A stretch of 64,000 nucleotides of DNA from an uncultured Candidatus Saccharibacteria bacterium (lineage in GTDB: Bacteria; Patescibacteriota; Minisyncoccia; Phycocordibacterales; UBA2100). The translations under genes were made by a program, and so were the position numbers. The notes below the pieces were generated by a model. The model was given only the letters and a program-made list of their open reading frames with translations. It had not been told where the DNA came from and did no database searches. How positions within the stretch are numbered: the stretch's first letter is position 1; every line of letters begins with the position of its first letter. Of this stretch, positions 1 to 64,000 are shown piece by piece. The DNA is taken from assembly GCA_964399865.1 (NCBI GenBank), contig CAYNRJ010000001.1:202050-266049 (forward strand), given 5' to 3'.

Positions 1-488
1 TGTGAGAGACCGAACTCTTCGGCTTCACTCGTTTGCATTACCTTGCTGCGACGAAGCATTTGAGTAATAACTTCCATATCGTTTCCTGTTTCTGTAGCGA
101 GTATATATATCATTTTTTGATGTTCTCGTTTAAACACAGAAATCGCGTCTTCATGTAAGTGTATAGATGCCGTAGGATCGGTAATCGTGTATCTGCCTTC
201 TCGAAAAAAGAATTGGCACCCTTCTACAACTATTCGCTTCTTTCCGCCTAAAAATATCAAGGTTGCGGCTACATCCATTTCACCGAACGCAATCGTTTCC
301 ACTTCAATCGGAAGCGCTTTAAGGTACGTATATAAATTTATACCGGCTTCAATCTCACCACTTCCTGCAGCGATCAAAAATCGTAAATTCTTTACTGGTT
401 TTGAGTACAACTCATCATTGATCCATTTGATTGAATCTTGAACCTCCTTTTTATCAATATGACCTGTGAGTGCATGCCAGACTTCCAT
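1..488 (-). CDS. ClpP-like (Clp protease/crotonase fold) protein, C-terminus cut by window edge; catalytic Ser and His apparently replaced
   Basis: Minus-strand reading frame from ATG at 488 (MEVWHALTGHIDKK...) runs off the window start. It aligns to the ClpP core (LYINSPGG-like GSGEIEAG, C-terminal EAxEFGL). The GxSMG Ser is replaced by GEMDVAA and the His box is absent. This ORF is not in the supplied track because it has no stop in the window. Confidence 0.45.
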   Translation of the reverse strand, partial: MEVWHALTGHIDKKEVQDSIKWINDELYSKPVKNLRFLIAAGSGEIEAGINLYTYLKALPIEVETIAFGEMDVAATLIFLGGKKRIVVEGCQFFFREGRYTITDPTASIHLHEDAISVFKREHQKMIYILATETGNDMEVITQMLRRSKVMQTSEAEEFGLS

Positions 489-598
489 GACGAATATATA
501 TAACGGACGATCCTGAATAAAGTGGCCTAATAAACCAGCCCGGACCAGTGAAGACTGAAGAGGGCGCCTCTCCTCAGTCTTCCTCCGCTACTCTCTAC

Positions 599-805
599 CT
601 AGGAATTGCGTTGATTTCCTTCTGAACCGCGATTTGACGAGTCTTCATAGTTACCTGAATCCATTCCGTCGCGAGAGCTGTTGGTGTTCTGCGAACCTTG
701 TCCTCTCGTGTCAGAATCGCGCTCGCTCGTTGTCTGTGAATTATCATTGTTTGTGCCACGTGCCTTTCGATTGGTGTCCTGGTTGTTCTGGTTGTTTTGT
801 GTCAT
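599..805 (-). CDS. hypothetical small hydrophilic low-complexity (N/Q/S/G-rich) protein
   Basis: 68-aa ORF MTQNNQNNQDTNRKARG...; no TM segment and strongly biased composition. It may be a real hydrophilin-like mini-protein or non-coding. Confidence 0.2.
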   Translation of the reverse strand: MTQNNQNNQDTNRKARGTNNDNSQTTSERDSDTRGQGSQNTNSSRDGMDSGNYEDSSNRGSEGNQRNS

Positions 806-934
806 ATGTGATTTATTTTTTGTTTTCCTTTAAAAGTTAAACCTAGTAATGCCTCGACCACGTTATGTGTGTATTCTGCACGATCAACAGTGAAATTCTC
901 ATTAACGTGATCGAGCATTATGAGCTATTCACTT

Positions 935-1123
935 CTATCTATTGTTACCTCTCTTTCTCGAACTAGAACCGGATGAGCTACGAGAAGAGGAGGAAGAAGA
1001 GGATTCCCCTCTTCGACTGGAAGAAGAGCTGCTCCTTCTACTCCCGCTTGATCTTTTTTGTGTCATATTTTTTAGGAAATAGGACATAGCGATGCTATTA
1101 ATCGACCTTGCATCATTATTCAA
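935..1123 (-). CDS. hypothetical small Ser/Arg-rich low-complexity protein
   Basis: 62-aa ORF with an internal MTQKRSSGSRRSSSSSSRRG... run, which also begins MTQ like the neighbour at 599-805. Confidence 0.2.
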   Translation of the reverse strand: MNNDARSINSIAMSYFLKNMTQKRSSGSRRSSSSSSRRGESSSSSSSRSSSGSSSRKRGNNR

Positions 1124-1192
1124 GTCGACAATGAAGTCGCGATTAAGATTCGCGACATCAGAATAAAAAATAGTTTTTGGATCGACGTTTCA

Positions 1193-1221
1193 GCAAAAAA
1201 TCAAAACCCGCATAAAGCGGG
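1193..1221 (-). terminator. intrinsic terminator downstream of tRNA-Ala(GGC)
   Basis: Hairpin CCCGC-ATAAA-GCGGG at 1207-1221. On the minus strand it is followed by a U-run (TTTTGATTTTTTGCTG). Confidence 0.5.
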
Positions 1222-1236
1222 CCTTGATTATTACTG

Positions 1237-1307
1237 TGGACCTACGGGGAGTCGAACCCCGACCTGTTCCATGCCATGGAACCGTTCTACCGCTGAACTA
1301 TAGGCCC
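1237..1307 (-). tRNA. tRNA-Ala (anticodon GGC)
   Basis: Manual cloverleaf fold: acceptor GGGCCTA/TAGGTCC with a G3:U70 Ala identity pair. D-arm GTTC/GAAC, anticodon stem GTTCC/GGAAC with loop ATGGCAT, T-arm CGGGG-TTCGACT-CCCCG. The 3' tail is ACA, so CCA is not encoded. Confidence 0.8.
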
Positions 1308-1349
1308 GGTACGGGTTCGCAATATCCTAGCAAAAAACTATTCGGGACG

Positions 1350-1808
1350 TTAGTACACCTGCGGTGCACTGTCGTCCATCGCAGGAGGGTTTGCGACACA
1401 CTGTTTGAGTTCTGTCGTTTGCGTCCATCCGCACTTTCCGTCCGCCTGTGGCTCGCATGACGCTTCGCGGTAACACGCATACTCGGCTCGAAATTCACAG
1501 GTGGTAACAATATTGTTAGCTTCCTCTGCTGAAACGCAGAGCTGACTACTGCAACCTGCAACCGCACAACCATTCGCGACTATACTTCCACCCGTCTCTT
1601 CTGAAATATCTCTCACAAACGTCCGCCCATCCGGTGTGCGGCACTGCTCTGGATACGATTCCATAATTGGATACCCCGCTGCTGCGCATTCCTCGAAATT
1701 TGTTACAAGGACCGCCTCATCCGTTTGTATGGTCATAAACCATAGGATGCATCCGATGGTCACAACAAGGATAATTCCTAAAAGAATTGGCGATTTCATA
1801 TCATTCAT
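1350..1808 (-). CDS. hypothetical secreted/membrane-anchored Cys-rich protein
   Basis: 152-aa ORF with an N-terminal hydrophobic anchor (ILLGIILVVTIGCILWF) followed by a domain with more than 10 Cys. No recognisable family. Confidence 0.45.
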   Translation of the reverse strand: MNDMKSPILLGIILVVTIGCILWFMTIQTDEAVLVTNFEECAAAGYPIMESYPEQCRTPDGRTFVRDISEETGGSIVANGCAVAGCSSQLCVSAEEANNIVTTCEFRAEYACYREASCEPQADGKCGWTQTTELKQCVANPPAMDDSAPQVY

Positions 1809-1865
1809 TGTAGCAGACGATGTAATCGCTTCCAGCTTTCACCAAATACATTAGAATGCGGTATT

Positions 1866-1937
1866 CCTCCCGTCGTTCAATGGATAGGATGGCCCCCTCC
1901 GAAGGGGCCGATGTAGGTTCGACTCCTGCCGGGAGGA
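1866..1937 (+). tRNA. tRNA-Arg (anticodon CCG)
   Basis: Manual fold: acceptor CCTCCCG/CGGGAGG, anticodon stem GCCCC/GGGGC with loop CTCCGAA, T-arm GTAGG-TTCGACT-CCTGC, discriminator A. The D-arm pairing is weaker, with G-U pairs. Confidence 0.6.
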
Positions 1938-2894
1938 CTAGTCAGTCTCGAAAAGCGCGCTCAGTGATTCCCCACTCTCGATACGATCTATTGCTTCAGC
2001 GAATGTAGCAGCGACTGATACGACTTCTATCTTTGATCCCAAATCTCTATTTTGCGAAATAGTATCTGTAATGAAAAGTTTCTTAATCTGTGAATTTTCT
2101 ATAGTCTTTACTGCATCTCCAGAAAGAATGCCGTGAGTCGTTGCAGCGTAGACTTCGCGAGCACCATTTTCCATAAGAAGAGACGCTGCACGCGCGAGAG
2201 TCCCGCACGTATCCGCCATGTCATCTATAATGAGCGCCACCTTCCCTTTTACGTCTCCGATCAATTTCATTCGAGCAACTTGATTTGGAATCTCACGCTC
2301 TTTGTGGATGATAGCGAGGTCCGCTTTCTTCATGAGGCGTTTTGCGTAAGACTGGGCGCGCACCACACCGCCGGCATCAGGAGAGACAACGACTAGATCA
2401 TCGGATGTAAGAGCCTCTTTAAAGGTCTTCCTGAAAAATTCGAGGAATACTGGGCGTGGGTATAAATAATCCACGTTCGCTGCTCGGAAGAACCCTCCTA
2501 TAGCATCGTTATGGAGCTCCATCGTAAGGATACGGTCTGCTCCCGCTGCTTCTACTGTTTCTGCAAACACGCGTGCGGAGATAGGCTCTCGTGGACGAGA
2601 TTTTCTGTCTTGTCTCGCGTATCCCATGTATGGAATAACAGCGGTGATTTCATGAGCAGAAGCACCCTGCGCAGCATCGATGGCGAGAAGAAGTCGTATC
2701 CAGTTCTCTGCTGGAGGATTTGTCGGTTGAATGAGAAATACGTTCTTGCCGCGAAGGTTTTCGAGGAATTGGACGTGCTGTTCGCCGTCTGCAAAAGATC
2801 GGCATTTGATCTGCCCAAGCGACACGCCGAGAGAGGCCGCAATCTTCTCTGCCAATTGGTCATTCGAACCGAGGCTGAAAACGCGGTATTCCAT
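1938..2894 (-). CDS. prs: ribose-phosphate pyrophosphokinase (PRPP synthetase)
   Basis: 318-aa ORF with full-length PRPP-synthetase architecture and motifs (e.g. DLHA-like region, PRPP-binding VVSPDAGGVVRA, DDMADTCGT). Confidence 0.93.
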   Translation of the reverse strand: MEYRVFSLGSNDQLAEKIAASLGVSLGQIKCRSFADGEQHVQFLENLRGKNVFLIQPTNPPAENWIRLLLAIDAAQGASAHEITAVIPYMGYARQDRKSRPREPISARVFAETVEAAGADRILTMELHNDAIGGFFRAANVDYLYPRPVFLEFFRKTFKEALTSDDLVVVSPDAGGVVRAQSYAKRLMKKADLAIIHKEREIPNQVARMKLIGDVKGKVALIIDDMADTCGTLARAASLLMENGAREVYAATTHGILSGDAVKTIENSQIKKLFITDTISQNRDLGSKIEVVSVAATFAEAIDRIESGESLSALFETD

Positions 2895-2955
2895 TGAGTT
2901 CAGATTATACCAGAGAAATTAGGAAATGTGGAGTTCTCCCCAACCCGCGTATTTT

Positions 2956-2976
2956 TGGTGGACCTATTGAGAATCG
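2956..2976 (-). repeat. displaced copy of tRNA-Ala 3' end (att-like direct repeat), encodes ...TAGGTCCACCA
   Basis: TGGTGGACCTATTGAGAATCG at 2956-2976 matches TGTGGACCTATCGAGAATCG at 3103-3122 (18 of 18 bp with 1 mismatch in the core). The segment is a degenerate T-arm plus acceptor 3' strand plus ACCA. Confidence 0.7.
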
Positions 2977-3104
2977 CCCGCGCCTCTCGGCTCGCCGTCG
3001 CTCGCCTCGGGCTGGGCACCGCCTCGCGACTCGGCCTACTGGCCTCGTATCGCTCCGGCGTTCGATTCTCTAACAGAGGCAAATAAATTTGCCTCTTTAT
3101 GTTG
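2977..3104. other. 128-bp GC-rich insert between the tRNA-Ala(CGC) gene and its duplicated 3' end; contains a 10-bp-stem hairpin (AGAGGCAAAT..ATTTGCCTCT)
   Basis: GC content far above the flanks, repeated CGCCTC/GCCGTCGCT motifs, and a hairpin at 3075-3096. Confidence 0.6.
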
Positions 3105-3175
3105 TGGACCTATCGAGAATCGAACTCGAGACTGTGCAATGCGAATGCACCGGTATACCACTTACCTATAGGCCC
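3105..3175 (-). tRNA. tRNA-Ala (anticodon CGC)
   Basis: Manual fold: GGGCCTA/TAGGTCC acceptor with G3:U70, D-arm GGTA/TACC, anticodon stem GTGCA/TGCAC with loop TTCGCAT, T-arm TCGAG-TTCGATT-CTCGA. Confidence 0.85.
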
Positions 3176-3226
3176 TCATATGTTCCGCAATACTATACTA
3201 CGACTCCTCGTCTGAAAGTTCTTTTA

Positions 3227-3297
3227 TCGGGCTGCTGGGAATCGAACCCAGTCTACACGAACCCGAATCGTGCGTACTACCGGTATACTACAGCCCG
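3227..3297 (-). tRNA. tRNA-Pro (anticodon CGG)
   Basis: Manual fold: acceptor CGGGCTG/CAGCCCG with the bacterial Pro-type C1:G72 pair, anticodon stem CACGA/TCGTG with loop TTCGGGT, T-arm CTGGG-TTCGATT-CCCAG. Confidence 0.85.
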
Positions 3298-3335
3298 AAA
3301 ACACCTCCAGCCGAAAATAGCATCGTATTTTCGGG

Positions 3336-3409
3336 TGCACCTTTCAGGATTCGAACCTGAGACCTTTCGAATGTGAATCGAACGCTCTAACCAACTGAGC
3401 TAAAGGTGC
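3336..3409 (-). tRNA. tRNA-Val (anticodon CAC)
   Basis: Manual fold: acceptor GCACCTT/AAGGTGC, D-arm GCTC/GAGC, anticodon stem TTCGA/TCGAA with loop TTCACAT, T-arm TCAGG-TTCGAAT-CCTGA. Confidence 0.85.
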
Positions 3410-3516
3410 GTGCGGGAGATTATCTCTCAAAATATCCGTAAAACAAGACGTGACTTTACTCGCTTAATACTGGGTGCTAGCTTCATACATAGCGCAATCA
3501 CGGAGGTTCTGCACAA

Positions 3517-3663
3517 ATGCGTTCGTATCTGGACTATCTCGAGGAAAAAAGGCGTGCGAAACGCCGCAAGGACAGGCTGATTAACTGGGGGACGGCAATC
3601 GGCTTCCTGGCACTCATCGTAGGAATCGCCTACCTCATCGGCAAGGGAAAAGGAGATTGGTGA
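3517..3663 (+). CDS. hypothetical 48-aa single-TM mini-protein (GC-rich)
   Basis: ATG at 3517: MRSYLDYLEEKRRAKRRKDRLINWGTAIGFLALIVGIAYLIGKGKGDW. Its stop overlaps the start of the next ORF (TGATG). Not in the supplied track because it is under 60 aa. Confidence 0.25.
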   Translation: MRSYLDYLEEKRRAKRRKDRLINWGTAIGFLALIVGIAYLIGKGKGDW

Positions 3664-3926
3664 TGCAGCCCATCCCTTCCACTGACTCGATCTGGGATGA
3701 CCCGGCGGAGCCGCGTACAATGGCGCCGCTAGCGAGAGCTCATCCCGAGCTCGCACCCCGACCCACGGTGAGTGAGGAGGTCGAAGAACTCACCCTGGAG
3801 CAGCGCCTCTCCGAGGATCCCAGCAAGATCGAAACGCCCAGGGGCGCTGCTCGCATCTTCCTGTGGGTCTGCGTAGCACTCGTAATCGCCGCGATCTGGA
3901 TCTTCGGACCAGGGCTCGCGGAGTAG
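3660..3926 (+). CDS. hypothetical 88-aa protein with C-terminal TM helix (GC-rich)
   Basis: The ORF (MQPIPSTDSIW...IFLWVCVALVIAAIWIFGPGLAE) is translationally coupled to the preceding mini-ORF and is followed by a strong terminator. Confidence 0.3.
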   Translation: MMQPIPSTDSIWDDPAEPRTMAPLARAHPELAPRPTVSEEVEELTLEQRLSEDPSKIETPRGAARIFLWVCVALVIAAIWIFGPGLAE

Positions 3927-3942
3927 ATCGTGATGCGAGTTC

Positions 3943-3980
3943 CAAAAGCGAAGGGCCGCCCGACGAGTGTCGCGGGCGGC
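3943..3980. terminator. bidirectional intrinsic terminator (serves greA on the minus strand and the small ORFs on the plus strand)
   Basis: 10-bp GC stem GGGCCGCCCG/CGGGCGGCCC followed by TTCTTCTT on plus; T-rich on the complement as well. Confidence 0.55.
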
Positions 3981-3994
3981 CCTTCTTCTTACAA

Positions 3995-4465
3995 TTATTT
4001 GATGTTTACAATCTTGTATTTCTGCATTCCCTTCGGAGTCTCAAACGAGAAGAGGTCCCCTTTTTTCTTTTCCATGAGGGCTGAGCCGAGCGGAGAGAGG
4101 TGAGAGATCTTGTGTTCCTGCATGTTTGCTTCGGCGCTTCCCACTATCTCGTATGAGTGCTCTTCCTTTTCACCCTGCTTCTGTATGGTGACAATACTTC
4201 CGAGACTTACTGTATTCCCTTTCGGATGTTCAATAATGCGAGCGTGTGAAAGCTGCTCTTCAACGTTTCGGATACGGTCTTCGGTTGCGGCCTGGAGATT
4301 ACGCGCTTCTTCATACTCAGCATTCTCTGAGAGGTCTCCGAGTGAGCGAGCGTATTCAAGCTGTTCCGCGATCTCGCGGCGACGCACAGTCTTCAAGTGT
4401 TCTAGTTCGGCGGTAAGTTCGTCGAATTTTTCCTTGCTGAGGTAATTTGTATCTTCAGGGACCAT
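3995..4465 (-). CDS. greA: transcription elongation factor GreA
   Basis: GreA coiled-coil plus FKBP-like C-domain. The likely start is the internal Met (MVPEDTNYLSKEKF) at 4465 rather than the ORF-track Met at 4558. Confidence 0.9.
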   Translation of the reverse strand: MVPEDTNYLSKEKFDELTAELEHLKTVRRREIAEQLEYARSLGDLSENAEYEEARNLQAATEDRIRNVEEQLSHARIIEHPKGNTVSLGSIVTIQKQGEKEEHSYEIVGSAEANMQEHKISHLSPLGSALMEKKKGDLFSFETPKGMQKYKIVNIK

Positions 4466-4521
4466 ATATGGATGTCGCGCGGCATTATACCTTGGGCTTA
4501 ACAATAAGAGCAAGTGAATAG

Positions 4522-6252
4522 CTACTTGACGTACTCTGGTTTCTCGGTCACAAGCCATTCGAAGAAGGGGCGAAGGCCAGGAGCCGCCCCTGAGAGCGTT
4601 CCCGCTGGAGCTCGCTCCAAGACAACTGCATACGCATACTTTGGATTATCGCTCGGCCAGTATCCTACAGACCAGGAGTTCATCCATTGATTGCGTGATC
4701 CAATTTCTGCGGTGCCTGTTTTTGCGGCAATGCTAACGCCCGCAATATTGAGCGACTTCACTGTCGCGTCTGTCCTTTGAGAAGTGACGGCAAGTCGCAT
4801 TCCCTCTCGTACCACTTGCAAATGATCATCTGAGATGCCCACCTCAGTGTATGTAGGTCGTGCGCCTCTTACCACTTGAGGAACGAGTAGCTTTCCACCA
4901 TTTGCTATTGCCGCCGTAAAACGTACTGCTTGGAGCGGCGTTACTTGGAATCCGTACTGCCCAATAGAGGTGTGGTAGGTGTTTCCAAGTCTCCAAGGAT
5001 CGTCTGCGCCGAATACTTTTTCTTTCCACGCAGGCGTCGGGATAACTCCCGCCTCTTCACCGAGTAGTGCGATTCCCGTAGGAATTCCCAGACCAAACCG
5101 TGTCGAATATTCATCGATCTTTGCGATTCCAAGACCTTTTTGTGTCCCGTATCCCCCGCCGATCGTATAGAAATACTCGTCGGACGAAACAGCGAGCGCA
5201 GTCCTCATGTCAACGAGGCCGTGCACTGTCCAGTCTCTAAAAATGGAAGGCTGATCAGGATTGTAAGGATTCGGGATAGTGATCGCGCCAGTTGAAAGAA
5301 TTTCCTTTTCAGGACTGATGATGTTCTCAGCGAGGGCGGCGGCGGCAAAGATTGGCTTCAAGATAGAACCGGGCGCATATAGTCCGGCGACTGCGCGGTT
5401 AAGCAGCGGTGTTCTTTCATCAACAGAGGCTGCCCCAACAACTTTTGAATCCCCTTCTGTAAACGCAACGTTGTCATACTCAGGGAAACTAGTGAGCGCA
5501 AGCAGCTCGCCTGTCTTTACATCCATGATGACTGCAGCGCCGCCGACAAATCCTTGTGCATGCGCATGTGCTGATAAAAGTGAATAGAGCTTACTTTGAA
5601 TCTCAGCATCAATTGAAAGCGTCACGTCAGTTCCATTTTGTGGAGGCGCAACTATATTTTGACGTTCAACGACTCCACGAGCATTCGTTTCGGTCATACT
5701 ACTTCCATTCACGCCGGAAAGCCCAGTATTGAAGACAAGCTCCACCCCTGATACTCCACTATATTCCTCACGCCACCATGTCCCGCTTTGGTCCGCCTTT
5801 GGATAGCGAACAAAGCCGAGAATGTGTGAGAGCCCCGGCATGTCGGCGTATCGCCGTAGCGCGAATGTGGATGTCGTAGCAGAACTGACTGTTGTAGATG
5901 CATCCCCGAGAGGTAATTCATTCCATGCCAATTCCTCCCCTGTGCGGTCGAATATGATGCCGCGCGAAGCAAATACAACTGAGCGATCAAGGCGATTATT
6001 TCTTGAGATATCCGCGTAGGTCGCACCATGCACTACTTCGAGATAAAACGCTCGTGCGGAAAAGATGATAAGGATCAGAGTGAATATAAGACCAATACCG
6101 AAAAGTGCTTTCTGCGACACGGAGCGAACAACGCGGCCTTCAAACTGATCCTCGTTCCTTCCGGGCAAATTTGATGAGTCGAGGAATATATCTTCCGGCG
6201 CTATTTCATGCACCCTGTTCCTATTTCTAAAACCTCCACCAAAAGTCATCAT
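4522..6252 (-). CDS. mrdA: penicillin-binding protein 2 (peptidoglycan D,D-transpeptidase)
   Basis: 576 aa with an N-terminal TM helix, SxxK (SILKP), SxN and KTG (KTGTAEI) motifs. It sits downstream of mreBCD. Confidence 0.9.
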   Translation of the reverse strand: MMTFGGGFRNRNRVHEIAPEDIFLDSSNLPGRNEDQFEGRVVRSVSQKALFGIGLIFTLILIIFSARAFYLEVVHGATYADISRNNRLDRSVVFASRGIIFDRTGEELAWNELPLGDASTTVSSATTSTFALRRYADMPGLSHILGFVRYPKADQSGTWWREEYSGVSGVELVFNTGLSGVNGSSMTETNARGVVERQNIVAPPQNGTDVTLSIDAEIQSKLYSLLSAHAHAQGFVGGAAVIMDVKTGELLALTSFPEYDNVAFTEGDSKVVGAASVDERTPLLNRAVAGLYAPGSILKPIFAAAALAENIISPEKEILSTGAITIPNPYNPDQPSIFRDWTVHGLVDMRTALAVSSDEYFYTIGGGYGTQKGLGIAKIDEYSTRFGLGIPTGIALLGEEAGVIPTPAWKEKVFGADDPWRLGNTYHTSIGQYGFQVTPLQAVRFTAAIANGGKLLVPQVVRGARPTYTEVGISDDHLQVVREGMRLAVTSQRTDATVKSLNIAGVSIAAKTGTAEIGSRNQWMNSWSVGYWPSDNPKYAYAVVLERAPAGTLSGAAPGLRPFFEWLVTEKPEYVK

Positions 6253-6515
6253 ACGAGGAATTCATTACGAAGCGGCTCAAGTCCCCACACCAGTATGATC
6301 GATGCGATTGTAAATAGTGGGAGTGGATAGAAAAAAGAGCCGGGCAACCAGAGAAAATCCATCATGAGGCCGATAACAGGCACTTCCCACGCGCGAAAGC
6401 GAAGCGCAAGAACCGCAACAGCAATAAGCGGTACCCACGGTGGTGCAAAGATCGTACCCAATAAACCAATGACTCCCACACTTATGCGGAACGTTGTCTT
6501 ATTGAGTAAAGACAT
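6249..6515 (-). CDS. mreD: rod shape-determining protein MreD (putative)
   Basis: Small polytopic membrane protein between mreC and the PBP2 gene. The start is probably the internal Met (MSLLNK...) at 6515; the ORF track extends to 6605, overlapping mreC. Confidence 0.5.
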   Translation of the reverse strand: MSLLNKTTFRISVGVIGLLGTIFAPPWVPLIAVAVLALRFRAWEVPVIGLMMDFLWLPGSFFYPLPLFTIASIILVWGLEPLRNEFLV

Positions 6516-7296
6516 AGACAAATCGTACGTCGTACATACTGACAGGGAGATTGGCGAATACTTTCGTGGACGCTCCGCTCTTATCCTCTTCGGTCTTTCC
6601 AACAACGCCGATAGCCCGTCCGCCGTCCGTCGGAGAAACGATTGGGTCGCCTACTTTAATTTCTGCTCCACGTGGCGCATCCCCTTGCGCTTGGCCGCCG
6701 CCATGACCGTCAAAAAGAATACTGACGCCGTTTACCACCCCTTCGATTGACGCATCCGGAGCGAATAGTTCTCGTACGATCGATATATCTGCATCGGCTC
6801 GGCTGATTCGTCCGACAATAAACCCAGTGGACGAATCTCCGACCATGACGAGATCTCCCTCCTTAACTCCGTGAGACGTCCCCGCACCTATGAGAAACGT
6901 TCCATACGGAGATGCGCGGAATGAGGATACTATCCGCGCCGTAACACCCTCTGTATCGGCGACCATTCTCGTGATCGCTCGTAATTCATCATTCTCTTTT
7001 TTTAAAAATTCGAACGCGGCAGCTCGCAACCGTATTTCTGTTAACTCATTGCGGAGCACTGCGTTCTCATTCTCGAGACCACGACGAGTCGATAGTACCC
7101 CACTTCCCTTAATAGATTGCCCAGCTCCCGCAACAGCGCTCCAAACGCTAACTGCACCACTTTGGATCAAACCTCGTATGTAGCCGCCGGAAACACCGTC
7201 AACTAAAAAAGCGACCACGACAAAGACGGTCGCAGCTATAAGTCGGCGTCTTCCCTTTCGCCCGCTGACATTATTCGGTCGGTACGAGTTCATCAT
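6499..7296 (-). CDS. mreC: rod shape-determining protein MreC
   Basis: N-terminal TM helix, coiled-coil region and a C-terminal beta-domain; located in mreB-mreC-mreD order. Confidence 0.85.
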   Translation of the reverse strand: MMNSYRPNNVSGRKGRRRLIAATVFVVVAFLVDGVSGGYIRGLIQSGAVSVWSAVAGAGQSIKGSGVLSTRRGLENENAVLRNELTEIRLRAAAFEFLKKENDELRAITRMVADTEGVTARIVSSFRASPYGTFLIGAGTSHGVKEGDLVMVGDSSTGFIVGRISRADADISIVRELFAPDASIEGVVNGVSILFDGHGGGQAQGDAPRGAEIKVGDPIVSPTDGGRAIGVVGKTEEDKSGASTKVFANLPVSMYDVRFVYVFTQ

Positions 7297-8356
7297 CGTG
7301 TTTTACAAGAGCCTCTCGATACGTATCAATATCAGAAAGAATAATGCCAGTGCCGCGAACAACGGCAGTTAGTGGATCCGGTGCGACGATGACCGGGACA
7401 CCTAGGGATGCGGCAAGAAATTCGGGCAAACCACGGATAAGTGCGCCGCCCCCCGCGAGATAAATACCTCGCTGCATAACGTCGGCGAGAATTTCAGGTG
7501 GAGTTGATTCCAGTACATCTTTCACGGCCTCAATGAGCTCTTCAATAGAGTGCCCAATCGCATTCCGCACGTCATGATCAGAAATTATCATTTCGCGTGG
7601 TAATCCTGTGACAACATCACGGCCCCGTGCCAGAGTTTCCATTCTCTCTCGCGAAGGGTTCACCGCTGCGATCGCTATTTTAATATCCTCGGCGGTCTTT
7701 ACTCCGATGAGAAGCTTAAATTCATTGCGTACATGACTAATGATGTCCGCATTGAAACGATCTCCAGCGATTCGGACATTGCGCGCCTTTACGATTCCTC
7801 CGAGAGAAATAATACCTATGTCGGTTGTGCCGCCCCCGATATCGACAACCATCGAACCTCTCGGTTCGTGTACAGGAAGTTCGATCCCGATCGCAGCTGC
7901 AAGTGGCTCTTCAATTATGTGTACTTCGCGAGCACCAGCTCCACGGGCTGCATCGCGCACAGCGCGCACTTCAACGGAAGTAATTCCAGATGGAACACCG
8001 ACCGCAACTCGAGGACCTAGAAGAGTCGTATGCCCATGCTGCGCTTTACCAATAAGATACGAGAGCATCTCCGATGTTATCTCGAAGTCGGAAATTACAC
8101 CGTCAACAACTGGCTGCAGAGCTTGAATGTGCGCAGGTGTGCGACCGAGCATGTCTTTTGCTTGCTGACCAACAGCGACCACCTGGCCCGTTTTCTGATT
8201 TACCGCAACTATTGAAGGCTCGTTTATGACAATACCGCGGCCTTTTACGTGCACGAGAGTGTTCGCCGTGCCGAGATCGATGCCGATATCGTTTGAAAAG
8301 AGTCCGAGTATCCGCTCTTTATAGGCTCGCCATCTTTGTTTGAATCCCTTTTTCAT
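7271..8356 (-). CDS. mreB: rod shape-determining protein MreB
   Basis: Actin-like ATPase with IGIDLGTANTLV phosphate-1 motif; 361 aa. Confidence 0.93.
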   Translation of the reverse strand: MKKGFKQRWRAYKERILGLFSNDIGIDLGTANTLVHVKGRGIVINEPSIVAVNQKTGQVVAVGQQAKDMLGRTPAHIQALQPVVDGVISDFEITSEMLSYLIGKAQHGHTTLLGPRVAVGVPSGITSVEVRAVRDAARGAGAREVHIIEEPLAAAIGIELPVHEPRGSMVVDIGGGTTDIGIISLGGIVKARNVRIAGDRFNADIISHVRNEFKLLIGVKTAEDIKIAIAAVNPSRERMETLARGRDVVTGLPREMIISDHDVRNAIGHSIEELIEAVKDVLESTPPEILADVMQRGIYLAGGGALIRGLPEFLAASLGVPVIVAPDPLTAVVRGTGIILSDIDTYREALVKHDDELVPTE

Positions 8357-8374
8357 GTTGGTTGCTCCGTTCCA

Positions 8375-9649
8375 TTATTTCTTTAAGTGCTCAACGATGC
8401 GACTCTCTGGGATAAGCGTCCCTGCTCCATTCCCTCGCGCTGTAACCTCAACGCCCCCTGCTGCCATTGTCTTTTCAGAGACGACTACTCGCATAGGGAT
8501 GCCAATGAGCTCGGCATCAGCGAATTTCTCTCCTGCACGAGTATCGCGATCATCATAGAGCGCCTCTACTCCATTCTCTTTCAGCAATTCGTACAATTTG
8601 TCCGCCTCTTTGACGACCTCAGCGTTTCCTCCGGTGATAGAAATAAGATGCACTGGAAAAGGTGCAACTTCTTTAGGCCAAATAATCCCCTTGTCGTCAG
8701 AAAGCGTTTCAACAACTGTGCCAAGAAGTCGTCCGGGGCCAATACCGTAACAACCCATGATGACCGATTTACTTTCGCCATTTTCATCCTTGAATTTGAG
8801 AGCGAGCGCATCCGAAAAGCGCGTACCGAGCGAGAATATATTCCCGACCTCGATCGCCTTTTTCTCGACTAATTCCTCGCGTTTTATTCCAAGATCCGTA
8901 AGCACAGCATCTTCGAGCACCTCTTTGTTTACCGCCATGCGCTTACCTTCGTGTACGTAGATCAGATCCTCTCCTGCGTCACAGACTGTCTGGAACTCAT
9001 GGCTATACTTCGAGAACGCGCCGCCCGACGCGAACGTGCGGTATGTTTTATCGCCAATTCCTGTCCGCGCATATATTTTTTCATACGCACCGGAGATCTT
9101 CTCGTAGATTCCTTGATGCTCTTCGTTCGTTCGCGCGAAGGAATACATATCCTTCATGATGAATTCGCGCGTGCGCATAATGCCTGACTTTGCACGTGTC
9201 TCGTTGCGGAACTTGTTCTGGAATTGATATGCGGAAAATGGCAAATCTCGATACGAAGAAACGAATTTCTCAGCGATCGAAGTAATATCTTCTTCATGCG
9301 TCCAACCAAAGCCGACCTCGCCGCCAGATTTAAATTCGCTTTTGAACCACACGTCCACATTCTTGTCGCTCCAACGATCCGTCTTCTTCCAAAGCTCAGG
9401 ATCCTGAAGCGAACTCATGAGAACTTCCTGACCACCAACAGCATTCATCTCTTCGCGAATGATGTTCGTAATATTGTTGAGTACTCGCAGTCCAAGCGGC
9501 AGATATGAATAGACACCCGCCATTTCTTTATGGATGAATCCGCCTCGGATCAGGAGCTGAGCGTTTTTCGATACCTCATCTTTCGGAGCGTCCTTTCTTG
9601 TTCGAGTGAATAGTTGTGATTGCCTCATTACAACTATTGTACGGCCCAA
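8375..9649 (-). CDS. proS: prolyl-tRNA synthetase (short form)
   Basis: Class II aaRS core with a ProRS-type N-terminus (NAQLLIRGGFI) and a C-terminal anticodon-binding domain. The start may be the internal Met at 9628. Confidence 0.9.
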   Translation of the reverse strand: MGRTIVVMRQSQLFTRTRKDAPKDEVSKNAQLLIRGGFIHKEMAGVYSYLPLGLRVLNNITNIIREEMNAVGGQEVLMSSLQDPELWKKTDRWSDKNVDVWFKSEFKSGGEVGFGWTHEEDITSIAEKFVSSYRDLPFSAYQFQNKFRNETRAKSGIMRTREFIMKDMYSFARTNEEHQGIYEKISGAYEKIYARTGIGDKTYRTFASGGAFSKYSHEFQTVCDAGEDLIYVHEGKRMAVNKEVLEDAVLTDLGIKREELVEKKAIEVGNIFSLGTRFSDALALKFKDENGESKSVIMGCYGIGPGRLLGTVVETLSDDKGIIWPKEVAPFPVHLISITGGNAEVVKEADKLYELLKENGVEALYDDRDTRAGEKFADAELIGIPMRVVVSEKTMAAGGVEVTARGNGAGTLIPESRIVEHLKK

Positions 9650-9671
9650 ATGTTAAAAGCCAAAATTTGGC

Positions 9672-10757
9672 TTAAGCTATGAGCCTAGCTATATCGTTGT
9701 AGGTCACAAATACCATGAGAAGGATGAGGAATCCTAATCCAAAGACGTTTACGACCCGCATCGCTACAGGCGGAACACCGCGTCGCAGTACTGTCTCTAT
9801 CCCGAGTACAAAGAGTCTCCCACCATCGAGCGCTGGGATTGGTAAGAGGTTAATGATGAAGAGATTGACCGAGATGAACGCTGCGAGCGTTAAGATCGGG
9901 CCTGCACCATTTTCTGCTGCGTCTCCCACTATCCCGACGAGGCCGACAGGCCCCACGATATTTTGAAGTGCAGGAGCTCCGCGCACCGCATCCTTTACCA
10001 TTCCGACAAGTCCCAGCGTTATTGTTTTGAGGGCATTTTTCGTACTTACAAATCCTCCTTTTATAGCTTCGAGAAGTGGGAGCGGTTCGGCTGTTACCAA
10101 GACGAGTGAGATGCCGATAGCCGGTTGATCCGCAGCATTTGGATTCACGGCGTGTGCCGGTCGCACATTAGCGGTTGCTTCAACACCTCCGCGTTCATAT
10201 GAGATCACTATTGATTCACCGCCGCGCTCGCGGACAAAGTCCGTAACTCCCTGGGGAGTGAGAGCCGGCACTTCACCATTCTCGCCTTTTACGCTCGTTA
10301 CTTTATCGCCAGGAATGATGCCTGCACTCGCTGCAGGAGACGAAGGCACAACGTCAGCAACAAGAAGTGAAGCTGGCGCACCTACTGTTGTACTTTCTAC
10401 TACTCTGGGGGTTCCGAGATATAGCGCGACGGAGAAAAGTATCCACGCAATGAGGAGATTCATGAGTACCCCAGCAAAAAGAATGATCGCTTGTACGCCG
10501 CGATTCTTACTTACAAAACTTCCTTTACCTGTTTCCCCCTCTCCCACATCGCCGAATAAACGTACGAACCCGCCAAACGGCAGCCAATTGAATGTATATT
10601 CTGTACCGCCCCATTTTCCAAATGTGAGCGCACGAGGTGGATAGCCGACGCCAAACTCCTCTACCTTTACACCAAATATTTTCGCGGCAAGAAAGTGCCC
10701 TATCTCATGCACGATGATAAGGGAGACCAGGATCGCGATTACGAGCAGAATCGTCAT
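9672..10757 (-). CDS. rseP: RIP metalloprotease RseP (site-2 protease, M50) with PDZ domain
   Basis: HEIGH zinc motif in TM1, a central PDZ region and a C-terminal LDGG motif. Confidence 0.9.
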   Translation of the reverse strand: MTILLVIAILVSLIIVHEIGHFLAAKIFGVKVEEFGVGYPPRALTFGKWGGTEYTFNWLPFGGFVRLFGDVGEGETGKGSFVSKNRGVQAIILFAGVLMNLLIAWILFSVALYLGTPRVVESTTVGAPASLLVADVVPSSPAASAGIIPGDKVTSVKGENGEVPALTPQGVTDFVRERGGESIVISYERGGVEATANVRPAHAVNPNAADQPAIGISLVLVTAEPLPLLEAIKGGFVSTKNALKTITLGLVGMVKDAVRGAPALQNIVGPVGLVGIVGDAAENGAGPILTLAAFISVNLFIINLLPIPALDGGRLFVLGIETVLRRGVPPVAMRVVNVFGLGFLILLMVFVTYNDIARLIA

Positions 10758-11305
10758 GAGCTCATCTCTTTCTCTTTTCCTTCGAAGGCTTTCTCTAATT
10801 CTTCGTTCGCCTTATCTACTTTCTTTTGCAATTCTTCTTTGAGTCGGAATTTTGCGTCCTCAGTGATCGTGCCCTCACGTTCTCGTTCCTGAATGTCCTT
10901 CCACGCCTCGTCGCGCGCGCCGCGAACTGTCGTTCGGGCCTCTTCCAATTTTCCTTTTGCGACTTTCACGAGCTGTTCGCGCCTTTCTGATGTTAATTCT
11001 GGAAATGTAACGCGAATAGAAACTCCATCAGATGATGTGCCGAGTCCTAGGTTTGCGGCTGAAATCGCCCTCTCGATATCTTTAAGAAGTCCCGCATCGA
11101 ATGATTGCACGCGGAGTGTACGCGCATCTTCTACGCCCACATTTGCTACTTGCTTCATTGGCATCATAGAGCCGTAGGCGGAAACTGATACTCCATCGAG
11201 GATTGCGGGTGAAGCACGGCCAGTTCTAATGCCTCGATACTCCCTCGCGAGCCATTCTCGGGCCGCTGCTACCTTCTCATCGAATGTTTTGAAATCGTAA
11301 GTCAT
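10754..11305 (-). CDS. frr: ribosome recycling factor
   Basis: 183-aa protein with full-length RRF similarity; overlaps the rseP start by 4 nt. Confidence 0.93.
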   Translation of the reverse strand: MTYDFKTFDEKVAAAREWLAREYRGIRTGRASPAILDGVSVSAYGSMMPMKQVANVGVEDARTLRVQSFDAGLLKDIERAISAANLGLGTSSDGVSIRVTFPELTSERREQLVKVAKGKLEEARTTVRGARDEAWKDIQEREREGTITEDAKFRLKEELQKKVDKANEELEKAFEGKEKEMSS

Positions 11306-11320
11306 ATGGAGACTAGAATA

Positions 11321-11980
11321 TCATATTCGAGGAATTAAGAGTGCTGTTTGCTCAAGAAGTGGCTTTACGAGAGCGCCTTTATCCATGATGAATTGCCGCG
11401 CCCGATAGAGAGCCTGGAATCCCTCGCGCGACTTTCCCTCCGCCATTTTCTTCTCAAGTGAGGATAGGAATTGAAGGATCCCGGCAATATCCCGCTTATC
11501 ATCGTCTCCCTTTTCAAGAAGCGGCTTTAACATATCTAGCCTCTTTTGCGGCTGAGCCTTTAAAAATGCTCCTGCGTCAATTTCAGGCTCGGTAGTATTT
11601 GCGTTTTTCTTTAGAGGCGGCAACGAATACATCTGTGTCCTTGATCGAAGCGTCCCGAGGAGCGTTATTGGTGAAGGCACGATAATAAAAAACATTGCAT
11701 TGCCTGTCGGCTCTTCGAAAGTCTTGAGGAGTGCGTTCTGCGCTTCTCCTGTCATTCCCGGTGTTGCGATCACAAAGACGCGTACCGTTTTTCCCATCGC
11801 TCCAAGAGAGGATCTCTCGCGAATTTCTCGCGCTTCCTCAGCGCCGAATTGAGGATAGGCACGTATATAGAGATCGGGATTGGCGCGTACGTCTATTCCG
11901 TCCTTCTCGAGTGCCAAAAGTAGCCGAGGGATATCTTCTGCGGTACCTGCGACCAAATTAGTATTCCCCAGAAATGTCAT
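11321..11980 (-). CDS. holB: DNA polymerase III delta-prime-like clamp-loader subunit (short)
   Basis: AAA+ sensor region LLKTFEEP and arginine-finger region SRTQ. It lacks Walker A, as delta-prime does, and is only 219 aa. Confidence 0.55.
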   Translation of the reverse strand: MTFLGNTNLVAGTAEDIPRLLLALEKDGIDVRANPDLYIRAYPQFGAEEAREIRERSSLGAMGKTVRVFVIATPGMTGEAQNALLKTFEEPTGNAMFFIIVPSPITLLGTLRSRTQMYSLPPLKKNANTTEPEIDAGAFLKAQPQKRLDMLKPLLEKGDDDKRDIAGILQFLSSLEKKMAEGKSREGFQALYRARQFIMDKGALVKPLLEQTALLIPRI

Positions 11981-12023
11981 TTAAGCAGTATACCAACGTC
12001 CACATGTAGACTATAGTAGCGCG

Positions 12024-12461
12024 ATGAGAAAAAACCGTATTCGAAAAACTGCCCTTAATGTTACGGAGTGGGTTGGTTCGCCTGCATCTGTATTAGTGCA
12101 CACGGTACTTTTTATACTAAGTTTTCTAGCGGTATATCTAGAGGTAGTGGCGTTGAACGATATGCTGCTCATTTTGACCACGATCGTTTCACTTGAGGCA
12201 ATTTATCTCGCAATATTCATTCAAATGACCCTTAACTACACCTCCGAAGAACTCGGCGAAGTGAGCGAGGACATTGAGGAATTGCAGGAAGACATCGGCG
12301 AGATCCAGGAAGATGTTGAAGAAATGAGTGAGGGCGAAAATTCTGAGGAGGCGGAAGAAGAGTCGCGTAAGGCGGAACAGCGAAAAACGCTTTCTGAAAT
12401 TCAGAGTGACCTTCGAAAACTAATGGAAGATATATCAAAACTTCAGAAGCCGAAACCGTAG
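12024..12461 (+). CDS. DUF1003-like membrane protein with acidic C-terminal tail
   Basis: Two TM helices then a Glu-rich coiled tail; paralogous in its core to the ORF at 30446-30931. Confidence 0.5.
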   Translation: MRKNRIRKTALNVTEWVGSPASVLVHTVLFILSFLAVYLEVVALNDMLLILTTIVSLEAIYLAIFIQMTLNYTSEELGEVSEDIEELQEDIGEIQEDVEEMSEGENSEEAEEESRKAEQRKTLSEIQSDLRKLMEDISKLQKPKP

Positions 12462-12464
12462 TGT

Positions 12465-13481
12465 CTATCGTTTGGTTATTATCGCTTTCTTGTACGCCTC
12501 GAGGTGTTTGAGAGCTTCGCCAGTACCTTTGGCGACACAAAATGGCGCATCTTTTGCGACACGCGCCTTCACTCCTGTGCGGCGGAAGACCAGTTCCGAT
12601 AGATTGCGAAGAAGTGACGATCCTCCTGTCATTATGATTCCGTTGTCTATGATGTCCGCGGCAAGTTCTGGCGGAGTTTCTTGGAGTACGTCCTTTATCG
12701 CATTCACAATGGTCCGAAGCTCTCGACCAATGCCTCGCACGACTTCATTCGTCGTAAATTCGATTGAGCGAGGAAGGCCCGTAAGATGATCGCGTCCCTT
12801 GATCATCATCGAAAGCTCGTCATCGACGGGGGTTGCTGAACCTATTTGTATTTTTATCTCCTCTGCCATCTTTTCTCCGATTGCGAGATTGAAATTCTTT
12901 CTCGCATGATCTGCGATAGCGTGATCTATTGCATTCCCCGCGCATTTTACTGAGGTAGACGCAACGATTCCTCCGAGTGAAATTACTGCAACGTCCGTCG
13001 TTCCTCCACCGATGTCCACGATCATGTGACCACGCGCCTCATGAATTGGGATACCTGCCCCGATTGCAGCGAGGATCGGCTCCTTAACGACATACGCTTC
13101 CCTGGCGCCAGCTTTTGTCGCTGCTTCAACGACTGCACGACGCTCAGTCGAAGTAACACCTGCTGGGACGGAAACCATCACTTCGGGTCGGAAAAGATTC
13201 CATCTCCCTAACGATTTTCGGATGTAATAGCGAAGCATCGCCTCGGTTACTCGATAATCAGCTATGACTCCGTCTTTCATTGGTCGATACGCAATGATCT
13301 CGTCGGGAGTGCGCCCCACCATTTCTTTTGCCTCATTCCCTATCGCAAGAATTTTATTGTCATGCGTCGAGACCGCAACGACTGATGGTTCGTTCAGAAC
13401 GATACCCTTCCCTGGCACGAAGACGAGGACGGTGGTTGTACCGAGATCAATACCGAGCTTAGGAGCAAATGAAAAAGCCAT
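12465..13481 (-). CDS. MreB/Mbl-like actin homolog (second paralog)
   Basis: LGIDLGTTTVLVFV phosphate-1 and DIGGGTTD phosphate-2 motifs; 338 aa. Confidence 0.85.
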   Translation of the reverse strand: MAFSFAPKLGIDLGTTTVLVFVPGKGIVLNEPSVVAVSTHDNKILAIGNEAKEMVGRTPDEIIAYRPMKDGVIADYRVTEAMLRYYIRKSLGRWNLFRPEVMVSVPAGVTSTERRAVVEAATKAGAREAYVVKEPILAAIGAGIPIHEARGHMIVDIGGGTTDVAVISLGGIVASTSVKCAGNAIDHAIADHARKNFNLAIGEKMAEEIKIQIGSATPVDDELSMMIKGRDHLTGLPRSIEFTTNEVVRGIGRELRTIVNAIKDVLQETPPELAADIIDNGIIMTGGSSLLRNLSELVFRRTGVKARVAKDAPFCVAKGTGEALKHLEAYKKAIITKR

Positions 13482-13545
13482 AACGAAAGGACATTATATA
13501 GCGTCCTATCAGTGACGCATAGCAAATGGGGAGAGGAAGCTTTTC

Positions 13546-13860
13546 TTACTGTTTTTTTACGTCTCTTTTGTAACCCTTCGTACCTTTTTCCTTTTCGTAT
13601 TTCTCAGGATTCAGGATGTACCAAAATTTTTTAGAGAAATTTGGCGCGTCGTTGCAAACCCGCTTGATGTAGTAGAGATCTTTGGTGGGTATTTGCTCTA
13701 AGAGTTTACCCATCCGCGGCATTGATATTGGAGGTAACCCATCACGTGAGCGACCCCGGTTTAATTCCGCACAAAAATATCTCATCATTTCTCCCCGCTC
13801 GGTCTCACGAGTGGTACTCGCTGCTCGCTTTATATGTGCGCTGATGTGCTCCACGCTCAT
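13546..13860 (-). CDS. hypothetical basic protein
   Basis: 104-aa ORF with no recognised family; may start at the internal MMRYF. Confidence 0.3.
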   Translation of the reverse strand: MSVEHISAHIKRAASTTRETERGEMMRYFCAELNRGRSRDGLPPISMPRMGKLLEQIPTKDLYYIKRVCNDAPNFSKKFWYILNPEKYEKEKGTKGYKRDVKKQ

Positions 13861-14084
13861 AAGTGTAACGTGTTCCTCAGGGCTATCAAATTTTCACTAA
13901 TATGCTACATTTTCGCGAGTTTCGAACAGGTCAGCGAAGAGACGACAGGGATGTTACCCCTCCCCCTGTGCTCCGCGCTGAGGGGTCGGTCAATTCCTCC
14001 TCTCCCGACCCCCAGGAGGGATTAATCCTCCGCTCACGGCAAGCTCCACCGCCCCCGGGAGCTGCCGGAGCATCCCTCCTGCCT

Positions 14085-14115
14085 CGCTTCTTTGAGTCGC
14101 CCCCAGTGGCGACTC
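14085..14115 (+). terminator. intrinsic terminator just upstream of def
   Basis: Hairpin GAGTCGCC-CCAGT-GGCGACTC followed by TTTCTTTTAG; ends a GC-rich plus-strand segment at 13880-14085. Confidence 0.5.
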
Positions 14116-14145
14116 TTTCTTTTAGGGCTATTGCGCCGTATAGTT

Positions 14146-14697
14146 ATGAAAATGCGAACAATTCTGCCGGAAGTTGAGAATCCGATCCTTCGCGACATCG
14201 CTGCGGACATTCCCCTCGCTGATATAAAAGGCAAAGCCATTCAGAGTCTTATCAAAGACATGAAGGCGCTCCTAGCCAAAGAAGAGCACGGCGTTGCTCT
14301 CGCCGCACCCCAGGTTGGAGAATCAATCCGACTTTTTATTGTGTCGGGTAAAGCTCTCGCTCGAGGCGGACGAAACGCTCCAGATGAACCTGAGCATCAC
14401 GATGATAAGGCACCCGCCCTTCCGGATCAGGTCTACATCAATCCAGAGCTTATAAAAATCTCGCGTGCGAAAAAAGAAAAGCATGAAGGTTGTCTTTCTA
14501 TCCGCGGCAAGTGGGGCATCGTGCCGCGTGCGGAAAAAGCGACCGTTCGCGCGTATGACGAAAAGGGTGTGCGATTTACACGGGGAGCATCTGGTTTCCT
14601 TGCGCACATCTTCCAACACGAAATGGACCACCTAAAGGGTGTCCTTTACACCGATAAATCCGTCGAATTGTACGACGACGAAAAGAGCAATGAATAA
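14146..14697 (+). CDS. def: peptide deformylase
   Basis: GVALAAPQVG, EGCLS and HEMDHL metal-binding motifs. The start is chosen at the internal MKMRT; the ORF track starts at 14092. Confidence 0.9.
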   Translation: MKMRTILPEVENPILRDIAADIPLADIKGKAIQSLIKDMKALLAKEEHGVALAAPQVGESIRLFIVSGKALARGGRNAPDEPEHHDDKAPALPDQVYINPELIKISRAKKEKHEGCLSIRGKWGIVPRAEKATVRAYDEKGVRFTRGASGFLAHIFQHEMDHLKGVLYTDKSVELYDDEKSNE

Positions 14698-15568
14698 GCA
14701 ACCAAAATTCGCCTTTTTCGGCACGCCGCATCTTGCGGCAGTATTCCTCGATGAATTGGAAAAATCAGGACTTACCCCTTCACTTGTAGTAACGACACCA
14801 GACCGGAAACAAGGACGCGGACTAGAGCTTACCGCGCCGCCCGTAAAGAAGTGGGCGGTGGAAAGGAACGTCGATGTGCTTCAGATTGAAACGTGGGATG
14901 AGAGCGCAATAGAAGAGTTGAGGTCCGCGAGTGCGAAAAAAGACATCGATGTATTCGTCGTAATTTACTACGGAAAAATCCTCTCCAAAACGATCTTGGA
15001 TATACCGAAGCGTGGCACATTGAACATTCACTTCTCGTTACTCCCCCGTTGGCGCGGCACTTCTCCTGTCCGCGCGGCGATCTTGAATGATGATCGTGAA
15101 GTTGGTACTTCGATTATCCTTCTCGATGAGAAAATTGATCACGGACCTGTGGTGGCTCAGAAGAAAGTAGCTGTTGAAGAGTGGCCGCCTTCTGCGATAG
15201 ATCTGGAATCCAAGATGACCTACGAGAGCGCGCAGCTTCTCGTCAATATCCTACCGAGCTGGGTACAGGGAGATATCGAGGCTCGTGAGCAGAACCATGA
15301 CCTTGCAACACAGTGCCCTACTCTTGAAAAAGATGATGGTCTCATTTCACTTAAGGATGACGCGTATAAGAATCTCCTCAAAATACGAGCATTTGATACG
15401 ACGATTGGCACTCACGCATTCTTCGAGCGCGATGGGAAAAGAGTCCGCGTTAAGATTCTCGACGCATATCTTGCAAACGGTGCACTGCAGATCGAAGCGG
15501 TGAAGCCCGAAGGTAAACGGGAAATGAAATATGAGGAGTTTTTACGATCAGGAGTACGGCCATTGTAG
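14690..15568 (+). CDS. fmt: methionyl-tRNA formyltransferase
   Basis: Formyltransferase N-domain (HFSLLPRWRG) plus a C-terminal tRNA-binding domain. It overlaps the def stop, and its start is the internal MNKQPKF. Confidence 0.9.
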   Translation: MNKQPKFAFFGTPHLAAVFLDELEKSGLTPSLVVTTPDRKQGRGLELTAPPVKKWAVERNVDVLQIETWDESAIEELRSASAKKDIDVFVVIYYGKILSKTILDIPKRGTLNIHFSLLPRWRGTSPVRAAILNDDREVGTSIILLDEKIDHGPVVAQKKVAVEEWPPSAIDLESKMTYESAQLLVNILPSWVQGDIEAREQNHDLATQCPTLEKDDGLISLKDDAYKNLLKIRAFDTTIGTHAFFERDGKRVRVKILDAYLANGALQIEAVKPEGKREMKYEEFLRSGVRPL

Positions 15569-15599
15569 CGTCCTTGCCTCTATAGAGCGGTGTGTATAG

Positions 15600-15856
15600 A
15601 CTGGAAAAAGATAAGAACACCGGCGTGGTGTGGTGAGGCCACCCAGCCGGCTGTGCGGCAAGTGTGAGCTTGAGCTGGTATTCATGTCTCTATCGCGCCC
15701 GGAGATGTGGAAATTAGTTCGCCCCTACCGCAAACGACGAGGGTCCGTCTCGTTGCCCGGACATCTTGTCGTTCAAGCAGTACGGCGGCGGTTGCTAAGT
15801 CGCTTCCGCCGCCGTACACCTTCATAACCGCCCCTTTCGGCGGTTATACTTTTTTA
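15600..15856 (+). ncRNA. candidate structured GC-rich RNA or 3' UTR element ending at an intrinsic terminator
   Basis: About 250 nt of GC-rich non-coding sequence between fmt and hpf, with multiple internal complementarities. It ends with hairpin ATAACCGCC-CCTTTC-GGCGGTTAT plus ACTTTTTTAA at 15824-15856. No known RNA family was recognised. Confidence 0.25.
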
Positions 15857-16216
15857 ACTTCTCCAAAGAAGATTCTTTATACGCGCACCAACACGACGAG
15901 TGAGACGTAGACCGCGCTGTTTATTCTTGCGCAGCTGACGCTCCACTTCCGCCCTCGCATCATCAATTGCAGCGTTAATACTTTCAGAATTGTTTGTGGC
16001 ACGGACTGGATCCTGACCTGGGACAATCACCTGTATCTCGGCAAACCATAAATTCTTTCCGTGACGCGCTTTCCCTGCCGCACGGCCAAGCTCTACTTCA
16101 AAACGAACGTGCGGCGCTCCCCCAAGGAGTTTCTCAATTGCTACTAATCTTGTTTCTAAATAGTTTCTAGCTTCTTCAGTGAGCTCATAATCCGTTGCTT
16201 TGATGCGTATATCCAT
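15854..16216 (-). CDS. hpf: ribosome hibernation promoting factor (RaiA/HPF family)
   Basis: 120 aa; the YELTEEARNYLETRL N-terminus and beta-alpha-beta fold are typical of sigma-54 modulation protein/HPF. Confidence 0.88.
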   Translation of the reverse strand: MDIRIKATDYELTEEARNYLETRLVAIEKLLGGAPHVRFEVELGRAAGKARHGKNLWFAEIQVIVPGQDPVRATNNSESINAAIDDARAEVERQLRKNKQRGLRLTRRVGARIKNLLWRS

Positions 16217-16220
16217 ATTT

Positions 16221-16508
16221 TTATTTTATCACACGAAGTACTTTACTCCCCTTCTGGTGACCCGAGATAATTCGTACCGAACTAGGAGGAACATAGTAGT
16301 GACGCGCTATTAAGACTCGCAATCGATCATTCGCCGCATTATCCTCGGCCTTCTCCTTCACATGCACGACAAACTCGTCTCTTACCGCCTTTCCAAAATC
16401 TGATTTACCAGGATTAACACCCTTCGCAGTCTGGACCACACTTTCTCTTCTTGCTCCGGCATTTACTTTGGCTCGAATTAACATGACTTTTTCAAGTATC
16501 GGATACAC
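16221..16508 (-). CDS. DUF167 (YggU-like) protein
   Basis: The C-terminal region NDRLRVLIARHYYVPPSSVRIISGHQKGSKV matches the DUF167 consensus. The start may be the internal Met at 16484. Confidence 0.65.
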   Translation of the reverse strand: MYPILEKVMLIRAKVNAGARRESVVQTAKGVNPGKSDFGKAVRDEFVVHVKEKAEDNAANDRLRVLIARHYYVPPSSVRIISGHQKGSKVLRVIK

Positions 16509-16522
16509 TGATGAAGTTCTAG

Positions 16523-18187
16523 TTAATGAGGAGAATCCCTACGAGAATGATTACGGCTCCAATGCCTACCATGAGGAGTGCAGTCCACATGTTGGAAATT
16601 ATAGCATTCTTGGCTATACTGCGACCGATTCCCCGGTAGCGCAGCGGTAGCGCAGCTCGCTGTTAACGAGTTGGTCGTAGGTTCGAATCCTACCCGGGGA
16701 GCCCAGAGTTGGAGAGAGCCCGAAGAATCGGGATTTTGGCGCGCGGCGCGAAGCGCCGCGTAGGGAGGATGCGCCGTGCCGGAGAGTTTTTGATTTGTGA
16801 GTTGCAGGTTCGAGCCGAAGATTTTTTGAATTGCGGATTTTTTGGCGGGGAGAGAGGGGTCATTTTGGGTTTGGGCTAGGCTTTGCGCCTCGTGTATCCA
16901 CGAGCGCATAGGTTCGAGCCACGCACGGCCGTCGCGCTCCAAACGGGCTGCGTGCTCGCTTAAAGTCCGCTTGTCGGACATCAGCGCGCGACGCTTCGCC
17001 AAGTATGCGTCGCGCTCGATATCCTGCGCGATGTAGAGGTCTGTGAGGCGGTCAAGTTTGCGCTCGATGCTGTGCATCTGTTCGCGCAAGTCGCCGACCG
17101 CCTGCGAACTCGTGCGCCCTACGTCGCGCTCGTCCTCTTGCATACGACGCTCGAAATACTGCGCCCATTTGGGCGGCATGACAAAGAGTGCGAGGAGGTC
17201 GGAAACATCGGCGGCGAGCGCTTCTTCGCGGACGTAAGACTGCGAACAGCGTGCCGCCGACTTTTTCGTACAGCGATAGTAGGTGTAGCGGTGAGTATTG
17301 CCATTCTTTTGATGCTTCGTGCGCACTTCGGCCGTTATCGCCATCCCACACTCGCCGCAACGCAACACGCCGCAAAGCGCTTGCGGCTGTGTCGTGGTGG
17401 CCTGCGGGTGGCCGCGCTCGGCCATGACCTTTTGCACTTTGTCGAACAGGCGCTTATCCACGATGGGCGTATGTCGCCCCTCGTATAATTCGCCGCCATA
17501 GAGAAAATGGCCATAGTAAAAAGGATTGGCGAGAATGAAGCGCACGCGGTCGTTGTGTATGCGATTGCCGAACAAACTCCGCACGCCGTTGTCGTATAGA
17601 AACTGCCCGATATCTTCGAGGCGCGAATTGCCTCTGGCGTACAAATCAAAGGCGGCGCGGATTACTTTCGATTTCTTGCGGTCGAGCGTGATGCTCTTTG
17701 TGCGCGGGTCGTTGCGATACCCCGCCGGAGCCGTTCCGGGGAAATCGCCGCGCCGCGCTTTGGCGCGCAATCCTCGCGCAGTGTTGGCCGAAAGTTCACG
17801 TATGAATTGATTCGCCATCCCAAACTCTACCGACATCATCAGTACGTTGTCAGCGGGATAGTACGCGCGGTCGTGGGTTTGGATATGTGATATGACGCCG
17901 CTCTGCAAAAGCCACTGTATCTGGCCGCCGTCCACGGGATTGCGCGCGAGGCGGTCGATTTTCCAACACACAATGCCCTGCGCCTCGCCTTTCTGTACCC
18001 GCGCCATCATCTCGTTGAACACGGGACGGCCCGGCTGTTTCGCCGAGCGCTTTTCTACAAACTCCTCGGCAATTTCGAGCCCCTCCCGCCGCGCGAGTGT
18101 GCGCAATTCCGACAACTGCGCCTCGATAGAGAGCACCTGCTTGTCCTCGACATCGGTACTTTTGCGGGCGTAGAGAAAGAAACGCAT
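16523..18187 (-). CDS. large serine recombinase (resolvase N-domain + recombinase domain + zinc ribbon + coiled coil)
   Basis: N-terminus YARKST...S catalytic region, zinc-ribbon motif CGECG...YYRC, and a coiled-coil tail; high GC. The last ~55 codons run antisense through tRNA-Asn, so the true C-terminus probably lies upstream of 16701. Confidence 0.88.
   Translation of the reverse strand: MRFFLYARKSTDVEDKQVLSIEAQLSELRTLARREGLEIAEEFVEKRSAKQPGRPVFNEMMARVQKGEAQGIVCWKIDRLARNPVDGGQIQWLLQSGVISHIQTHDRAYYPADNVLMMSVEFGMANQFIRELSANTARGLRAKARRGDFPGTAPAGYRNDPRTKSITLDRKKSKVIRAAFDLYARGNSRLEDIGQFLYDNGVRSLFGNRIHNDRVRFILANPFYYGHFLYGGELYEGRHTPIVDKRLFDKVQKVMAERGHPQATTTQPQALCGVLRCGECGMAITAEVRTKHQKNGNTHRYTYYRCTKKSAARCSQSYVREEALAADVSDLLALFVMPPKWAQYFERRMQEDERDVGRTSSQAVGDLREQMHSIERKLDRLTDLYIAQDIERDAYLAKRRALMSDKRTLSEHAARLERDGRAWLEPMRSWIHEAQSLAQTQNDPSLPAKKSAIQKIFGSNLQLTNQKLSGTAHPPYAALRAARQNPDSSGSLQLWAPRVGFEPTTNSLTASCATAALPGNRSQYSQECYNFQHVDCTPHGRHWSRNHSRRDSPH
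16630..16701 (+). tRNA. tRNA-Asn (anticodon GTT)
   Basis: Manual fold: acceptor TCCCCGG/CCGGGGA (U1:A72), D-arm GCGC/GCGC, anticodon stem GCTCG/CGAGT with loop CTGTTAA, T-arm GTAGG-TTCGAAT-CCTAC, discriminator G. The 3' tail is GCCCA (imperfect CCA). Confidence 0.85.
16685..16703. repeat. attL core: 19-bp GAATCCTACCCGGGGAGCC at the tRNA-Asn 3' end
   Basis: An exact 19-bp direct repeat of 23520-23538. Confidence 0.75.
16702..16876. repeat. repeat A (~175 bp), inverted copy at 19425-19599
   Basis: Reverse complement of 16702-16800 matches 19500-19599 with a few mismatches. The match continues more loosely to ~16876 and 19425. Confidence 0.7.
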
Positions 18188-18221
18188 AAGTTGTATTATA
18201 CAGTCGTCCGAGATTCAAATT

Positions 18222-19031
18222 ATGAGAACTATCCGCATATATTCAGACGAGAGCAGGCACAAAAACGAGCGCTTTTTGCTCCTTGCCGGACTATGGGTAC
18301 CGGAAGAAAATGTGCAGGTTGTGGAGGATGGGATACGAGCACTCCGCAAAAAGCATGGATATACAAACTCGGCGGGCAAGAAGATAGATTTTCTCGGCGA
18401 ATTCAAATGGACGAAAGCATCCGACAAGTACCTGCCAGTCTATAAAGAATTGGTTGATTTGTTTTTTGATTGGACTAACGAAGACGTGCTGCGCTCGTGC
18501 ACAATGCTTGTGGATACGCATGATCCGATGGTAGTAGAACACAGCAACATCAAGAAGGAGGGGTACTTCAAACTACTCTACCAACTCTACTACCACAACT
18601 CGCATATTCCTGCGATATATAAAATCTTTCCCGACCGCATTACTAATCCGACCCAGCGGAGAGTCAACTTCGAGACGCTCGACAAGTGCCTAGAGGTAGC
18701 ATTTCATAAGAAATTTACCCCGCTGCTTAATCCAGCTGATCGCCCTGGCATTCGTGGCTTTGTAAACAACATTACCCCGACCGACTCCAAGATGACGCCG
18801 TTCATCCAGCTACTCGACGTGATTATGGGAGCTCTTGGTTATTTACAAAACGGGTTATTTAGAAAGCCGGACGCGAAGAAAGCGAAGGTTGAGCTGATGA
18901 AGTATATCTTCGAAAAAATTGCCCTCTCGGGAGCGATAAAAATATCAGGGAAATCCTACTATGTTGCAAAGTCTACCAAGTTTAATATTTGGCTCTTTCG
19001 TCCGAGAAACAAAAAAGGCCCTCAAAAATGA
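18222..19031 (+). CDS. hypothetical protein, DUF3800-like (IRIYSDES N-terminal motif)
   Basis: 269-aa ORF divergent from the recombinase gene with a 35-bp spacer. The N-terminal I-Y-x-DES motif resembles DUF3800. Family assignment is from memory. Confidence 0.55.
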   Translation: MRTIRIYSDESRHKNERFLLLAGLWVPEENVQVVEDGIRALRKKHGYTNSAGKKIDFLGEFKWTKASDKYLPVYKELVDLFFDWTNEDVLRSCTMLVDTHDPMVVEHSNIKKEGYFKLLYQLYYHNSHIPAIYKIFPDRITNPTQRRVNFETLDKCLEVAFHKKFTPLLNPADRPGIRGFVNNITPTDSKMTPFIQLLDVIMGALGYLQNGLFRKPDAKKAKVELMKYIFEKIALSGAIKISGKSYYVAKSTKFNIWLFRPRNKKGPQK

Positions 19032-19214
19032 GAGCCGTTTTTGTGGAGTCCTGGGAGCTGGGTCAGTGCCCGGTGCGACGTAAGTCGCAGGAGACGTCAC
19101 CCAGTAACTCCAAGTTAAAGATACCAGTAATCTGATGAAGAATCAATGATATCCACATTCCTAGAATATCCTTATCTAGCAAGCTAAAAACGAGATTTTT
19201 GTAAAATTGTTAGT

Positions 19215-19256
19215 TGAAATTGGATATGCTGCCTGCAGGCAGCATATCCAATTTCA
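19215..19256. repeat. 42-bp perfect palindrome centred on CTGCAG
   Basis: TGAAATTGGATATGCTGCCTGCAGGCAGCATATCCAATTTCA is fully self-complementary. Confidence 0.85.
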
Positions 19257-19424
19257 TGTGCGGAGTCAATGAAATTAGCACCAAAAATTGCACTCCGAGC
19301 AAGAATTTTGAGGAAATTGAGATCGATGATGTGTTGGAAAACATACGAATACTCTTGAATTATATCAAAAAGCGTAGGGAGTTGCAGTCGCGTGCGCGCA
19401 TGGGTGGGTGGGGCAAGCACGCAT

Positions 19425-19599
19425 GGGTTCTGGGGCCCCTCTCTCCCCGCCAAAAAATCTGCATTTGCATTTCTTCAAAAAATCTTCGGCTTGAATTTGC
19501 ATCCCGCATCAAAAATCTTCCGGCACGGCGCATCCTCTCTACGCGGCGCTTCGCGCCGCGCGCCAAAATCCCGATTCTTCGGGCTCTCTCCAACTCTGG
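19425..19599. repeat. repeat A-prime (inverted copy of 16702-16876)
   Basis: See repeat A; contiguous with IR-L. Confidence 0.7.
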
Positions 19600-19748
19600 G
19601 CTCATCTCTACGAATTCGCTCGAACCTATTTTACTCTGAATTCCTGATGTTCGCGCGCCTTCGGCGCGCTCTCCCTCGCCCCGCCGCTTCTCATGCACTA
19701 TTTATTTTCGCGGGGGTGGGTTCCAAAAAGGAATGGGCGGCGGCGCGA
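19600..19748. repeat. IR-L, ~150-bp inverted repeat (partner 22802-22949)
   Basis: GCTCATCTCTACGAATTCGCTCGAACC...AAAAAGGAATGGGCGGCGG is near-identical to the reverse complement of 22802-22949. Confidence 0.85.
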
Positions 19749-19883
19749 GGGATATTCAAAATAGTATCCAAAGTTATCCACTTTTCAGAACTGTTCACTC
19801 TCGAGAACAAGATATACAATAAGCGTCCGTCTGAGTACCTCCACGTCTTTGCAGCCGGATTTATAGGCTTAATAAGGAAAAGT

Positions 19884-20255
19884 ATGGAATTACCACAAAA
19901 AGTCGTGGACATTCTTTTGAATGCGGACAGCAAAGCGCTCGCAACCACGGGACCGGAGGGACTCAATGTTGTCCCGGTCTCAACCATCACTCTCGTCGAT
20001 GATAAAATATGGCTCATGAATTACTTCTTTAAAAAAACACTTGCGAACATTCTCGCCGAGCCTTCCGTGTCGCTCGTCGGTTGGAAGGGATTTGAGGGAT
20101 ACCAAATACAAGGGCGCGTGGAGTACTGCGACAAAGGCGCTACATTCGAAGAGGCGCGGCAGTGGGTTAAAGAGCGACTTCCGGACCGGGTCTTGAAAGG
20201 ACTTCTCATCATGACGCCGCAGAACGTACACGACGTCTCTCCTACCGCTGCCTAA
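19884..20255 (+). CDS. PNPOx-like FMN-binding split-barrel protein (pyridoxamine 5'-phosphate oxidase family)
   Basis: 123 aa from ATG at 19884 with an AAGGAAA Shine-Dalgarno sequence. The upstream part of ORF 19392-20255 is translated repeat sequence and is rejected. Confidence 0.7.
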   Translation: MELPQKVVDILLNADSKALATTGPEGLNVVPVSTITLVDDKIWLMNYFFKKTLANILAEPSVSLVGWKGFEGYQIQGRVEYCDKGATFEEARQWVKERLPDRVLKGLLIMTPQNVHDVSPTAA

Positions 20256-20261
20256 GTAATT

Positions 20262-20963
20262 ATGAATGCACAGCTCCACGAATACCAAGTGCTTGCTAAG
20301 CGGCTCGAGACGCCAAGTACCTCTACACTAAAACTGCGGCGGCTTAATGGCTCTATTCCAAAATTCCGTGCAGGTCAATACATCACAGTCTACTTTCCCG
20401 ACATTGACCCCGTGCTTGGCAAAGAGTATACGATCTCAAGTTCACCGAGAGAAGAGGAATTCAACATTACCGTCAAAGCAATCGGTAGATACTCGAAGCG
20501 GTTGTGTTCGCTCAATGCAGGTGACACGTTTCTTGCTTCAGGGGCACAGGGGCGTTTCTACCCAGAAGATACTCATTCTGTCTGCATGATAGCAGGCGGT
20601 ATGGGCGTAACACCGTTCCGGAGCATCATACTTGAAACGACGCGGAGTAAATGCCGCGGCGATATACAGCTCTTGTATAGTGGACGATATTCCTTCGACA
20701 TGCCCTTTAGCGAAGAACTCTACCGCATTTCTTGCAAACTACCTTCATTTAAATTTAGGCGATTTGTTACGCGAGACGCAGCGATTCCAAGGGGCGCAAA
20801 GAGCCATCGAATGCGCGCCGAGGATGTTCTCGATACAAAAGAGAGTACAATGTCGCGCGAATACCTTATCAGTGGCTCTCTCGCGTTCGTCTGTGATGTA
20901 AAAGGATTGTTATCTTCTATCTCTGTACCCTCGGAGCGTATTCTTACAGAAGTATGTTTCTAA
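20262..20963 (+). CDS. ferredoxin-NADP reductase-like FAD/NAD(P)H-binding oxidoreductase
   Basis: FAD-binding RAGQYITV-like motif and NAD(P)-binding GGMGVTP motif; 233 aa. Overlaps the nirK start by 10 nt. Confidence 0.7.
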   Translation: MNAQLHEYQVLAKRLETPSTSTLKLRRLNGSIPKFRAGQYITVYFPDIDPVLGKEYTISSSPREEEFNITVKAIGRYSKRLCSLNAGDTFLASGAQGRFYPEDTHSVCMIAGGMGVTPFRSIILETTRSKCRGDIQLLYSGRYSFDMPFSEELYRISCKLPSFKFRRFVTRDAAIPRGAKSHRMRAEDVLDTKESTMSREYLISGSLAFVCDVKGLLSSISVPSERILTEVCF

Positions 20964-22312
20964 AAATCAGTACAGGTGTTGCCGTGTTTGCTATCTTAGG
21001 TATGGGTGTCGTAATTTCGTATTTTGGACTTGAAAATCTCATTACCTTCTTCCCTTTCATCTACTATTCAGTGATACAGGGCATTGCTATCACGGTTGCA
21101 GTGGTCGCCCTTTCCTTTTTTGTGCTTCGCGTTGTGTACCGCATGCACTCGAAACTCCTCGCAATCACGCTTGGCGTGATTGTTGTAGCGGGACTTCTCT
21201 ATATGTGGGCGGACAAAACGTACTCCCCGCACTTTGCGATGCCAGCTTTTATGCACGTCTATCATCCGGGAGGACACCTCCCCGATTTGCCGTTCAAGAA
21301 TGTCGTCACATTCATCAAAAACTTCAGGAATTTCGAGTATGTAGACGATATCGGCGCAGACCCGAACGATGTGCCGCCGCCAATTACCCGCAATTGGAGC
21401 GAGACAGTAAAGATTTCTTTCACCGCGCAAGAAGTGATTGCAGAGGTTGCAGAAGGTGTGTATTTCAACTACTGGACGTTTAATAAGCAAGTGCCGGGTC
21501 CAATGCTTCGAGTGCGCGAAGGTGACACTATAGAAATGACTATCACCAACCATCCGTCAAGCCTCCATCCGCATAATATCGACCTTCACGCAGTTACTGG
21601 TCCTGGAGGTGGCGCGACACTTTCGCGTGTCGAGCCGGGAGAAACAAAGGGGTTCACGTGGAAAGCGCTTCAGCCTGGTCTCTACATTTACCATTGCGCG
21701 ACGCCAAATGTGAGCACACATAACTCGCATGGGCAGTATGGTCTCATTCTTGTTGAGCCGAAGGAAGGACTTCCGCCTGTTGATAAAGAATTTTACCTTG
21801 TGCAGGGAGAACTCTACACGAAAGGTGCGATCGGAAAGAAGGGACTTACCATATTCGACGGCAATGCGCTTCTCGACGGGCTGCCGAACTACGTGACGTT
21901 CAACGGTCGTATTGAAACAGATGGCAATCCCCGCATGAAAGTGAATACGGGAGACAAAGTGCGCATTTTCGTCGGCAACGGCGGCGTCAATCTCATCTCT
22001 AGTTTCCACCCCATCGGCGAGATATGGGACTCCGTGTATCCGGAGGGCGGCATTGGCGGTCCTATAAACAAAAATATCCAAACGACCGCAGTTCTTCCGG
22101 GTGGAGCAAGTATTGTTGAATTTGTTGCGGAAGTGCCGGGAAACATTGTACTTGTTGACCACGCGCTTGCTCGCATGAACAAAGGAGCATGGGCAATTAT
22201 TGAAGTTGAGGGTAGTCCTCGTCCGGATATCTATGCGCCAACCGACGGGTTTGAGGGGTCTTCAGAATCGTATGGTACTGAAGCGACGCACGAAAAATCG
22301 CATCAGAAATAG
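20954..22312 (+). CDS. nirK: copper-containing nitrite reductase (NirK-type two-domain cupredoxin) with N-terminal 3-TM anchor
   Basis: HNIDLHAVTG (type-2 Cu His pair), YIYHCATP...H (type-1 Cu Cys/His) and C-terminal VDHALARM (His306-like). About 100 N-terminal residues form three hydrophobic helices. Confidence 0.85.
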   Translation: MFLKISTGVAVFAILGMGVVISYFGLENLITFFPFIYYSVIQGIAITVAVVALSFFVLRVVYRMHSKLLAITLGVIVVAGLLYMWADKTYSPHFAMPAFMHVYHPGGHLPDLPFKNVVTFIKNFRNFEYVDDIGADPNDVPPPITRNWSETVKISFTAQEVIAEVAEGVYFNYWTFNKQVPGPMLRVREGDTIEMTITNHPSSLHPHNIDLHAVTGPGGGATLSRVEPGETKGFTWKALQPGLYIYHCATPNVSTHNSHGQYGLILVEPKEGLPPVDKEFYLVQGELYTKGAIGKKGLTIFDGNALLDGLPNYVTFNGRIETDGNPRMKVNTGDKVRIFVGNGGVNLISSFHPIGEIWDSVYPEGGIGGPINKNIQTTAVLPGGASIVEFVAEVPGNIVLVDHALARMNKGAWAIIEVEGSPRPDIYAPTDGFEGSSESYGTEATHEKSHQK

Positions 22313-22801
22313 GGAGCCCGCCGCGAATCCTCTCTGCCTCTCGCGGCGGTTTGTGCGCGCACGGGACGGGTGGGGCAAGCACAAGGCCAGACAGAGCCGA
22401 GGTGCATTTCCGCTAGGGCGTCCACGCCCTTGGATGAGCGCCGCCGTTCTCTTGCAAAACAGAATCAAGAATCTTGAGAAAGACGCGGACATGAAAACGA
22501 GGATGGGGGTTGGCGACGACGGTTGGCCGAGCCCTGCCCAGCTCTGCTGGGTGCGCCGCGAAGCGGACGCACGAGGCGAGGAGGAGCTGGGGGGAGGAAC
22601 CCTTTCTCCCCCCAAACAGATGCGTGCCCGAGCCAGCCGCCCGCAGGCGGCACTGGTGAGGAAAAGCACGCTACCTAGACATCTAGGCGCGAGTAGCCCT
22701 AGCGGAAATGTCCGAGGCGGATGCCGAGGATGGACCCCATGGGCTGGACGCATACCATGGCGGTATGAACGAAGGCACCATATTGGATTTGTATTTACCT
22801 C

Positions 22802-22949
22802 GCCCCGCCGCCCATTCCTTTTTGGAACCCACCCCCGCGAAAATAAATAGTGCATGAGAAGCGGCGGGGCGAGGGAGAGCGCGCCGAAGGCGCGCGAACA
22901 TCAGGAATTCAGAGTAAAATAGGTTCGAGCGAATTCGTAGAGATGAGCT
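22802..22949. repeat. IR-R (inverted copy of IR-L)
   Basis: See IR-L. Confidence 0.85.
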
Positions 22950-22983
22950 GACAAGGTTTGAAAAAAGTGTCATAGTTTCTCTT

Positions 22984-23415
22984 ATGTCGCAGAGGTTTGT
23001 TACGCTGATAATTAACTACTCGGCACTATATATTCCAATAGTCGGAGTCCTTCTGTTTTCAGAGCAAGGAAATTTCATACTTATATTCTCAATTTGCTAT
23101 TGGGCAATAATGCTTCCGATGTTCTTGCTGGATTATTTCGGGTCCAGCATCAAACTTGCTGAGGATAGGCTAATTGGCCATTTTTATTTCCTCTTTAAGG
23201 TTTCTGTGCCGTTGGACAAGATTATTTCTATTGAGAATGGCTACGCGCCAGGCATATTGGGGAGGCCAGCGAGCGTCGTTGTTAAGTATCGCAAAGGATC
23301 TAAGGAGGTGCGCTGGGATATGCTACGAGAGGATTACACCGACGAAGCGCTGAGAGATTTTTTAGGGCGACTAGCAACAAAGCGAACGGATCTACACATA
23401 CCTAATCTTACATAA
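22984..23415 (+). CDS. hypothetical membrane protein
   Basis: 143 aa with two N-terminal TM helices; AT-rich, unlike the adjacent IR. Confidence 0.4.
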   Translation: MSQRFVTLIINYSALYIPIVGVLLFSEQGNFILIFSICYWAIMLPMFLLDYFGSSIKLAEDRLIGHFYFLFKVSVPLDKIISIENGYAPGILGRPASVVVKYRKGSKEVRWDMLREDYTDEALRDFLGRLATKRTDLHIPNLT

Positions 23416-23519
23416 TTCAGTTCCAATCTCGTCCCATACGCGGAGCTTCAAAATATACAGACGTGCCGAATGGGACGTTTTGCATTTTTGACCCCGAGTG
23501 GATTCAAATCATTGTGTGA

Positions 23520-23538
23520 GAATCCTACCCGGGGAGCC
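23520..23538. repeat. attR core: displaced ancestral tRNA-Asn 3' end (encodes ...CCGGGGAGCCA)
   Basis: Exact 19-bp repeat of 16685-16703. Here it is followed by A, completing CCA, and then by a terminator. Confidence 0.75.
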
Positions 23539-23546
23539 ATCAAAAT

Positions 23547-23572
23547 GACCTTGTTTTGCAAGGTCTTTTTTG
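23547..23572 (+). terminator. intrinsic terminator following the displaced tRNA-Asn 3' end
   Basis: GACCTTG-TTTTG-CAAGGTC followed by TTTTTTG. Confidence 0.6.
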
Positions 23573-23595
23573 TATGACCCTGATAGGGTTCGGAA

Positions 23596-24132
23596 CTACA
23601 TCAATACATCCAAAACTTTTTTTATGTTTTTTTCTCGTGTCGCTTCCTTCTTAGAATTGAGCAAAGTCTCTAAATACATCCTCTTATTACTTCTACTGAG
23701 AGCTTCCCATTTCTCTTCCAATTTGAGTTTTCGTAACACTATTCTTAAATCTCTTGGCAAAATTAGATTTTCAACTTCATTTAAAGCATCCCACATGCCA
23801 GTCTTTTTTGCGGAAGCAACAACAGCAAGACCAGAAGGTTGCATTTTTCTCTCTTTAACAAGACGCTTGATATTCTCTTTATTTACCCTGCTCCATTTAC
23901 TCTTAGGGTTTCTTGGAGAAATTCGTATCTTTGTCTTAGTATCGTCTACTTTTCCAACCACACTATCAACCCAACCAAAACACAGACAATAATCTACGAT
24001 TGTCTGTTTAGCTAAATCACCTAACTTTAAGCTAGGTTTGTAATACACAAGCCAGATACTTTTATTCTCCTTATGGTTTTTCTGCAACCAATTCCATAAG
24101 TCTTTTTTATTTTTACAGAGCACTTCTTCCAT
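23596..24132 (-). CDS. YdeI/OmpD-associated family protein
   Basis: C-terminal region ISPRNPKSKWSRVNKENIKRL...SRSNKRMYLETLLNSKK matches that family. The start is chosen at the internal MEEVL. Confidence 0.55.
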   Translation of the reverse strand: MEEVLCKNKKDLWNWLQKNHKENKSIWLVYYKPSLKLGDLAKQTIVDYCLCFGWVDSVVGKVDDTKTKIRISPRNPKSKWSRVNKENIKRLVKERKMQPSGLAVVASAKKTGMWDALNEVENLILPRDLRIVLRKLKLEEKWEALSRSNKRMYLETLLNSKKEATREKNIKKVLDVLM

Positions 24133-24297
24133 ATCAGGTATTATATTAAAATTAGTTCTGAAATACAGGATTTGAAAGCATCTCAAAAATCTTGGAAACT
24201 TCTGAATCTCTTTTGATTGCAGTCCAGTTTAAGGTTCTGAACTCGTCCAGCAGTCGGAGCAAAGAGCTAGAACCAGACCAGATGGTAAAATATCCCT

Positions 24298-24492
24298 ATG
24301 CGCATCACATCAGGTTTTAGAAAACTTATGCCTTCCATTTTAGGCGGTGCAGTTGGTATTGCTGCAGTTATCTACGGAGGCAAAGATGATAGCCCGGGAC
24401 TTCAGCTCATTGGACTAGTGATATTTATTGTCTCGATGGTAATTATGATCAAAACGAGACGAAAGATTACCTGTGATATAGAAAGTGAGTAG
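24298..24492 (+). CDS. hypothetical small membrane protein
   Basis: 64 aa, two TM helices. Confidence 0.3.
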   Translation: MRITSGFRKLMPSILGGAVGIAAVIYGGKDDSPGLQLIGLVIFIVSMVIMIKTRRKITCDIESE

Positions 24493-24849
24493 ATGGTTTA
24501 TACTTTTAGTATGTGGATTAGTAGCCGCTACCTGTATTGGGGGTTAGCACTTGCACTGCCTTTTCTCATCGCGAATGCGCTTGTCAGGATGCAAGCACAA
24601 TTTTTCCTTACATTCATTCGTCCACTCGGGGGAACCACGCGCTTTGAGCAATATCTTGTGCTTGCCCTCATCGCCCTCGTGGGTGTCGGTGGTCTGGTCT
24701 CGCTCGTACCAATCTTGAAAGAAAGGCGTTTCTATATAGTGAACGCGATCGTCGGCGTAGCGTTTATCGCCTTCGCGATTTTTGCAGGGCACGGAATCGG
24801 TTACGATTTCTACAACTGCGACATACTCAAGATCCCGAACTGCGATTGA
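24493..24849 (+). CDS. hypothetical membrane protein
   Basis: 118 aa, 3-4 TM helices. Confidence 0.35.
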   Translation: MVYTFSMWISSRYLYWGLALALPFLIANALVRMQAQFFLTFIRPLGGTTRFEQYLVLALIALVGVGGLVSLVPILKERRFYIVNAIVGVAFIAFAIFAGHGIGYDFYNCDILKIPNCD

Positions 24850-24941
24850 GAGCAACCACACGACTACACAATTTGTCGTTATTAAAGCCAGGCCTCAATT
24901 CCAAGTATCAAGTACAGTAAGCGAGATGCTACTATAATGAA

Positions 24942-26141
24942 ATGGATGTTATCTCCGGCATCTTTTCTTGGCTCGTTAACGTAGCTTCTACTCTGTTGAT
25001 CACTCTAGGCGTCGTTTCAGCTCCTGTTTCTTTGCTACCCGAAACACAGTCAATCGCGGCGGCCACAAGCACTACACAAGCTGAAACTCTGGAAGAAATG
25101 ATAACGGTCAGTCCGACGAGTACTGCCGCAATACCTCCATCCAAGGATTCTCCAAAGAAAGGTCCCTCACATGCTTCTAAGGAACTAGAACCAGAAATAG
25201 CGCCGCTGTTGGAACCTGTGAAGGTTGCAGAAGCAAAAAAAGACGTGTCGCTACAAGCGGCCTCTGAAAGAGCTCGGTCTGTTCTTGTTAACATCCAATG
25301 CCAGTCAAGATATAACACCATTGGAAAATCTACTGGAAGCGGCGTGCTAATTGATCCAAAAGGCATTATTGTAACAAACGCCCACGTGGCGCAATATTTT
25401 CTTTTAGACGAGGAGGTCGCAGATACTGATTGCATAATTCGTACAGGAAGTCCTGCAGCTCCCGCATACGATGCAGAATTGATATTCCTTTCGCCGCAAT
25501 GGTTGGGACGTCATGCACTATCCTTCTCACAAGCGTGGTCGGCAGTTAATGGAGATTACGATTATGCATTTCTAATTATTACTAAGAGCCTGACGGATGA
25601 ACCGTTACCAACGGCATTCCCCTATGTCACTCTGGCCACTGATCAGGTATCCGTAGGTGAGCAAGTTGTTATTGCCGGATATGCCGCTGAATTTTTATCA
25701 GAAGATTTGATCGATCACACACTGTACCCGACCGTTGTGTACGGGAGCGTGAAAAGCGTCCAGTCGTTCGCCGGATCGAATGCGGACGTGCTTCAGTTGG
25801 GAGGTAGTGCAGCCGCACAAGCAGGTTCGTCTGGCGGAGCTATTCTTGGCGCTGATGGGACCTTGCGAGGCATGCTCACTCTAGGATCAAGACAGGAAAG
25901 CACCGAGGAACGGACTTTCGCTGGTATTTCCGCTGATTACATCCGCCGCACGTATGAAAAAGAGGAAGGCAAATTACTAAGCAGCCTCTTAGAAATGGAC
26001 GCACGCTCTGCAGTCAATGCCTTCAAATGGCGTATCCCCGACTTAGCGCGACCTTTGATCAAAAATCTAAACAATCCAAACTTCTATTTTTTCTGCGGTA
26101 CTCCCGAACAACCCTGCCCTCCCGATGCAATTATAATTTGA
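24942..26141 (+). CDS. secreted trypsin-like serine peptidase (S1 family)
   Basis: Signal anchor, GSGVLIDPKGIIVTNAHV (His) and GSSGGAILG (Ser) motifs. Confidence 0.7.
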   Translation: MDVISGIFSWLVNVASTLLITLGVVSAPVSLLPETQSIAAATSTTQAETLEEMITVSPTSTAAIPPSKDSPKKGPSHASKELEPEIAPLLEPVKVAEAKKDVSLQAASERARSVLVNIQCQSRYNTIGKSTGSGVLIDPKGIIVTNAHVAQYFLLDEEVADTDCIIRTGSPAAPAYDAELIFLSPQWLGRHALSFSQAWSAVNGDYDYAFLIITKSLTDEPLPTAFPYVTLATDQVSVGEQVVIAGYAAEFLSEDLIDHTLYPTVVYGSVKSVQSFAGSNADVLQLGGSAAAQAGSSGGAILGADGTLRGMLTLGSRQESTEERTFAGISADYIRRTYEKEEGKLLSSLLEMDARSAVNAFKWRIPDLARPLIKNLNNPNFYFFCGTPEQPCPPDAIII

Positions 26142-26212
26142 GAACGTCATAACTGTTGCCCGGTCTTAATAATACAGAGCCTCACATCTTTGCGCATATG
26201 TAAGATCTAAAT

Positions 26213-26395
26213 ATGACATCAAAATCTAAACTGTATGGAATTGCATCTGTATTACTTATTGAAGCGCTCGTATTCCTTGGAGTAACCTGGTGGATAAACG
26301 GTCGCGACGATACATGGTTCTACGCAATTTGCGTAATAACCATTCTGACATCATTTGTCCCGATACTCTCTAAAAAGAGCAGGGGCAAAGATTAG
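26213..26395 (+). CDS. hypothetical small membrane protein
   Basis: 60 aa, two TM helices. Confidence 0.3.
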   Translation: MTSKSKLYGIASVLLIEALVFLGVTWWINGRDDTWFYAICVITILTSFVPILSKKSRGKD

Positions 26396-26436
26396 TAACA
26401 AATGGGGCTTCTCGATGTTCGCATCGGATTGTTATA

Positions 26437-26805
26437 TTACTTACGCAAAATTTTCTCCATCTTCCTCCCCTTCGCTAATTCATCGATCAATTTATCGAGG
26501 TAGCGAATTTCCCTCATGGTCGGATCTTTTATGTCCTCTAGCCTAACCCCGCAGATCACCCCGGTGATGAGAGAGCGAGCAGGGTTTAAGTGCGGCGCTG
26601 TCGCATAAAAGGTTTCTAAATCAGTTTCCTTTTTCAGCTCTTTCTTTAATGATTCCTGACTGTGCCCAGTGAACCATCGTATGACCTGATCTACTTCCTT
26701 TTTAGTCCGTCCTTTTCTTTTTGCTTTTTCGACGTATAGCGGATAGATTCTCGCAAAACTCATTGTATAGATACGATGCTTTTTCGCGGGATCTGCCTCC
26801 TTCAT
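26437..26805 (-). CDS. DUF2200 family protein
   Basis: [36 protein letters not shown] matches the DUF2200 N-terminal consensus. Confidence 0.6.
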
Positions 26806-26969
26806 ATACTTTTCTTGATTTTAACACGATGAGCCCTGTATAATTCTTTATGCGTAAAAAGGGTTAGCGTTCGCAATCCTTACTATCCTAGAGAAAACGC
26901 TCTCAAAATTGAGTGGTGGGATGCGCAGACCGTGCTGTTGGGCCGGTTGTACACATCGCTAGATGATTC

Positions 26970-27296
26970 TTAGCGCGAAAGCCTTGATCTCAGCATTTCC
27001 GCGATATTAAGGCGGCTAGCTCCCCCTCCTCCAAAGCCACCGGACCCTCCGCTTCCTGCACTTGCTCCTCCGTTGTTACTAGATCCCCCGGTTGACGAAA
27101 TACTGCCGCCATTTCCGCTCGGTGCGCCGCCGCCACTACCGCCGTTTCCACCATTCCCGGCATGAGCGCCACCATTATTATCATTCCCTGGACCCGCGAT
27201 CACTGATCCTCCGTTTCCGCCTGAAGCAGCAAATGCCGGGGTCGCCGAGAGTGTTGTAATAACCAAAATTGAGATAACGAATATTTTCTTAACCAT
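26970..27296 (-). CDS. secreted glycine-rich protein
   Basis: Signal peptide MVKKIFVISILVITTLSATPAFA followed by GGNGG/GSGG repeats. Confidence 0.45.
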   Translation of the reverse strand: MVKKIFVISILVITTLSATPAFAASGGNGGSVIAGPGNDNNGGAHAGNGGNGGSGGGAPSGNGGSISSTGGSSNNGGASAGSGGSGGFGGGGASRLNIAEMLRSRLSR

Positions 27297-27388
27297 ATGG
27301 AAATACATTACAACAAGAGTGAAATGGCATTCCACTCTATTTTGTGTCGTAGAATGCGACTCTCATCGTTGGAAAATAGCTTCACACT

Positions 27389-28186
27389 TTAACTTCGCAG
27401 GAGTTTGTTTCGATAGATAATTGAAACGAGCGCAAAGCTCAAAATGAGGAGGAGGAACCACGAGCCAATCTTGTTAATGGAGACAAGTTGCCAGTACTCC
27501 GCTTGATTTGGATAACGCCATATTTGTGTGAAAGTCCCGATATTCTCAGCGATCCAGACGAAGAGCGAAGTTAATAGCACCGTGAGGAGAAACGGCATTG
27601 TCCGCTCCTTACGGTACACTTGAAAATGCACTTTCGTTTTGAAGAAAATTACTAGTACATACACAAACAGCAGATAGCGAATGTCGTAGAAATAATGGTG
27701 CGTGAAGAAGTTGAAATAAATGAGAGCCGCAAGTATCCAGAGATGGAAATAGGCCGGGAAATTCTCATATGAGAGCTTAAGAAATGTGAACGCACGCGAA
27801 ATATAACTTCCTATCGCCGAATACAGGAAACCCGTAAAGAGCGGCACCGTACCAATTGCGAAGACTGAAGTTCCTACAGCCGGGTATACCCACGAACCGA
27901 TATCTGGATGCGTCTTAAAGAGCTCCATTCCTGTTGCCAATATATGAAAGAGGAAGATGATGAAAAATTCCTTTAGCGTTTCCAATCGAAATATCAATGC
28001 ACATAGCTGAAATAAGACTGCAGCAATAAAAATGAAATCGTAACGGCTGATCCAAGGAATGGTAATGATCTCAGTAAGGAGGAATGTCGAGAGGAGAAAC
28101 GCGCCAAAATAGGTCGCCTTTAGATTTGCGAGGAAAAAATACCACAGCTCGATAAAATGAGTTCGCACCCTTTTATTATGCACCAT
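27389..28186 (-). CDS. polytopic integral membrane protein (DUF817-like?)
   Basis: 265 aa with about 8 TM helices; family call is tentative. Confidence 0.45.
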   Translation of the reverse strand: MVHNKRVRTHFIELWYFFLANLKATYFGAFLLSTFLLTEIITIPWISRYDFIFIAAVLFQLCALIFRLETLKEFFIIFLFHILATGMELFKTHPDIGSWVYPAVGTSVFAIGTVPLFTGFLYSAIGSYISRAFTFLKLSYENFPAYFHLWILAALIYFNFFTHHYFYDIRYLLFVYVLVIFFKTKVHFQVYRKERTMPFLLTVLLTSLFVWIAENIGTFTQIWRYPNQAEYWQLVSINKIGSWFLLLILSFALVSIIYRNKLLRS

Positions 28187-28233
28187 GTGCTCTGGAAAGC
28201 CGCGCTCGATGCCTTTATCCGTCCGTGATTAAT

Positions 28234-28632
28234 TTAGTTTGCGTCGTGCATCTCGGTTATCGTGAATATTCCCTTCATATTGTATTTCGCCCAATGATCT
28301 GAGCTTAGTGCTTCTTTGATCACGACAAACCCGTTCGCAGTGATATGTTCTCCGCTCATGAACTGCTCCATAGCTGAGCCCGACGCACCAAAATTAACTG
28401 CGTAATACACGCCGTCATCCGTTTTCAATCCGAACGCACATTCATCCGTCTGAGGTCCCGACTCGTCTAGGTGCGGCAAACACACATATGTACCTGAGAG
28501 CGTTACGTTTTGAGGAGTAGGGTCTAACTCCTCTGCCTCCTTAGGAGACGAGCTGGAAAAGGTAACGAACGCGAGAAATCCAATAATGAGAACCGCGGCA
28601 ATCGCGAGAAGTGTGCTGTTTTTCGTATTCAT
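28234..28632 (-). CDS. hypothetical secreted protein
   Basis: 132 aa, N-terminal signal anchor. Confidence 0.45.
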   Translation of the reverse strand: MNTKNSTLLAIAAVLIIGFLAFVTFSSSSPKEAEELDPTPQNVTLSGTYVCLPHLDESGPQTDECAFGLKTDDGVYYAVNFGASGSAMEQFMSGEHITANGFVVIKEALSSDHWAKYNMKGIFTITEMHDAN

Positions 28633-28985
28633 AGAAAAAATATATCATACCCGCCCTGTTATAATCGAAGAATGAACATAAAAAGCTGGCTTCTGTATCT
28701 TACAAATAACGAAAACGTATCGCGTCATGAGCAAGGGTTCGATATCGCCTTTTTTATCGTTAACACACTCGCCGTGACTCTGGGTGGTGCGTACTGCGCT
28801 TACATCGGAGAATGGCAGTGGGTACCATTTCTCATTATCGAATACACGTGGGCCATCGACACAATGCGGCACAATAGACCATAAGCTATTATCGCAAAAC
28901 AAAAAGACACTCTTCGTGAGTGTCTTTTGTATGAGGAAAACCTCATCAGCTCCCCTCCTCGCTCCCAAACCTATTTTGTCCGCGC

Positions 28986-29600
28986 TTAAGAATCGTCTCG
29001 TCCTACTTCAACTTCTTCGAGTTTTTGATTCGTCACGTAGAACGTACGGGTTTTAGCAACTGTTGGCGTAGCGGTGAATGGTTCGCCTTCTCCGCGCACG
29101 AGCGTTTGTACAGTAACGCGATAGTCAGCATTCGAATCATTAACTAGTTCGCCGATGCCAACTCTTGATACCTCGATCCGATCCCCGAGAAATGCCTCGG
29201 ACTTTTTGGTGAACGTGTTCCCTGACACATCAAAAAGGACAAGGTAGTAGAACGTACCTGTCCCACCACTATTCACTGCAAGAATCGCCGCAAGATCCGT
29301 TCTACCCTTTTTTCCCCAGACTGCAGACATATCATCCACCACAGTAACCATTCCTTCGTCAGCAGAGCCTGCTTCTATGCTGAACATTGCCTCTCCATCT
29401 TTCAGTGTGACTACTGCGTCAGAATCAGGGACGGTAATCGTGGCATTCTGCAATAGAGTGCCCGCGGATACGCTGTCTTCTTCCTCAGTAATCGTAAGTG
29501 GAGGCACTTCGGATGAAGTCTCGTCTTTCTTCAGTAGCGCAAACGCACCGATGCCTATAAGAATAAGGATTATAAGTACCGTCCAGAATGCAGGTTTCAT
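28986..29600 (-). CDS. hypothetical membrane-anchored extracellular protein
   Basis: The start is at the internal MKPAFWTVLIILI signal anchor. Confidence 0.4.
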   Translation of the reverse strand: MKPAFWTVLIILILIGIGAFALLKKDETSSEVPPLTITEEEDSVSAGTLLQNATITVPDSDAVVTLKDGEAMFSIEAGSADEGMVTVVDDMSAVWGKKGRTDLAAILAVNSGGTGTFYYLVLFDVSGNTFTKKSEAFLGDRIEVSRVGIGELVNDSNADYRVTVQTLVRGEGEPFTATPTVAKTRTFYVTNQKLEEVEVGRDDS

Positions 29601-29637
29601 ATATGGTAAGTATATTGTAGTAAAATGAGGGCGCAAA

Positions 29638-29958
29638 CTAAATCCGCGGATCATTTTGTGCGATCCAATTGATCGCATCTCCTAGAACAGTATTGTCAAA
29701 AAATTGCAGCATTATGCTGGCAACAACGGCAGTTACCACGGTCGAGCCGATGATGAATCCCATTCCGTAGATCACACCATTTCTAAGCACATGCCACACG
29801 GACATTTGTTGCTTTATCCGACGATTTAGCACTTCAAGATTACTGACTACTTCATCACGCGATGAGACAGGAAAATCAGTCATAGTAATACCTATTGTAG
29901 CACCGGATTCCGTTCGGGATATAATGCGGCTCATGAAATGGATAGTACGGATCCTCAT
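29638..29958 (-). CDS. hypothetical small membrane protein
   Basis: 106 aa, one TM helix. Confidence 0.35.
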   Translation of the reverse strand: MRIRTIHFMSRIISRTESGATIGITMTDFPVSSRDEVVSNLEVLNRRIKQQMSVWHVLRNGVIYGMGFIIGSTVVTAVVASIMLQFFDNTVLGDAINWIAQNDPRI

Positions 29959-30442
29959 ACTTCTTATCGTTGTCGTCGGACTTTTCTACGCGCTGAATGG
30001 CTATATCTACAATGAGAAGCAGGGCGCAGAGACTCCCGCACTATCGAACGGCGAACATCTTGGATTCATTCATGCGCTGATAGATAACAACACTGCTATG
30101 GATTTTGACGATGCAATCTGGCTTACGGGAACTGCAGCAGAGGACGCAGCGATTGCGGCCGGAATCTGCACGGAGGAAACTCGAAATGAATGCACACCGA
30201 ACGGTTACTTCATACAGAACTCTACACGGGACGATGCGCGTATTTCTATCGATCCGCAAACAGTAGTCGTCATGCAGACAAAGAATATGGAAGAAACGGG
30301 CGGTATAGAGGCGAAACAAATATCTCTGACCGAATTCGCATCTCTCATTAACGACCAGAATCTTCACTGGAATGAGCTTCCATACACGATCACCATTACA
30401 AACAATACAGTCACTCGTATTGCCGAGGTCTATATTCCATAA
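29924..30442 (+). CDS. hypothetical secreted protein
   Basis: 172 aa, N-terminal signal anchor. Confidence 0.4.
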   Translation: MRLMKWIVRILILLIVVVGLFYALNGYIYNEKQGAETPALSNGEHLGFIHALIDNNTAMDFDDAIWLTGTAAEDAAIAAGICTEETRNECTPNGYFIQNSTRDDARISIDPQTVVVMQTKNMEETGGIEAKQISLTEFASLINDQNLHWNELPYTITITNNTVTRIAEVYIP

Positions 30443-30445
30443 ACA

Positions 30446-30931
30446 ATGAAAACTCAACTTACCTCAGAAGAAGGTGCCGAAAAGCTACACAGTAAACTTC
30501 ACTTTGAACGGAGATGGGATGATCGCATTGCTGATTTCCTCACGCACTACTTTGGTACGGTGCATTTTCTTATTTTCAATGCAATTTTCTTTACACTTTG
30601 GATAATTCGTAACACTCCTTGGTTTGGGTTTACTCCCTTTGATCCCTTCCCTTTCGGATTACTCACCATGATCGTTTCTCTTGAAGCGATCGTCCTATCG
30701 GTTATCGTACTCATTTCACAAAACCGACAAAGCAAGATCTCCGACATTCGACAACGTATTGAGTTCGAGGTTGATGTTCGTTCCGAGGAAGAGGCGACGA
30801 AGACATTGCAGATGCTCCACGAACTGCATTCTCACTTTGGGATAAAGACTAAACACGGAGGAGATCTTCGACGTATGGAAAAGCAGACAGATCTCGAAGG
30901 AATTCGACGCTCTCTCGAACGAGGAGAATAA
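30446..30931 (+). CDS. DUF1003 family membrane protein
   Basis: Two TM helices and the conserved LSxEAIxLSxxVL region; paralog of the ORF at 12024-12461. Confidence 0.55.
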   Translation: MKTQLTSEEGAEKLHSKLHFERRWDDRIADFLTHYFGTVHFLIFNAIFFTLWIIRNTPWFGFTPFDPFPFGLLTMIVSLEAIVLSVIVLISQNRQSKISDIRQRIEFEVDVRSEEEATKTLQMLHELHSHFGIKTKHGGDLRRMEKQTDLEGIRRSLERGE

Positions 30932-30956
30932 ATGTTTTGCGGTATACTGGTCCGTT

Positions 30957-32384
30957 ATGATATCTAAAATCGATAAGCGGTGGCTCGCTCTTATAGTTCT
31001 CATGCTCGGCGATCTTATGATCGTGCTCGATTCGACGATCGTAAACGTCGCACTCCCTTCCATCAAAGAAAGCCTCGCATTTACTGAGACTTCTCTTGTA
31101 TGGGTCGTGAACGCGTACTTACTTACATTCGGCGGGCTTCTTCTCCTTGGTGGACGATTGGGAGATATATTTGGCCCACGTCGTCTTTTCCTCATTGGCC
31201 TTTCAATATTTACTATCGCCTCTCTCGCCTGCGGACTCGCCTCTTCCCAGGAGATGCTTATCATCGCTCGCGCTGTACAGGGTATCGGGGGCGCCATCGT
31301 CTCTGCGGTTGGTCTTTCCCTTCTCATGAATCTATTTACAGAGACTAGCGAGCGTGCAAAAGCAATGGGACTTTTTGGATTCGTAATGGCGGGTGGTGGC
31401 ACTATTGGAGTCCTTCTTGGAGGAGTCCTCACCGGTGCCCTTAATTGGCACTGGATCTTCCTCGTCAACATTCCGATAGGTATCGCGGTATTCGTTCTCT
31501 GTTTTATGCTGTTACCCCACAGCAGAAGAGAAAACGCTCCAGGACATTTGGATATAGGAGGCGCTATTACTGTCACCGCTTCTTTAATGCTTGCAGTGTA
31601 TGCAATCGTGAAGGGCAACGAGCTAGGGTGGACTTCGTTTCAGACGTTAGGAATGCTCGCGATGTCAGCCACCCTTCTTGCGTTGTTCATCTTCATTGAG
31701 AGTAGGGTCCGTTCCCCTCTCATGCCCCTTACACTTTTCCGTAAGCGATCCGTTACTGTAGCAAACATAATGAGTGTCCTTTGGGCAGCAGCAATGTTTG
31801 CATGGTTCTTTATCTCTGCCCTCTATCTTCAAGTTGTGCTTGGATACACACCAATGCAAGTGGGGCTCGCATTCATTCCCGCGAACATCATCATGGCTGC
31901 ATTTTCGGTAGGTCTATCTGCGAAACTAGTAATGCGATTCGGGCTCCGAATTCCACTCGTACTTGGACTTTCGCTCGCTGCAATCGGCCTCGCACTCTTT
32001 GGATTCTCACCAGTTGATGGCAGTTTCGTATGGCATGTGCTCCCAGGCATGACGCTCCTTGGAATTGGAGCGGGTATGGCATTCAATCCAATCCTTCTTG
32101 CCGCCATGAATGATGTCTCTCAAGAGGAATCGGGTCTTGCCTCTGGAGTCGTTAACACCGCCTTTATGATGGGAGGAGCAGTCGGTCTTGCGATACTCGC
32201 TTCCCTTGCTGCATCAAAGACCATGTCACTGATAAGTGCGGGTACAGAACAAATAGCAGCAGTAAATGGTGGGTATCATCTCGCCTTTCTTGTTGGGGCA
32301 GCATTTGCCGCGATTGCAGCGCTCATTGGTGCAGTCTTTCTCCGAGGAGGTGTGTCTACGAACACATCCCATTCCGTTCATTAA
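30957..32384 (+). CDS. MFS transporter, 14-TM drug:H+ antiporter (DHA2-like)
   Basis: 475 aa, 14 predicted TM helices, MFS motif A (GGRLGDIFGPRR). Confidence 0.85.
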   Translation: MISKIDKRWLALIVLMLGDLMIVLDSTIVNVALPSIKESLAFTETSLVWVVNAYLLTFGGLLLLGGRLGDIFGPRRLFLIGLSIFTIASLACGLASSQEMLIIARAVQGIGGAIVSAVGLSLLMNLFTETSERAKAMGLFGFVMAGGGTIGVLLGGVLTGALNWHWIFLVNIPIGIAVFVLCFMLLPHSRRENAPGHLDIGGAITVTASLMLAVYAIVKGNELGWTSFQTLGMLAMSATLLALFIFIESRVRSPLMPLTLFRKRSVTVANIMSVLWAAAMFAWFFISALYLQVVLGYTPMQVGLAFIPANIIMAAFSVGLSAKLVMRFGLRIPLVLGLSLAAIGLALFGFSPVDGSFVWHVLPGMTLLGIGAGMAFNPILLAAMNDVSQEESGLASGVVNTAFMMGGAVGLAILASLAASKTMSLISAGTEQIAAVNGGYHLAFLVGAAFAAIAALIGAVFLRGGVSTNTSHSVH

Positions 32385-32407
32385 TAAATACTCGTAATAT
32401 TTACTTC

Positions 32408-32773
32408 ATGAGCACGTCATATGAAGTAAGTAGTATGAAAGCATTATTTTGGATTTTGATTATTACGTGTGCGCTTCTCGGCGCTTTCTGGTGGATAAAT
32501 CAGTACACCGAGAAAAATGTTACGCCTCCGACCACGGAGGAGCCGACTCGATATATGGATATTGAGAGCTACGTGCGTACTAGCATAAACGAACTCTCCC
32601 CAACAAAAGCGGTGCTCGGCGGTACTTTCTTTGTAACTAAAATCGAGACTGCAAATGGAGTCGGAGTTGTCGAATACGAAGATGGTCACATCGCGCTGAT
32701 CGCAGATTTCACCTACGTAATTGAAGAGTCAGGAAAACCTACTGTACTGAAGTTTATTATTCGTGGATCTTAA
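32408..32773 (+). CDS. hypothetical secreted protein
   Basis: Signal anchor at the internal MKALFWILIITCALL. Confidence 0.35.
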   Translation: MSTSYEVSSMKALFWILIITCALLGAFWWINQYTEKNVTPPTTEEPTRYMDIESYVRTSINELSPTKAVLGGTFFVTKIETANGVGVVEYEDGHIALIADFTYVIEESGKPTVLKFIIRGS

Positions 32774-33044
32774 ACAACATATGAGACTCCCCTCCTCTCG
32801 CCTCGGACTTATTTTCGCCGCGATATACATTCTCCTAGCGGTATATCTTATTATTACGCAAGGTCTTTTTGGCGAGAGCTTTATCGCGATTATCCTCGGA
32901 TTGCCGTGGACACTTCTTCTATCTCTCATCGAGTTTGGTGGCGCGAGCGGTCCCTTCTTATACGTTCTTATTATTGCTCCGATGGCATTAAACGCTTTTA
33001 TTCTGTATCTCATCGGCTCGCTGTTCTCAAGGAGACGAGTGTAA
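32763..33044 (+). CDS. hypothetical small membrane protein
   Basis: 93 aa, three TM helices. Confidence 0.35.
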   Translation: MDLKQHMRLPSSRLGLIFAAIYILLAVYLIITQGLFGESFIAIILGLPWTLLLSLIEFGGASGPFLYVLIIAPMALNAFILYLIGSLFSRRRV

Positions 33045-33080
33045 ATACTCTTCATTTGCTATTCAGGTTAGTCGCTCATT

Positions 33081-33344
33081 ATGAAGAGCATGAACGCCGA
33101 AAAAAGCTTCATGCAAATCTTTAATACCTACGCGGATGATGTTTTTCGTCATTCGATCTCAACGGGGCTTGGTAGAGAAAGCTCGCTCGAAGTCACGAGA
33201 GAGACGTTTGAACGCGTATGGCGCCTCGCCGCTAAGAAAGGGCGCGTAGAGTATCGCACCATATTTGAAGCCCTCGAGGATGTCTTGAATAGCCAAAAGG
33301 AGCTCGTGCATATGCATTTCGGTAAGCTCGTGAGGTCTTCATGA
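33081..33344 (+). CDS. hypothetical protein
   Basis: 87 aa, no recognised family. Confidence 0.3.
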   Translation: MKSMNAEKSFMQIFNTYADDVFRHSISTGLGRESSLEVTRETFERVWRLAAKKGRVEYRTIFEALEDVLNSQKELVHMHFGKLVRSS

Positions 33345-33398
33345 ATCCTTCAGCAAATAGTGCTAGTGTTAATTCATATTCATTAACATTTTCACTGT

Positions 33399-34073
33399 AT
33401 GCGCCTTCTTGTAGTTGAAGATGACGAAAATGCGGCGAAAAACCTAAAGCGTTTACTAGAGAGCCGCGGATTCGCAATAGACCTCCTTCCTAATGCTGAA
33501 AAGGCATACCCAAGAATTCTTTTATATCGACAGGACTATTCCCTCATTCTCCTCGACCTCGGGCTTCCAGGAACCGGCGGTCTCGAACTTACGAAATCAC
33601 TACGAAAAGAAGGAATTACGATTCCTATAATAATCATCACAGGGCGCAGTGAGACAAAGGACAAAATAGAAGTCTTGAATTCTGGTGCGGATGATTACGT
33701 TGTGAAGCCTTTCTCCTCCGAGGAGCTAATTGCGCGCATTCACTCAGTACTCCGTCGCGAGCCTGTGGTGAGACCAGTCGTCCATAAGGTGGGTACTTTG
33801 GAAATTGACACGGCCGCGAGACGTGTAAAAAGCAATGGAAAAGAGATTCCTCTTACCCTCAAAGAGTATTCCCTCTTCGAGTGCTTCATCCGTCGACCGA
33901 ACGAAGTGGTGCGCCGTGAAGAACTGACCGATCAGGTCTGGGACTTTAACGCAGTCTCGTGGAGCAACGTCCTTGAGGTGCATATAAAAAATTTGAGAAA
34001 GAAGCTCGGGACTGACGAGGATCAGGCTCGCCTCGAGACAGTCCGCGGTGTTGGCTATAGACTTGTTGTATGA
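33399..34073 (+). CDS. OmpR-family response regulator (REC + winged-helix)
   Basis: D-D-K receiver residues (LLDLGLPG) and a C-terminal Trans_reg_C domain ending RGVGYRLV. Confidence 0.88.
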   Translation: MRLLVVEDDENAAKNLKRLLESRGFAIDLLPNAEKAYPRILLYRQDYSLILLDLGLPGTGGLELTKSLRKEGITIPIIIITGRSETKDKIEVLNSGADDYVVKPFSSEELIARIHSVLRREPVVRPVVHKVGTLEIDTAARRVKSNGKEIPLTLKEYSLFECFIRRPNEVVRREELTDQVWDFNAVSWSNVLEVHIKNLRKKLGTDEDQARLETVRGVGYRLVV

Positions 34074-34264
34074 CAGAAACTAACGCAGACATAGGAAAAA
34101 TTGTGCACGACCTCAGATCGTCCCTCGCCGTTATACAAACCTCGGCAGAAGCGGGACTACTTGAGCCAAAGCTCTCCGCCTCAACTCGCGAAACTTTGGA
34201 GGACATTTTGAAGGCGGTTCAAACTGCTGCAGAGACATCGAGCAAAATCCCTCTTTCCCGATGA
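34070..34264 (+). CDS. 64-aa His-box (HisKA/DHp-like) mini-protein without catalytic ATPase domain
   Basis: IVHDLRSSLAVIQTSAE is a canonical H-box. The ORF overlaps the regulator stop (ATGA) and is followed by a terminator. Confidence 0.45.
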   Translation: MTETNADIGKIVHDLRSSLAVIQTSAEAGLLEPKLSASTRETLEDILKAVQTAAETSSKIPLSR

Positions 34265-34298
34265 AAAGAGATTGTTTGGGTACTGCCCAGAACGAAAA

Positions 34299-34330
34299 CG
34301 CCGCCCCGATGGGGCGGCGTATCTTTTATC
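34299..34330 (+). terminator. intrinsic terminator
   Basis: CGCCGCCCC-GAT-GGGGCGGCG followed by TATCTTTTATC. Confidence 0.55.
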
Positions 34331-34442
34331 TGTGCTTTCGGCGGCGCTTACCACCTGGTGGTTTGGAATAGTTCCGCTTCTTAGCTTTTGCCTTTGCCAT
34401 ATGTCGATATCCTAGCACACCAAAATACGGCTGTCCTCTTCA

Positions 34443-34652
34443 TTATTGCGCAGAATTCTTCTCGATCACAATAGGCGTTCGACTACTATCTTTTGCCATC
34501 GTATAGCCGAGACCAAAACTGAGAACAGCGGCAAGAACGATGATGCAAAATATCACGAGCTCCCATTTGTATTCCCTCTTCACAATACCCACCTTCTCTC
34601 GGACAGACATGGAAATACGATACCATGAAGTGATCACTCCATGCGCTCGCAT
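34443..34652 (-). CDS. hypothetical small membrane protein
   Basis: 69 aa, one TM helix; overlaps the comEC start region. Confidence 0.2.
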   Translation of the reverse strand: MRAHGVITSWYRISMSVREKVGIVKREYKWELVIFCIIVLAAVLSFGLGYTMAKDSSRTPIVIEKNSAQ

Positions 34653-36098
34653 GATTTCTTCTTTATTTCTACCTGTGCTTTCCTTGCGGGAGTCATATCC
34701 GGCGGATTAGGAATAGCTCCAGCGTTCGGTGCGATTTTTATACTTGTTGCAACACTCATTATTTTTCTTGTTTTTAAGTTACCGCTCCGCCCCCTTCTCG
34801 TAGTTACCGCACTTTTCTTAACTGGGAGCATCTACTATTCAATCGATGATTACAAGTACCGCGAAACGCGATATGCCGTCGAACGCGTACAAGTAATCGA
34901 AGGTGTGATTATAGACGAACCGCGAAGAAAGACGGATTCTCAAAATCTCGAGGTCCGTATACATTCTTCTGACCAAGAGGAAGCAGTGGGCGGAAGCGTC
35001 TATGTCAGGATCGATCCGATCCCAGAGATATCGTACGGGGACATTGTCAGAGTTGACGGTGAGATAGTTCCTCCCCCGCAAGACTCGTACGGAAACTATA
35101 TGGCCAAGGAGCATGTCCACGGCTCATTCTTTTATCCCACGATAGAAATACTCGGCAACGATGCGAATCCGCTCCTAGCAGGATTATTTGGGATCCGTAA
35201 TCATATACAAAAAGTTCTTGAGAGGCTGTTTACCGCCCAGCAAGCAGCATTCCTATCTGGGATCATGCTCGGTGATAAAGACGGATTCTCGCCGGAATTC
35301 CTGGAGAAGCTCTCCGCAAGCGGAACGATGCACCTTATGGCGCTCTCTGGACTTAACATGACGATTATCGTGTTCGTAGCTATTGGGATTTTCTCAGTCG
35401 TATTTTGGAAGCGAAAACGGTCTCAGTTCATTGCTACATTTGCAACAGTCGCTCTTTTCGTCGCAATGACTGGCTTCCAGGTTTCAGCGATACGTGCCGC
35501 CCTCATGGCATTTCTCGTCGGCTTCGCAACAATTTCCGGTCGCCTGTACAATCCAAGAAACGCGATCGCATTTGCTGCCCTTCTACTTACGATCTGGAAT
35601 CCAAAAGCTCCGGTATATGATCTTGGATTCCAGCTCTCGTTCCTGGCTACCATCGCTATTATCTACCTCACTCCAGTACTAAAGCGATTCTCTCTCTTCC
35701 AGACAAATGGTGTGTTGGGATGGCGTGACGTGCTGGCAATCACGCTCGCTGCGCAGATCGGCGTTTTTCCTATAACCATTATTAATTTCGCGAACTTTTC
35801 ATTTACTTCCCTCCTCGCCAATATTGCGATACTTGCGGTTATTCCACTCCTTACCGTATTTGGATTTATTATCGCGGCAGCGGGAATGATATTTCCACCG
35901 CTCGGCGCTCTTCTCGCCAAGCCTGCAGCGTTCCTCATAGACTATGTCGTCATCGTTGTCGAAACATTTGCCTCTGTTCGCATTCCATTCAACCCAGAGT
36001 TCGGTTTTTTCACCGCACTCCTCTATTACGCCGTAGTAGTATGGATATGTTGGCGCTATCCCCCTCGACATGACGCAACAACACAAGAAAACAGGTAA
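34641..36098 (+). CDS. comEC: ComEC/Rec2 DNA-internalisation channel (DUF4131 + competence domain only)
   Basis: 485 aa polytopic protein with the ComEC competence-domain signature (HLMALSGLNMTI); it lacks the C-terminal MBL domain. Confidence 0.85.
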   Translation: MRSHDFFFISTCAFLAGVISGGLGIAPAFGAIFILVATLIIFLVFKLPLRPLLVVTALFLTGSIYYSIDDYKYRETRYAVERVQVIEGVIIDEPRRKTDSQNLEVRIHSSDQEEAVGGSVYVRIDPIPEISYGDIVRVDGEIVPPPQDSYGNYMAKEHVHGSFFYPTIEILGNDANPLLAGLFGIRNHIQKVLERLFTAQQAAFLSGIMLGDKDGFSPEFLEKLSASGTMHLMALSGLNMTIIVFVAIGIFSVVFWKRKRSQFIATFATVALFVAMTGFQVSAIRAALMAFLVGFATISGRLYNPRNAIAFAALLLTIWNPKAPVYDLGFQLSFLATIAIIYLTPVLKRFSLFQTNGVLGWRDVLAITLAAQIGVFPITIINFANFSFTSLLANIAILAVIPLLTVFGFIIAAAGMIFPPLGALLAKPAAFLIDYVVIVVETFASVRIPFNPEFGFFTALLYYAVVVWICWRYPPRHDATTQENR

Positions 36099-37611
36099 CG
36101 AGTATTTCGCCGGCGTCGAAATATCCGAAAGTGTGTTCGGGTCGCGCAAAATTCTGGTTCAACTCGGCACAATTATCGCCGTCGGCCTTACCTGTTGGAT
36201 ATGGTTTGGCATTCTGACTACACAAAAAATAGCGGGGGCGACATATATTCTCGACATAGGCCAGGGTGACAGTCAGCTAGTAGTTCTCCCCTCGCCCGAT
36301 AAAAAAACTGCAGTCAAGATCCTGATAGACGGCGGGAAGGACAGACGTGTACTGGACGCACTCGACGAGGCTCTTGGCGCTCTCAACAATAAGTATATTG
36401 ATATAGTCGTCATGACCCATACCGATCTCGATCACATGGGCGGACTTGTCGAGGTACTAAAGAGATACGATGTTGGATTATTCGTTTCGAATGGACGAGC
36501 AGCAGACTCGGACGCATATAGAATGCTTCAAAAGGAGCTATCGGATCGCGAGATCCACACGATAACGTTACTTGAGGGAGACCGTATACGATACGGCGAC
36601 AGCGATGTATTTATCATTTCTCCCGACCCTGCTCTCCTCGCTAGCAAGGAAGTAAATGAGGCAAGCATTGTCACGATGCTGACTACAAATTCGTCGAGGG
36701 GCGAAGTAAAAATGCTTTTTACTGCAGACATAGGCATTACAACTGAGAATATTCTTATCAAGAAAGGATACGACTTACGGGCAGATGTACTGAAGGTGGG
36801 TCACCATGGTTCAAGGTATTCATCTGGCGACAATTTTGTCGCTGCCGTGCATCCCGTTGTTTCTGCCATAGGGGTCGGAAAGAACACCTATGGCCATCCG
36901 ACGGCACGAGCTCTTGAAACACTCGAGCTTGCTGGTTCGCGCATCTATCGTACCGACCAGGATGGCACGATTAAAATACCTTTTGATGATGAGGGCGTAT
37001 CGGAGAGTGCTGCAACTACTCATAAAACAGGCTTCCTCGCAGCAATCTCAAGCATCCTTTCAGGTGGATACAAGAAGGATCCCTTGACCACCGTGTCACT
37101 CTCAAGCGCCGAAGAAAGTGGGCGCGAATTCAAACTCACCCCATACAAGCAGTGTTCTTTTGCAGCCGGAGGAAATCCGAAACATTCACCCGTCATACTG
37201 AGTGAGATTGCGTGGATGGGTGGCGGAGGTGGGTCGACGCATGAATGGATTGAGTTGAAGAACATCTCTGGCAAAGCACTGAATCTATCCGGTTGGCAGA
37301 TCCTGAACGAAAATGAAAGGGTACGTATCACGTTCCCCCAAAAATCTACATTCGATTCACAATTCATCATGCTCGCCCGCGCTGCGGCGAACGATTCTTT
37401 ACAACTTGATGCGGATATCATTTTTACCGGCTCAATACGCAATTCGAACGAGGGGTTGCGACTTTTTGATAACGAGTGCAATTTGATAGACGAGGTGTTT
37501 GCATCCCCTTCTTGGCCCGCGGGAGATAACAAATCCAAGAAGACGATGGAACGTGTAGGAGGACTTGGGTGGATCACGTCGAATATCGAGAACGGTACGC
37601 CCCGGCAGTGA
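36070..37611 (+). CDS. ComEC-type metallo-beta-lactamase domain fused to a lamin-tail domain (LTD)
   Basis: HTDLDH and HHGS motifs of the ComEC C-terminal MBL fold, plus a C-terminal LTD (ILSEIAWMGGGGGSTHEWIELKN). N-terminal TM helix. Confidence 0.8.
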   Translation: MTQQHKKTGNEYFAGVEISESVFGSRKILVQLGTIIAVGLTCWIWFGILTTQKIAGATYILDIGQGDSQLVVLPSPDKKTAVKILIDGGKDRRVLDALDEALGALNNKYIDIVVMTHTDLDHMGGLVEVLKRYDVGLFVSNGRAADSDAYRMLQKELSDREIHTITLLEGDRIRYGDSDVFIISPDPALLASKEVNEASIVTMLTTNSSRGEVKMLFTADIGITTENILIKKGYDLRADVLKVGHHGSRYSSGDNFVAAVHPVVSAIGVGKNTYGHPTARALETLELAGSRIYRTDQDGTIKIPFDDEGVSESAATTHKTGFLAAISSILSGGYKKDPLTTVSLSSAEESGREFKLTPYKQCSFAAGGNPKHSPVILSEIAWMGGGGGSTHEWIELKNISGKALNLSGWQILNENERVRITFPQKSTFDSQFIMLARAAANDSLQLDADIIFTGSIRNSNEGLRLFDNECNLIDEVFASPSWPAGDNKSKKTMERVGGLGWITSNIENGTPRQ

Positions 37612-37770
37612 GGCCTGGCCTCACTGCGTTGAGTAAGAAACTAATTGACAGAGTCATTCAGCCATGCTATCTTTCTCGTATCAATCTAGCGCTGACCCAG
37701 AGGTAAGGGGTCGAACTCTCCACTTTCAGCCCACTGTTTGATACTTTATCCAAGATTCATCCAAATGCAC

Positions 37771-37974
37771 ATGCAAACAGGAATAATCGCCCGTCTCACC
37801 GACAAGGGTTTCGGGTTCATCACTCGCGAGGGGGAGGCAAAAGATCTCTTTTTCCACTCTAACGAGCTCGTCAACACAACGTTCGACGCTCTCCGCGAGG
37901 GTGACAAGCTTGAGTTTGAAGTTGCGGACAGCCCAAAAGGCCCTAACGCAGTCAAAGTCAGCAAGATCTCATAA
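37771..37974 (+). CDS. cspA: cold-shock protein (CspA family)
   Basis: RNP1 KGFGFI and RNP2 motifs. The start is the internal MQTGIIARL; there is a long 5' UTR upstream. Confidence 0.9.
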   Translation: MQTGIIARLTDKGFGFITREGEAKDLFFHSNELVNTTFDALREGDKLEFEVADSPKGPNAVKVSKIS

Positions 37975-37985
37975 GGATCTATAAC

Positions 37986-38020
37986 AAAAAGCGCCCCTTA
38001 CGGGGCGTTTTTTGTTTTGG
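37986..38020. terminator. bidirectional intrinsic terminator (csp / SWIB gene)
   Basis: AAAAAGCGCCCC-TTAC-GGGGCGTTTTTTGTTTT. Confidence 0.65.
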
Positions 38021-38033
38021 ATACTTCCCTAGC

Positions 38034-38288
38034 TTAGGAAAGGTGCTTGGAGACGAGCTTCGTCATCTCAAACATGTTCACAACGTCCTTCCCTCCGAAT
38101 ACCTTCTTGAGAGCAGCATCCGCATTGATGTTGCGCTTGTTCTTAGGGTCCTGGAGGTCCTTCCCTTTGATGTACACCCAGAGCTTTTTGACGACTTCAG
38201 AGCGTGGAAGAGGGCCATTACCTACGACAGCTGCCAACTCAGGGCTGACAGTCAAAGGCTTCATAAAGGCAGATGTTGGTTTTGCCAT
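38034..38288 (-). CDS. SWIB/MDM2-domain protein
   Basis: 84-aa protein: LSPELAAVVG..PRSEVVKKLWVYIKGKDLQDP..NADAALKKVFG matches the SWIB domain consensus. Confidence 0.75.
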   Translation of the reverse strand: MAKPTSAFMKPLTVSPELAAVVGNGPLPRSEVVKKLWVYIKGKDLQDPKNKRNINADAALKKVFGGKDVVNMFEMTKLVSKHLS

Positions 38289-38616
38289 GATCTTAATCAG
38301 TTAATTAATAGATAGGAGCATTGTACCCCCTAGGGGAAACCCCGCCATAGAGGGTGGGGACAGCGGGAGGCGCTCGTCAGCATGCCTTTAGGGAACCCGG
38401 CCGCGCCCTCCTGCGGGGCGCGACTTTATGCTTCAACGCGTCGCGGCACTCCGGGAGTGCCGTCCAAGCCGACGCGTCTCCAGAGGTTCCCAAAAGACAT
38501 ACTTCCTCGCTTGAAATATTAAGGAAATTCTCACTTCCTACCTCTCTATCTGCGAAGACCCTCAATAGGCAATACCCCTCGCTTGAAAATTTTGGGTAAA
38601 AACGCCTTTCCGCCCA

Positions 38617-39270
38617 TTAGGACGTTAGTCTGTTGATGACCGAAAATGCCTTATCCACGTCCTTATCGTGGAATAGAATGCTGAATTCCCTATTCACGGA
38701 CATTACCTCTACGAAACTTATCCTTTCCCAGGCAAGAGCCTTAAGGATTGGATGGTAGATGCCAGGAATATCGAGGGTTTCCTCTGGGAGACGGATGGTT
38801 ATAGCGGAAAGCCCGGCGATCCTACGCACCCTCTCCTTCCCTTTCAGCGCGGCAGCAACTTCTTCGTCAAACTCTTGGTTGATCACTAGTAGGGATTCGT
38901 GAAGTCCACGAGAGAAGTTAACGAACGCGCCGCTTTTGCTTTTCGTTGTATCAAAAGCGAGCGCGCCTATGTTCGATAGGTCGGGAGAATTCGGAAAAAC
39001 ATACTCTACAAGGTTCGAGCGCACTGTTATGTCGTGCATTCTCTTAAGAAAGTCAGTTGCAAAGGGTGCTCGACGGAGGGTCTTCTGGGAAAGTCTGTGG
39101 AGGGCCATGGCGATAGAAGCCTCAGATACTTCCTCTAGGAGTCTCTTCTCTATCTCCGGTCGTATCTTACGTGCAACCTCTGCACTATTCGCTATCCCCT
39201 CGGAAAGTGCCTCCGCGTAGAATGGCGAATTGCCAATCACCTCTTCGACTACCTGACTTACCGTTCTCAT
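38617..39270 (-). CDS. hypothetical protein, possible C-terminal ACT-like domain
   Basis: 217 aa, divergent from the aspartate kinase gene; family uncertain. Confidence 0.35.
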   Translation of the reverse strand: MRTVSQVVEEVIGNSPFYAEALSEGIANSAEVARKIRPEIEKRLLEEVSEASIAMALHRLSQKTLRRAPFATDFLKRMHDITVRSNLVEYVFPNSPDLSNIGALAFDTTKSKSGAFVNFSRGLHESLLVINQEFDEEVAAALKGKERVRRIAGLSAITIRLPEETLDIPGIYHPILKALAWERISFVEVMSVNREFSILFHDKDVDKAFSVINRLTS

Positions 39271-39401
39271 TGTTATATTTCTAACAAATGGTGAGAAAAT
39301 TGCAATAATACGTAATAAACTTGCCTCACCTCCTAATTTCTCATAGGTTGCCTGTAGGCAGGGAAACCTGCGAACAATACTGGCCCGCGGAGGATACTAG
39401 A

Positions 39402-40745
39402 ATGACTGACCAGAAAATCATCGTCGCGAAGTTCGGCGGAACTTCCCTTGCGGATGCCCAGCGGATCCGCCATGTCGTGAAAATCATACACGCTGACCCT
39501 GCGCGCAGATGCATCGTCGTCTCCGCACCGGGAAAGCGTTTCAAGGGCGATACGAAGGTCACCGACCTCTTGAAGCAATGGGTCGAGTGTCCCGACAAGC
39601 GAGAGCACATCTTCAGCACGATCCGCGAACGCTTCACCGAGATCGTTCGTGAGCTTGGGCTTTCCCTCGACATCAACGCGCTCTTGGGTCAGATCTTGGC
39701 CAAGGCGAAATATCGCGACCAAAAGCGCCTCCTACACTTCATGATGAGCCGAGGTGAGTGGCTGAGTGCGCAAATTGTGGCCGCGGCGTGCGATTTCGAG
39801 TTCGTGGATGCGGCAGACGTCATTCACTTCACTTCAGGACGCTTCGACATGGAGCTGACAATGAAGATGGAGGGCCTTTTCAATCGTACGGCAAGAGCTC
39901 AGCGCGGCATTGTCATTCCTGGGTTCTATGGCACTTCATACTCATCACGCCTCCGAATGACGGGCGGGAGGATCTGTACATTCAGCCGTGGAGGATCCGA
40001 CATCACGGGGTCCATCATGGCGGTCATCATCGGCGCATCAGTCTATGAGAACTGGACCGATGTCGATGGTGTTCTCTCGGCTGATCCACGGATCGTGAAG
40101 AATCCAAGGCTGATCCGCGAAATGAGCTACGTGGAATTGCGTGAACTCTCGTACAGAGGAGCGGATGTATTCCACACGGACGCTGCATGGTGGGTGTGGG
40201 ATAACAATATTCCCACCCACATCCGAAACACGGCACACCCTGAATCCGAGGGCACATGGATTCGCCCGACCTCAGGAGCTGCGGCAGGTGTGGTGACCGG
40301 GATTGCAGCGAGAAACGGCTTCACCGTTCTCACAATCCGAAAGTACGACATGCAATTCGGCTACCTTCACAAGCTGACGGGCGTGTTCTATCGCCTGCGG
40401 ATCGACATCGCGCACGTGTTGGACAGCGTCGACACCGTGAGCTTCGTCATCTCTTCGGAGGACTTCCGAGCAAAACGCGAACGCATCGAGCAAGAGCTCG
40501 AGCGTTCGTGCGAGCCGGACCGGATTGACGTCGAGGAAGACGTCATGATCGTGTGCACCGTGGGACTCCGCATGAAGCACGCGCACGGTGTGGCGGGTCG
40601 GCTCACCACCGCCGTAGGTAAAGTCGGAGCCAGCATGTCCATCATCGATCAGAGCGCCGCCGAAAATAACATCACCATCGGTGTTAAGGAGGTGGATGGT
40701 GTGCGAGTGATCAATGCCATCCACGATGAGTTCGTTCCACAGTAG
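39402..40745 (+). CDS. lysC: aspartate kinase (monofunctional, with C-terminal ACT domains)
   Basis: KFGGTSL N-terminus and ACT regulatory domains. The start is the internal MTDQKIIV with a GGAGGA Shine-Dalgarno sequence. Confidence 0.9.
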   Translation: MTDQKIIVAKFGGTSLADAQRIRHVVKIIHADPARRCIVVSAPGKRFKGDTKVTDLLKQWVECPDKREHIFSTIRERFTEIVRELGLSLDINALLGQILAKAKYRDQKRLLHFMMSRGEWLSAQIVAAACDFEFVDAADVIHFTSGRFDMELTMKMEGLFNRTARAQRGIVIPGFYGTSYSSRLRMTGGRICTFSRGGSDITGSIMAVIIGASVYENWTDVDGVLSADPRIVKNPRLIREMSYVELRELSYRGADVFHTDAAWWVWDNNIPTHIRNTAHPESEGTWIRPTSGAAAGVVTGIAARNGFTVLTIRKYDMQFGYLHKLTGVFYRLRIDIAHVLDSVDTVSFVISSEDFRAKRERIEQELERSCEPDRIDVEEDVMIVCTVGLRMKHAHGVAGRLTTAVGKVGASMSIIDQSAAENNITIGVKEVDGVRVINAIHDEFVPQ

Positions 40746-40822
40746 GTACGGATGCGATGTATCCTACTCACCCGAATCGCCGCCCCCGGGTAAAGGGGCG
40801 GCACTTTTCATATCTCACTTAA

Positions 40823-41188
40823 TTACTCCACCACCACGGACGTACTGCACGAAGATGCCGCGCCTGATTCAGAGCCGACGGTTAGAGTATAGGTCGTTGA
40901 TTCCTCGGGCGTGACGAACATGCCCGCTGCTATAGAAACTTCCCCGACGTCGGAGAGCCACGCAACCGAGGCATTTTCTGACGTCCACGCAATACTTATC
41001 TCTTCGCCAATCTCAATAACGTCTTTACTTGGCGCAATGGTGCAAGTAGGAAGAGCTCGAGGTGTCGCTGCAACAGCTGCGACCTGCTGGAAAGTAGACG
41101 GGGCCTCGAGGATCGGAATAAAAGTAGCAATGCCGGTAAATACGACAAGAACCGCTAGCCCAAAGATGGCCGCTCTAAGCATTCCCAC
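40823..41188 (-). CDS. hypothetical secreted protein
   Basis: 121 aa, N-terminal signal anchor. Confidence 0.4.
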   Translation of the reverse strand: MGMLRAAIFGLAVLVVFTGIATFIPILEAPSTFQQVAAVAATPRALPTCTIAPSKDVIEIGEEISIAWTSENASVAWLSDVGEVSIAAGMFVTPEESTTYTLTVGSESGAASSCSTSVVVE

Positions 41189-41257
41189 AATGGTACCTTA
41201 CGTTATGCATTCGCCTCGCATATAGGGTGTGGATTCGTAAGGTATACTTACATACTA

Positions 41258-42031
41258 ATGAGGCAGGTGAAGATAGTGTCACTCAATATTCAGCACGGAT
41301 GGAATTCAGATGGCGCTATGCCAGTCATATTCCGCAAAGCTGACCTACTAACGAATCTCAATAAGATTTCTGACCTTTTAAAGGAGCATCAACCTGACGT
41401 TGTCCTTCTTCAAGAAGTTGATCGCATCTCTCCCTTAACTCGAAAGATCGATCAATTACAGTACATCGCCGAGCGCGTTGGCTATCTGCATCATGCACAT
41501 GGTGTATCGAGTGAAATGAGAGTGGGAAATCGCATTGTGTACGCAGCGGGTTGTGGAATCATGTCCCGCTTCCCTATCACTTCGAGCGAGAATATTAAAT
41601 TTGATCTAACATTCCCATCTCCTAGAAAAGGATTCCTCGTCGCGACGCTTCAAGTCGAAGAATCCAAGAAATTGACCGTCGTGTCCGCGCATCTTCCTGT
41701 ACTTGATGTTCTCAGGGTTGGCTCAAGACGAGGTCAAATACAGCGAATGATAGAGACGCTTAGAAATCGAGGGCCTGTGGTCATAGGAGGAGATCTCAAT
41801 ATGAGTCTATCCCTTATCAACCGCGAAAATATACGGATTCTTGCTACAGGACTCAATATGGAGACCCACTCCTCTAGTATCATCTCCGATTCAGCTACCT
41901 ATCCGGCATGGGATCCGAGAAGAAATATAGATTGGATCTTTGCTTCCCGTGAACTTACCATCTCTGACTACAAAGTCCTTAGGGAGCGCGTATCGGACCA
42001 TCTTGCAGTTCGAACAACAGTTACGATGTAG
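41258..42031 (+). CDS. endonuclease/exonuclease/phosphatase (EEP) family protein
   Basis: VSLNIQHG N-terminal motif, catalytic Asp/His (SDHLAV) at the C-terminus. Confidence 0.8.
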   Translation: MRQVKIVSLNIQHGWNSDGAMPVIFRKADLLTNLNKISDLLKEHQPDVVLLQEVDRISPLTRKIDQLQYIAERVGYLHHAHGVSSEMRVGNRIVYAAGCGIMSRFPITSSENIKFDLTFPSPRKGFLVATLQVEESKKLTVVSAHLPVLDVLRVGSRRGQIQRMIETLRNRGPVVIGGDLNMSLSLINRENIRILATGLNMETHSSSIISDSATYPAWDPRRNIDWIFASRELTISDYKVLRERVSDHLAVRTTVTM

Positions 42032-42037
42032 TCGCCG

Positions 42038-42081
42038 CCTTCTAAAACACAAAACCGCCCCATCCTGCAGAGGGCGGTTTT
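42038..42081. terminator. intrinsic terminator (strong on the minus strand for the DUF378 gene)
   Basis: AAACCGCCC-loop-GGGCGGTTT with a U-run on the complement. Confidence 0.55.
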
Positions 42082-42098
42082 GCCTAAGACGACTCAAC

Positions 42099-42326
42099 TT
42101 ACATCATCGAGCCACCCATAGGTGAGCTCTTCTTTTTTGCGACAACTTGGTATACAGCCGAGAGACCGACCAATACGTATACTATGTTCTCAAGCATAGA
42201 CCATGAACCAAGGAGCATATGGACAACATTCAAGTCGGTTCCGAGGAAGTTCCCTAGTCCTACAAGACCCCAGTTGATAGCTCCTACGAGCACCAAGATC
42301 CACGTGATCAATTGCAAATTCTTCAT
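42099..42326 (-). CDS. DUF378 family small membrane protein
   Basis: 75 aa, two TM helices with the INWGLVG signature. Confidence 0.7.
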   Translation of the reverse strand: MKNLQLITWILVLVGAINWGLVGLGNFLGTDLNVVHMLLGSWSMLENIVYVLVGLSAVYQVVAKKKSSPMGGSMM

Positions 42327-42526
42327 GAGAAAAAGGCTTTATTGGTTACTAATTCGACCCCGTAAAGTCATTACATGAAGTATGAACTTCTCATGAAAAT
42401 GCGCTAATTAGTTATCCACTGTGGGAAAAATCCTTAGAAAGCTCACTGTGTGAAGAACTTCAGGTAATCTTCAGCTAATCCGTGGCAGAATGCCTATGTA
42501 ATCTGCCATTGTGAAGCACTATTTAT

Positions 42527-44581
42527 ATGAATGATCGCGTCCCGATGATACTCACAGCCCTGGTAGTTGGCGCGAGCATTCTTCTTACTGGCAAACTCGG
42601 TCACTACATATATTTCACTCTGGACACGAGTCCCGCACTGCTTTGGCCCCCTGTCGGCATCGCGCTCGCTGCCGTAGTACTTGGCGGATATCGCATGTGG
42701 CTACCCATCGCGATAGCAAATTACCTTTTGATCCTGACGAGTCCCTCTAACCCATCCCTTATAACAATCGCTGTATTTACAGTCGCTTATACTCTGCAGC
42801 CCCTCATAGGGGGATACCTTTTCCGCCGCCTTAATTTCACCGGGAAAATGGACAGGGTGCGTGAAGCGGTGTCGCTTATTACAATCGGCGCACTTGTTAC
42901 CGCCGTGGCTCCCGCTGCAATTACCGCAACGCATTATTTGATGGACACATTAACACTTACCCCCTTTAATACTTGGAGCAGAATATGGGCTGGCGGATTC
43001 TTCAGTATTCTCGTCCTTACGCCTCTTCTTACCGCGTGGGTATCTCAGCGAAGCGAACGATTCAATCGGAATGACATTCTTCAAATTATCGTTGCGTTCT
43101 TCTTTCTGATCGTTGCGATATATCTCACGTTCTGGACTTCGTTTCCAAGCGTGAATGTCTTTATTACCTTGTACTTACTTTTTGCTCCGCTTCTATGGAT
43201 TGGCCTCCGATTTGGAGGACGTCTCATGTCTGTTGGGATATTTCTTCTGGCATCGCTCGGTATGGCGGGATCCATCATCGCGATGCCAAGTACTGTACCG
43301 CTTCCACAGCAACTTTTTGCAAACGAGCTTTTCGTAATATTAATCGCCCCTATTTTTCTCATTGTCGCCACTCTTGTCGAAGAGCGGCGTACTGCCCACC
43401 TCCTCATGGCGGCTCGCGCAAAGGAACTAGAAGATGCCTTGAGCAAAGTTCGAGAAGAGGAACAAGCAAAGAACGAATTTCTTGCGATTCTCGCTCATGA
43501 ACTTCGAAATCCCCTTGCTCCTCTTCTTAGCTCGCTCGAACTATTCCGACTTGCTGGCTTTTCGTCGCCGGAAAAAAAACGTCTTGCAGATCGAATGGAC
43601 ACAAGTATTCACACCATCTCTCGCCTCCTTGATGACCTTCTGGATATTTCAAGACTTTCCCGCAAAGGCTACAAACTGAAGAAAGACGCACAGGATCTCT
43701 TGGCTATTTTAAAAGACTCCGTCGAAAGCGTTACTACATTTATCCAGGCTCGCGGCATAACGCTCACCTTATCTCTCCCCCATGAACCAGTATGGGTAGA
43801 AGCTGACAGATTGAGAATCGAACAAGTTTTCATCAACATATTGAACAATGCTGCTAAATACAGCGTCTCTGGCGGAAACATCCACGTGCGATGTTCTGTC
43901 GAAGGTACGAGCGTGTTCGTTCGTGTCCAAGATAGCGGTATAGGCATCGCAAGTGAGAGGATGCAGACGATATTCGAACCATTCCAGCATGATGGTCGCG
44001 CAGAATCAAAAAAAGGCGGTGGAATAGGAATAGGACTTTCAATCGCAAAGAAACTAGTGCTTCTGCATGACGGAGAGATTACCGCCGAGAGTGAGGGATT
44101 GGGACGCGGATCGACATTCACTGTCCGACTTCCTCTCGCTAACAATCCACCAGCTTCCCCCACCCAAGAGCACATATCTCTGCATGAGGTAACTCCTTCT
44201 GAAGCCGAAAAAAAGATACTCGTGGTGGATGATAACATCGCAGCGATCGAGAGCATGAGCAAGCTATTGAAGAGTAAAGGATATGTCGTACATATGGCAT
44301 ATAACGGAAAGGATGCCGAAACTTCTGTGACTTCACTGAAACCAGATGGGGTCGTACTCGATATCGGACTTCCCGACATTAGTGGGTACGAAATCGCTAC
44401 CCACCTTCGATCGAATGGCTACAAGGGAGTGCTTATAGCCCTCACCGGATACGGGCAGGATGATGACAAGGTGCGAGCGAAAAACGCCGGCTTCGATGCT
44501 CACCTCACCAAACCTGTTTCCATCTCCGAATTGAACGATACACTTGTGCGTCTATTTAAAATCTCCGACGATCTCATCTAA
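42527..44581 (+). CDS. hybrid sensor histidine kinase (MASE1-like membrane domain + HisKA + HATPase_c + C-terminal receiver)
   Basis: 8-TM N-domain, H-box AHELRNPL, N/G1/G2 boxes, C-terminal REC (VVLDIGLPD). Confidence 0.88.
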   Translation: MNDRVPMILTALVVGASILLTGKLGHYIYFTLDTSPALLWPPVGIALAAVVLGGYRMWLPIAIANYLLILTSPSNPSLITIAVFTVAYTLQPLIGGYLFRRLNFTGKMDRVREAVSLITIGALVTAVAPAAITATHYLMDTLTLTPFNTWSRIWAGGFFSILVLTPLLTAWVSQRSERFNRNDILQIIVAFFFLIVAIYLTFWTSFPSVNVFITLYLLFAPLLWIGLRFGGRLMSVGIFLLASLGMAGSIIAMPSTVPLPQQLFANELFVILIAPIFLIVATLVEERRTAHLLMAARAKELEDALSKVREEEQAKNEFLAILAHELRNPLAPLLSSLELFRLAGFSSPEKKRLADRMDTSIHTISRLLDDLLDISRLSRKGYKLKKDAQDLLAILKDSVESVTTFIQARGITLTLSLPHEPVWVEADRLRIEQVFINILNNAAKYSVSGGNIHVRCSVEGTSVFVRVQDSGIGIASERMQTIFEPFQHDGRAESKKGGGIGIGLSIAKKLVLLHDGEITAESEGLGRGSTFTVRLPLANNPPASPTQEHISLHEVTPSEAEKKILVVDDNIAAIESMSKLLKSKGYVVHMAYNGKDAETSVTSLKPDGVVLDIGLPDISGYEIATHLRSNGYKGVLIALTGYGQDDDKVRAKNAGFDAHLTKPVSISELNDTLVRLFKISDDLI

Positions 44582-44714
44582 CATTTTTGTACGTTCTCTT
44601 CCCATCACAAGGATGCGAAGAATGTACGCGCCATCTTCATGAATTCCACAGGAACTATATGCCTTAATGAAGGATGAGGTTTTGCTTTTGCTTAGAAGCT
44701 AATTCACAACAACT

Positions 44715-45389
44715 ATGAAAATTCTTATCGTAGAGGACGAAGAGAAACTCGCGTCCGCCCTAGTGCGTGGACTCACTGCCGCAGGATACTCGGTGGATAC
44801 TATTGCGGACGGCAAGAAAGCGCTGATGCGCATCTCCCTTCATCGTACTGATTACGATCTAATGATATTGGACCTTATGCTCCCGACGATGGACGGACTC
44901 GAGATCTGTCGTTCGGCTCGAGAAAAGGGAGTCACGATTCCAATACTCATTCTTACTGCCCGAAATGAGACAGAGAAAAAAGTGAATCTCCTCCTCTCGG
45001 GCGCCGACGATTACCTGGTAAAACCCTTCTCTTTCGCGGAATTACAGGCACGTATCCAGGCACTCCTGCGACGACCATCAGAAAGCCTTCCAGAGGTCCT
45101 GAAAGTAGCTGACATAGAGCTAAATGTTGTCGAAAGAAGAGTCACCAAGGCTGGAAAAGAAATTTCGCTGACACTTAAAGAATTCGGCATCTTGGAATAC
45201 TTCATGCGCCATAAAGACCAGGTTGTTAACCGAGAAGACCTGCTCGCACATTTGTGGGACTTCAATTACTCCTCGTTTAGTAATGTCGTCGATGTCCACG
45301 TCAAAAATCTCAGAAAAAAATTGAGCGAGGCGGGAGGCGAGGATGTTGTGGAAACAATTCGTGGTATTGGCTATCGCCTTCGCGCCTAA
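44715..45389 (+). CDS. OmpR-family response regulator
   Basis: REC (ILDLMLPTMDG) + winged-helix (RGIGYRLR). Confidence 0.88.
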   Translation: MKILIVEDEEKLASALVRGLTAAGYSVDTIADGKKALMRISLHRTDYDLMILDLMLPTMDGLEICRSAREKGVTIPILILTARNETEKKVNLLLSGADDYLVKPFSFAELQARIQALLRRPSESLPEVLKVADIELNVVERRVTKAGKEISLTLKEFGILEYFMRHKDQVVNREDLLAHLWDFNYSSFSNVVDVHVKNLRKKLSEAGGEDVVETIRGIGYRLRA

Positions 45390-45569
45390 CTACAGCACGT
45401 TAGAAGATTTCACGCAGGATTCATATCCTCTCCCTTAAAATAGTCAGGGGAAATGATCTTTATGGGTTTATAAATAGATTTATCCCTAACGGAGTGCGCT
45501 ATGCTCTACAGAGTCTTGCTAGATTTGGAGGGTGGTGAGTTGCTAGTGGAGGGCCAGGAAATCATGTAG

Positions 45570-45610
45570 GCCGGGGAGGCTGCAGTCTTTATAGGCGCGG
45601 CCTCCCCGGC
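45570..45610. other. 11-bp GC hairpin (GCCGGGGAGGC / GCCTCCCCGGC) with 19-nt loop in a 420-bp intergenic region
   Basis: Seen directly in sequence; not followed by a U-run. Confidence 0.5.
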
Positions 45611-45810
45611 ATATATGGATATCTTCATGATTTCTTCATTCATCTAGAGGTAGTGTACCGCAATCGGTGTTGACACCTCGCTATGTGCATCGCACTGTAA
45701 GCGTAAGGTATACGGGGTAAGAATGAAGAAATTCATACGTCTTCATATGTGGCCCCTCAAAACACCGTGCGGGCTCCGACTTTATAAGTAACCCTAGTTT
45801 CTTAACGAAC

Positions 45811-46551
45811 ATGAAAAAATTAACTGCGATTGGTCTAACGCTAGGCTTTATTGTTAGTTTCGCTCCGACTGCCTTCGCTCAAGGAGTGAATGTGGGAGTG
45901 GATGCCGACGTCTCGGTACAGGTGGGTGGTGGTACAAATGGCACCGCGTCCTCATCTTCTTCAGGCAGTGTGTCCGGCTCCGGTCAAACGAATACCGGTG
46001 CAAACACAACTACAAATACTAGCGGAAGTGATGATACGGAAACAAGCGGAAGCGTCGAGGGATCAGGTATAACGATCACCCGTGCAACAGCTTCAGATAA
46101 CAGCGGCGTTTCCATCTCCGTACCAACGATGGTAGAGACAAGTTCAGATCTTTCTGCGTACGCTTCGACAGTAGTAAATACAGATGCGAACGTTGAGAGT
46201 GCCGAATTGTCAGAGGAGGAGGTCTCAGTGCTCTACAAGCAGCGTGCGAGACTCTTCGGTTTCATCCCCGTCTTCGTTCCAGTTAAGGCAACGGTTGAGA
46301 GTAACGGCGATGTATCGGTGAAATATCCATGGTACGGCTTCCTCGTCTCTAAAAAGGAACGCGCAACCCTCGAATCACAATTGAGCACCGCGGTTACTGC
46401 GAATGCCAACGCCTCTCTCGAATCAGGTGCTGAGTTATCTTCTAAGACCCAGGCTTGGATACTCGACAGAATACACGCAACCTTAAAGCAAAATCTCGAC
46501 GCAAGTCTTCAAGCTGAAGCAAACGCGGAAGGTTCTGCAAACGTGAACTAG
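45811..46551 (+). CDS. secreted Ser/Thr/Gly-rich protein
   Basis: Signal peptide MKKLTAIGLTLGFIVSFAPTAFA followed by a low-complexity N-terminal half. Confidence 0.5.
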   Translation: MKKLTAIGLTLGFIVSFAPTAFAQGVNVGVDADVSVQVGGGTNGTASSSSSGSVSGSGQTNTGANTTTNTSGSDDTETSGSVEGSGITITRATASDNSGVSISVPTMVETSSDLSAYASTVVNTDANVESAELSEEEVSVLYKQRARLFGFIPVFVPVKATVESNGDVSVKYPWYGFLVSKKERATLESQLSTAVTANANASLESGAELSSKTQAWILDRIHATLKQNLDASLQAEANAEGSANVN

Positions 46552-46572
46552 CTAGAGAATTGAACTTGTGCT

Positions 46573-46610
46573 GAAAACACGACGCCTTACAGGGTCGTGT
46601 TTTCAATTAT
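46573..46610. terminator. bidirectional intrinsic terminator
   Basis: GAAAACACGAC-loop-GTCGTGTTTTC between convergent genes. Confidence 0.6.
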
Positions 46611-46615
46611 CGACC

Positions 46616-47059
46616 TTATTGCTTTGCCTTTTCGGCTTTTGCTTTCTCAGCTTCGTAGATCCGACGTCTTAATGCAGTAGTCGAGAAACCATGATCTCTG
46701 GTATTGAAATACATTTCGATTGGAAGATCATGCCCAGTGTATTCTTTCCCCTTCCAATCAGCGCCGATGATGCGGAGATCGATCCCAAACTCATTCTTCT
46801 TGAGAATGTCGTACAGCTGCTCTTCCGTATCGTACACAAATATCTCGTCGATGTATTTAATACTCTCCAAGATGATTTTTCTCTCTTCGAGAGACATCAC
46901 GGGTGTATTCTTTTCCGGTCTATCAATAGAGGGATCAGACTGCAGTCCAACAACGAGATAATCGCAGACAGTTTTCGCCTCCTTAAAGACGAGCATGTGC
47001 CCTGCATGACAGAGGTCAAATGCTCCAACGGTCACCCCCACCTTCTTGCCGTTTTTCAT
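46616..47059 (-). CDS. cytidylyltransferase-like nucleotidyltransferase (HldE C-domain / TagD family)
   Basis: GAFDLCHAGH HxGH motif; 147 aa. Confidence 0.75.
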   Translation of the reverse strand: MKNGKKVGVTVGAFDLCHAGHMLVFKEAKTVCDYLVVGLQSDPSIDRPEKNTPVMSLEERKIILESIKYIDEIFVYDTEEQLYDILKKNEFGIDLRIIGADWKGKEYTGHDLPIEMYFNTRDHGFSTTALRRRIYEAEKAKAEKAKQ

Positions 47060-47144
47060 TGAAAAACAGTATACCCGTTTCCTACAATTTGGTATAGGTA
47101 CGCCTGACGCTTCCTTTCACCACACTAGAAGCTATACTGTACCA

Positions 47145-47606
47145 ATGAATATCGAGATCTTTGAACTTCTGAGTTACGTCGTCACGATAATCGGTTTTCC
47201 AGCAGCGATCGGAGTTTTTCTCTATGAGCAACACAAGGAGCGGAATAACGAGGAAGAAGAGGTGTACCAATTACTTTCAGACAACTATCAAGATTTCTTG
47301 AAGATTGCGCTAGATAACACAGATCTTCGACTTTTCTCTGCAGAAGAACACACCGCGAGAAGCGAGGTTGACCGCGAACGAATGCTGATCGTATTTAGTA
47401 TGCTCATTTCCCTTTTTGAACGAGCATATCTCCTCCTCTACGAAGAAGACATGTCGAAGGTGCAAGCAAGGCGTTGGGCTTCCTGGGAAGACTACATGCG
47501 CGAGTGGTGTCACCGAAGCGATTTCCGACACGAACTCCCCCGACTCCTGGATGGAGAAGACGAGGATTTCAAAAAGTATATTCAAAAGCTTGCCGCCGCC
47601 CTTTAG
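47145..47606 (+). CDS. hypothetical protein with N-terminal TM helix
   Basis: The start is the internal MNIEIFELL; the upstream part of the ORF overlaps the convergent gene. Confidence 0.35.
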   Translation: MNIEIFELLSYVVTIIGFPAAIGVFLYEQHKERNNEEEEVYQLLSDNYQDFLKIALDNTDLRLFSAEEHTARSEVDRERMLIVFSMLISLFERAYLLLYEEDMSKVQARRWASWEDYMREWCHRSDFRHELPRLLDGEDEDFKKYIQKLAAAL

Positions 47607-47650
47607 CCCCGCGAGATGAGTGGAAAAGCTCTCTGTGTTAGAATGCGGCC

Positions 47651-48220
47651 ATGCAAGCACTTCTCGCATCGTACGAAAAGGACGCGGATCTTCTTCGCCT
47701 CGGCAAACTGCTGCAGGCAAACGGCTGGAAATTAATAGGCTCCGCTGGAACAGCAAAATACTTGAGTGAGAACAGTATCCCTTGCCGCGACGTCGCAGAG
47801 ATGGTCGGAAAACCGATCCTCGGCCACAGAGTTGTAACCTTGTCTCGCGAGATATACGCGGCCCTTCTCTCTACGCCCAAAGATGGGAAGGAGATGGCGG
47901 AATTAGGAATAGAATCAATAGATCTCGTCTACGTCACTTTATACCCCCTCGAAAAAACAATTGCCGATGCTGCTGCAACACCAGCCGATGTTATAGAAAA
48001 GACTGACATTGGTGGGCCGACACTTCTGCGGGCTGCCGCTAAAGGGCGCCGTCTCGCACTCTCAAATCCGTCCCAAATCACTGATCTCGAAACATGGATT
48101 GCGAACGGAGCGAAAGAAGACGAACGCGAAAAGCTCGCACTTCGCTTTGCGGGAGCTGCTGAGAGCCGTGTAGCTGAATACGTTAAAGCGTCCGCTGATT
48201 ATTGGAACAAACGATCCTAA
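47651..48220 (+). CDS. purH: stand-alone IMP cyclohydrolase (MGS-like N-terminal domain of PurH)
   Basis: Aligns to the PurH N-domain: GSAGTAKYL, LVYVTLYP, DIGGPTLLRAAAKG. No AICAR transformylase domain follows. Confidence 0.7.
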   Translation: MQALLASYEKDADLLRLGKLLQANGWKLIGSAGTAKYLSENSIPCRDVAEMVGKPILGHRVVTLSREIYAALLSTPKDGKEMAELGIESIDLVYVTLYPLEKTIADAAATPADVIEKTDIGGPTLLRAAAKGRRLALSNPSQITDLETWIANGAKEDEREKLALRFAGAAESRVAEYVKASADYWNKRS

Positions 48221-48222
48221 AT

Positions 48223-48765
48223 ATGCAAAAGACAAATCTCTATTCCATCACCGTACCTCCGATGATCAAATCGCTCGAAGCTCTTTCCAAGATGCTGGAT
48301 AAAGCTGCTGCTCATGCAGAAACGAAGGCAACCACAAATCGCCCAGGATCTGTGCACGCAGAAGCACTCCTCAATGATCGCCTTGTGTTTGATCAGTTCC
48401 CTCTCAAAATGCAGGTACAGATCGCATGTGACAATGCAAAAAATGGGATTGCGCGCCTCGCGGGAATCGAGCCGCCAAAATTCGAGGATACTGAAAAAAG
48501 TGTAGACGAATTAAAAGGGCGTATAGCAAAAACTCTCGAATTTGTAAAAACTTTTAAGCCGGAGCAGCTCATCGATCGAGAAGATACTCAAGTAACTCTT
48601 TCCTACTTCCCCGGTAAGTACATGACCGCGTTCGAATACGCAACAGAATACCTCCTGGGAAATTTCTACTTCCACGTCGTTACAGCGTATTCAATCATGC
48701 GTAAAAATGGTGTCGATCTCGGCAAAGCTGACTTCACGAACGGATTGCCGCTAAAGGATCTCTAA
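48223..48765 (+). CDS. DUF1993-like protein
   Basis: ~180-aa helical protein; family call from memory. The start is the internal MQKTNLY. Confidence 0.45.
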   Translation: MQKTNLYSITVPPMIKSLEALSKMLDKAAAHAETKATTNRPGSVHAEALLNDRLVFDQFPLKMQVQIACDNAKNGIARLAGIEPPKFEDTEKSVDELKGRIAKTLEFVKTFKPEQLIDREDTQVTLSYFPGKYMTAFEYATEYLLGNFYFHVVTAYSIMRKNGVDLGKADFTNGLPLKDL

Positions 48766-48772
48766 ACTAAAA

Positions 48773-49495
48773 ATGCTGAAACATTTTTTCTTTGATTTGG
48801 ATGAGACTCTCACACCAAGTCGCTCTCCAATGCTTTCTGAGCATACAGATTTGTTTGAGCGTCTGACGAAAGAACGGGATGTAATTGTTGTGTCCGGTGC
48901 TCAGGAGTCGCAGATGAAGAAGCAGCTACCGCAGAAACCTCTTCGCTATTACCTACTCACCCAAAATGGAAACCGCGCGATTGATCCCGAAGGCAATGTA
49001 CTGTGGAGCGAATCTTTCTCTGAAGCGCAAACAGAAGCTATTTTCAGTTTTATCGCAAAGATTAAAAACGACCTCAATTTAAAGGTGAAAAACGAGGACG
49101 ACCTCGTTGAGAATCGCGGGTCTCAAATAAGTTATAGCCTTATAGGACATAATGAGGAACTAAAGATTAAGAAAGCGTTTGACCCTGATGGATCAAAACG
49201 TAAAAATATTCTTGCGTCGCATACGACAGATGTACAAGATCTCCTTGAGAATAAGGTCGAGGTTACGGTAGGAGGTACCACTTGCTTCGACTTCTTTCTT
49301 GCAGGAAAAAACAAAGGCTACAACATCACGAGACTTATTGAGCGTTTGAGATGGCCAAAAGACGAATGCATCTATTTTGGGGACGCTCTTGAGCCAGGTA
49401 GAAACGACGAGAGTGTAATCGGTATTATTCCTACCCAAGCAGTTAAGGGGCCGGAAGAAACCTTTCGCTTTATAGAAGAGAAGCTGATATCATAA
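48773..49495 (+). CDS. HAD-IIB hydrolase, eukaryotic-type phosphomannomutase-like
   Basis: FFFDLDETLT motif I and C-terminal YFGD motif IV; architecture like PMM (PF03332). Confidence 0.6.
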   Translation: MLKHFFFDLDETLTPSRSPMLSEHTDLFERLTKERDVIVVSGAQESQMKKQLPQKPLRYYLLTQNGNRAIDPEGNVLWSESFSEAQTEAIFSFIAKIKNDLNLKVKNEDDLVENRGSQISYSLIGHNEELKIKKAFDPDGSKRKNILASHTTDVQDLLENKVEVTVGGTTCFDFFLAGKNKGYNITRLIERLRWPKDECIYFGDALEPGRNDESVIGIIPTQAVKGPEETFRFIEEKLIS

Positions 49496-49501
49496 CGGGC
49501 C

Positions 49502-50254
49502 ATGACCCCTGCACTCGAGATAAAAAACCTCAAAAAAACCTACAAATCTGGGACCGAGGCACTAAAAGGTGTCTCGCTAACAGTTCCAGAAGGCGATTTC
49601 TTTGCGCTCCTTGGGCCTAACGGCGCTGGAAAGACTACGATAATCGGCGTTGCTACAACTCTCGTGAATAAATCGAGCGGTGAGGTTAAAGTATTCGGAC
49701 ATGATATTGAGAAGGAGCCGGAAAAGGCAAAGGTACACATTGGTGTTGTACCTCAGGAGATAAATTTCAACCCTTTCGAGAAGTGCCTCGACGTGATCCT
49801 CAACCAGGGCGGTTACTATGGAATCCCGCGTAAGGAAGCGCTCCCTCGTGCGCATAAACTGCTCGAGGATCTCGGTCTTGGTGACAAGAAAGACAAGACC
49901 GGGTGGAGCCTTTCAGGAGGCATGAAGCGTCGCCTCCTTATCGCGCGCGCCCTTATTCACAAACCTCGCTTCCTTATTCTTGATGAACCGACAGCGGGAG
50001 TGGATGTTGAGCTGAGACGCGGTATGTGGGACTACTTGAAGAAGCTCACCTCCGAAGGAGTGACTATTCTTCTTACAACTCACTATCTCGAAGAGGCTGA
50101 ACAACTCTGTAAACATGTAGCTATCATCAGTAAGGGCGCTATCGTAGCCTCTGGGACGATGGATGAGGTGCTTGCGCTCCATGATGGTAAAGCATCAGCG
50201 GATGGCTATCGTGGTGGTCGGCTGGAAGAAGTATTCCTAAAGCTCACGAAATAA
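49502..50254 (+). CDS. ABC transporter ATP-binding protein
   Basis: Walker A GPNGAGKTT, signature LSGGMKRR, Walker B ILDEPT. Confidence 0.9.
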   Translation: MTPALEIKNLKKTYKSGTEALKGVSLTVPEGDFFALLGPNGAGKTTIIGVATTLVNKSSGEVKVFGHDIEKEPEKAKVHIGVVPQEINFNPFEKCLDVILNQGGYYGIPRKEALPRAHKLLEDLGLGDKKDKTGWSLSGGMKRRLLIARALIHKPRFLILDEPTAGVDVELRRGMWDYLKKLTSEGVTILLTTHYLEEAEQLCKHVAIISKGAIVASGTMDEVLALHDGKASADGYRGGRLEEVFLKLTK

Positions 50255-50255
50255 T

Positions 50256-51032
50256 ATGACGCCAAGACAAATGCTTATTTCGTTCTATACCATTCTTCGA
50301 AAGGACGTCGTACGGATTCTACGTATTTGGCCACAGACATTTCTGCCGAGCGTTGTCACCTCTGTTCTCTATTTCCTTGTATTCGGAAAAATTCTTGGCG
50401 AGCAAATTGGCGAGATCGGTGGATATGACTATATTCAGTTCGTAGTTCCAGGCCTTGTCATGCTCGCGGTTGTGACTAACTCTTTCGCAAACGTTGCGAC
50501 CTCTTTCTTCCAAGCAAAATTCTTCTCTCGCAATATCGATGAGATCCTCGTTTCTCCTACGCCTCCATGGGTCCTCATCGGAGGGTATGTTTCCGGTGGA
50601 ATGGTGCGTGGTATGTCGATCGGCGCACTTGTACTTCTTGTCTCAGTCTTTTTCGCCCCCCTCCCTCTCACAAATCCTCTTATCATTCTTCTCTTCCTCA
50701 TTCTTTCTAGTCTTGTATTCTCACTTGCAGGACTAGTCAACGGTATCTATGCAAAGAATTTTGATGGCATAAGCATCGTGCCTACTTTCGTATTAACGCC
50801 GCTTGTGTACCTCGGCGGAGTTTTCTACTCAATAGAGGCTCTTCCTGGTTGGTGGCAATCTATAACCTACGTAAACCCTATCTTCTACCTAATTAACGGT
50901 TTCCGCTGGGGATTCATGGGGGTATCAGATGTTCCTGTGGCGCTATGCGTCGCGGTCCTCCTAGGTCTAGTCGCAATTCTCGTTGCAATAAATCTGTACT
51001 TCATTAAGACGGGTCTCGGATTAAAACAGTAG
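50256..51032 (+). CDS. ABC-2 type transporter permease
   Basis: 258 aa, 6 TM helices, adjacent to the ATPase gene. Confidence 0.8.
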   Translation: MTPRQMLISFYTILRKDVVRILRIWPQTFLPSVVTSVLYFLVFGKILGEQIGEIGGYDYIQFVVPGLVMLAVVTNSFANVATSFFQAKFFSRNIDEILVSPTPPWVLIGGYVSGGMVRGMSIGALVLLVSVFFAPLPLTNPLIILLFLILSSLVFSLAGLVNGIYAKNFDGISIVPTFVLTPLVYLGGVFYSIEALPGWWQSITYVNPIFYLINGFRWGFMGVSDVPVALCVAVLLGLVAILVAINLYFIKTGLGLKQ

Positions 51033-51036
51033 GAGT

Positions 51037-51360
51037 ATGGTTGAAAAATTCGGAAAACCGAACGTCATACCTTTTGGAGAAGGAAAGGATACTTACGATG
51101 AGATCGCGAGTGACCTAATCGAGGAAATCGAGACACATATTGAAACCCATCCTGAATTAGACATCGACGATGAAGACGTGCAGGAGTTCGTGGAAAAACT
51201 CCTTACGGAGGTTGACCGCGCAGAAACTCTGCGGAGAATTCTTGAGTCTTCTGAACGACACCCTAGCTTCGATGAAATGACTCGTAGCGAGATCATGGGC
51301 TACATGGCCGCTTGTGTGGCATATAAGCAGCTGCCAACGAGCGAGAAGAAGTCCGGGTAA
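51037..51360 (+). CDS. hypothetical acidic protein
   Basis: 107 aa, Glu/Asp-rich. Confidence 0.4.
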   Translation: MVEKFGKPNVIPFGEGKDTYDEIASDLIEEIETHIETHPELDIDDEDVQEFVEKLLTEVDRAETLRRILESSERHPSFDEMTRSEIMGYMAACVAYKQLPTSEKKSG

Positions 51361-51368
51361 TTTAGAGC

Positions 51369-52766
51369 TTACAGACCCTTACTGATGGAGGGAGCAAGTC
51401 CAAGGTATGTCTCGGGACGTAATGCCTGGAGAGTTTTTTTGACCTTCTTATCGATGTCTAAGCCATCGATGAATGCAGAAAAGTCTTCAAGAGTCACCTT
51501 TCGTCCGCGAGTTAGCGCTTTTAGTTTTTCATATGGAACTTCTACGCCTTCCCTGCGAAGAACAGTCTGGATCGCCTCTGCCAAAACTTCTGGATGTTCA
51601 GAGAGCGCCTCTGACATCGCCTCCATGTTTACATCGATCTTTCCTAGACCTCGAAGAAGCGCCCTGTAACCAATGAGTGAATGTGCGAACGCCGTCCCAA
51701 ACGAACGTTCGACTGTTGAGTCCGTAAGATCCCGCTGTAGGCGTGAGATTGGGAGCTTCCTGGAGAAATGTTCAAAAAGCGCATTTGCAATACCGAGATT
51801 GCCTTCTGCATTCTCAAAGTCGATAGGATTTACTTTGTGCGGCATTGCCGAAGACCCCACTTCCCCACTCTTTGGCTTTTGTGTTATCCATCCGTCGCTG
51901 ATGTAGCGCCACATATCCTGAGAGAAATCAATGAGGATTGTGTTGGTACGCCTCATAATGTCGAAAAGTTCTGCATATGTATCGTGCGGCTCGATCTGAG
52001 TAGTAACTGGATTAAGTTCAAGGCGCACCTTAGATCCAGCATTGAGACTTGCGATGAATGCTTTAGAAAACGCCTGCCAATCCACTTGCGGTACCGCAAC
52101 AGTGTGCGCATTCCAACTCCCTGTCGCACCTCCAAATTTAACGAGAATAACCGATTCGCCTAATTGCTTCATTTGACGAGCAAGTCGCGCTTCGAATACC
52201 CGCATTTCTTTACCAAATGTCGTCGGAGTGGCACTTTGCCCGTGAGTCCTTGAAAGCATTGCTGTGGCTGCGTGAGTCTTTGCGAGTGAATCTAGCGCAA
52301 CTTGTACATCACGGAGCCCAGCGCCGATCACTCCCTGAAGACCGGATCGAAGTAGTGTGCCGTAGGCGACACTGTTTACGTCTTCAGAAGTGAGGGCGAA
52401 GTGCACCCACTCAGATACGTCTTTAAGGGTCGTTCCCTCGAGTTTCTTTTTAATAAAATACTCGACTGCTTTCACGTCGTGATTCGTCGCGGGTATTCCC
52501 TCGTAACCTTCTCGTTCCATCTTCTTAACGATTGCGGCGTCTTCTTCCGATATGTGTGGGAGCTGACGTAGAAGCGCCTTCTCTTCTGCGGATAATTTTC
52601 TCATTCCCACTTCTTTCGTTTCAGATAATGCGATCAGGTATTCGCATTCCACAAAGACTCGAGCTTTAATGAGACCGAACTCACTGAAACATTCTGAAAG
52701 TTCTGACGTGATCGAATTATATCGACCGTCAATTGAAGTTATCGCTCTAAGTGGATCAAATTGCAT
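51369..52766 (-). CDS. purB: adenylosuccinate lyase
   Basis: 465 aa; fumarate-lyase signature GSSAMPHKVNP. Confidence 0.93.
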   Translation of the reverse strand: MQFDPLRAITSIDGRYNSITSELSECFSEFGLIKARVFVECEYLIALSETKEVGMRKLSAEEKALLRQLPHISEEDAAIVKKMEREGYEGIPATNHDVKAVEYFIKKKLEGTTLKDVSEWVHFALTSEDVNSVAYGTLLRSGLQGVIGAGLRDVQVALDSLAKTHAATAMLSRTHGQSATPTTFGKEMRVFEARLARQMKQLGESVILVKFGGATGSWNAHTVAVPQVDWQAFSKAFIASLNAGSKVRLELNPVTTQIEPHDTYAELFDIMRRTNTILIDFSQDMWRYISDGWITQKPKSGEVGSSAMPHKVNPIDFENAEGNLGIANALFEHFSRKLPISRLQRDLTDSTVERSFGTAFAHSLIGYRALLRGLGKIDVNMEAMSEALSEHPEVLAEAIQTVLRREGVEVPYEKLKALTRGRKVTLEDFSAFIDGLDIDKKVKKTLQALRPETYLGLAPSISKGL

Positions 52767-52780
52767 AGAGGTTCTCGTTT

Positions 52781-52873
52781 AGAATATAGCTTTTGCCGTC
52801 GCTGTCTGCCGCTGGTGCGGCAGCGCTGCCTCTCGGCGCGCCCGCCTGCGAGACACGGCAAAAGCTATATTCT
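52781..52873. repeat. 93-bp palindromic element with 19-bp terminal inverted repeats (AGAATATAGCTTTTGCCGT) and GC-rich nested hairpin
   Basis: Lies in the purC-purB spacer. Its inner segment CTGCCGC-TGGT-GCGGCAG is itself a hairpin. Confidence 0.75.
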
Positions 52874-52907
52874 TGCTCTCGATTTAATACAGAAAGGTCG
52901 CTTCGCG

Positions 52908-53840
52908 TCATATTGTAAATGGTTTCAAATTAGCTTCGAGACGTGGAATAATCGGCTCCCCGCCAGGAATGAACTTCTTCCCCGTGATCTGCTCGTACAT
53001 TTGAATATACCGACGCGAAAGCTCTTCTACAAGCTCCGCTGGTGCCTCTGGGAGTACTTTATCTTTATATGGATCGCAGTTTTCCTTAAACCAGAGCCTC
53101 AGAAACTCCTTGTCGAACGACTTTGGCTCCTCCCCTTTCGCGATTTTGTCTTCGTAACTATCGAGCTGCCAAAAGCGTGAAGAGTCCGGCGTATGGATCT
53201 CATCAATGAGTACGAGGCGCCCATTCTCATCCAAACCGAACTCGTATTTTGTATCAACGAGAATAAGTCCCTGTGCTGCGGCAAGCTGCTGCCCATATGT
53301 AAAGAGCGCGACAGCCGTTTTCTTCACCTCTTCGAAAAGTTCCTTCGTTATAAAACCCTCGTCAATCATCTCTTCGGGTGAGAGTGCCCTGTCATGCGTA
53401 TCCTCTTTTGTAGTTGGATCAAATATTGGATGCGGTAATTTCGTATTCTTCTTCAGCCCATCGGGGAGCGTCAGGTCTCCGAATGTACGGACTCCCTTTG
53501 AGTAGCGAATCCAAATGGAAGTGTCGGTAACCCCCGTAAGATAGCCGCGCATTACCGCTTCAACGGGCACAGTTTTGTATTTTTTAGCGACAGTAACGTT
53601 TGGATCAGGAATTTCCACTACATGATTTGGGACAATGCCTTTCGTATTCTCGAACCAGAACGCACTCACTTGATTCAACACCTGCCCTTTGTGAGGAACG
53701 TGAGCAATGATGCGATCAAATGAAGAATGTCTGTCAGTCGAAATAAGGATGAGCCTCTCACCCTGATCGTATATATCGCGCACCTTGCCAATCTTTTTTG
53801 TTCCTATTGATGTCAGATTTGTTTCCTTGAGTACATCCAT
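52908..53840 (-). CDS. purC: SAICAR synthetase (long form)
   Basis: 310 aa; SAICAR synthetase fold with ATP-binding N-terminal region. Confidence 0.9.
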   Translation of the reverse strand: MDVLKETNLTSIGTKKIGKVRDIYDQGERLILISTDRHSSFDRIIAHVPHKGQVLNQVSAFWFENTKGIVPNHVVEIPDPNVTVAKKYKTVPVEAVMRGYLTGVTDTSIWIRYSKGVRTFGDLTLPDGLKKNTKLPHPIFDPTTKEDTHDRALSPEEMIDEGFITKELFEEVKKTAVALFTYGQQLAAAQGLILVDTKYEFGLDENGRLVLIDEIHTPDSSRFWQLDSYEDKIAKGEEPKSFDKEFLRLWFKENCDPYKDKVLPEAPAELVEELSRRYIQMYEQITGKKFIPGGEPIIPRLEANLKPFTI

Positions 53841-53843
53841 AGG

Positions 53844-54884
53844 TTATTCCCACTGAAGATTACCGGTAAATTCCACCGTCTTATTGCCCTTACCGATCAC
53901 ACCTATTTCATAGGCTGCTATATCAAATTGCTTGAAATGCGCCATCGCTTCGTCTGCGAACTCTTTTCTTACGACTGCAGTAATGCCTACACCCATGTTG
54001 AAGGTGCGGAGCATGTCCTCGTCCTCAAGATTGCCGAATTCTTTAAGCGTTTTGAATATTGGAAGTATACGGATCTTCGCGAGGTCTATCGTCGCCCCAA
54101 GATCTCCCGGAAGAATTCGGTTCAGATTTTCTTTGATCCCGCCTCCTGTGATGTGCGCGAGCCCCGTCAGACCTCTCTGTCCGAAAAGCTCACTCAAAGC
54201 GTTGTAGTAGCATCGATGCGGAGTGAGGATTGCTTCAATGAATGTTTTCCCGACTACCTTTTCATTAAGAATCTCGGGAGCAGCCTCCATCACTTTGCGT
54301 ACGAGCGAGAAACCATTTGTGTGAATACCGCTCGAAGCAAGAGCTATCACCGTGTCCCCTTCTTCTATCGCCGATCCATCAATGATGTTCTCTTTCTCAA
54401 CTACACCCACGATACTAGCCGTAAGGATGTATGTGCCCGGCTCTACTACTCCCGGCTGCTCCGACGTCTCGCCGCCCGTAAGTACGCAGCCATTTTCTTT
54501 ACATGCTTCCGACATCGCTTTCACGATGCGAATAATAGTGTCTTTGTCCATCTTTCCACAGACGATGCAGTCCTGCACAGAAAGTGGCTTCGCGCCCATA
54601 ACGATAGCATCATTTACCAGGTGTCCCACGAGATCCTGACAGATTGTTTCTATACTGTCATGTTGGAATGCGATTTTTTGTTTCGAGCCTGGCTCTTCGG
54701 TTTTTAATACAAGGACTGGGTGTTTGTACTCTGGGAATGATCCGTCAAAAAGGCTCGCGAACGCACCCACCGTATTCATGACTCGCGCGTTCTCGCTCTT
54801 CAATATGCCCGCCATTCTTTTCTTGGCGTCATTTGCAGTATCTATATCGACTCCCGCTGTCTTGTACGAGAGCTTTTTCATCAT
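53844..54884 (-). CDS. purM: phosphoribosylformylglycinamidine cyclo-ligase (AIR synthetase)
   Basis: 346 aa with full-length PurM similarity (N-terminal AIRS domain and C-terminal AIRS_C). Confidence 0.93.
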
Positions 54885-55405
54885 ATAAGCCCTTTTTCTT
54901 GGAGATATCTTGTAAATCCTTTTTCCTGCAACTCCGAATTTTTCACGGTAATATCTTTTTCCAACTTCTCCTTATACGCAGTGACCTTCGTGCGAATAGC
55001 ATCGTCACCCGCACCAAGTATCTGTGCGGCGAGGATTCCTGCATTCTTCGCGCCATTGATCGCTACAGTCGCAACCGGAATCCCCGGCGGCATCTGTGCG
55101 ATTGAAAAAAGTGAATCGACTCCCGCCATCGTCTTTGTCATAACAGGTACACCAATGACCGGGAGCGCTGTAAAGGAAGCGGTCATACCCGGAAGATGTG
55201 CCGCGCCCCCAGCGCCTGCGATAATAACCCTAAGACCGCGCGCTTCCGCGCTCTTTGCATATTCAACCATCTCCTCCGGCGTGCGGTGTGCAGATACCAC
55301 GGAGACTTCGTGTGGAATACCAAATTCTTCAAGGATTTTCGCAGCCTCCTGCATCACAGGAAGATCTGAATCCGAACCCATAATGATGCCTATTCGTGGT
55401 GTCAT
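54881..55405 (-). CDS. purE: N5-CAIR mutase
   Basis: 174 aa; PurE motifs IIMGSDSD and AGGAAHLPG. Confidence 0.92.
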
Positions 55406-56514
55406 ATTGAAATAAGGGATCGTGCCCGATTAGCTTTTTCTCGCGCCTCTTCAAGGGTTTCCCCGACTGCCGTCAGGTGTCCCATTTTACGTTCCGGACG
55501 CGTTTCAAGCTTACCATATATGTGAACGCTGACGCCGGGGATTTTCAGTGCCTCTTCCACTCCTTTTTGCTCTGCCGCCCCACTACGTTCACCGAGAATA
55601 TTGACCATAACAGCAGCGGGTACTTTCATTGAAGAATCTCCGAGAGGCAGTCCGCACACTGCACGCACATGTTGTTCGAATTGAGAGGTAGCGGAAGATT
55701 CGATTGTCACATGACCGCTATTATGTACTCGAGGCGCAACTTCATTAACAAGTACTTCGCCCTTTGAGAGAAACAGCTCGATTCCAAACACGCCCGCCCC
55801 TTTGAACGCAGATAATACTTTCTGTGCGAGTGCATGCGCTTTTTCTGCGATTACCGCATCGACGGGAGCAGGAACAAGCACTTCGTGACAAATGTGATTC
55901 TTATGGATGGTCTCAACAAGTGGGAAAATAGCTATCTCGCCGCCTTCTGTGCGAGCCGCGACGATTGCAAGTTCTTTTTCAAAACGAACAAATCCTTCGG
56001 CAAGCAGAGGAACATCCCCGAGTTTTGCTCGAGCAGACGCGATCTCGCTCTCATTTGTAACAAGCGCATTCCCGCGTCCATCGAATCCGCCAGATCGAGA
56101 TTTTATTACGAATGGAAATCCTAGTTTCTCTGGAGCCTCCTCAACGCTGCAAAAAGGGGCAACGGGAATCCCCTTTTGCGTCAAATATTCCTTCTGAAGC
56201 AATTTGTCTTTGATAATGGCAAGAGTTTCCGGCGTTGGATGCACGGGAAATCCTTCCGCTGAAAGAGCCCGCAGTGCCTCCGCATTCACTGATTCAATTT
56301 CGTAGGTCATCGCGTCACACTTCGAAGCAAGCGTCTTGATCATCGCCTCATCTTTGTAATCCCCGACTATCTGCTCATCTGCAATTTGAGACGCAGGAGA
56401 ATTCGGGGTCGGGTCGAGCACAACAGTACGTATTCCAAGATTTTTCGCCGCTTCTGCCAGCATTCTACCGAGTTGTCCTCCGCCTGCTATGCCAAGTGTT
56501 TTTACGTTAGTCAT
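55402..56514 (-). CDS. purK: N5-carboxyaminoimidazole ribonucleotide synthetase
   Basis: ATP-grasp fold; [13 protein letters not shown]-terminus. Confidence 0.9.
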
Positions 56515-57287
56515 GAGAAATAATTGACTGCGTTCCTGAAAAGCTCCAGTCCTATAGCTTCTTCCGGAAGCGGTTTACCTTCTCGAATATATGATTCGCG
56601 AAGAAGTGTCCAGTGTGGGAGCTGCGTAAAACGAGTGGCACGTTCTGGATGCGGCATGAGACCAAGGACGCGACCATCATGCGCCGTGACCCCTGCAATA
56701 TCTTGGAGAGCACCGTTAGGATTCGCCGGAAGACCAAAGTGTTTCGATATTTCACCTTCGACATACTTCAGTGCCAAAGCTCCCTCCTTTTTAAGTTTCG
56801 ACAAAGTATCAGGCGAAGCAAAGTATTTACCCTCGCCGTGCGCGATCGGGAGAGAAAGACTTTTTATACCCTTAAGCCAAGGAGATTCGCCAGTGACTTC
56901 GAGGTCTACCCAGCGTGCACTGTACCGAGGCACATCGTTCGCGATAAGAGCGCCGGGAAGAATGCCTGCGCTTGTGATTATTTGGAAACCGTTACAAATA
57001 CCAATGAGAAGGGTATTTCGTTTCAAGAAGTCTTCGATCTGTTTCCCTAGATGATGCTTTACGCGATTGCCATACGCTTTTCCTGCACCAGTATCATCTC
57101 CGTACGAGAAGCCTCCTCCAAATACGAGTATCTGCGCCTTCTTCAACACTGACGGCTTCGCAATAATGTCATTCAAGTGAATGATCTCGGCGGTTGCGCC
57201 CACGTGTTCGAAGGCAGCTTTGGTCTCGTCCTCAGTATTGAGGCCATAGCCGGAAAATATGATGACGTGTGGTTTTTTCTTTTTCAT
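56511..57287 (-). CDS. purQ: FGAM synthase glutamine amidotransferase subunit
   Basis: Class-I GATase triad: GICNGFQ Cys, C-terminal His/Glu. Confidence 0.9.
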   Translation of the reverse strand: MKKKKPHVIIFSGYGLNTEDETKAAFEHVGATAEIIHLNDIIAKPSVLKKAQILVFGGGFSYGDDTGAGKAYGNRVKHHLGKQIEDFLKRNTLLIGICNGFQIITSAGILPGALIANDVPRYSARWVDLEVTGESPWLKGIKSLSLPIAHGEGKYFASPDTLSKLKKEGALALKYVEGEISKHFGLPANPNGALQDIAGVTAHDGRVLGLMPHPERATRFTQLPHWTLLRESYIREGKPLPEEAIGLELFRNAVNYFS

Positions 57288-57288
57288 A

Positions 57289-60237
57289 TCACCAGTTTTT
57301 GAAGAAGCTTCGGTATGCGCCCGTTAATAATCCGAGGGCGACACCGATTTTCTTTTCATTTATTTCTATCGAAAGCGATGTCCCACCTACTTCTCCCACT
57401 CGTACACACGAAACTTTCTTCATCAGTGATTCGAAGGCCTTCTCATTCCCTCTCCGGATTGAGACGATAATGCGTCCCTGGCTCTCAGAGAAAAGAATCT
57501 GCTCTGGAGTTGATGCGGTTCCAGGAATACTCTGGAGCTTTACTTCAACTCCCAACTGGCCCGCTACTGCAGTTTTTGCGAGAGCAACCGCGAGACCTCC
57601 GCGCCCCACACCGATTGCCGATGCAACAAGACCTTTTGAGATTGCAGCGGTCAAAGCATCGTAAATTTTTGCGTTCTTTTTTGTATCAACAACAGGAACA
57701 TGGCCTCCCTCTGATCCAATGAGTGCTGCATATTCAGACGCTCCAAGCTCGTCATTCGTCTCACCAAGAATGTAGAGTACGTCCCCTGCGTGCTTTAGAT
57801 CGAGTGTCATCGCCTTAGTGACGTCAGGGATAACACCGAGCGCCGAGACGAGAAGCGTTGGAAGAGCTGCAATGTGAATCGGTTTGCCTGCCTCAGTAAA
57901 TCCGCGAAAATCATTAAACATAGAATCCTTTCCGGAAATAAACGGCGTACCGTACGCAACTGCTGTTTCGTAGCACGCTTCGGCTGCGCGCTTTAATTCA
58001 TACAGTCGTTCCGGTTTTTCCGAACTAGACCAGCAGAAGTTGTCGAGAATAGACAAGTGTTCACGAGTGGCTCCTGCGACGATCGCATTTCTTACAGCTG
58101 TATCAATCGCGGCTGCAGCCATCGCATGCGCATCAATCGCCGAGTACCACGGTGTGTATCCATGCGCGAGGACAATGCCCCTCGAAGAATTTGAGAGTGG
58201 CTGTAGTACCGCGCCTTCAGTATTCACTCGTCCAGCGCCTTGAAGCGGTTTCGTAACAGAAGACCCCTGCACCTCGTGATCGTACTGAGCGGAAATAAAC
58301 GCGGTCGAGGCAATACTTGGCCGTCCAAGAAGAGCGAGGATTGTTTCCTCCGTATCAGCCGATGGCAATGCAGTGAGGTCTGACCTCATTGCATGCACAG
58401 GAGGAGTACTTCTTTGAATCTGGACTGGACGACCGTCGTGGAGAAAATCGAGGGAGAGGTCCATGACCTTCTTCCCTTTGTATCGAACGACGACTTTCCC
58501 TGATTTTGTGAATTCCCCTATTCGAGTCGCTTCCACATCGTGACGATCCATTATTTTCTTGAACGTCGACCATTTACTCTTTGGAACAGAGAGCGTCATT
58601 CTCTCCTGGGATTCAGAGAGCCAAATCTGCCATGGCGAGAGTCCCGGATACTTTAGCGGGACTTTTTCTAGATCAACCACACATCCACCTGATTCACGAG
58701 ACATCTCACCTACAGAGCCGGACAGTCCACCTGCTCCGTTATCAGTGATACTTGAGTACAGACCCTTGTCCCGCGCCTCTCGAACGATGGCGTCAGAGAA
58801 TTTCTTTTCGGTTATCGCGTCACCTATTTGGACCGCAGTTGCAGGAGAGCCCTTGGATAGAGATTCTGAAGAAAATGTCGCGCCATGGATTCCGTCGAGA
58901 CCGACTCTGCCACCGAGCATCACGATGAAATCGCCCGCTCGTGCTTTCTTTTCATGCATTTTGCGTCCATTCACTTTCTTTGGGATGAGGCCTACTGTCC
59001 CACCAAATACGAGCGGTTTTCCACGATAACTTGAATCGACTGCAAGGAATCCGAGTGGAGCCGGGATACCGCTTTGATTTCCGCCTGCGTTAATGCCTTT
59101 GACGACACCTTCGAGAATGCGTCGTGCGGGAAGAAGTGGCTGTTTCTTTTCCTGATCTCTATAAAGCATCGTCTCGTCGTTCGGGTCGGCGACGCAAAAG
59201 CCGTACACGTTCGCGATCGGCTTTGCTCCGAGGCCAAATCCTAGCGTGTCGCGATTAACACCGACGATTGCTGTCACCGAACCTCCGAATGGATCTAAGG
59301 CCGATGGCGCGTTGTGCGTTTCTACTTTATGAGTGACAAGATATTTATCATCGAATGTAACTCCTCCTGAATTATCTTTAAATACGGATACGCAGAAATC
59401 TTTCTTCCCTTTTTGCTTCCGGATTTTTTCTGTTGCCCCCTTTATATACTTACGATAGATGCCATCCTTTACTTCATCGAGTGGGTCCGCAAATATCGTG
59501 TGTTTGCAGTGCTCTGACCACGTTCCTGCGAGCGCTTCCAGTTCCACATCTGTCGGATTTCGTTTAAGGGTCTTGAAATGTGCTTGGATTGTCTTCATCG
59601 CAGTAAGGGAGAGCGCAAGAGGACCACGCCTTAAGCCATCAGTATTTTTTATACCTTCTTTACCGATGCGAACGAGCTCCTCGTCAGGCACATCGAGATC
59701 CACGATATCCGCTTGGATGGTTTTTTTCTGCAATATGACTTTCGGAACGATCATTGGAAAACCCTTCTTGGATTCCTCGTATGAATAGATACTGGCGCGC
59801 TCAATAAGAGGATTATGCAGTTCTCGCGCCATAGCTTCCGCTTCCGAGCGCGAAAATGTGCCTTCCATAAATAGAAAAACAGACGAGTACACTGCTTCGT
59901 CCGTCTTTAATTTCCGGTCTGTCAGATCCTCGATCATTTGTCGGACTGTGTTCCCGACATTGTCGGTAACTCCCGGAAGAAATCCGATCTCAATCGCGTA
60001 TGTAAATGTATCCGGGTGTGGAATGCCACCGATCGCATACGTTTCGATGACAGGATTGGCGAGCTGGTTCGCAGCCCTCATTAGTTCCGTATGCGAAAGC
60101 TTCGCATCGATCGTATAAACCGCTGATGTGGAAACTCTAGAAAGAGAAACGGCCGGGAAAACGGCCTTTAGTGTGGAGAGATAGTTTCGGGCGCGCGCGT
60201 CCCCTACTTTGGAGGATACCGCTATCCGACTTGTCAT
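57289..60237 (-). CDS. purL: FGAM synthase: PurS-like N-terminal domain(s) fused to PurL
   Basis: 982 aa. An ~240-aa N-terminal extension with a PurS-like fold is followed by the full PurL (AIRS and AIRS_C repeats). Confidence 0.85.
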   Translation of the reverse strand: MTSRIAVSSKVGDARARNYLSTLKAVFPAVSLSRVSTSAVYTIDAKLSHTELMRAANQLANPVIETYAIGGIPHPDTFTYAIEIGFLPGVTDNVGNTVRQMIEDLTDRKLKTDEAVYSSVFLFMEGTFSRSEAEAMARELHNPLIERASIYSYEESKKGFPMIVPKVILQKKTIQADIVDLDVPDEELVRIGKEGIKNTDGLRRGPLALSLTAMKTIQAHFKTLKRNPTDVELEALAGTWSEHCKHTIFADPLDEVKDGIYRKYIKGATEKIRKQKGKKDFCVSVFKDNSGGVTFDDKYLVTHKVETHNAPSALDPFGGSVTAIVGVNRDTLGFGLGAKPIANVYGFCVADPNDETMLYRDQEKKQPLLPARRILEGVVKGINAGGNQSGIPAPLGFLAVDSSYRGKPLVFGGTVGLIPKKVNGRKMHEKKARAGDFIVMLGGRVGLDGIHGATFSSESLSKGSPATAVQIGDAITEKKFSDAIVREARDKGLYSSITDNGAGGLSGSVGEMSRESGGCVVDLEKVPLKYPGLSPWQIWLSESQERMTLSVPKSKWSTFKKIMDRHDVEATRIGEFTKSGKVVVRYKGKKVMDLSLDFLHDGRPVQIQRSTPPVHAMRSDLTALPSADTEETILALLGRPSIASTAFISAQYDHEVQGSSVTKPLQGAGRVNTEGAVLQPLSNSSRGIVLAHGYTPWYSAIDAHAMAAAAIDTAVRNAIVAGATREHLSILDNFCWSSSEKPERLYELKRAAEACYETAVAYGTPFISGKDSMFNDFRGFTEAGKPIHIAALPTLLVSALGVIPDVTKAMTLDLKHAGDVLYILGETNDELGASEYAALIGSEGGHVPVVDTKKNAKIYDALTAAISKGLVASAIGVGRGGLAVALAKTAVAGQLGVEVKLQSIPGTASTPEQILFSESQGRIIVSIRRGNEKAFESLMKKVSCVRVGEVGGTSLSIEINEKKIGVALGLLTGAYRSFFKNW

Positions 60238-60421
60238 GACTTACTATACCGGATTTTGGTTGAATGCGCAAGAGGCCACAATAAATGGCTTTGTTACAGG
60301 GTTTAGTCGCGCGCGCAACGAAGACACGTCCTCTGGTCCTTGCGTGTCTTTATGTACTTACCTCCGCACTTACAGATGAGGATTTTAGCGCGAAGCGGCT
60401 GTGGTGGTTTTGCTACCCATT

Positions 60422-61798
60422 TCATATGCGTGTTCGGCGAGAACGTGATGGCCCTCGACTGTGTGATGATCCGGAGCGACTTCCTCCGCGTGAAGGACCT
60501 CCTCGGCCACCTCCGCCAAAAGAAGGTCGTCCTCCGCGATGTGGAGCGGAAGAAAATCCGCCGGAAGAGTGTGGGCGTGAGCTTGGAGCAGAAGAGAAAC
60601 GTCGTGGTCCGTATCCACCTCTACGCGGCTCGTCTGAAGAAGTGTCAGGCGGCAACGCGCGAGCAGGAGGAAGTTCTGGGAGCGCGGTTATTGGCACAGT
60701 CTTTCGGATCAATCGTTCGATGTCACGAATCTCACGCTTTTGATTTGGCTCAGCAAAGGATATCGCGTGCCCTGTGCTTCCTGCGCGTGCAGTACGTCCT
60801 ATGCGGTGTACGTAATCAGCACTTTCCGTTGGAAGATCGTAGTTAACGACAAGCTCAATATCTTTGACGTCGATCCCGCGAGAAGCAATGTCTGTTGCAA
60901 CAAGCACTCGGTATCTACCATTCTTGAATCCCTCGAGGGCCTCCCGGCGCTGACTAAGAGAACGATTACCGTGAATCTCGGCGACAGTGTGTCCCATGGC
61001 TTTGATGCCGCGCAGTATTTTCTTGGCGCCGTGTTTTGTGCGAGAAAAGACGAGTGAGGAACCGTTATACGAACCGAGAATCTTCTCAAGGAGTCGGATC
61101 TTCTCATCTTTACGAACGATAAAGAATTCCTGACTTACACGATCTGCAGTTGTTCCTGGTGGAGCAACTTCGATGCGTGTAGGAGTCTTCATGTGCCCCG
61201 TTACAAGCTCCATAATTTCTGGTGAGAGAGTTGCTGAGAAAAGCATGGTCTGTCTCTCCGTAGGACATACTGAGATTATCTTTCTGACCTGCGGCCAGAA
61301 ACCCATGTCGAGCATGCGGTCAGCCTCGTCGAGCACGAGTATTGCGACGTGATCAAGCTTGAGTGTTCTTTGCGTAAGGTGATCGAGGAGACGGCCAGGA
61401 GTTGCGATGATTATGTGAGGATCACGGGAAAGCGCAGCGATCTGCGGACCCATCGAAGTGCCGCCGATAAATACCGCTGTGCGGATACCGAGAGGACGTC
61501 CGATCCTTGAAAGAGTCTCTTCTACCTGCAGTGCGAGTTCGCGAGTTGGGAGGAGTATGAGTCCACGGCCCTCCATAGAGAGAAGTCGCTGTAATATGGG
61601 GATTCCGAAGGCAAGCGTCTTTCCTGTACCTGTCTGAGCGACCCCGATGACGTCCTTCCCCTCTATGGCTGAAGGAATCGCCTGTGCCTGAATTGGCGTT
61701 GGTTCAACGAATTTGAGAGACTGGAGTATCTCTAAGACCTTCGGGGCGATCCCGAGGCTATGAAATGTCCGCTCTGAAGGCGTTATGGTCGAATTCAT
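60422..61798 (-). CDS. DEAD-box ATP-dependent RNA helicase with RGG/SR-rich C-terminal tail
   Basis: Q-motif, Walker A AQTGTGKT, DEAD, SAT, HRIGRTAR. The start is the internal MNSTITP. Confidence 0.9.
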   Translation of the reverse strand: MNSTITPSERTFHSLGIAPKVLEILQSLKFVEPTPIQAQAIPSAIEGKDVIGVAQTGTGKTLAFGIPILQRLLSMEGRGLILLPTRELALQVEETLSRIGRPLGIRTAVFIGGTSMGPQIAALSRDPHIIIATPGRLLDHLTQRTLKLDHVAILVLDEADRMLDMGFWPQVRKIISVCPTERQTMLFSATLSPEIMELVTGHMKTPTRIEVAPPGTTADRVSQEFFIVRKDEKIRLLEKILGSYNGSSLVFSRTKHGAKKILRGIKAMGHTVAEIHGNRSLSQRREALEGFKNGRYRVLVATDIASRGIDVKDIELVVNYDLPTESADYVHRIGRTARAGSTGHAISFAEPNQKREIRDIERLIRKTVPITALPELPPARALPPDTSSDEPRRGGYGPRRFSSAPSSRPHSSGGFSSAPHRGGRPSFGGGGRGGPSRGGSRSGSSHSRGPSRSRRTRI

Positions 61799-61896
61799 GC
61801 TCAAAAAATGGCTAAAAGCCAGGAAAATTTGTACAACGAAGAGTACCACAAAAATACACTAAAAGCAATGCTTCCCCTCCTTCCCTATCACAGACG

Positions 61897-62283
61897 CTAT
61901 TTAGAGGTCCTAACCTTCGAAGATGTAGCTTTCTCCTTCTTCGTATTCTCTTTAACCCTCAATTTCACGATTTTACTTATGAGAGGCAGGGGCAAAGACC
62001 CGGTCAGAGGAAACTGAATCGTACCTTTCGAGGTTTGATATTTAGAAAGCGCCTTACTAAATGAGCGCACTCCCAAGGATGTTGGGAATAGGCTCACGTG
62101 ATCCTTAAACCCCCCAAAATAAACAAGCGGGCCGTTTAATTTATACGCAGGCATTCCGTAACTAATTGTCTCTTCCGCAGTTGGAGCGGCTTTCTTTATC
62201 GTTGCTCGCATTTGCTTTAGAAGTATTGCTGTTTTCCCATCAAAACTTTTAAGGTAAGTTTCAACATCTTTATAGACCTTCAT
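61897..62283 (-). CDS. DUF1801 (YdhG-like) protein
   Basis: KVYKDVETYLKSF...ISYGMPAY pattern typical of DUF1801. Confidence 0.6.
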   Translation of the reverse strand: MKVYKDVETYLKSFDGKTAILLKQMRATIKKAAPTAEETISYGMPAYKLNGPLVYFGGFKDHVSLFPTSLGVRSFSKALSKYQTSKGTIQFPLTGSLPLPLISKIVKLRVKENTKKEKATSSKVRTSK

Positions 62284-62293
62284 TCGCATAGAG

Positions 62294-63229
62294 TTATTCA
62301 AAAATATTCACGAGATACTTATCAATTTCACGCTGATCCATGTCGTAGAAGTTTTTCCCAGTATCATGCAGGTAGGTAGCGAGCTGAACACCCACAAACC
62401 TCCAGTGCCATGGCTCGAAAACGTAGTATTGATTACCTTTTGGATATGAGAGTACAAACCCGTAGCGATGTGCATTATTGAGCATCCATTGATAACCTGG
62501 AGTTTTTTCGAATCCGTTTAAAGATCCATTCATACCCGGAGAAATAAGATCGATAGCGGTGCCAAGCTGATGTTCGGAGTAACCTTGATCAGCAGAGAAT
62601 TGATTCGCAGTCCCCGCTCCATAGGTAACGGTGTACTGATTATTGAGCGCCTTTTGCTCATCAAAGGGACGATACGCGGAAAACACGTAGAGCTGTATTT
62701 GGTTTTGCGCAGCTGCTTTTAGCATCTGTTCCAAATGCGGATAGACTTGTGCATGAATGGTCTGACTGCGTTGCTCGCTATATCTCAGCTCCTTTGGTAT
62801 CTCGACAACGTCAGAGGGTACATAGTGTTCGTTAAGGAAAAAGACACGAGAATATTTTTGCAGAAGCTCCTCATCGATACGAGTCAATTTATCGAGCGTC
62901 GAAACATTGTTTGATATGACGCCGACTTCTTGCTGAAAGCCGCTAAGTCGTTCCTGAAGCGCTGCAAGTCGCGCACGCTCCGTATCTAGCTCGCTCCCGA
63001 AAAGCCCTTGGACTTCTTCTATGCTCGCCAGCATGAGTGCAGTCGTTGATGCAATACGACCCTCAAGTTCCGTATTCTTTGTTTCAAGCGCGGTAATACG
63101 TGTATATCCTTGCCAGAAAATGAGTCCTAGCAAAACAACAAAGACGAGGCTGATGCCTCCCATTAATACATACGTCCTCGGCATTCTTTTGAGAGCATGT
63201 ACTGCTGCGTGTGGATGAGAAGTTGTCAT
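62294..63229 (-). CDS. membrane-anchored D-Ala-D-Ala carboxypeptidase (VanY/M15B-like)
   Basis: N-terminal TM helix, coiled-coil linker, and the SEHQLGTAIDL zinc-peptidase motif. Confidence 0.7.
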   Translation of the reverse strand: MTTSHPHAAVHALKRMPRTYVLMGGISLVFVVLLGLIFWQGYTRITALETKNTELEGRIASTTALMLASIEEVQGLFGSELDTERARLAALQERLSGFQQEVGVISNNVSTLDKLTRIDEELLQKYSRVFFLNEHYVPSDVVEIPKELRYSEQRSQTIHAQVYPHLEQMLKAAAQNQIQLYVFSAYRPFDEQKALNNQYTVTYGAGTANQFSADQGYSEHQLGTAIDLISPGMNGSLNGFEKTPGYQWMLNNAHRYGFVLSYPKGNQYYVFEPWHWRFVGVQLATYLHDTGKNFYDMDQREIDKYLVNIFE

Positions 63230-63271
63230 ACTTATAGAAGATACAGTATACAGCGAACGTAAGAGGCGACG

Positions 63272-63481
63272 CTAATCTTCTAATTTCCTGTCACGGGCAC
63301 GCTTCATATTCTCTTTCATCCCTTCTACGAGCTTGGTCCAAGAAAGAATACCTATTGCATCCCTCACTGCCTCTTGCTCTTTCTCAGTTAGCGGATACCT
63401 CTTAAGAATCTCAGTGAGTCTTTTTACTGCCTCATTGTCGTTCATATTTGTTGTTGCGGCCGCCGTCTTTGATTGAAGCAA
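63272..63481 (-). CDS. hypothetical small protein
   Basis: 69 aa, helical, no recognised family. Confidence 0.3.
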   Translation of the reverse strand: MLQSKTAAATTNMNDNEAVKRLTEILKRYPLTEKEQEAVRDAIGILSWTKLVEGMKENMKRARDRKLED

Positions 63482-63483
63482 TC

Positions 63484-63939
63484 CTAAGCCATTCGACGCG
63501 TTAAACGCCTCAGGCCTTCAGACTTTGCGTATTCGTAAAAGGGACCAAACAACACACCGGCGAGGAACCAAAAGATGAATTCTTCAATCGGAACACCCCG
63601 TATTAAGATCCCACTCAATCCATCCCAATGATACGTCTGCTGGATCCAATCAGGAGAGATGAGAATAATCGTTATATAGAAACTCAGAGATACAAATGCC
63701 ATTAGCGCTCCGCTAAGTAGACCATCAATTATTAGATCGCGTCTATCCCAAAAAAGTATGGTCGCTACAATGATCATTGCAATGGAGCTAGCGTAAAAAG
63801 ACGATATCCCAACACCCCAGAAAAGCCACGATGTAAGGCAGCCGAGTAAAAGAAGCAACGTAAGACCTCCGAGGTGATGAGCCTTTGCCTTCGCTTTATA
63901 TAAACGCTTCCGAAATAGAACTTCGTACGCCGCGGCCAT
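63484..63939 (-). CDS. hypothetical polytopic membrane protein
   Basis: 151 aa with 4 TM helices; the reading frame may continue upstream toward the window end. Confidence 0.4.
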   Translation of the reverse strand: MAAAYEVLFRKRLYKAKAKAHHLGGLTLLLLLGCLTSWLFWGVGISSFYASSIAMIIVATILFWDRRDLIIDGLLSGALMAFVSLSFYITIILISPDWIQQTYHWDGLSGILIRGVPIEEFIFWFLAGVLFGPFYEYAKSEGLRRLTRRMA

Positions 63940-64000
63940 AATTCCTCCGGTAAAGAAACCTATAACGAAATCCTCTACGCCAACACGAGTGCCCGTAATT

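Follow-up and report, generated by a model that had tools for sequence, protein, structure and literature searches.

Cassettes of the SCCmec type are small, non-conjugative, non-phage cargo carriers that are inserted at the 3' end of the conserved gene rlmH by Ccr enzymes, which are large serine recombinases (LSRs). Their ends bear inverted repeats as well as short repeats, and a single hotspot accumulates such cassettes in tandem. To our knowledge, SCC elements contain neither an internal inverted attP nor an att site inside the recombinase gene. The yeast 2-micron plasmid is laid out as a circle in which two inverted sites delimit two arcs. With regard to serine integrases (S-Int), the use of tRNA genes has been called unreported and rare (14/297; PMC7192596), and the zinc-ribbon motif in attP is displaced by 5 bp relative to attB (PMC3783163). 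DUF3800-associated RNAs (DUF3800-I to XI, Weinberg 2017) occur on either side and on either strand of DUF3800 genes (PMC5737381).

The locus described here lies in a 64,000-nt stretch of DNA, the window, and is probably an integrated member of a large family of small LSR-moved elements in Patescibacteria. More than 566 relatives were found in GTDB species genomes, and all named hosts are Patescibacteria; the family is apparently very large and undescribed. Its LSR acts on the final bases of tRNA genes, and inside the element a second, mirrored attachment site is kept along with a conserved structured RNA. At least 11 tRNA identities or types are used as targets, at their 3' ends, and in most loci with flanking sequence the LSR 3' end overlaps the tRNA 3' end in antisense. 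Architecture counts were drawn from 80 relative loci. In the window, the target is a tRNA-Asn(GTT) gene on the plus strand (16630–16705, start 16629/16630; ARAGORN; Rfam tRNA, 70.9 bits). The LSR gene (16523–18187, minus strand) abuts this gene and reads antisense through it, as an earlier note on this DNA had stated, and its 554 codons match the Pfam Resolvase, Recombinase, and Zn_ribbon_recom domains.

The earlier note had further described a 19-bp repeat, GAATCCTACCCGGGGAGCC, at the 3' end of tRNA-Asn (16685–16703) and again at 23520–23538. The repeat is real: exactly two copies occur in the window, and a search allowing up to three mismatches returned the same two, with 0.03 expected by chance. 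The copy ends were also read correctly. The tRNA-attached copy ends with GCCCA and the right one with GCCA, and a terminator-like hairpin follows (23547–23565; ATCAAAATGACCTTG...). These observations, together with similar tRNA-3' relics beyond the distal repeat arm (Z, see below) in three relatives (L081, L061, and L055), could indicate a single island of approximately 6.8 kb with the two 19-bp copies as att sites, in which the element brought the tRNA 3' end and displaced the ancestral one. However, tRNA repeats of at least 12 nt are missing beyond the element in most relatives, family elements instead terminate at the junction of arm Z and a short core, and a Pfam search revealed no tyrosine integrase in the island. 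In addition, in a close relative (L125) the same tRNA is joined directly to sequence matching window positions 23439–23492, upstream of the right 19-bp copy, and not, as predicted, to the terminator at 23547–23572. We thus consider a role of the 19-bp repeat as att pair very unlikely. The caution raised earlier, that perfect 19-bp repeats are less typical of serine than of tyrosine integrases and that the crossover was uncertain, was well placed, as comparison of the three attachment sites points to a core of 3–4 bp at the discriminator base (tRNA positions 72–74), in keeping with a serine recombinase.

The empty site of L125 reads tRNA–GGGGAGC–ATCAAAATATGCAGACG... and matches window positions 23439–23492 at 90.7%; the promoter is 90%, the tRNA halves are 97–100%, and the terminator is 90.7% identical to the window. 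As L125 joins the tRNA directly to this sequence, the inserted DNA comprises 16703–23446. Its right limit relative to the empty site, judging from this alignment, is a second tRNA-tail scar that had been overlooked before, CGcGGAGC (23439–23446, plus strand; 7/8 bases), which is fused to the native tRNA terminator (~23461–23489). Syntenic relatives with empty sites (L136/L141) likewise bear out that an LSR-driven element is integrated at tRNA-Asn. The final bases of tRNA-Asn (GAGC plus CCA) are element-supplied. Downstream of its own tRNA, at a distance of ~135 nt, L125 carries a diverged tRNA-3' relic, the counterpart of the 19 nt of tRNA 3' end, ATCAAAAT, and second terminator (23547–23565) found at 23520–23565 on the plus strand of the window. 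The 19-bp repeat is therefore most likely older than the island. The insertion itself looks recent, in line with the earlier suggestion: arms Z and Z' are 98% identical, and contigs from several sequencing runs are 100% identical to the window.

The island is divided by two pairs of ~161-bp inverted repeats, 16699–16859/19436–19603 and 19600–19760/22788–22948, which the first reading had missed. A GAGC core is common to three sites: attL (tRNA–GAGC–Y, 16699–16702, tRNA positions 71–74), an internal inverted attP-like site (Y'–GCTC–Z', 19600–19603), and attR (Z–GAGC, 22945–22948). Arm Y (16699–16859, plus strand) represents the P'-side of the attachment site and also forms the 3' end of the LSR coding sequence, its minus strand encoding LSR residues ~443–497. 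Within it, the inner motif AGGTTCGAGCCGAAGATTTT (16806–16825, plus strand; KIFGSNL on the minus strand) is located at a fixed distance from the arm end and is near-invariant including synonymous sites, with a codon entropy of 0.36 compared to 1.39 bit elsewhere, indicating constraint at the DNA level. Arm Y' (19436–19603, plus strand) is a non-coding inverted copy of Y; its outer 66 nt equal Y exactly, while the inner part has diverged and contains a 9-nt insertion. The same gradient occurs among relatives: Y and Y' agree fully over the outer 50 nt in 38/50 loci, but over the inner 60 nt in only 2/50. Arm Z' (19600–19760, plus strand) holds GCTCGAACCTATTTT (19618–19632), the reverse complement of a T-loop-like motif, and arm Z (22788–22948, plus strand) holds the motif itself, AAAATAGGTTCGAGC, at 22916–22930. 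The identity of arm Z stops at the attR core, and relatives end likewise. Arms Y and Z display no obvious symmetry, unlike classical attP arms.

In loci with both repeat pairs, one core is common to attL, the internal site, and attR, and it always spans tRNA positions 72–74. The T-loop-like motif is conserved outside the distal copy Y', where its GTTC lies 23 (22/21) nt from the junction, compared to 19 (18/17) nt in the tRNA. This offset of +4 was observed in about 45 of 47 loci and in the window, where AAAATAGGTTCGAGC lies 4 bp further from the core than the T-loop of the tRNA. For the A118-type (Listeria innocua) integrase, 5 bp were reported. Based on these patterns, we propose that the crossover in the window falls within the attL core, with strand exchange at 2 bp inside the 3–4-bp core. 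On the tRNA side, the LSR would read the conserved T-loop GGTTCGA, probably via its zinc-ribbon domain, which would explain the use of many different tRNAs by the family. On the element side, it would recognize the T-loop-like motif of arm Z, displaced outward by 4 bp, a shift that matches the known spacing logic of attP and attB half-sites of serine integrases. Since arm Y doubles as the 3' end of this gene, the C-terminal residues of the recombinase should not be the same before and after excision: the integrated form has 554 aa, and the excised form would have 510 aa; the computed reading frame has 510 codons when Y is joined to Z'. Such a direct junction of the LSR 3' end to Z', the attP configuration, is present in four relatives (L058, L031, L046, and L020).

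The intact element would accordingly extend from the discriminator core of tRNA-Asn (16699–16702) to the second GAGC (22945–22948), and the adjoining 0.5 kb (ORF143 segment, 22949–23441, plus strand) would end at the scar. This 0.49-kb segment, which follows GAGC with TGACAAGG... and leads into ORF143 (22984–23415), belongs to the DNA inserted relative to L125. It is probably the remnant of an earlier element; ORF143 had no Pfam match. A single current element spanning 16703–23446, with attR at 23443–23446 and Z–GAGC at 22945 as a second internal site, is possible but unlikely. It would fit the absence of the whole block from L125, the GGAGC in the scar, and a weakly matching T-loop-like AGTTCCAAT 23 nt upstream of the scar. 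However, the segment has a host-like GC content of 0.43 and no counterpart among the 80 relatives, and the sequence bordering Z–core in relatives is the native one downstream of the tRNA (in L081, TCACCA and a terminator come directly after arm Z).

With the intact element ending at Z–GAGC, the internal inverted attP would partition it into two segments (recombinase and cargo), both of them enclosed by inverted repeats of ~160 bp. An equivalent internal site occurs in 45/47 relatives, and Y/Y' was found in 58/80 loci. We propose a circular free form that contains attP twice, in inverted orientation, and in which the internal copy would allow segment inversion. Among relatives, both orientations of the cargo segment are found. 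The tRNA would normally be joined to the LSR-proximal copy only. This asymmetry speaks against our preferred explanation, since with equivalent attP copies both orientations of the recombinase segment should occur, whereas an LSR directed toward the tRNA is found in ~47 loci, with 4 ambiguous. For the element in the window, neither an excised circle nor an inversion isomer was detected, nor an attB restored in the same population; short-read contigs break at the repeats. That the repeats are fold-back chimeras of assembly, a reading to which these breaks lend some color, has a negligible probability and is effectively refuted: the architecture recurs in 58 independent assemblies including complete long-read chromosomes (e.g. 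L009), the repeats end exactly on the tRNA junction, and flanking motifs are conserved.

The two cargo orientations would also suit an invertase-type switch, in which the main task of the LSR is to invert one or both segments (cargo and/or recombinase) and so control expression, for example transcription running on from the cargo operon and RNA into the LSR gene, with mobility having become secondary or been lost. The cores are all identical, a requirement for a serine recombinase, and inversion by construction leaves the junction sequences unchanged. We consider this quite unlikely, as the recombinase segment essentially keeps one orientation, presence/absence polymorphism and the diversity of target tRNAs indicate real mobility, and homologous recombination between repeats of 150–260 bp could account for flipped cargo equally well. 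The terminal inverted repeats of ~160 bp on each segment could alternatively reflect tandem accretion of two independent elements with a palindromic attP each, a Y/Y' LSR cassette and a non-autonomous Z'/Z cargo cassette. Layered relics do mark the tRNA tail as a reused hotspot, and a Y-like remnant follows attR in L055. This scenario is nevertheless improbable: Y' is distally flanked by a Z-type arm in 45/47 loci, the LSR cassette is never alone beside native DNA, ~1 Mb of loci contained no Z cassette lacking an LSR, and the required target, tRNA–core–Z', would be of the attL type, on which serine integrases do not act (PMC3783163).

Both segments of the proposed element carry cargo. The recombinase segment contains a DUF3800 protein gene (18222–19031, plus strand; PF12686, E 6.5e-11) that was not found in the 80 relatives. 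The cargo operon, assigned by Pfam (19884–22312, plus strand), encodes a PNPOx-like flavoprotein (19884–20255), an FNR-like oxidoreductase (20262–20963), and a membrane-anchored NirK (20954–22312). The nitrite reductase cargo proposed earlier is a bona fide copper enzyme (E 7e-98 to solved CuNIR structures in the PDB). Downstream lies a conserved structured RNA module of ~385 nt (22353–22737, plus strand; GC 0.64), supported by covariation: its 49 pairs were 95.8% paired, and 20 displayed compensatory changes compared to 9.4±1.8 in shuffles. No Rfam family matched. The module is kept in at least 14 relatives, adjoining arm Z, namely the far Z in at least 9 loci, and flipped beside Z' in L077 and L076. 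An isolated copy of its 5' stem, detected by nhmmer, is located just inside Y' (19387–19436, plus strand), and ~30 relatives have it in the same position and orientation. The view that the enclosed DNA is much more GC-rich than the flanks (0.49 left, 0.44 right) held for the RNA module, the LSR gene (0.59), and the repeats (0.55–0.58), but not for the DUF3800 gene (0.45), the nirK operon (0.49), or the ORF143 segment.

Compared to phage-type large serine integrases (A118/LI, φC31, Bxb1, SPβ SprA), the element has the same three-domain recombinase, a short core common to attP, attB, attL, and attR, an attP adjoining the int gene, and an outer attP half-site motif equal to that of attB but further from the center (4 bp here, 5 bp in LI). 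It differs in its target, the discriminator/CCA end of many different tRNAs, in an overlap of attP with the 3' coding part of the recombinase gene, in conserved arms of ~160 bp instead of ~25 bp, and in the second inverted attP kept inside. Unlike those systems, it has no phage genes, no close relatives in IMG/VR, and no evident recombination directionality factor (RDF); no conserved RDF candidate was found, and minimal recombinase segments hold the LSR alone. As in tRNA islands of tyrosine integrases, tRNA 3' ends are used and displaced fragments are left, which the 19-bp relic resembles; unlike in these, the active junctions have only 3–7 bp in common and the recombinase is not a tyrosine integrase. 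As for DUF3800-associated RNAs, a DUF3800 gene and a complex structured RNA share one small element here. However, the RNA matches none of those motifs in Rfam, and relatives carry it as part of the LSR element in the absence of a DUF3800 gene. Inverted repeats that bound segments and contain the crossover site of the recombinase are shared with Hin/Gin/Cin and the 2-micron plasmid (FLP/FRT), although the enzyme here is an integrase-type LSR and not a small invertase or FLP, and neither an enhancer/Fis system nor replication genes were seen in the element. The proposed circle, hypothetical as it is, would have the 2-micron layout, with a cargo arc seen in both orientations. Compared by their description, the Ccr enzymes of SCCmec belong to a different recombinase clade and use a different target, while the layered scars at tRNA-Asn resemble the tandem accretion of these cassettes.

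The 554-codon open reading frame at 16523-18187 (minus strand) crosses the tRNA-Asn gene in antisense and matches the Resolvase, Recombinase and Zn_ribbon_recom models, as the earlier note had anticipated. In this large serine recombinase (LSR), the PF00239 match (E 2e-21) spans residues 4-148 and is accompanied by PF07508 (E 3e-14) and PF13408 (E 2e-10); 20 homologues all share R8, S10 and the YARKSTD motif. Residues ~340-430, where the coiled-coil insertion of the zinc-ribbon domain that controls directionality would lie, are also conserved. To judge from its sequence, the enzyme is a member of the LSRs, with both their defining domains and their site logic. Homologues number in the thousands, and all named ones are from Patescibacteria (Kaiserbacteria, Paceibacterota, Parcubacteria and others). 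In the C-terminal tails, conservation extends through the part encoded by Y, the repeat arm next to the tRNA, and the tails terminate in an antisense translation of the tRNA T-arm (VGFEPTT). A scan of one genome per species yielded more than 566 relatives, and 80 of these loci (L numbers) were examined. In most loci with flank, the 3' end of the gene overlaps the 3' end of a tRNA gene on the opposite strand, and the targets include tRNAs for Gln, Asn, Leu, Thr, Tyr, Val, Glu, Ile, Arg, Ser and Gly. Two recombinase 3' ends abut tRNA-like sequences not called by ARAGORN (L016, 11398-11480, GGACTCGAACC...; L064, 5607-5690, GGGATCGAACCC...), which may be intron-containing or unusual tRNAs serving as targets. 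In L038 (12271 and 21033), two elements of the family share one neighbourhood, the second being placed as a mirror image across the tRNA-Thr region from the first. When viral contigs were scanned with the LSR profile, the best match was 32% identical, and thus no phage or episome relative was found. No conserved accessory gene that could encode a recombination directionality factor (RDF) was detected, minimal recombinase segments holding the LSR only, although RDFs are too diverse for one to be excluded. Full-text literature searches gave no description of this element family, which is an absence in the literature searched and not proof.

Two abutting pairs of inverted repeats organize the element. 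Pair A, Y/Y' (16699-16859 and 19436-19603), encloses the recombinase gene and a DUF3800 gene; its outer 96 nt are 96% identical, and the diverged inner part includes a 9-nt insertion. Pair B, Z'/Z (19600-19760 and 22788-22948), is 161 nt long and 98% identical. Between its arms lie the genes for a PNPOx-like protein, an FNR-like protein and NirK, and a non-coding stretch rich in GC. Among the relatives, an inverted copy (110-170 nt) of the recombinase gene 3' end occurs 1.8-10.6 kb away in 58 of the 80 loci, those without it being mostly truncated contigs. A second, Z'/Z-like pair abuts the first in L005, L008, L026, L038, L042, L055 and L081. An assembly artefact was weighed as a source of the repeats and seems very improbable: contigs 100% identical to the window occur in several sequencing runs and are broken at the repeats, but long-read complete chromosomes (L009) carry the same repeat. 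The strain of the window is present in runs SRR14271366, -372 and -373 and SRR13076587 and -588. Tandem elements, each with terminal inverted repeats of its own, were weighed as well and seem unlikely. Homology between repeats A and B was unconvincing beyond the motif AGGTTCGAGC.

Arm Y is at the same time the 3' coding end of the recombinase gene (residues ~443-497). Of 50 loci compared, 38 have Y and Y' arms that agree fully over the outer 50 nt and only two have arms that do so over the inner 60 nt; in about 33 of the 50 a recurrent alternative sequence replaces AGGTTCGAGCC in Y'. The motif AGGTTCGAGCCGAAGATTTT of the coding copy keeps a fixed distance from the arm end, and its codon entropy is 0.36 bit compared to 1.39 bit at equally conserved residues elsewhere; it is therefore a predicted DNA- or RNA-level signal besides coding for protein. 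We rejected the idea that CAAAAAAT, within the LSR motif, causes a programmed frameshift, since the heptamer is out of phase. The non-coding part of the recombinase segment contains a perfect 42-bp palindrome (19215-19256; TGAAATTGGATATGCTGCCTG / CAGGCAGCATATCCAATTTCA), within which short-read contigs of the same strain stop, and a GC-rich, hairpin-forming stretch without Rfam match (19040-19110) directly past the DUF3800 stop codon.

The junctions of these arms read tRNA...GGG-GAGC-CCAGAG at attL, ...CTCTGG-GCTC-ATCTCT at the internal site and ...AGAGAT-GAGC-TGACAA at attR; further right, a scar reads ...ACGCG-GAGC-TTCAAA. Wherever attL (tRNA–core–Y), the internal inverted site (Z–core–Y) and attR (Z–core–downstream DNA) are all available, they have one core in common. 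Such cores of 3-7 bp were found in the window and seven relatives (GAGC, GTACC, CAC, CTC, CTCCA, TCACCA), and because they always cover tRNA positions 72-74, we infer a crossover at the discriminator base. Arm Z of L081 runs directly into a native tRNA tail, TCACCA plus a terminator hairpin. Outside the distal copy Y' there is a conserved AAAATAGGTTCGAGC, after which come about 14 nt. Counted from the repeat boundary, the GTTC of AAAATAGGTTCGAGC is at 23 (22/21) nt; counted from the other boundary, that of the tRNA T-loop is at 19 (18/17) nt. This offset of +4 occurs in about 45 of 47 loci and also in the window. The A118-type integrase of Listeria innocua (LI integrase) recognizes a zinc-ribbon-domain motif that is alike in attP and attB and lies 5 bp nearer the centre in attB, a difference underlying its site choice (PMC3783163). 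The offset is thus 5 bp in the LI integrase and 4 bp in the present family; by the LI motif rule (PMC3783163), the tRNA side would be a B-type and arm Z a P-type half-site. In four loci (L058, L031, L046, L020), the recombinase 3' end is joined straight to Z' without a tRNA, which is the attP configuration, and the neighbours are methylase, restriction and peptidase genes. L058, L031 and L020, single-attP loci with methylase, restriction-modification and peptidase genes as cargo, may represent episomes or flipped isomers.

Insertion of the element is apparent from empty sites. A metagenome scan with the 3' 30-mer of tRNA-Asn recovered L125, a close relative (promoter region 90% identical to the window, tRNA halves 97-100%) in which ATCAAAATATGCAGACGTCCCGAACGGGACGTTTTGCATTTTTGAC, matching window 23439-23492 at 90.7%, is directly joined to the tRNA end and followed by matches to window 26.9-27.5 kb. 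Compared to this site, the inserted DNA is 16703-23446 (6,744 bp), with GGAGC on both sides. The tRNA-Asn gene of L125 (reverse complement, 672-968) is itself interrupted by ~220 nt in the anticodon-loop region, its 5' half at 672-710 and its 3' half at 930-968, and the interruption may be a tRNA intron. L136/L141 provide a second empty site: they keep the upstream gene order of window 7.3-14.7 kb, and CA and a terminator come after their tRNA-Asn. Exact matches to proteins encoded in the flanks and the island were found in same-strain contigs only, which were broken at repeats and gave no empty site.

The earlier note had proposed other ends for the island, namely two copies of a 19-bp repeat. 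Its observations on this repeat proved accurate: the 19-mer GAATCCTACCCGGGGAGCC occurs in the window only at 16685-16703, within tRNA-Asn(GTT) (16630-16705; ARAGORN and Rfam), and at 23520-23538, even with 3 mismatches (0.03 expected by chance), and the tRNA-attached copy reads GCCCA, the right one GCCA followed by a hairpin and T-run (23547-23565). The interpretation did not hold, since the empty-site junction lies upstream of the right copy. A metagenome scan with the flank of the terminator at 23547-23565, which the note had expected to follow tRNA-Asn directly in an empty site, gave 0 matches. Because L125 has a diverged tRNA-3' relic of its own ~135 nt downstream, and because the window copy shares ATCAAAAT with the native tail, the 19-bp repeat is, on these comparisons, an older relic and does not represent the att sites used by the element now present. 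T-loop microhomology as its source predicts a junction different from the one seen. For annotation, direct repeats at tRNA ends can thus be old relics instead of the ends of the element now present.

Arm Z ends at 22948, in the way that relatives also end. For this reason the 0.49-kb ORF143 segment to its right (22949-23441), which has no Pfam match and no counterpart among the 80 relatives, would most simply be a remnant of an earlier insertion, with the scar (23439-23446) as its right junction. A single larger element was weighed as well; that ORF143 is part of the present element, although the segment lies within the DNA absent from L125, seems rather unlikely to us. Relics of tRNA tails also occur in L081, L061, L055 and L105, and tRNA tails are thus reused hotspots. 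In L105 (tRNA sense), the ~80 nt past the tRNA-Asn end comprise a 46-nt Y-like remnant (GAAGAGTTGG...) and, after it, another partial copy of the tRNA, from GGTCGTAGGTTCGA to GCCA; this tail resembles an element of which nearly everything has been deleted. In the window, the relics are bordered on their right by an OmdA/YdeI-domain gene (23596-24186, minus strand) within a very AT-rich stretch, whose GC content (0.35-0.37) is the lowest of the 10-30 kb region. The five-tRNA cluster at 1236-3409 (Ala, Arg, Ala, Pro, Val) has no recombinase nearby in the window.

The recombinase faces the tRNA in ~47 loci, the four attP-type loci being the only possible exceptions. L077 and L076 have the cargo segment in the opposite orientation to at least nine other loci, a comparison between species and not within one population; there, the structured RNA described below adjoins Z' and points at the recombinase. 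An excised or inverted form of the window element was not observed. These arrangements suggest a mechanism in which a Z–core–Y attP would recombine with the tRNA end through exchange of 2 bp at the discriminator, the recombinase reading the T-loop. The free form would be a circle with two inverted attP copies, and excision would restore targets reading tRNA–GAGC–TGACAAGG or tRNA–GGAGC–TTCAAAATATAC. The internal attP copy would permit segment inversion; a pure inversion switch was weighed against the insertion seen at the empty sites. In a hypothetical Y–Z' joint, the recombinase is computed to have 510 instead of 554 aa, 44 residues fewer. The recombinase may be kept facing the tRNA by the difference between the inner motifs of Y and Y', or by selection against read-through from the tRNA into the recombinase gene.

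The island as a whole had been described as more GC-rich than its surroundings. This is true of the recombinase gene (0.59), the repeats (0.55-0.58) and the stretch at 22353-22737 (0.64), but not of the DUF3800 gene (0.45), the nirK operon (0.49) and the ORF143 segment (0.43), which resemble the flanks (left 0.49, right 0.44). The proposed nitrite reductase cargo was borne out: residues 130-428 of NirK match solved copper nitrite reductases (2zoo, 1kbv, 5tb7) with an E value of 7e-98, the protein also matches Cu-oxidase_3, and homology over two cupredoxin domains confirms a predicted copper-containing nitrite reductase. Cargo varies among relatives. None of the 80 relatives contains DUF3800, PNPOx or ORF143, and for the FNR-like gene they show no more than weak similarity (27-29% identity; L069, L023). 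One further NirK homologue, with 54% identity, was found among them (L055, 18955-20031); it is situated outside the element of that locus, ~7.5 kb past the tRNA. nirK is known in Kaiserbacteria, where recent transfer was not thought likely, and recent transfer was not the explanation given for its patchy occurrence in Parcubacteria (PMC5581439). In the window, nirK rides a mobile element.

The GC-rich stretch at 22353-22737 is 70-97% conserved in many relatives, in each case just inside arm Z, and is predicted to fold into a structure of 49 pairs (95.8% of cells paired in an alignment of 14 copies). Compensatory changes occur at 20 pairs, a value reached in 0 of 500 shuffles (9.4±1.8), and slid controls gave 5 or fewer. 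G·U pairs are on the window plus strand, and variable hairpins are inserted at fixed places. Within 14000-26000, Rfam 15 (E<=1) matched the tRNA alone, with no family for this RNA. A solitary copy of the 5' stem of the RNA is located just inside Y', both in ~30 loci and at window 19387-19436. A role as target guide was rejected, the longest match to the own tRNA end averaging 7.9 nt compared to 7.4 nt in mismatched pairs. DUF3800 genes associate with diverse structured RNAs (PMC5737381); the present RNA, in contrast, follows the recombinase element and not DUF3800.

Taken together, the elements may form a distinct class of Patescibacteria serine-recombinase elements that recognize the universal T-loop of tRNAs, have their crossover at the discriminator and form circles with two inverted ~320-bp attP copies. 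Direction and expression would be controlled without a protein RDF, via segment inversion, a state-dependent recombinase C-terminus and/or the ~385-nt structured RNA adjoining Z, which would then be a new class of RNA acting in recombination or its regulation. We offer this joint reading tentatively and hold it, in its entirety, to be possible but doubtful. To our knowledge, the ultra-small Patescibacteria have no known conjugative systems, and the element is a route by which they may exchange cargo, including nirK and restriction-modification genes. Hundreds of family members in species-representative genomes target tRNAs, with a target logic that appears readable from the T-loop motif, the 4-bp attB/attP offset and the discriminator crossover. 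If this is confirmed, genome engineering would have at its disposal natural, related integrases whose target cores differ and can be predicted.

Islands at tRNA genes that depend on tyrosine integrases carry the integrase at their edge, whereas no Phage_integrase domain was matched by Pfam among the island ORFs of the window. Hin/Gin-like invertase switches have segments that lie between inverted crossover sites and occur in both orientations; the window has inverted sites, and the flipped cargo segment was seen between species. Those invertases are small serine recombinases with a C-terminal HTH, and the window protein is an integrase-type LSR. Targeting of tRNA genes by serine integrases has been called unreported and rare (PMC7192596). 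In contrast to the serine-integrase systems described, the present family targets tRNAs systematically, has an attP overlapping the coding end of the recombinase gene and conserved arms of ~160 bp, retains an inverted attP and is associated with a structured RNA.

Follow-up and report, generated by a model that had tools for sequence, protein, structure and literature searches.

The window analysed here is a 64-kb stretch (64,000 nucleotides [nt]) of DNA from an uncultured Candidatus Saccharibacteria bacterium; coordinates refer to its plus strand unless stated otherwise. A tRNA-Asn(GTT) gene is located at 16629-16705 (ARAGORN; Rfam tRNA score 70.9 bits) and is overlapped by a large serine recombinase (LSR) gene on the minus strand (16523-18187), identified from its translation, alignment, and Pfam matches to Resolvase (PF00239, 2e-21), Recombinase (PF07508, 3e-14), and Zn_ribbon_recom (PF13408, 2e-10), all above the cut-offs. 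Similarity to the NCBIfam models for CcrB, CcrA, and XisF is weak and falls far under their cut-offs. The recombinase open reading frame (ORF) reads through a long repeat (A, described below) and then antisense through the tRNA gene, such that 16523-16698 is read-through and the functional length is approximately 495 residues. Homologues likewise keep the C-terminus encoded by A before continuing antisense into the tRNA (GFEPTT). With this length and its recombinase and zinc-ribbon domains, the protein is not a small serine recombinase of the Hin/Gin type, which has a C-terminal helix-turn-helix.

A DUF3800 gene (18222-19031; Pfam) is the cargo of the recombinase module, referred to here as segment X; other genes occupy this position in close relatives, and in minimal relatives the LSR gene stands alone. 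None of the small, variable cargo genes stood out as a candidate recombination directionality factor. A perfect 42-nt palindrome (19215-19256, no strand assigned) lies in the AT-rich spacer of segment X and is conserved in one related locus, L090. The second module, segment Y, consists of a nirK operon and a structured RNA candidate. The operon (19884-22312) encodes a PNPOx-like protein (19884-20255), an FNR-like reductase (20262-20963), and NirK (20954-22312), as determined by Pfam. NirK is a copper nitrite reductase, scoring 310.9 bits against NCBIfam TIGR02376 (cut-off 296.3) and matching PDB 2zoo at 7e-98. The RNA candidate (22350-22760) is approximately 400 nt long and GC-rich, with no match to any Rfam family, and its 3' end always points towards a P arm (see below) in relatives. 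It begins at its 5' end with a hairpin motif (22353-22382), another copy of which is found at 19392-19420, always just inside repeat A'. These two copies correspond to a direct repeat of about 30 nt that was noticed in an earlier, sequence-only reading of this DNA; its limits are shifted here, and the copies share a perfect 15-nt core, GGGTGGGGCAAGCAC. The stem of the hairpin covaries and its G-rich loop, GCGCAYGGGNGGGTGGGGCAA, is near-invariant.

Both modules are bounded by long inverted repeats. Repeat A (16699-16859) and its inverted copy A' (19436-19603) flank the recombinase and DUF3800 genes and align over 170 columns with 86.5% identity and two gaps (E = 8e-54 in the 64-kb window); the repeat is approximately 165 nt in length, slightly shorter than the 175 nt first proposed. 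Identity is 96% over the 96 nt nearest the junction with the next repeat and 97.5% over the first 80 nt from that point, dropping to approximately 50% past 160 nt. The second pair, IR-L (19600-19760) and IR-R (22788-22948), lies on either side of the nirK operon and is 161 nt long, with 97.5% identity and no gaps (E = 2e-74, blastn, 64-kb window). A' runs straight into IR-L, as had been reported, and the two overlap by 4 nt (GCTC, 19600-19603). Self-alignment thus bears out the sequence-only reading on the existence, length, and high identity of both pairs, as well as on the presence of palindromes within the repeats (IR-L contains GCGCGCCTTCGGCGCGC). The pairs had been described as nested; their order is in fact tandem, with A to A' followed by IR-L to IR-R. 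A sequence search of the whole 64-kb window found no extra copies of either unit.

An assembly artefact is an unlikely source of the repeats, because independent Logan contigs, found in several sequencing runs, match the unique segments of the island at 100% identity, and because the same layout is shared by a 588-kb JGI contig (L097) and by two records titled as complete chromosomes (L014 and L073). Three of the Logan contig ends fall within the inverted repeats (16734, 19714, and 22834) and two fall within the 42-nt palindrome, at 19244.

Comparison of the junctions indicates a small mobile island that has inserted at a tRNA gene, with the long inverted repeats serving as the arms of its attachment sites. 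Three junctions in the window share the core GAGC when aligned, and the crossover is therefore placed within these 4 nt. At the first junction, the tRNA gene (B arm) meets repeat A (P' arm) at 16699-16702, forming a putative attL. The second junction, between A' and IR-L, has the core in reverse complement (GCTC, 19600-19603); read in reverse, it equals IR-R joined to A and corresponds to a complete attP, lying inverted inside the element. At the third junction, a putative attR, IR-R (P arm) ends in the core at 22945-22948 and is followed by the host flank TGACAAGG. We infer a single integrated element of 6.25 kb (16703-22948), inserted by its own LSR at the extreme 3' end of tRNA-Asn, in which module X lies between inverted P' arms and is split by the internal attP from module Y, which lies between inverted P arms. 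This reading as a whole (one LSR-inserted element at tRNA-Asn, with repeats that are attachment arms and an inverted attP inside) is in our judgement likely to be correct.

The arms differ in their origin. On the minus strand, A encodes the last ~55 codons of the LSR, and A' is a frameshifted pseudo-3' end of an LSR gene, recognisable from 19392; its pseudo-ORF continues into IR-L and terminates in ...QLWAHLYEFARTYFTLNS and a stop codon. IR-L, the inverted P arm, contains the reverse complement of AAAATAGGTTCGAGCGAATTCGTAGAGATGAGC plus GC-rich hairpins. The outer end of IR-L and IR-R mimics a tRNA T-arm: the GGTTCGA box, which lies 19 nt from the repeat boundary in tRNA-Asn, is moved 4 bp outward in the P arm, and this outward shift relative to the tRNA box is exactly 4 bp in all 29 of 29 elements compared. 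The junctions of the window and 12 relatives follow the pattern B-O-P', P-O-P', and P-O-B' with a common core of 3-5 nt, and the host-side flanks (B') are unrelated between loci.

The P' arm also contains two copies of a T-arm-like box, GGTTCGAGC, at 16807-16815 (within the LSR codons for FGSNL) and 16911-16919 (within those for WLEP). The wobble positions of these codons are conserved: in GGCTCGAAC, as read within FGSNL and WLEP, GGC was found in 41 of 43 ORFs (background 0.44), TCG in 36 of 43 (background 0.17), and CTC in all 39 of 39 (background 0.25). Both boxes are held constant at the DNA level, and the first is a candidate accessory recombinase-binding site.

A survey covered 80 GTDB loci from Patescibacteria, whose LSRs have 45-77% identity to that of the window. 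In 60 of the 80, the 3' end of the LSR gene recurs as an inverted copy. Both repeat pairs are resolved in 13 of these 60, and in each the second pair adjoins A' in the manner of IR-L and IR-R; many other contigs end 105-140 nt past A', as expected of an assembler inside a repeat. Four evaluable relatives (L020, L053, L063, and L067) have no inverted copy within the sequence examined. The order attL, LSR module, inverted attP, cargo, attR recurs in the relatives and, judged by these comparisons, appears to be a hallmark of the whole LSR family. Insertions occur in different metagenome-assembled genomes at the 3' ends of at least 11 tRNA species and of tmRNA, and the outer arm stops at the core where host DNA starts, with the next tRNA gene only 12 nt away in L074 and L081. 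The recombinase domains, hybrid attL and attR with a short core, half-site spacing, and independent insertions that mark LSR integrative elements are all present. The family is large: in a protein search, 4,860 of 8,000 scored candidates matched at E <= 1e-20, and more than 580 matching stretches were found in species-representative genomes. No relatives of the element were found in the viral collection, and no circular contig of it was recovered. The literature searched yielded no description of an internal inverted attP in LSR elements. The sequence-only reading had overlooked that A encodes the C-terminus of the LSR, that A' and IR-L together form a complete inverted attP, and that the layout is family-wide.

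The survey also bears on the proposal that the nirK cassette is a unit bounded by inverted repeats and mobilised in trans: a small-transposon- or MITE-like element running from IR-L to IR-R, which is a chance neighbour of the recombinase module. The near-identity of its 161-nt terminal repeats would suit such a unit, as would the finding that cargo between the P-side repeats is entirely different among relatives and that modules recombine (L005 and L006 have the same LSR and differ only in the cargo next to it). However, the cassette is flanked by an attachment core with A' at its IR-L end and by host DNA at its IR-R end, and no second copy exists in the window. In relatives, the inner arm adjoins A' in 13 of 13 loci that resolve both pairs, and no P-side pair occurs apart from an LSR module, a count that is biased towards LSR neighbourhoods, as the loci were chosen by LSR gene or attP junction. 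The outer arm ends at the core where host DNA begins, which marks it as the attR of the whole element, and a conservative exchange between inverted sites cannot release the intervening segment. We consider a separate cassette extremely unlikely. Nor do its repeats show the target-site duplication or multiple copies of a transposon or MITE with terminal inverted repeats: there is no duplication beyond the 4-nt core and no second copy in 64 kb.

A different history was also considered, in which two related LSR elements inserted successively at one tRNA gene, the second recombinase gene was lost save for its last 190 nt (A'), and the internal site is a functionless, decaying relic. A' is indeed a frameshifted pseudo-3' end, and it is closer to the A' of another locus, L007 (95% identity), than to its own A (86.5%); parts of the window A' may be decaying. 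Since the B' flanks are unrelated among loci, an occupied tRNA gene could remain a target, and L077 has several direct copies of P-arm-like sequence. Moreover, an unrelated remnant already adjoins the element: a 570-nt stretch outside it (22949-23538) contains a 143-amino acid ORF (22984-23415), closes with 19 nt that repeat the tRNA-Asn 3' end in direct orientation (23520-23538) and precede a hairpin and a run of T residues, and is probably what remains of an older island at the same tRNA gene. Serial integration, however, would produce direct internal hybrid sites, whereas those observed are inverted; the same objection applies to the earlier suggestion of tandem-integrated elements sharing their termini. 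The inverted layout with the same hairpin end recurs in 60 of 80 loci despite identities of only 45-77% between their recombinases and that of the window. The internal site is also intact: the 80 nt of A' nearest the core match the true arm at ~97.5% identity, and the P-side repeats of relatives are mostly 97-100% identical, unlike a neutral relic. Such an accretion scar is quite unlikely, and the inverted internal attP is better read as part of one element.

Orientation was compared among relatives. L095 and L098 share 99.86% identity from segment X through A' and the core to 247 nt into the P side. They part exactly where the P-side repeat ends, and the cargo that follows is the same in both but faces opposite ways (relative to L034). 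Ten loci had a detected RNA module, which sits at the outer arm in eight of them; in L095 it is at the inner arm, and in L028 it is unplaced, as the contig ends there. The LSR 3' end adjoins the tRNA gene in the great majority of related loci with a readable flank. Clear exceptions are L028 and L077, the only loci in which the LSR 3' end is joined to a P arm; a further three flanks are unclassified. Occasionally, the P' arm of the internal site is joined to a tRNA gene rather than to a P arm: in L005, tRNA-Ala directly adjoins a P'-type pseudo-end with the hairpin motif and the recombinase module lies between two facing tRNA genes, and in L044, tRNA-Asn adjoins the pseudo-end and the LSR points away. 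The suggestion that segments between inverted sites are invertible is supported for the cargo (L095 and L098), but not for the recombinase module, which is near-fixed with the LSR 3' end at the tRNA gene. The broader idea that the island is modular, that its repeats are recombinase sites, and that the adjacent serine recombinase is the relevant enzyme was right in spirit.

These inversions could be taken to mean that the LSR is mainly an invertase, with both segments (16860-19435 and 19761-22787) flipping often within a population in the manner of Hin or Gin. Repeats do flank the segment that holds the recombinase gene, the near-identical L095 and L098 differ in cargo orientation, and rare relatives (L028 and L044) have the LSR module in the other orientation. 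Yet the steady state is strongly one-sided, given the position of the RNA module at the outer arm and of the LSR 3' end at the tRNA gene. Many tRNA genes are occupied in different genomes, indicating that insertion is the main activity, and the sites are of the attP type (260-500 nt) rather than the 26-nt hix or gix type. A phase-variation switch is very unlikely to be the principal role of this enzyme.

Under the preferred reading of a single element with an internal inverted attP, a mechanism may be outlined. Recombination of attL with attR would excise a circle in which two inverted attP sites separate X from Y, and the internal attP would be active as a second site for recombination. Either the LSR or RecA, recombining the P-side repeats with each other, would flip the cargo segment. 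In the window state, the cargo and RNA transcription unit would read outward into host DNA; once flipped, its transcription would cross the internal attP and head for the LSR gene in the sense direction, and the flip could for this reason set LSR expression, a proposal based on gene orientation. All of this is predicted from sequence: the role of the internal attP, excision, the circle, and LSR action at these sites.

Canonical LSRs recombine attP with attB only, and a flip via attP and attR or via attL and attP is a non-canonical LSR reaction. The same flip products would be obtained from RecA acting on repeats of 160-360 nt. Were both attP copies to serve integration equally well, the LSR should face away from the tRNA gene in half of the loci, but only a handful depart from the usual arrangement. 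A bolder version is that this family breaks the attP x attB rule, exchanging half-sites among attL, the internal attP, and attR without a directionality factor by means of the extended P' arm in its own coding sequence, the T-arm-like boxes, and the ~400-nt RNA. The element would then be a flip-flop in which cargo inversion switches LSR expression and the live attP captures or rearranges tRNA loci. We regard this as speculative and rather unlikely; if true, it would be a two-site mobile-element design that is undescribed for serine integrases.

The element shares the three-domain recombinase architecture of canonical LSR elements and prophages (phiC31, Bxb1, A118/LI integrase, SPbeta SprA, SCCmec Ccr, and XisF), and as in these its attL and attR share only a short core (3-5 nt here) with no long duplication. 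The half-sites of attP and attB are also offset in other LSRs, by about half a helical turn in LI integrase; the distal box of attP is farther from the centre than that of attB, by 4 bp in the window family. Unlike the canonical elements, it keeps a second complete attP inside, inverted; the coding sequence at the 3' end of its recombinase gene serves as the P' arm, which is at least 100 nt long and has extra T-arm-like boxes; its family targets the generic 3' end of many tRNA genes with no conserved host-side half-site; and no directionality factor is evident.

Small modular cargo elements inserted at tRNA or tmRNA genes of streamlined genomes are also represented by the tycheposons of Prochlorococcus, which have direct partial-tRNA repeats at their flanks and mostly tyrosine recombinases, with LSRs in the minority; the text consulted does not mention an internal inverted attachment site such as that of the window element (bioRxiv 10.1101/2020.12.28.424599).

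The predicted circle of the window element, with two unique segments between long inverted repeats that each carry a recombinase target, is similar to the yeast 2-micron plasmid, and in both cases a segment flips (between near-identical relatives of the window element). In the plasmid, Flp, a tyrosine recombinase, acts on two identical FRT sites inside 599-bp inverted repeats, and the plasmid replicates. In contrast, the window element has no evident replication function and encodes an LSR, which would not be expected to pair one attP with another, and the circle is a prediction. Tripartite integrative conjugative elements of Mesorhizobium use three tyrosine integrases and three sets of sites and are large and conjugative; as in these, inverted attachment sites would allow splitting and rejoining by chromosomal rearrangement, and L005 resembles a split state, although the window element is 6 kb with a single serine recombinase. 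Hin/hix, Gin/gix, Cin, and Pin are small serine recombinases that act on 26-nt sites with an enhancer and Fis and are not known to integrate. They resemble the window system in that a recombinase gene is tied to a repeat-bounded segment found in either orientation, and differ in that the window enzyme is an LSR with attP-type sites and one orientation predominates.

LSRs are prized for genome engineering for their short sites and one-way reaction. Against this background, the family is unusual in its targeting of generic tRNA 3' ends, in an attachment site partly built into its own coding sequence, in the spare inverted attP inside the element (60 of 80 loci), and in the large conserved RNA that is sometimes beside the site. 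If functional, the internal site would represent a natural case of recombinase-controlled cargo inversion or self-regulation, in an element able to rearrange the streamlined chromosomes of Patescibacteria at tRNA genes. The analysis shows that the nirK of the source genome arrived as mobile cargo. The repeats explain why short-read assemblies break at these islands, and the variable annotated tails of the recombinase ORFs are antisense read-through of the tRNA gene.

Self-comparison of the window bears out the long inverted repeats claimed by the sequence-only reading, with slightly shifted limits. IR-L (19600-19760) and IR-R (22788-22948) are 97.5% complementary over 161 ungapped nt (blastn, E = 2e-74, 64-kb window), and repeat A (16699-16859) matches its inverted copy A' (19436-19603) at 86.5% over 170 columns with two gaps (E = 8e-54). 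The two pairs had been described as nested; instead, they stand side by side, A' and IR-L overlapping by the four bases GCTC. No further copies of the A or IR units are present in the 64-kb window. The 30-nt direct repeat that had also been proposed is found at 19392-19420 and 22353-22382. Unique segments of the region are matched at 100% identity by several Logan contigs from multiple sequencing runs; three contig ends fall within the inverted repeats (16734, 19714, and 22834) and two at 19244, within a 42-nt palindrome. These breaks are a k-mer assembler's handling of true repeats.

Segment X, between A and A', contains a large serine recombinase (LSR) gene on the minus strand (18187 to approximately 16700), whose product has resolvase, recombinase, and zinc-ribbon domains, and a divergent DUF3800 gene (18222-19031). 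Segment Y, between IR-L and IR-R, encodes a PNPOx-like protein, an FNR-like reductase, and a copper nitrite reductase that exceeds the NCBIfam equivalog cut-off (310.9 vs 296.3 bits) and resembles solved NirK structures (match at about 1e-97). In a protein search, 4860 of 8000 scored candidates were LSR relatives at E <= 1e-20; those matches that carry names are from Paceibacteria, Parcubacteria, and Minisyncoccia metagenome-assembled genomes. Relatives are absent from the viral contig collection, so a phage origin is unsupported.

The LSR open reading frame (ORF) has no stop codon before A: it passes through A and then antisense through the adjoining tRNA-Asn(GTT) gene (16629-16705), with a read-through tail at 16523-16698 (minus strand). 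When 17 homologues were aligned with the window protein, the C-terminus encoded by A proved to be conserved (...SLPAKKSALQKIFGSNLxLxNQKVSGTAHPLYAALRAAR...), and most homologues go on into WAPRVGFEPTT, the translated antisense of the tRNA T-arm. Because the conserved C-terminus is followed by antisense T-arm translation, A is the genuine 3' end of the recombinase gene, which in this LSR family coincides exactly with the insertion junction. Homologues with variable tails (...WAPRVGFEPTT...) occur in databases because the ORF runs on antisense through the tRNA; these tails mirror the insertion site and lie outside the functional protein. Annotated LSR lengths range from about 500 to 690 aa.

Three junctions can be aligned at the repeat boundary. 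Site 1 reads ...GTAGGTTCGAATCCTACCCGGGGAGC up to the boundary and CCAGAGTTGG beyond it; site 2, in reverse complement, reads ...ATAGGTTCGAGCGAATTCGTAGAGATGAGC followed by CCAGAGTTGG; and site 3 reads ...ATAGGTTCGAGCGAATTCGTAGAGATGAGC followed by TGACAAGG. With B and P denoting attachment-site arms and O the core, these are B-O-P', P-O-P', and P-O-B', with the core GAGC common to all. By sequence, site 1 is equivalent to attL, site 2 to a complete attP that lies inverted in the window, and site 3 to attR. The P arm resembles the T-arm and acceptor end of the tRNA, except that its GGTTCGA box is separated from the core by four additional bases. Both box distances could be measured in 29 elements, and in every one the P arm has its box 4 bp farther out from the boundary than the tRNA does. 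The same three-junction pattern is seen in 12 fully resolved relatives, with cores of 3-5 nt (e.g. CAC, CACC, and TACC). No conservation was seen among the host-side flanks in the junction comparison with these 12 relatives, which suggests that recognition rests on the tRNA half of the target. Taken at the level of sequence, the comparisons establish a tRNA-targeting LSR element (16703-22948) with the order attL, X, inverted attP, Y, attR.

A 19-nt repeat was rejected as the outer limit of the island, as the relatives put attR at the shared core, which is where IR-R ends. This repeat, at 23520-23538, is a perfect direct copy of the tRNA-Asn 3' end including CCA and is followed by a hairpin and a T run. 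Comparable long direct copies of a tRNA end are absent from 27 related loci (there are short chance-like matches, and P-arm-like repeats in one locus, L077); the 19-nt repeat is therefore a separate feature of the window and not an element boundary. It lies 570 nt past attR, and between the two is a 143-aa ORF lacking a family match. The stretch from 22949 to 23538 is probably what is left of an older, degraded island at tRNA-Asn, and the 19-nt copy would be the original tRNA end that this island displaced.

A scan of species-representative genomes yielded 80 loci (given L-numbers here) with LSR relatives 45-77% identical, each of which was compared with itself. Sixty of the 80 carry, upstream of the LSR gene, its final 110-220 nt again in inverted form, and in 13 of those 60 a second inverted pair adjoins the A' copy exactly as IR-L and IR-R do. 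In many other loci the contig ends 105-140 nt past A', a distance that is the assembler's k-mer length within the repeat. Four evaluable loci (L020, L053, L063, and L067) have no inverted copy within the sequence examined. With 60 of 80 loci sharing it, the layout is not peculiar to a single island. It also occurs in a JGI contig of 588 kb (L097) and in two records that bear the title of complete chromosomes (L014 and L073), and is therefore not an assembly artefact. Among the targets are tRNAs for Asn, Gln, Leu, Tyr, Ile, Val, Glu, Ser, Thr, Arg, and Phe, as well as tmRNA. At four loci (L008 at ~3890, L011 at ~6430, and L014 and L015 at ~11500), the LSR adjoins just the 3' half of a tRNA, beyond which is unrelated sequence with a common GTGGACTATATCATC motif. 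ARAGORN calls no tRNA at these four junctions, which may represent split or intron-containing tRNA genes, or remnants.

The recombinase gene itself contains sequences resembling the P arm. The LSR tail has two invariant peptide motifs, WLEP and FGSNL, and GGCTCGAACC, which encodes each of them, is the P-arm box GGTTCGAGCC in reverse complement. As a result, GGTTCGAGC boxes identical to the P-arm/T-arm box sit within the FGSNL codons (16807-16815, plus strand, ~108 nt from the core) and the WLEP codons (16911-16919, plus strand, ~212 nt from the core). Synonymous positions of both motifs are fixed across the LSR family well past codon usage: GGC in 41/43 (background 0.44), TCG in 36/43 (0.17), AAC in 42/43 (0.47), CTC in 39/39 (0.25), and GAA in 39/39 (0.52). 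The fixed wobble positions indicate that the two T-arm-like boxes are constrained at the DNA level; they are candidate accessory binding sites.

The 30-nt direct repeat is seen in more than 30 related loci; in more than 20 it is 87-97% identical to the window copy, with recombinases 53-87% identical to the window protein. It forms a hairpin with a covarying stem (GUGC/GCAC, AUGC/GCAU, GCCC/GGGC, and GCGU/ACGC) and a nearly invariant G-rich loop, GCGCAYGGGNGGGTGGGGCAA, which is complementary to the C-rich loop CCCACCCCC of a long hairpin in IR-R (22829-22838). One copy is always located directly inside A'; the second opens a GC-rich spacer at 22350-22760. Homologous spacers occur in L010 (5193-5626), L013 (6372-6739), L025 (3423-3828), L028 (8753-9200), L037 (1532-1932), and L095 (1464-1893), as well as in L012, L040, and L091, and in every case the 3' end is directed at the P arm. 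The RNAalifold consensus of six sequences has 75 pairs, 23 of which show compensatory changes, and includes a predicted long-range helix between 22405-22419 and 22696-22710; the pattern of G-U versus A-C favours the plus strand. An origin of the spacer as a decayed recombinase fragment was rejected: tblastn of the LSR against 19030-23600 recovered the pseudo-3' end in A' and was blank at 22383-22787. An Rfam scan of 15500-24500 (E <= 1) matched the tRNA alone, leaving the spacer and the hairpin motif without a curated family. The noncoding region of ~400 nt at 22350-22760 is treated here as a candidate structured RNA of the element's right end, possibly new and linked to these recombinase elements.

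Sequence identity between the repeats is evidence for maintenance of the internal attP. When 43 elements are pooled, identity between A and A' is 97.5% over the 80 nt nearest the core, 94% out to 100 nt, 75-83% out to 160 nt, and at background level farther out; the same arms vary widely from element to element. Most P-side repeat pairs, 106-360 nt long, show 97-100% identity. The window's A' is a pseudo-3' end with a frameshift, and its pseudo-ORF extends into IR-L, ending ...QLWAHLYEFARTYFTLNS*. This A' is 95% identical to that of L007, a closer match than that between the two recombinase genes (~85% in DNA), so elements have exchanged modules. In a separate pair of loci, L005 (1857-2864) and L006 (403-1993), the two genomes match at 99.98% from the start of the LSR gene onward, yet the interval from the LSR start codon to the hairpin motif holds unrelated cargo genes, as if one cassette had been precisely swapped for another.

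In the great majority of loci with a readable flank, the LSR 3' end adjoins the antisense tRNA. L028 and L077 are the only loci in which it meets a P arm, and the flanks of L010, L021, and L029 have neither a recognizable tRNA nor a clear P arm. Around the LSR of L077, a P-arm-like repeat of 28-100 nt occurs five or more times in direct orientation over 10 kb (2653-12532), a pattern resembling a cassette array, with the LSR 3' end adjoining a P-type arm. In L044 (2722-2995), the pseudo-end and hairpin motif are joined directly to tRNA-Asn and the LSR faces away. In L005 (1535-1860), they are joined directly to tRNA-Ala with no P arm, such that the recombinase module is situated between facing tRNA-Asn and tRNA-Ala genes with a P'-type arm joined to each. 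Because homologous recombination could not have produced the L005 arrangement, it implies recombination between the internal site's arm and another tRNA. Both L005 and L044 point to chromosomal rearrangement at tRNA genes, driven by the recombinase. Segment X is thus nearly always found in a single orientation, yet its pseudo-end appears to be recombinationally competent. The bias towards an LSR facing the tRNA may stem from truncation of the internal P' arm, which has one box rather than two; alternatively, it may reflect selection, such as silencing by tRNA read-through.

Segment Y behaves differently. A metagenome scan for the attP junction added nine loci of the tRNA-Asn subfamily. Two loci, L095 and L098, are 99.86% identical from X through A' and the core to a point 247 nt into the P side, which is exactly where they diverge; both continuations are homologous to a single cargo, that of L034, in opposite orientations (the comparison is made via L034, as the L098 tail and L095 do not directly overlap). 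The RNA module of L095 is beside the inner arm rather than the outer. Because these near-identical loci hold their cargo in opposite orientation, the segment between the P-side repeats appears to invert on a short evolutionary timescale, and the sequence fits inversion by either the LSR or RecA.

Under the proposed mechanism, attL x attR excision would produce a circle with two inverted attP sites of ~330 nt each, parting X from Y; the predicted circle would resemble the yeast 2-micron plasmid in form. The internal attP would be a live site, and a flip of Y would shift the exit of the cargo/RNA transcription unit: in the window state, transcription would exit to host DNA, while in the L095 state it would cross the internal attP and run in the sense direction towards the LSR gene. 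Three other schemes were set aside: a single-stranded dumbbell intermediate, recombinase-mediated cassette exchange, and joining of X and Y units in the manner of Golden Gate assembly. Each would entail either breakage of the chromosome or segments X and Y both oriented at random, and the loci show neither.

Of the traits open to testing, those that define an LSR integrative element are all present. The element does not qualify as a transposon with terminal repeats, nor as an invertase switch, whose small serine recombinase it lacks. The literature searched contains no account of an internal inverted attP, of this Patescibacteria LSR family, or of attachment-site boxes inside recombinase coding sequence. 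Judged by sequence, the element is of the known LSR integrative kind, with an internal inverted attP and coding-sequence boxes that are apparently undescribed in that literature.

In contrast to the nirK operon of the window, the cargo segments of L012 (1440-7906), L034 (1238-7643), and L095 (2404-8234) carry paired genes of 1000-1100 aa, which may be defence-type judging from their size. The 42-nt palindrome that breaks k-mer contigs is perfect (21+21, no loop) and lies at 19215-19256, where the recombinase module has an AT-rich spacer. A related element, L090, retains it at 4535-4576 with 95% identity to the window copy; the palindrome could be an operator or origin.

Follow-up and report, generated by a model that had tools for sequence, protein, structure and literature searches.

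A conserved operon joins a membrane-anchored copper nitrite reductase to a putative flavoprotein pair that may serve class Id RNR

The copper nitrite reductases AniA of Neisseria gonorrhoeae (1kbv) and Pseudoalteromonas NirK (2zoo) have the same AniA-type class II/clade II two-cupredoxin core as the NirK described here, which also contains their type-2 His ligands, catalytic Asp/His/Ile, type-1 His-Cys-His and SSFH(V/I/P) motif. Unlike them, it has neither signal peptide nor lipobox but a three-helix anchor with a Met/His-rich linker, has Gln for the axial Met, and possesses two extra clade-specific His (H205 and H259) flanking the type-1 ligands. A natural NirK with Gln-ligated type-1 copper has already been described, as the proximal type-1 copper of TsNirK from Thermus scotoductus (6hbe; PMC6400189) is likewise His2-Cys-Gln; however, TsNirK is a three-domain protein whose fused C-terminal cupredoxin serves as a built-in donor, it has no membrane anchor, it has Ser for the catalytic Asp that our NirK retains, and it is only distantly related (E = 2.7e-35). 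The nirK clade of CPR/Parcubacteria is of the same family and host group, and for it the nirK passages of Danczak et al. 2017 (PMC5581439) report conserved copper ligands and propose a cupredoxin donor, but do not mention axial Gln/Met/Leu variation, a membrane anchor or linkage to RNR or flavoprotein genes. PMC5581439 and PMC11188291 leave the physiological role of nirK in CPR unsettled.

Two further genes accompany nirK at the locus. The protein encoded by the first resembles the D. vulgaris FMN-binding protein and Streptococcus HupZ, both split beta-barrels of ~120 residues (TM 0.75-0.84, identity ~22%), neither of which is known to partner an FNR-like reductase, RNR or NirK. For the second the comparison is Fre of E. 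coli, which has a historical link to regeneration of the RNR R2 radical and acts as a cytoplasmic donor in two-component systems. Fre (1qfj) is of equal length (232-233 aa) and shares the minimal FNR fold, but the similarity is weak (26.9 bits in a PDB search), and our protein has Lys in the flavin motif where Arg is usual. The role proposed here is by analogy with NrdI, the class Ib RNR activase, a small flavoprotein encoded within a class I RNR operon, which together with its reductase uses reducing power and O2 to supply superoxide to the dimanganese site. NrdI has a flavodoxin fold, whereas our protein is a split beta-barrel without sequence relationship to it, and NrdI serves class Ib, whereas the RNR concerned here is class Id and the function is read from gene order only. 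Class Id RNRs have no tyrosyl radical. Their activase is missing, a gap explicitly stated in the RNR literature (PMC6754362).

The operon and its surroundings

The window, the whole 64-kb stretch of DNA analysed, belongs to a candidate-phyla (Paceibacteria-type) bacterium and contains three co-oriented ORFs that fill positions 19884-22312 of the + strand: ORF1 (19884-20255, 123 aa) encodes a PNPOx-like split beta-barrel protein, ORF2 (20262-20963, 233 aa) a minimal FNR-fold NAD(P)H oxidoreductase, and ORF3 (20954-22312, 452 aa) the copper nitrite reductase NirK. The original prediction had described them as tightly linked, with 6-bp spacing followed by a 10-nt overlap, and re-reading of the coordinates and junctions found both values exact: a 6-nt gap (20256-20261) separates the PNPOx and FNR genes, and the FNR and nirK genes share a 10-nt stop/start overlap, ATGTTTCTAA. 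It had also proposed looking for this synteny in other genomes, and L168 and L169/L170 (NirK identity 79-80%) indeed have an operon identical to this one in gene lengths and overlap, so the arrangement is not due to chance. The locus is a conserved operon, present without any RNR gene in the window and in at least two other species-level relatives with differing flanks. Upstream lies a conserved leader (19815-19883, + strand; ~80% identity both in an alignment with L168 and L169 and by blastn), in which a -10-like TACAAT (19815-19820) precedes a stretch of ~60 nt that is more conserved than the coding sequence. Nucleotide homology to L168/L169 begins at 19815-19826, and a consensus promoter scan did not flag the leader.

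The operon is flanked by a 161-nt inverted repeat, the left arm of which (19600-19760) is 98% complementary to the right (22788-22948); a Logan contig (L081; 100% match, and possibly the window's own data) ends 47 nt inside each arm. A GC-rich (about 60%) non-coding spacer lies 3′ of nirK (22320-22790, + strand). Its predicted fold is strongly structured (z-score -4.5 on the + strand and -2.2 on the - strand), it has no Rfam match, and a 48-nt block within it (22685-22732) recurs with 94% identity at the end of L114, 3′ of the PNPOx-FNR pair of that contig. On the other side, a large serine recombinase gene (16523-18187, - strand; Pfam Resolvase, Recombinase and Zn_ribbon_recom) has a tRNA-Asn (16629-16705, + strand) inside its 3′ end, a convergent layout that also adjoins the nirK cluster in L002; L056, L058 and L168 also have recombinases close to nirK or PNPOx. 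A second, older inverted repeat (arms 16699-16859 and 19436-19603, 86% identical) brackets the recombinase and a DUF3800 gene, and its latter arm abuts the left repeat arm of the operon at 19600-19603. The large serine recombinase beside tRNA-Asn and the inverted repeats support the mobile context that had been suggested, or a rearranging one. The absence of a classical donor gene nearby was likewise borne out, as a tblastn search of the 64-kb window (not exhaustive; queries from related cassettes) found no relative of cupredoxin, cytochrome b5 or DoxX genes.

The nitrite reductase and its anchor

ORF3 scores 310.9 bits against TIGR02376 (copper nitrite reductase), above the curated equivalog cut-off of 296.3. 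Its residues 130-428 align to AniA and 2zoo with E ~1e-97 (~60% identity to AniA); residues 131-428 are the two-cupredoxin catalytic core. The hallmarks on which the NirK assignment had been based, HNIDLHAVTG, YIYHCATP...H and VDHALARM, are each present, and the protein has the type-1 copper ligands H207/C248/H256/Q261, the three type-2 His (H212/H247/H403) and the catalytic residues D210/H352/I354. Ligand and catalytic residues are invariant across 41 homologues and, with the exception of I354, were also confirmed at their window positions. The type-1 His-Cys-His is present without the axial Met, just as the original prediction had suspected: HNSHGQYG aligns over HIANGMYG of AniA, placing Gln261 under the axial Met. 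Within the NirK clade this position is Gln, Met or Leu, with Gln in 46 of 82 sequences, or about half. As in stellacyanin, an axial Gln should lower the potential of the type-1 site, which would suit low-potential donors. The solved TsNirK has this Gln too (PMC6400189), which makes it a known variant and no reason to exclude the protein from NirK. A laccase-like two-domain MCO, the alternative to be excluded, does not fit, since the models for laccase, CueO and CopA give 19-46 bits where 479-559 are required and the His pattern is that of NirK. Nor is this a three-domain NirK with fused cupredoxin or cytochrome c, as residues 1-139 contain no Pfam domain, but three hydrophobic helices and a linker. 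Its sequence makes ORF3 a true copper nitrite reductase of clade II, with His2-Cys-Gln ligation of the type-1 copper, and predicts conversion of nitrite to NO.

The proposed N-terminal extension with three hydrophobic helices was seen by Kyte-Doolittle analysis and backed by AlphaFold2, which places the helices at residues 2-24, 26-63 and 67-89; the anchor (residues 1-87) is followed by a conserved Met/His-rich linker (residues 88-130, beginning YSPHFAMPAFMHVYHPGG...). An all-library search found this N-terminal module only on NirK N-termini. The anchor is common to the whole NirK clade, so that neither it nor the axial Gln is peculiar to this cassette. From a Lys in the N-terminal tail and a charge of +3 in the TM2-TM3 loop (LRVVYRMHSK), the positive-inside rule predicts that the catalytic domain faces outwards; in the clade alignment longer N-terminal tails are rich in K/R, and variants with fewer helices retain a basic stretch before the last helix. 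The same alignment shows no conserved His or other cofactor ligand in the anchor helices, where only Y38 is near-invariant.

The flavoprotein genes and their neighbourhoods

Pfam assignments agree with the families originally given to the two upstream genes. ORF1 scores 43 bits against PNPOx_N (PF01243; cut-off 28.1, E = 7e-11) and its AlphaFold2 model (pLDDT 93.8) is a split beta-barrel, with HupZ (TM 0.84), the D. vulgaris FMN-binding protein (TM 0.75) and FMN-bound YviC as the best Foldseek matches; threshold and fold both place it in the PNPOx-like split-barrel superfamily. HupZ, the nearest structure, is haem-associated and not a flavoprotein. Invariant in 32 homologues are K17, N28, S33, K51, T52, N55, W67, Q74 and R102, and no invariant His, Cys or Met able to ligate haem is found among them. 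The invariant polar residues, in the absence of an invariant His or Cys, favour a flavin, and ORF1 is probably a cytoplasmic, flavin-binding protein. T31, W32 and N33 of the D. vulgaris protein, presumably the targets of the mutant structures among the fold matches, are not conserved. True PdxH proteins are roughly 200 aa long, well above the 123 aa of ORF1, which matches no NCBIfam family and was rejected as a PdxH. ORF2 contains FAD_binding_6 and NAD_binding_1, both above the Pfam cut-offs, and belongs to the FNR-like oxidoreductase superfamily. Its motifs GKEYTISSSP and AGGMGVTPFRS, corresponding to the consensus GK.Y(S/T).SS.P and AGG.G..PFRS, are conserved in seven homologues, with Lys where Arg is usual. 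Although its PDB matches include BenC reductase, NqrF and Fre, ORF2 falls far below the NCBIfam cut-offs of every named equivalog considered (Hmp, BenC, Fre, NqrF and Fpr), the best score being that of the Hmp reductase module (67.6 bits against 432), while Fre reaches 36.6 bits against 230. By these domains and motifs ORF2 is a minimal FNR-fold NAD(P)H reductase. Neither ORF1 nor ORF2 has a hydrophobic segment, signal peptide or membrane helix, which marks both as cytoplasmic.

Among 80 species-level nirK loci, a PNPOx-like gene lies within 6 kb of nirK at 12, against ~1 expected (~12-fold; binomial P ~2.5e-10, a value to be read with the shared phylogeny of the loci in mind, which are not independent). 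This count and the retention of the operon between different flanks speak against the flavoprotein genes being random passengers. nirK and PNPOx are close to each other in several layouts, whether the NirK is of the Gln or the Met type: L001 and L002 (NirK 82-83% identical) have ArsR-nrdB-nrdA-PNPOx-FNR beside nirK, in L083 and L098 NirK-ArsR diverges from PNPOx-FNR, and in L006, L014, L072, L091, L126 and L133 nirK and PNPOx are adjacent without RNR, which argues for some direct NirK-related role. Any RNR gene is found near nirK at 20/80 loci, with all three classes represented, and an ArsR-type regulator at 16/80 (non-independent counts, like the preceding); nirK is systematically linked to both. 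The PNPOx-like and FNR-like genes are themselves a conserved pair, with FNR directly 3′ of PNPOx in at least 11 loci (L001, L002, L083, L098, L100-L102, L104, L114, L168 and L169) and at least 15 of 40 FNR homologues on a contig equal in size to that of a PNPOx homologue.

Viewed from PNPOx, the picture is dominated by RNR. At 32 of 55 metagenome loci (again sharing phylogeny) the arrangement is nrdB[ATP-cone]-nrdA-PNPOx, in some cases together with the FNR-like gene, nrdA lying directly 5′ of PNPOx, in the same orientation and 6-121 nt away; the main partner of PNPOx is this operon and not nirK. L102, L104 and the P0138 contig carry all four genes as an nrdB-nrdA-PNPOx-FNR operon, and nirK is missing within 6 kb of many nrdB-nrdA-PNPOx operons. 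The linked NrdB is class Id, matching L. blandensis NrdB (5olk) over its full length including the ATP-cone (E = 4e-184) and also F. johnsoniae 6cwo. NrdA-linked and NirK-linked sequences are intermixed in the PNPOx tree and, on its branching, are one orthologue and not paralogues. The setting expected of an activase, inside a class I RNR operon, is seen at these 32 loci of relatives, while the 64-kb window itself contains no RNR gene. PNPOx also stands beside copper-efflux/cupredoxin operons in L087, L095 and L119, which an RNR model leaves unexplained.

What the flavoprotein pair may do

The reading that we put forward, tentatively and at a little under an even chance, is that the pair is an NAD(P)H/flavin module mainly for class Id RNR and that NirK reduces nitrite outside the cell via another donor. 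The pair would work as a two-component module, from NAD(P)H to a flavin reductase to a small flavoprotein, with class Id (Mn2 IV/III) RNR as its principal client across Paceibacteria. Its likeliest job there would be to supply superoxide or reduced flavin to build or maintain the Mn cofactor, as a functional analogue of NrdI and its reductase. The recurrent neighbourhood would comprise nirK, RNR genes of any class, the flavoprotein pair and an ArsR-type regulator; the lineage of the window would have lost nrdBA and arsR from it and joined PNPOx-FNR to nirK in one transcript, in an operon that would now lie within a serine-recombinase island at tRNA-Asn. To turn nitrite into NO outside the cell, NirK would probably draw on an extracytoplasmic donor of low potential whose gene is absent from the cassette, and the flavoproteins would act in the cytoplasm instead of feeding its copper directly. 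On this view the pair may fill the place of the missing class Id RNR activase while sharing both locus and regulation with nirK. That it is this activase and that its linkage to an outward-facing NirK reflects coupled handling of radical chemistry is a fuller claim, and we regard it as rather doubtful. In this version NrdB would receive superoxide that the pair makes from O2 with NAD(P)H, and the NO from NirK would threaten radical enzymes, class Id RNR and its activase being kept in the same ArsR-controlled unit.

In the direct path raised by the original prediction, electrons would pass from NAD(P)H through the FNR-like protein and the split-barrel flavoprotein to the type-1 copper with its Gln ligand, either directly or by way of some membrane component, and this would be a non-canonical way of feeding nitrite reduction in an organism that has no respiratory chain. 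Tight conserved co-transcription including the 10-nt overlap, recurrent NirK-PNPOx nearness with both Gln- and Met-type NirK, the lower potential expected of the axial Gln and the lack of cupredoxin or cytochrome relatives found in the window all suit such a chain. Yet it has no evident way across the membrane, as the NirK core is predicted to be extracytoplasmic, both flavoproteins lack an export signal, and the anchor offers no conserved cofactor ligand and is no known domain, occurring on NirK only. Moreover, there is no PNPOx within 6 kb at 68/80 nirK loci and no FNR at 75 or more, the dominant context of PNPOx is the class Id RNR operon, and plausible extracytoplasmic donors are encoded near other nirK genes, namely a TM/Cyt-b5/cd1-propeller protein (L015, L098) and the products of Cyt-b5, DoxX and cupredoxin genes (L168). 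We consider the direct chain improbable.

We give similarly little credence to a module against NO or nitrosative stress, in which NO made outside by NirK diffuses in and the pair, like a split flavohaemoglobin-type or Fre-type system, consumes it or repairs NO-damaged radical enzymes such as RNR. Its appeal is that the best NCBIfam match of ORF2 covers the whole reductase module of NO-inducible flavohaemoprotein, that haem-associated HupZ is the structure nearest to ORF1, that nirK is linked to RNRs of all three classes, all radical enzymes, and that the nirK passages of PMC5581439 and PMC11188291 report CPR nirK genomes without NO reductase. Nevertheless, the Hmp score is not that of a family member, the split-barrel homologues lack an invariant haem ligand, and nrdB-nrdA-PNPOx operons are often without nearby nirK. 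It is equally unlikely, in our judgement, that the genes share no function and that nirK, RNR, copper-efflux genes and the flavoprotein pair merely gather as mobile accessory genes in one flexible recombinase-associated region, the operon fusion being accidental. Serine recombinases do lie beside the cluster in the window, L002, L056, L058, L105, L119, L168 and the P0138 contig, gene arrangements are highly variable, the window has GC-rich foreign-looking segments as well as inverted repeats, and one chromosomal site holds the nirK cluster in L083 and a copper-efflux operon in L087. Against this, the nearness is enriched over chance and survives many independent rearrangements among sequences only ~45% identical, and both leader and overlap are conserved.

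The preferred reading, an NAD(P)H/flavin module mainly for class Id RNR, bears on a question posed since 2017 (PMC5581439), namely the electron source and purpose of nirK, which is widespread in CPR bacteria without respiratory chains. The obvious 'partner' genes are unlikely to be the direct donors of NirK, and CPR nirK should not be taken as evidence for a self-contained denitrification step. The PNPOx-FNR pair offers a definite candidate, open to experimental test, for the activase still missing from class Id RNR, and if the RNR link is true, the labels 'pyridoxamine 5′-phosphate oxidase' and 'ferredoxin-NADP reductase' would mislead metabolic reconstructions of CPR bacteria.

Operon layout, leader and flanking repeats

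The three ORFs lie on the forward strand and are as tightly linked as the original prediction had read them, with 6 nt between the first two and a 10-nt overlap (ATGTTTCTAA) between the second and third. ORF1 (19884-20255, 123 aa) scores 43 bits on PNPOx_N, above the cut-off of 28.1, and ORF2 (20262-20963, 233 aa) matches FAD_binding_6 plus NAD_binding_1, so that their assignments as PNPOx-like and FNR-like proteins are borne out by Pfam. ORF3 (20954-22312, 452 aa) passes the TIGR02376 cut-off for NirK (310.9 versus 296.3 bits) and contains every one of the NirK motifs previously quoted for it. The same cassette, PNPOx (123 aa)-FNR (233 aa)-NirK (447-452 aa) with an identical 10-nt overlap, is present in the related loci L168 and L169/L170, whose NirKs are 80% and 79% identical to that of the window, respectively; the genes flanking it differ among L168, L169/L170 and the window. 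Judging by protein matches on equal-sized contigs, a 2767-nt contig also appears to carry these three genes, at 81-92% identity. Nucleotide homology of the window to L168 and L169 is limited to 19815-22247, that is, to the operon and its leader. In this alignment the leader (~70 nt, 19815-19883) is conserved, contains a -10-like TACAAT and is ~80% identical compared with ~70% for the coding sequence, suggesting that an operator or a 5′ UTR element is conserved there; a consensus promoter/terminator scan gave no match exceeding shuffle expectation. L169 also has a pyrG-ftsX flank in common with L098, a locus in which NirK-ArsR is divergent from PNPOx-FNR with a TM/Cyt-b5/cd1-propeller gene in between. 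This shared flank suggests that the fused operon arose by inversion and deletion from a divergent ArsR-NirK/PNPOx-FNR order.

A large serine recombinase (16523-18187, reverse strand) is convergent with tRNA-Asn (16629-16705) and runs through it, and the same arrangement adjoins the nirK cluster of relative L002, where the orientation of nirK relative to the recombinase is opposite to that in the window. A 161-nt inverted repeat (19600-19760 and 22788-22948, 98% identical) brackets the operon and a second (16699-16859 and 19436-19603, 86% identical) encloses the recombinase together with a DUF3800 gene, with the two pairs abutting at 19600-19603, an arrangement compatible with a putative recombinase- or homology-driven inversion. 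A Logan contig matching 19714-22834 at 100% identity terminates 47 nt inside each 161-nt arm; these ends fit the presence of the repeat in the reads, and the contig is possibly from the same data. Flanking inverted repeats are absent around the cassette in L168, L169, L056 and the nirK loci L001 and L002, and were therefore rejected as a general cassette feature. That the repeat arms contain an attachment fragment derived from a tRNA was likewise rejected (tRNA-Asn local alignment 18-20 versus a shuffle mean of 17.4), and Rfam returned tRNAs only (whole window at gathering score; 16400-23100 at E ≤ 1). Viral contigs gave two distant NirK cores only and no PNPOx relatives, and thus no evidence for phage carriage of the cassette. 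The GC content is 56-62% in the recombinase gene and in the 22200-22800 spacer compared with ~45-50% nearby. This spacer downstream of nirK (22320-22790, forward strand, 470 nt) is predicted to fold with unusual stability (z -4.5, equalled by 0 of 100 shuffles) and has no credible ORF and no Rfam match. A 48-nt block within it (22685-22732) shares 94% identity with the terminal part of contig L114 that lies downstream of the PNPOx-FNR pair located there. Separately, a perfect 42-nt palindrome of two abutting 21-nt arms is found at 19215-19256, with the DUF3800 gene on one side and the repeat region on the other.

NirK core, membrane anchor and linker

Residues 130-428 of ORF3 align to the solved AniA-type enzymes 1kbv and 2zoo (E ~1e-97). 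This alignment locates the type-1 copper ligands (H207, C248, H256), the type-2 copper ligands (H212, H247, H403) and the catalytic residues (D210, H352, I354), all of which are invariant in a 41-sequence homologue alignment and, I354 excepted, were also read directly at their own positions. Laccase, CueO and CopA models score only 19-46 bits against cut-offs of at least 479. Because the ligand and catalytic set is kept and the multicopper-oxidase models fall far under their cut-offs, a laccase-like oxidase is ruled out and ORF3 is, by its sequence, a genuine NirK; on the TIGR02376 score, the AniA match and the ligands the original identification was right. The AniA alignment also confirms the absence of the axial Met at the type-1 site, as Gln261 (HNSHGQYG) stands opposite the axial Met of AniA (HIANGMYG).

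The axial Gln and the three-helix N-terminal extension had both been put forward as special features of the cassette. The extension itself is supported by Kyte-Doolittle segments spanning residues 1-87 and by AlphaFold2 helices at 2-24, 26-63 and 67-89. However, 2-4 helices are predicted at the N-terminus of nearly every NirK in 80 species-level loci (CPR plus a few Anaerolineales and Woesearchaeota), and the axial residue counts across this set are 46 Gln, 33 Met and 3 Leu. The same Gln occurs in all 110 sequences readable by the type-1 loop pattern when the best 120 database relatives were searched, and Thermus scotoductus TsNirK provides a solved precedent for a His2-Cys-Gln type-1 copper (PMC6400189). 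By these comparisons the anchor is a property of the clade and the axial Gln is common to the large subclade of the window, and therefore neither is peculiar to this cassette. CPR nirK was described in 2017 with ligands called 'conserved' and a cupredoxin donor proposed, its physiological role being left open (PMC5581439). We found no paper on the anchor or on Gln/Met/Leu variation in CPR NirK.

Lys in the N-tail and the loop preceding helix 3 (LRVVYRMHSK, charge +3) place the catalytic domain, by the positive-inside rule, outside the membrane. Throughout the clade alignment longer N-tails are K/R-rich and fewer-helix variants keep a run of basic residues ahead of the last helix, a pattern that fits the same predicted orientation. 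The anchor module has no Pfam domain and was seen on NirK alone; its helices contain no conserved His in the homologue alignment, and a membrane electron conduit was rejected on this ground. The six-helix protein f68, found near nirK or PNPOx (L056, L068), had no Pfam match and is unsupported as an MsrQ/ferric-reductase-like conduit. The linker that follows the anchor (residues 88-130, 21215-21343) is conserved and Met/His/Pro-rich (YSPHFAMPAFMHVYHPGGHLPDLPF; YSPHFAMPAFMHxYHPGG...), with A95, P97, P113 and F120 invariant and no Pfam family; predicted to be extracytoplasmic, it may serve in copper handling or in docking. Two extra His, H205 and H259, precede the first type-1 His and the axial residue, respectively, by two positions; they are kept in 76-78 of ~81 sequences, nearly all membrane-anchored, irrespective of the axial residue, and the second is Asn in AniA and in both Methylococcales-type sequences (L078, L079). 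Together H205 and H259 could form a donor-docking or additional metal site.

The putative flavin proteins and their gene neighbourhoods

The AlphaFold2 model of ORF1 is a minimal split β-barrel (pLDDT 93.8) with HupZ as its nearest solved structure (TM 0.84); FMN-bound YviC is also among the nearest, and the 122-residue Desulfovibrio vulgaris FMN-binding protein aligns with a TM of ~0.75. Across 32 homologues K17, N28, P31, S33, K51, T52, N55, W67, Q74 and R102 are invariant and there is no invariant His or Cys, which favours flavin rather than haem as the probable cofactor. ORF1 was rejected as PdxH since no NCBIfam family matched. ORF2 is a minimal FNR-fold reductase that misses all curated cut-offs and keeps the flavin and nucleotide motifs, its best NCBIfam/PDB neighbours being the Hmp reductase module, BenC, NqrF and Fre. 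Hydrophobic segments are absent from ORF1 and ORF2 alike, and both proteins are therefore cytoplasmic.

With ~6 kb to either side of nirK compared, 12 of the 80 species-level loci have a PNPOx-like gene, 4-5 an FNR-like gene, 12 a 550-aa FAD-linked oxidase and 16 an ArsR-type HTH regulator. A ribonucleotide reductase (RNR) gene of any class lies within 6 kb of nirK in 20 of the 80 (L005, L007, L008, L011, L013, L026, L027, L038, L041, L048, L050, L053, L062, L073, L076 and others). With ~1 in 80 expected by chance when a gene is single-copy and the genome ~1 Mb, the binomial P is ~2.5e-10 for PNPOx and ~4e-15 for RNR, the loci being phylogenetically non-independent; that the cassette is real and beyond chance has held up. 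The RNR genes are class Id nrdB+nrdA, class III nrdD+nrdG, or encode a 758-aa protein read as a putative class II RNR from its N-terminal ATP-cone-like stretch and NPCGE motif. In L001 and L002, which encode NirKs with 82-83% identity to that of the window, nirK is adjoined by ArsR-nrdB-nrdA-PNPOx-FNR; L005 has the order nrdD-nrdG-FNR-NirK. PNPOx directly precedes nirK in L014 and lies downstream of it in L072; in L006 the two genes are divergent.

Some of these loci hold other redox genes. In L015 (3222-5318), L098 (3387-5483) and L138 a gene between the ArsR regulator and nirK encodes a protein of 698 aa in which membrane helices at the N-terminus are combined with a cytochrome b5 domain and a cd1-type β-propeller; it could be an extracytoplasmic partner of NirK. 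L168 has a Cyt-b5, DoxX and cupredoxin gene trio (9870-11120) ~2 kb downstream of the three-gene cassette, and these are alternative donor candidates. A tblastn search of the 64-kb window found no relatives of ArsR, NrdA/B/D/G, the FAD-oxidase, f49, f68, the b5-cd1 protein, cupredoxin, Cyt-b5 or DoxX.

Eight exact-protein look-ups of PNPOx gave contexts. Besides L098, NirK-ArsR is divergent from PNPOx-FNR in L083 and NirK from PNPOx in L091; L096 has nrdB-nrdA-PNPOx, L087 and L095 have a CsoR-DUF305-CopA-HMA/DsbD-cupredoxin copper operon divergent from PNPOx, and two have none of the nirK, copper-operon or RNR contexts. A ninth returned a clean nrdB-nrdA-PNPOx-FNR operon without nirK. PNPOx beside a copper operon at a locus without nirK was seen in L087 (3258-7815), L095 (885-5477) and L119, and in L087 this operon occupies the chromosomal site (dus, serS, dprA, topA flank) of nirK-ArsR in L083.

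A metagenome scan with a single FNR protein gave no match, and one anchored on the PNPOx alignment, used in its place, returned 68 loci. In 32 of the 55 Paceibacteria-type contigs with room to see nrdA, this gene is directly upstream of PNPOx on the same strand (gaps 6-121 nt), making PNPOx the third gene of a class Id RNR operon (nrdB with ATP-cone, nrdA, PNPOx, sometimes FNR). Loci with nrdB-nrdA-PNPOx are L096, L100-L104, L110, L120, L121, L132-L137, L144, L146-L148, L152-L156 and L159-L163, with PNPOx at ~6001 in full-length loci. FNR is directly downstream of PNPOx in 5 of 58 loci, and of the 16 with at least 3 kb on both sides, 5 have nirK at a distance of no more than 6 kb. The linked NrdB matches that of Leeuwenhoekiella blandensis (5olk) end to end, ATP-cone included (E 4e-184), as well as F. 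johnsoniae 6cwo, and is by homology class Id. In a neighbour-joining tree nrdA-linked and nirK-linked PNPOx sequences are intermixed; separate RNR-type and NirK-type paralogues were therefore rejected in favour of one orthologue.

Possible roles of the PNPOx-FNR pair

The original prediction suggested that electrons may pass from NAD(P)H through the two flavoproteins to the copper of NirK. Such a direct chain is unlikely on topological and comparative grounds because the electrons must cross the membrane and no membrane-crossing carrier is seen in the cassette or the NirK anchor, and also because most nirK genes lack such neighbours and the home of the split-barrel gene is the class Id RNR operon. 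We tentatively prefer, with a little less than even confidence, that PNPOx and FNR form a cytoplasmic NAD(P)H/flavin module that mainly serves RNR and is co-located, and probably co-regulated, with nirK via an ArsR-type repressor. The small putative flavoprotein following nrdB-nrdA, accompanied in some lineages by an NAD(P)H reductase, is the obvious candidate for the class Id activase.

An RNR client gives no account of PNPOx beside nirK where RNR is missing, or beside copper-efflux operons, and this persistence keeps three other explanations alive. Indirect electron supply to NirK is improbable; a role of the genes as an NO-stress module is given the same small weight, and mere co-residence of the genes in a flexible island is doubtful to a like degree. 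It is speculation that the linkage of nirK to RNR genes of all classes reflects the NO sensitivity of radical enzymes.

The neighbourhood of nirK, RNR, flavoprotein and ArsR genes in CPR bacteria was previously unremarked. Of most value is a by-product of the analysis, namely this neighbourhood together with a candidate, open to testing, for the class Id RNR activase that the literature calls missing.
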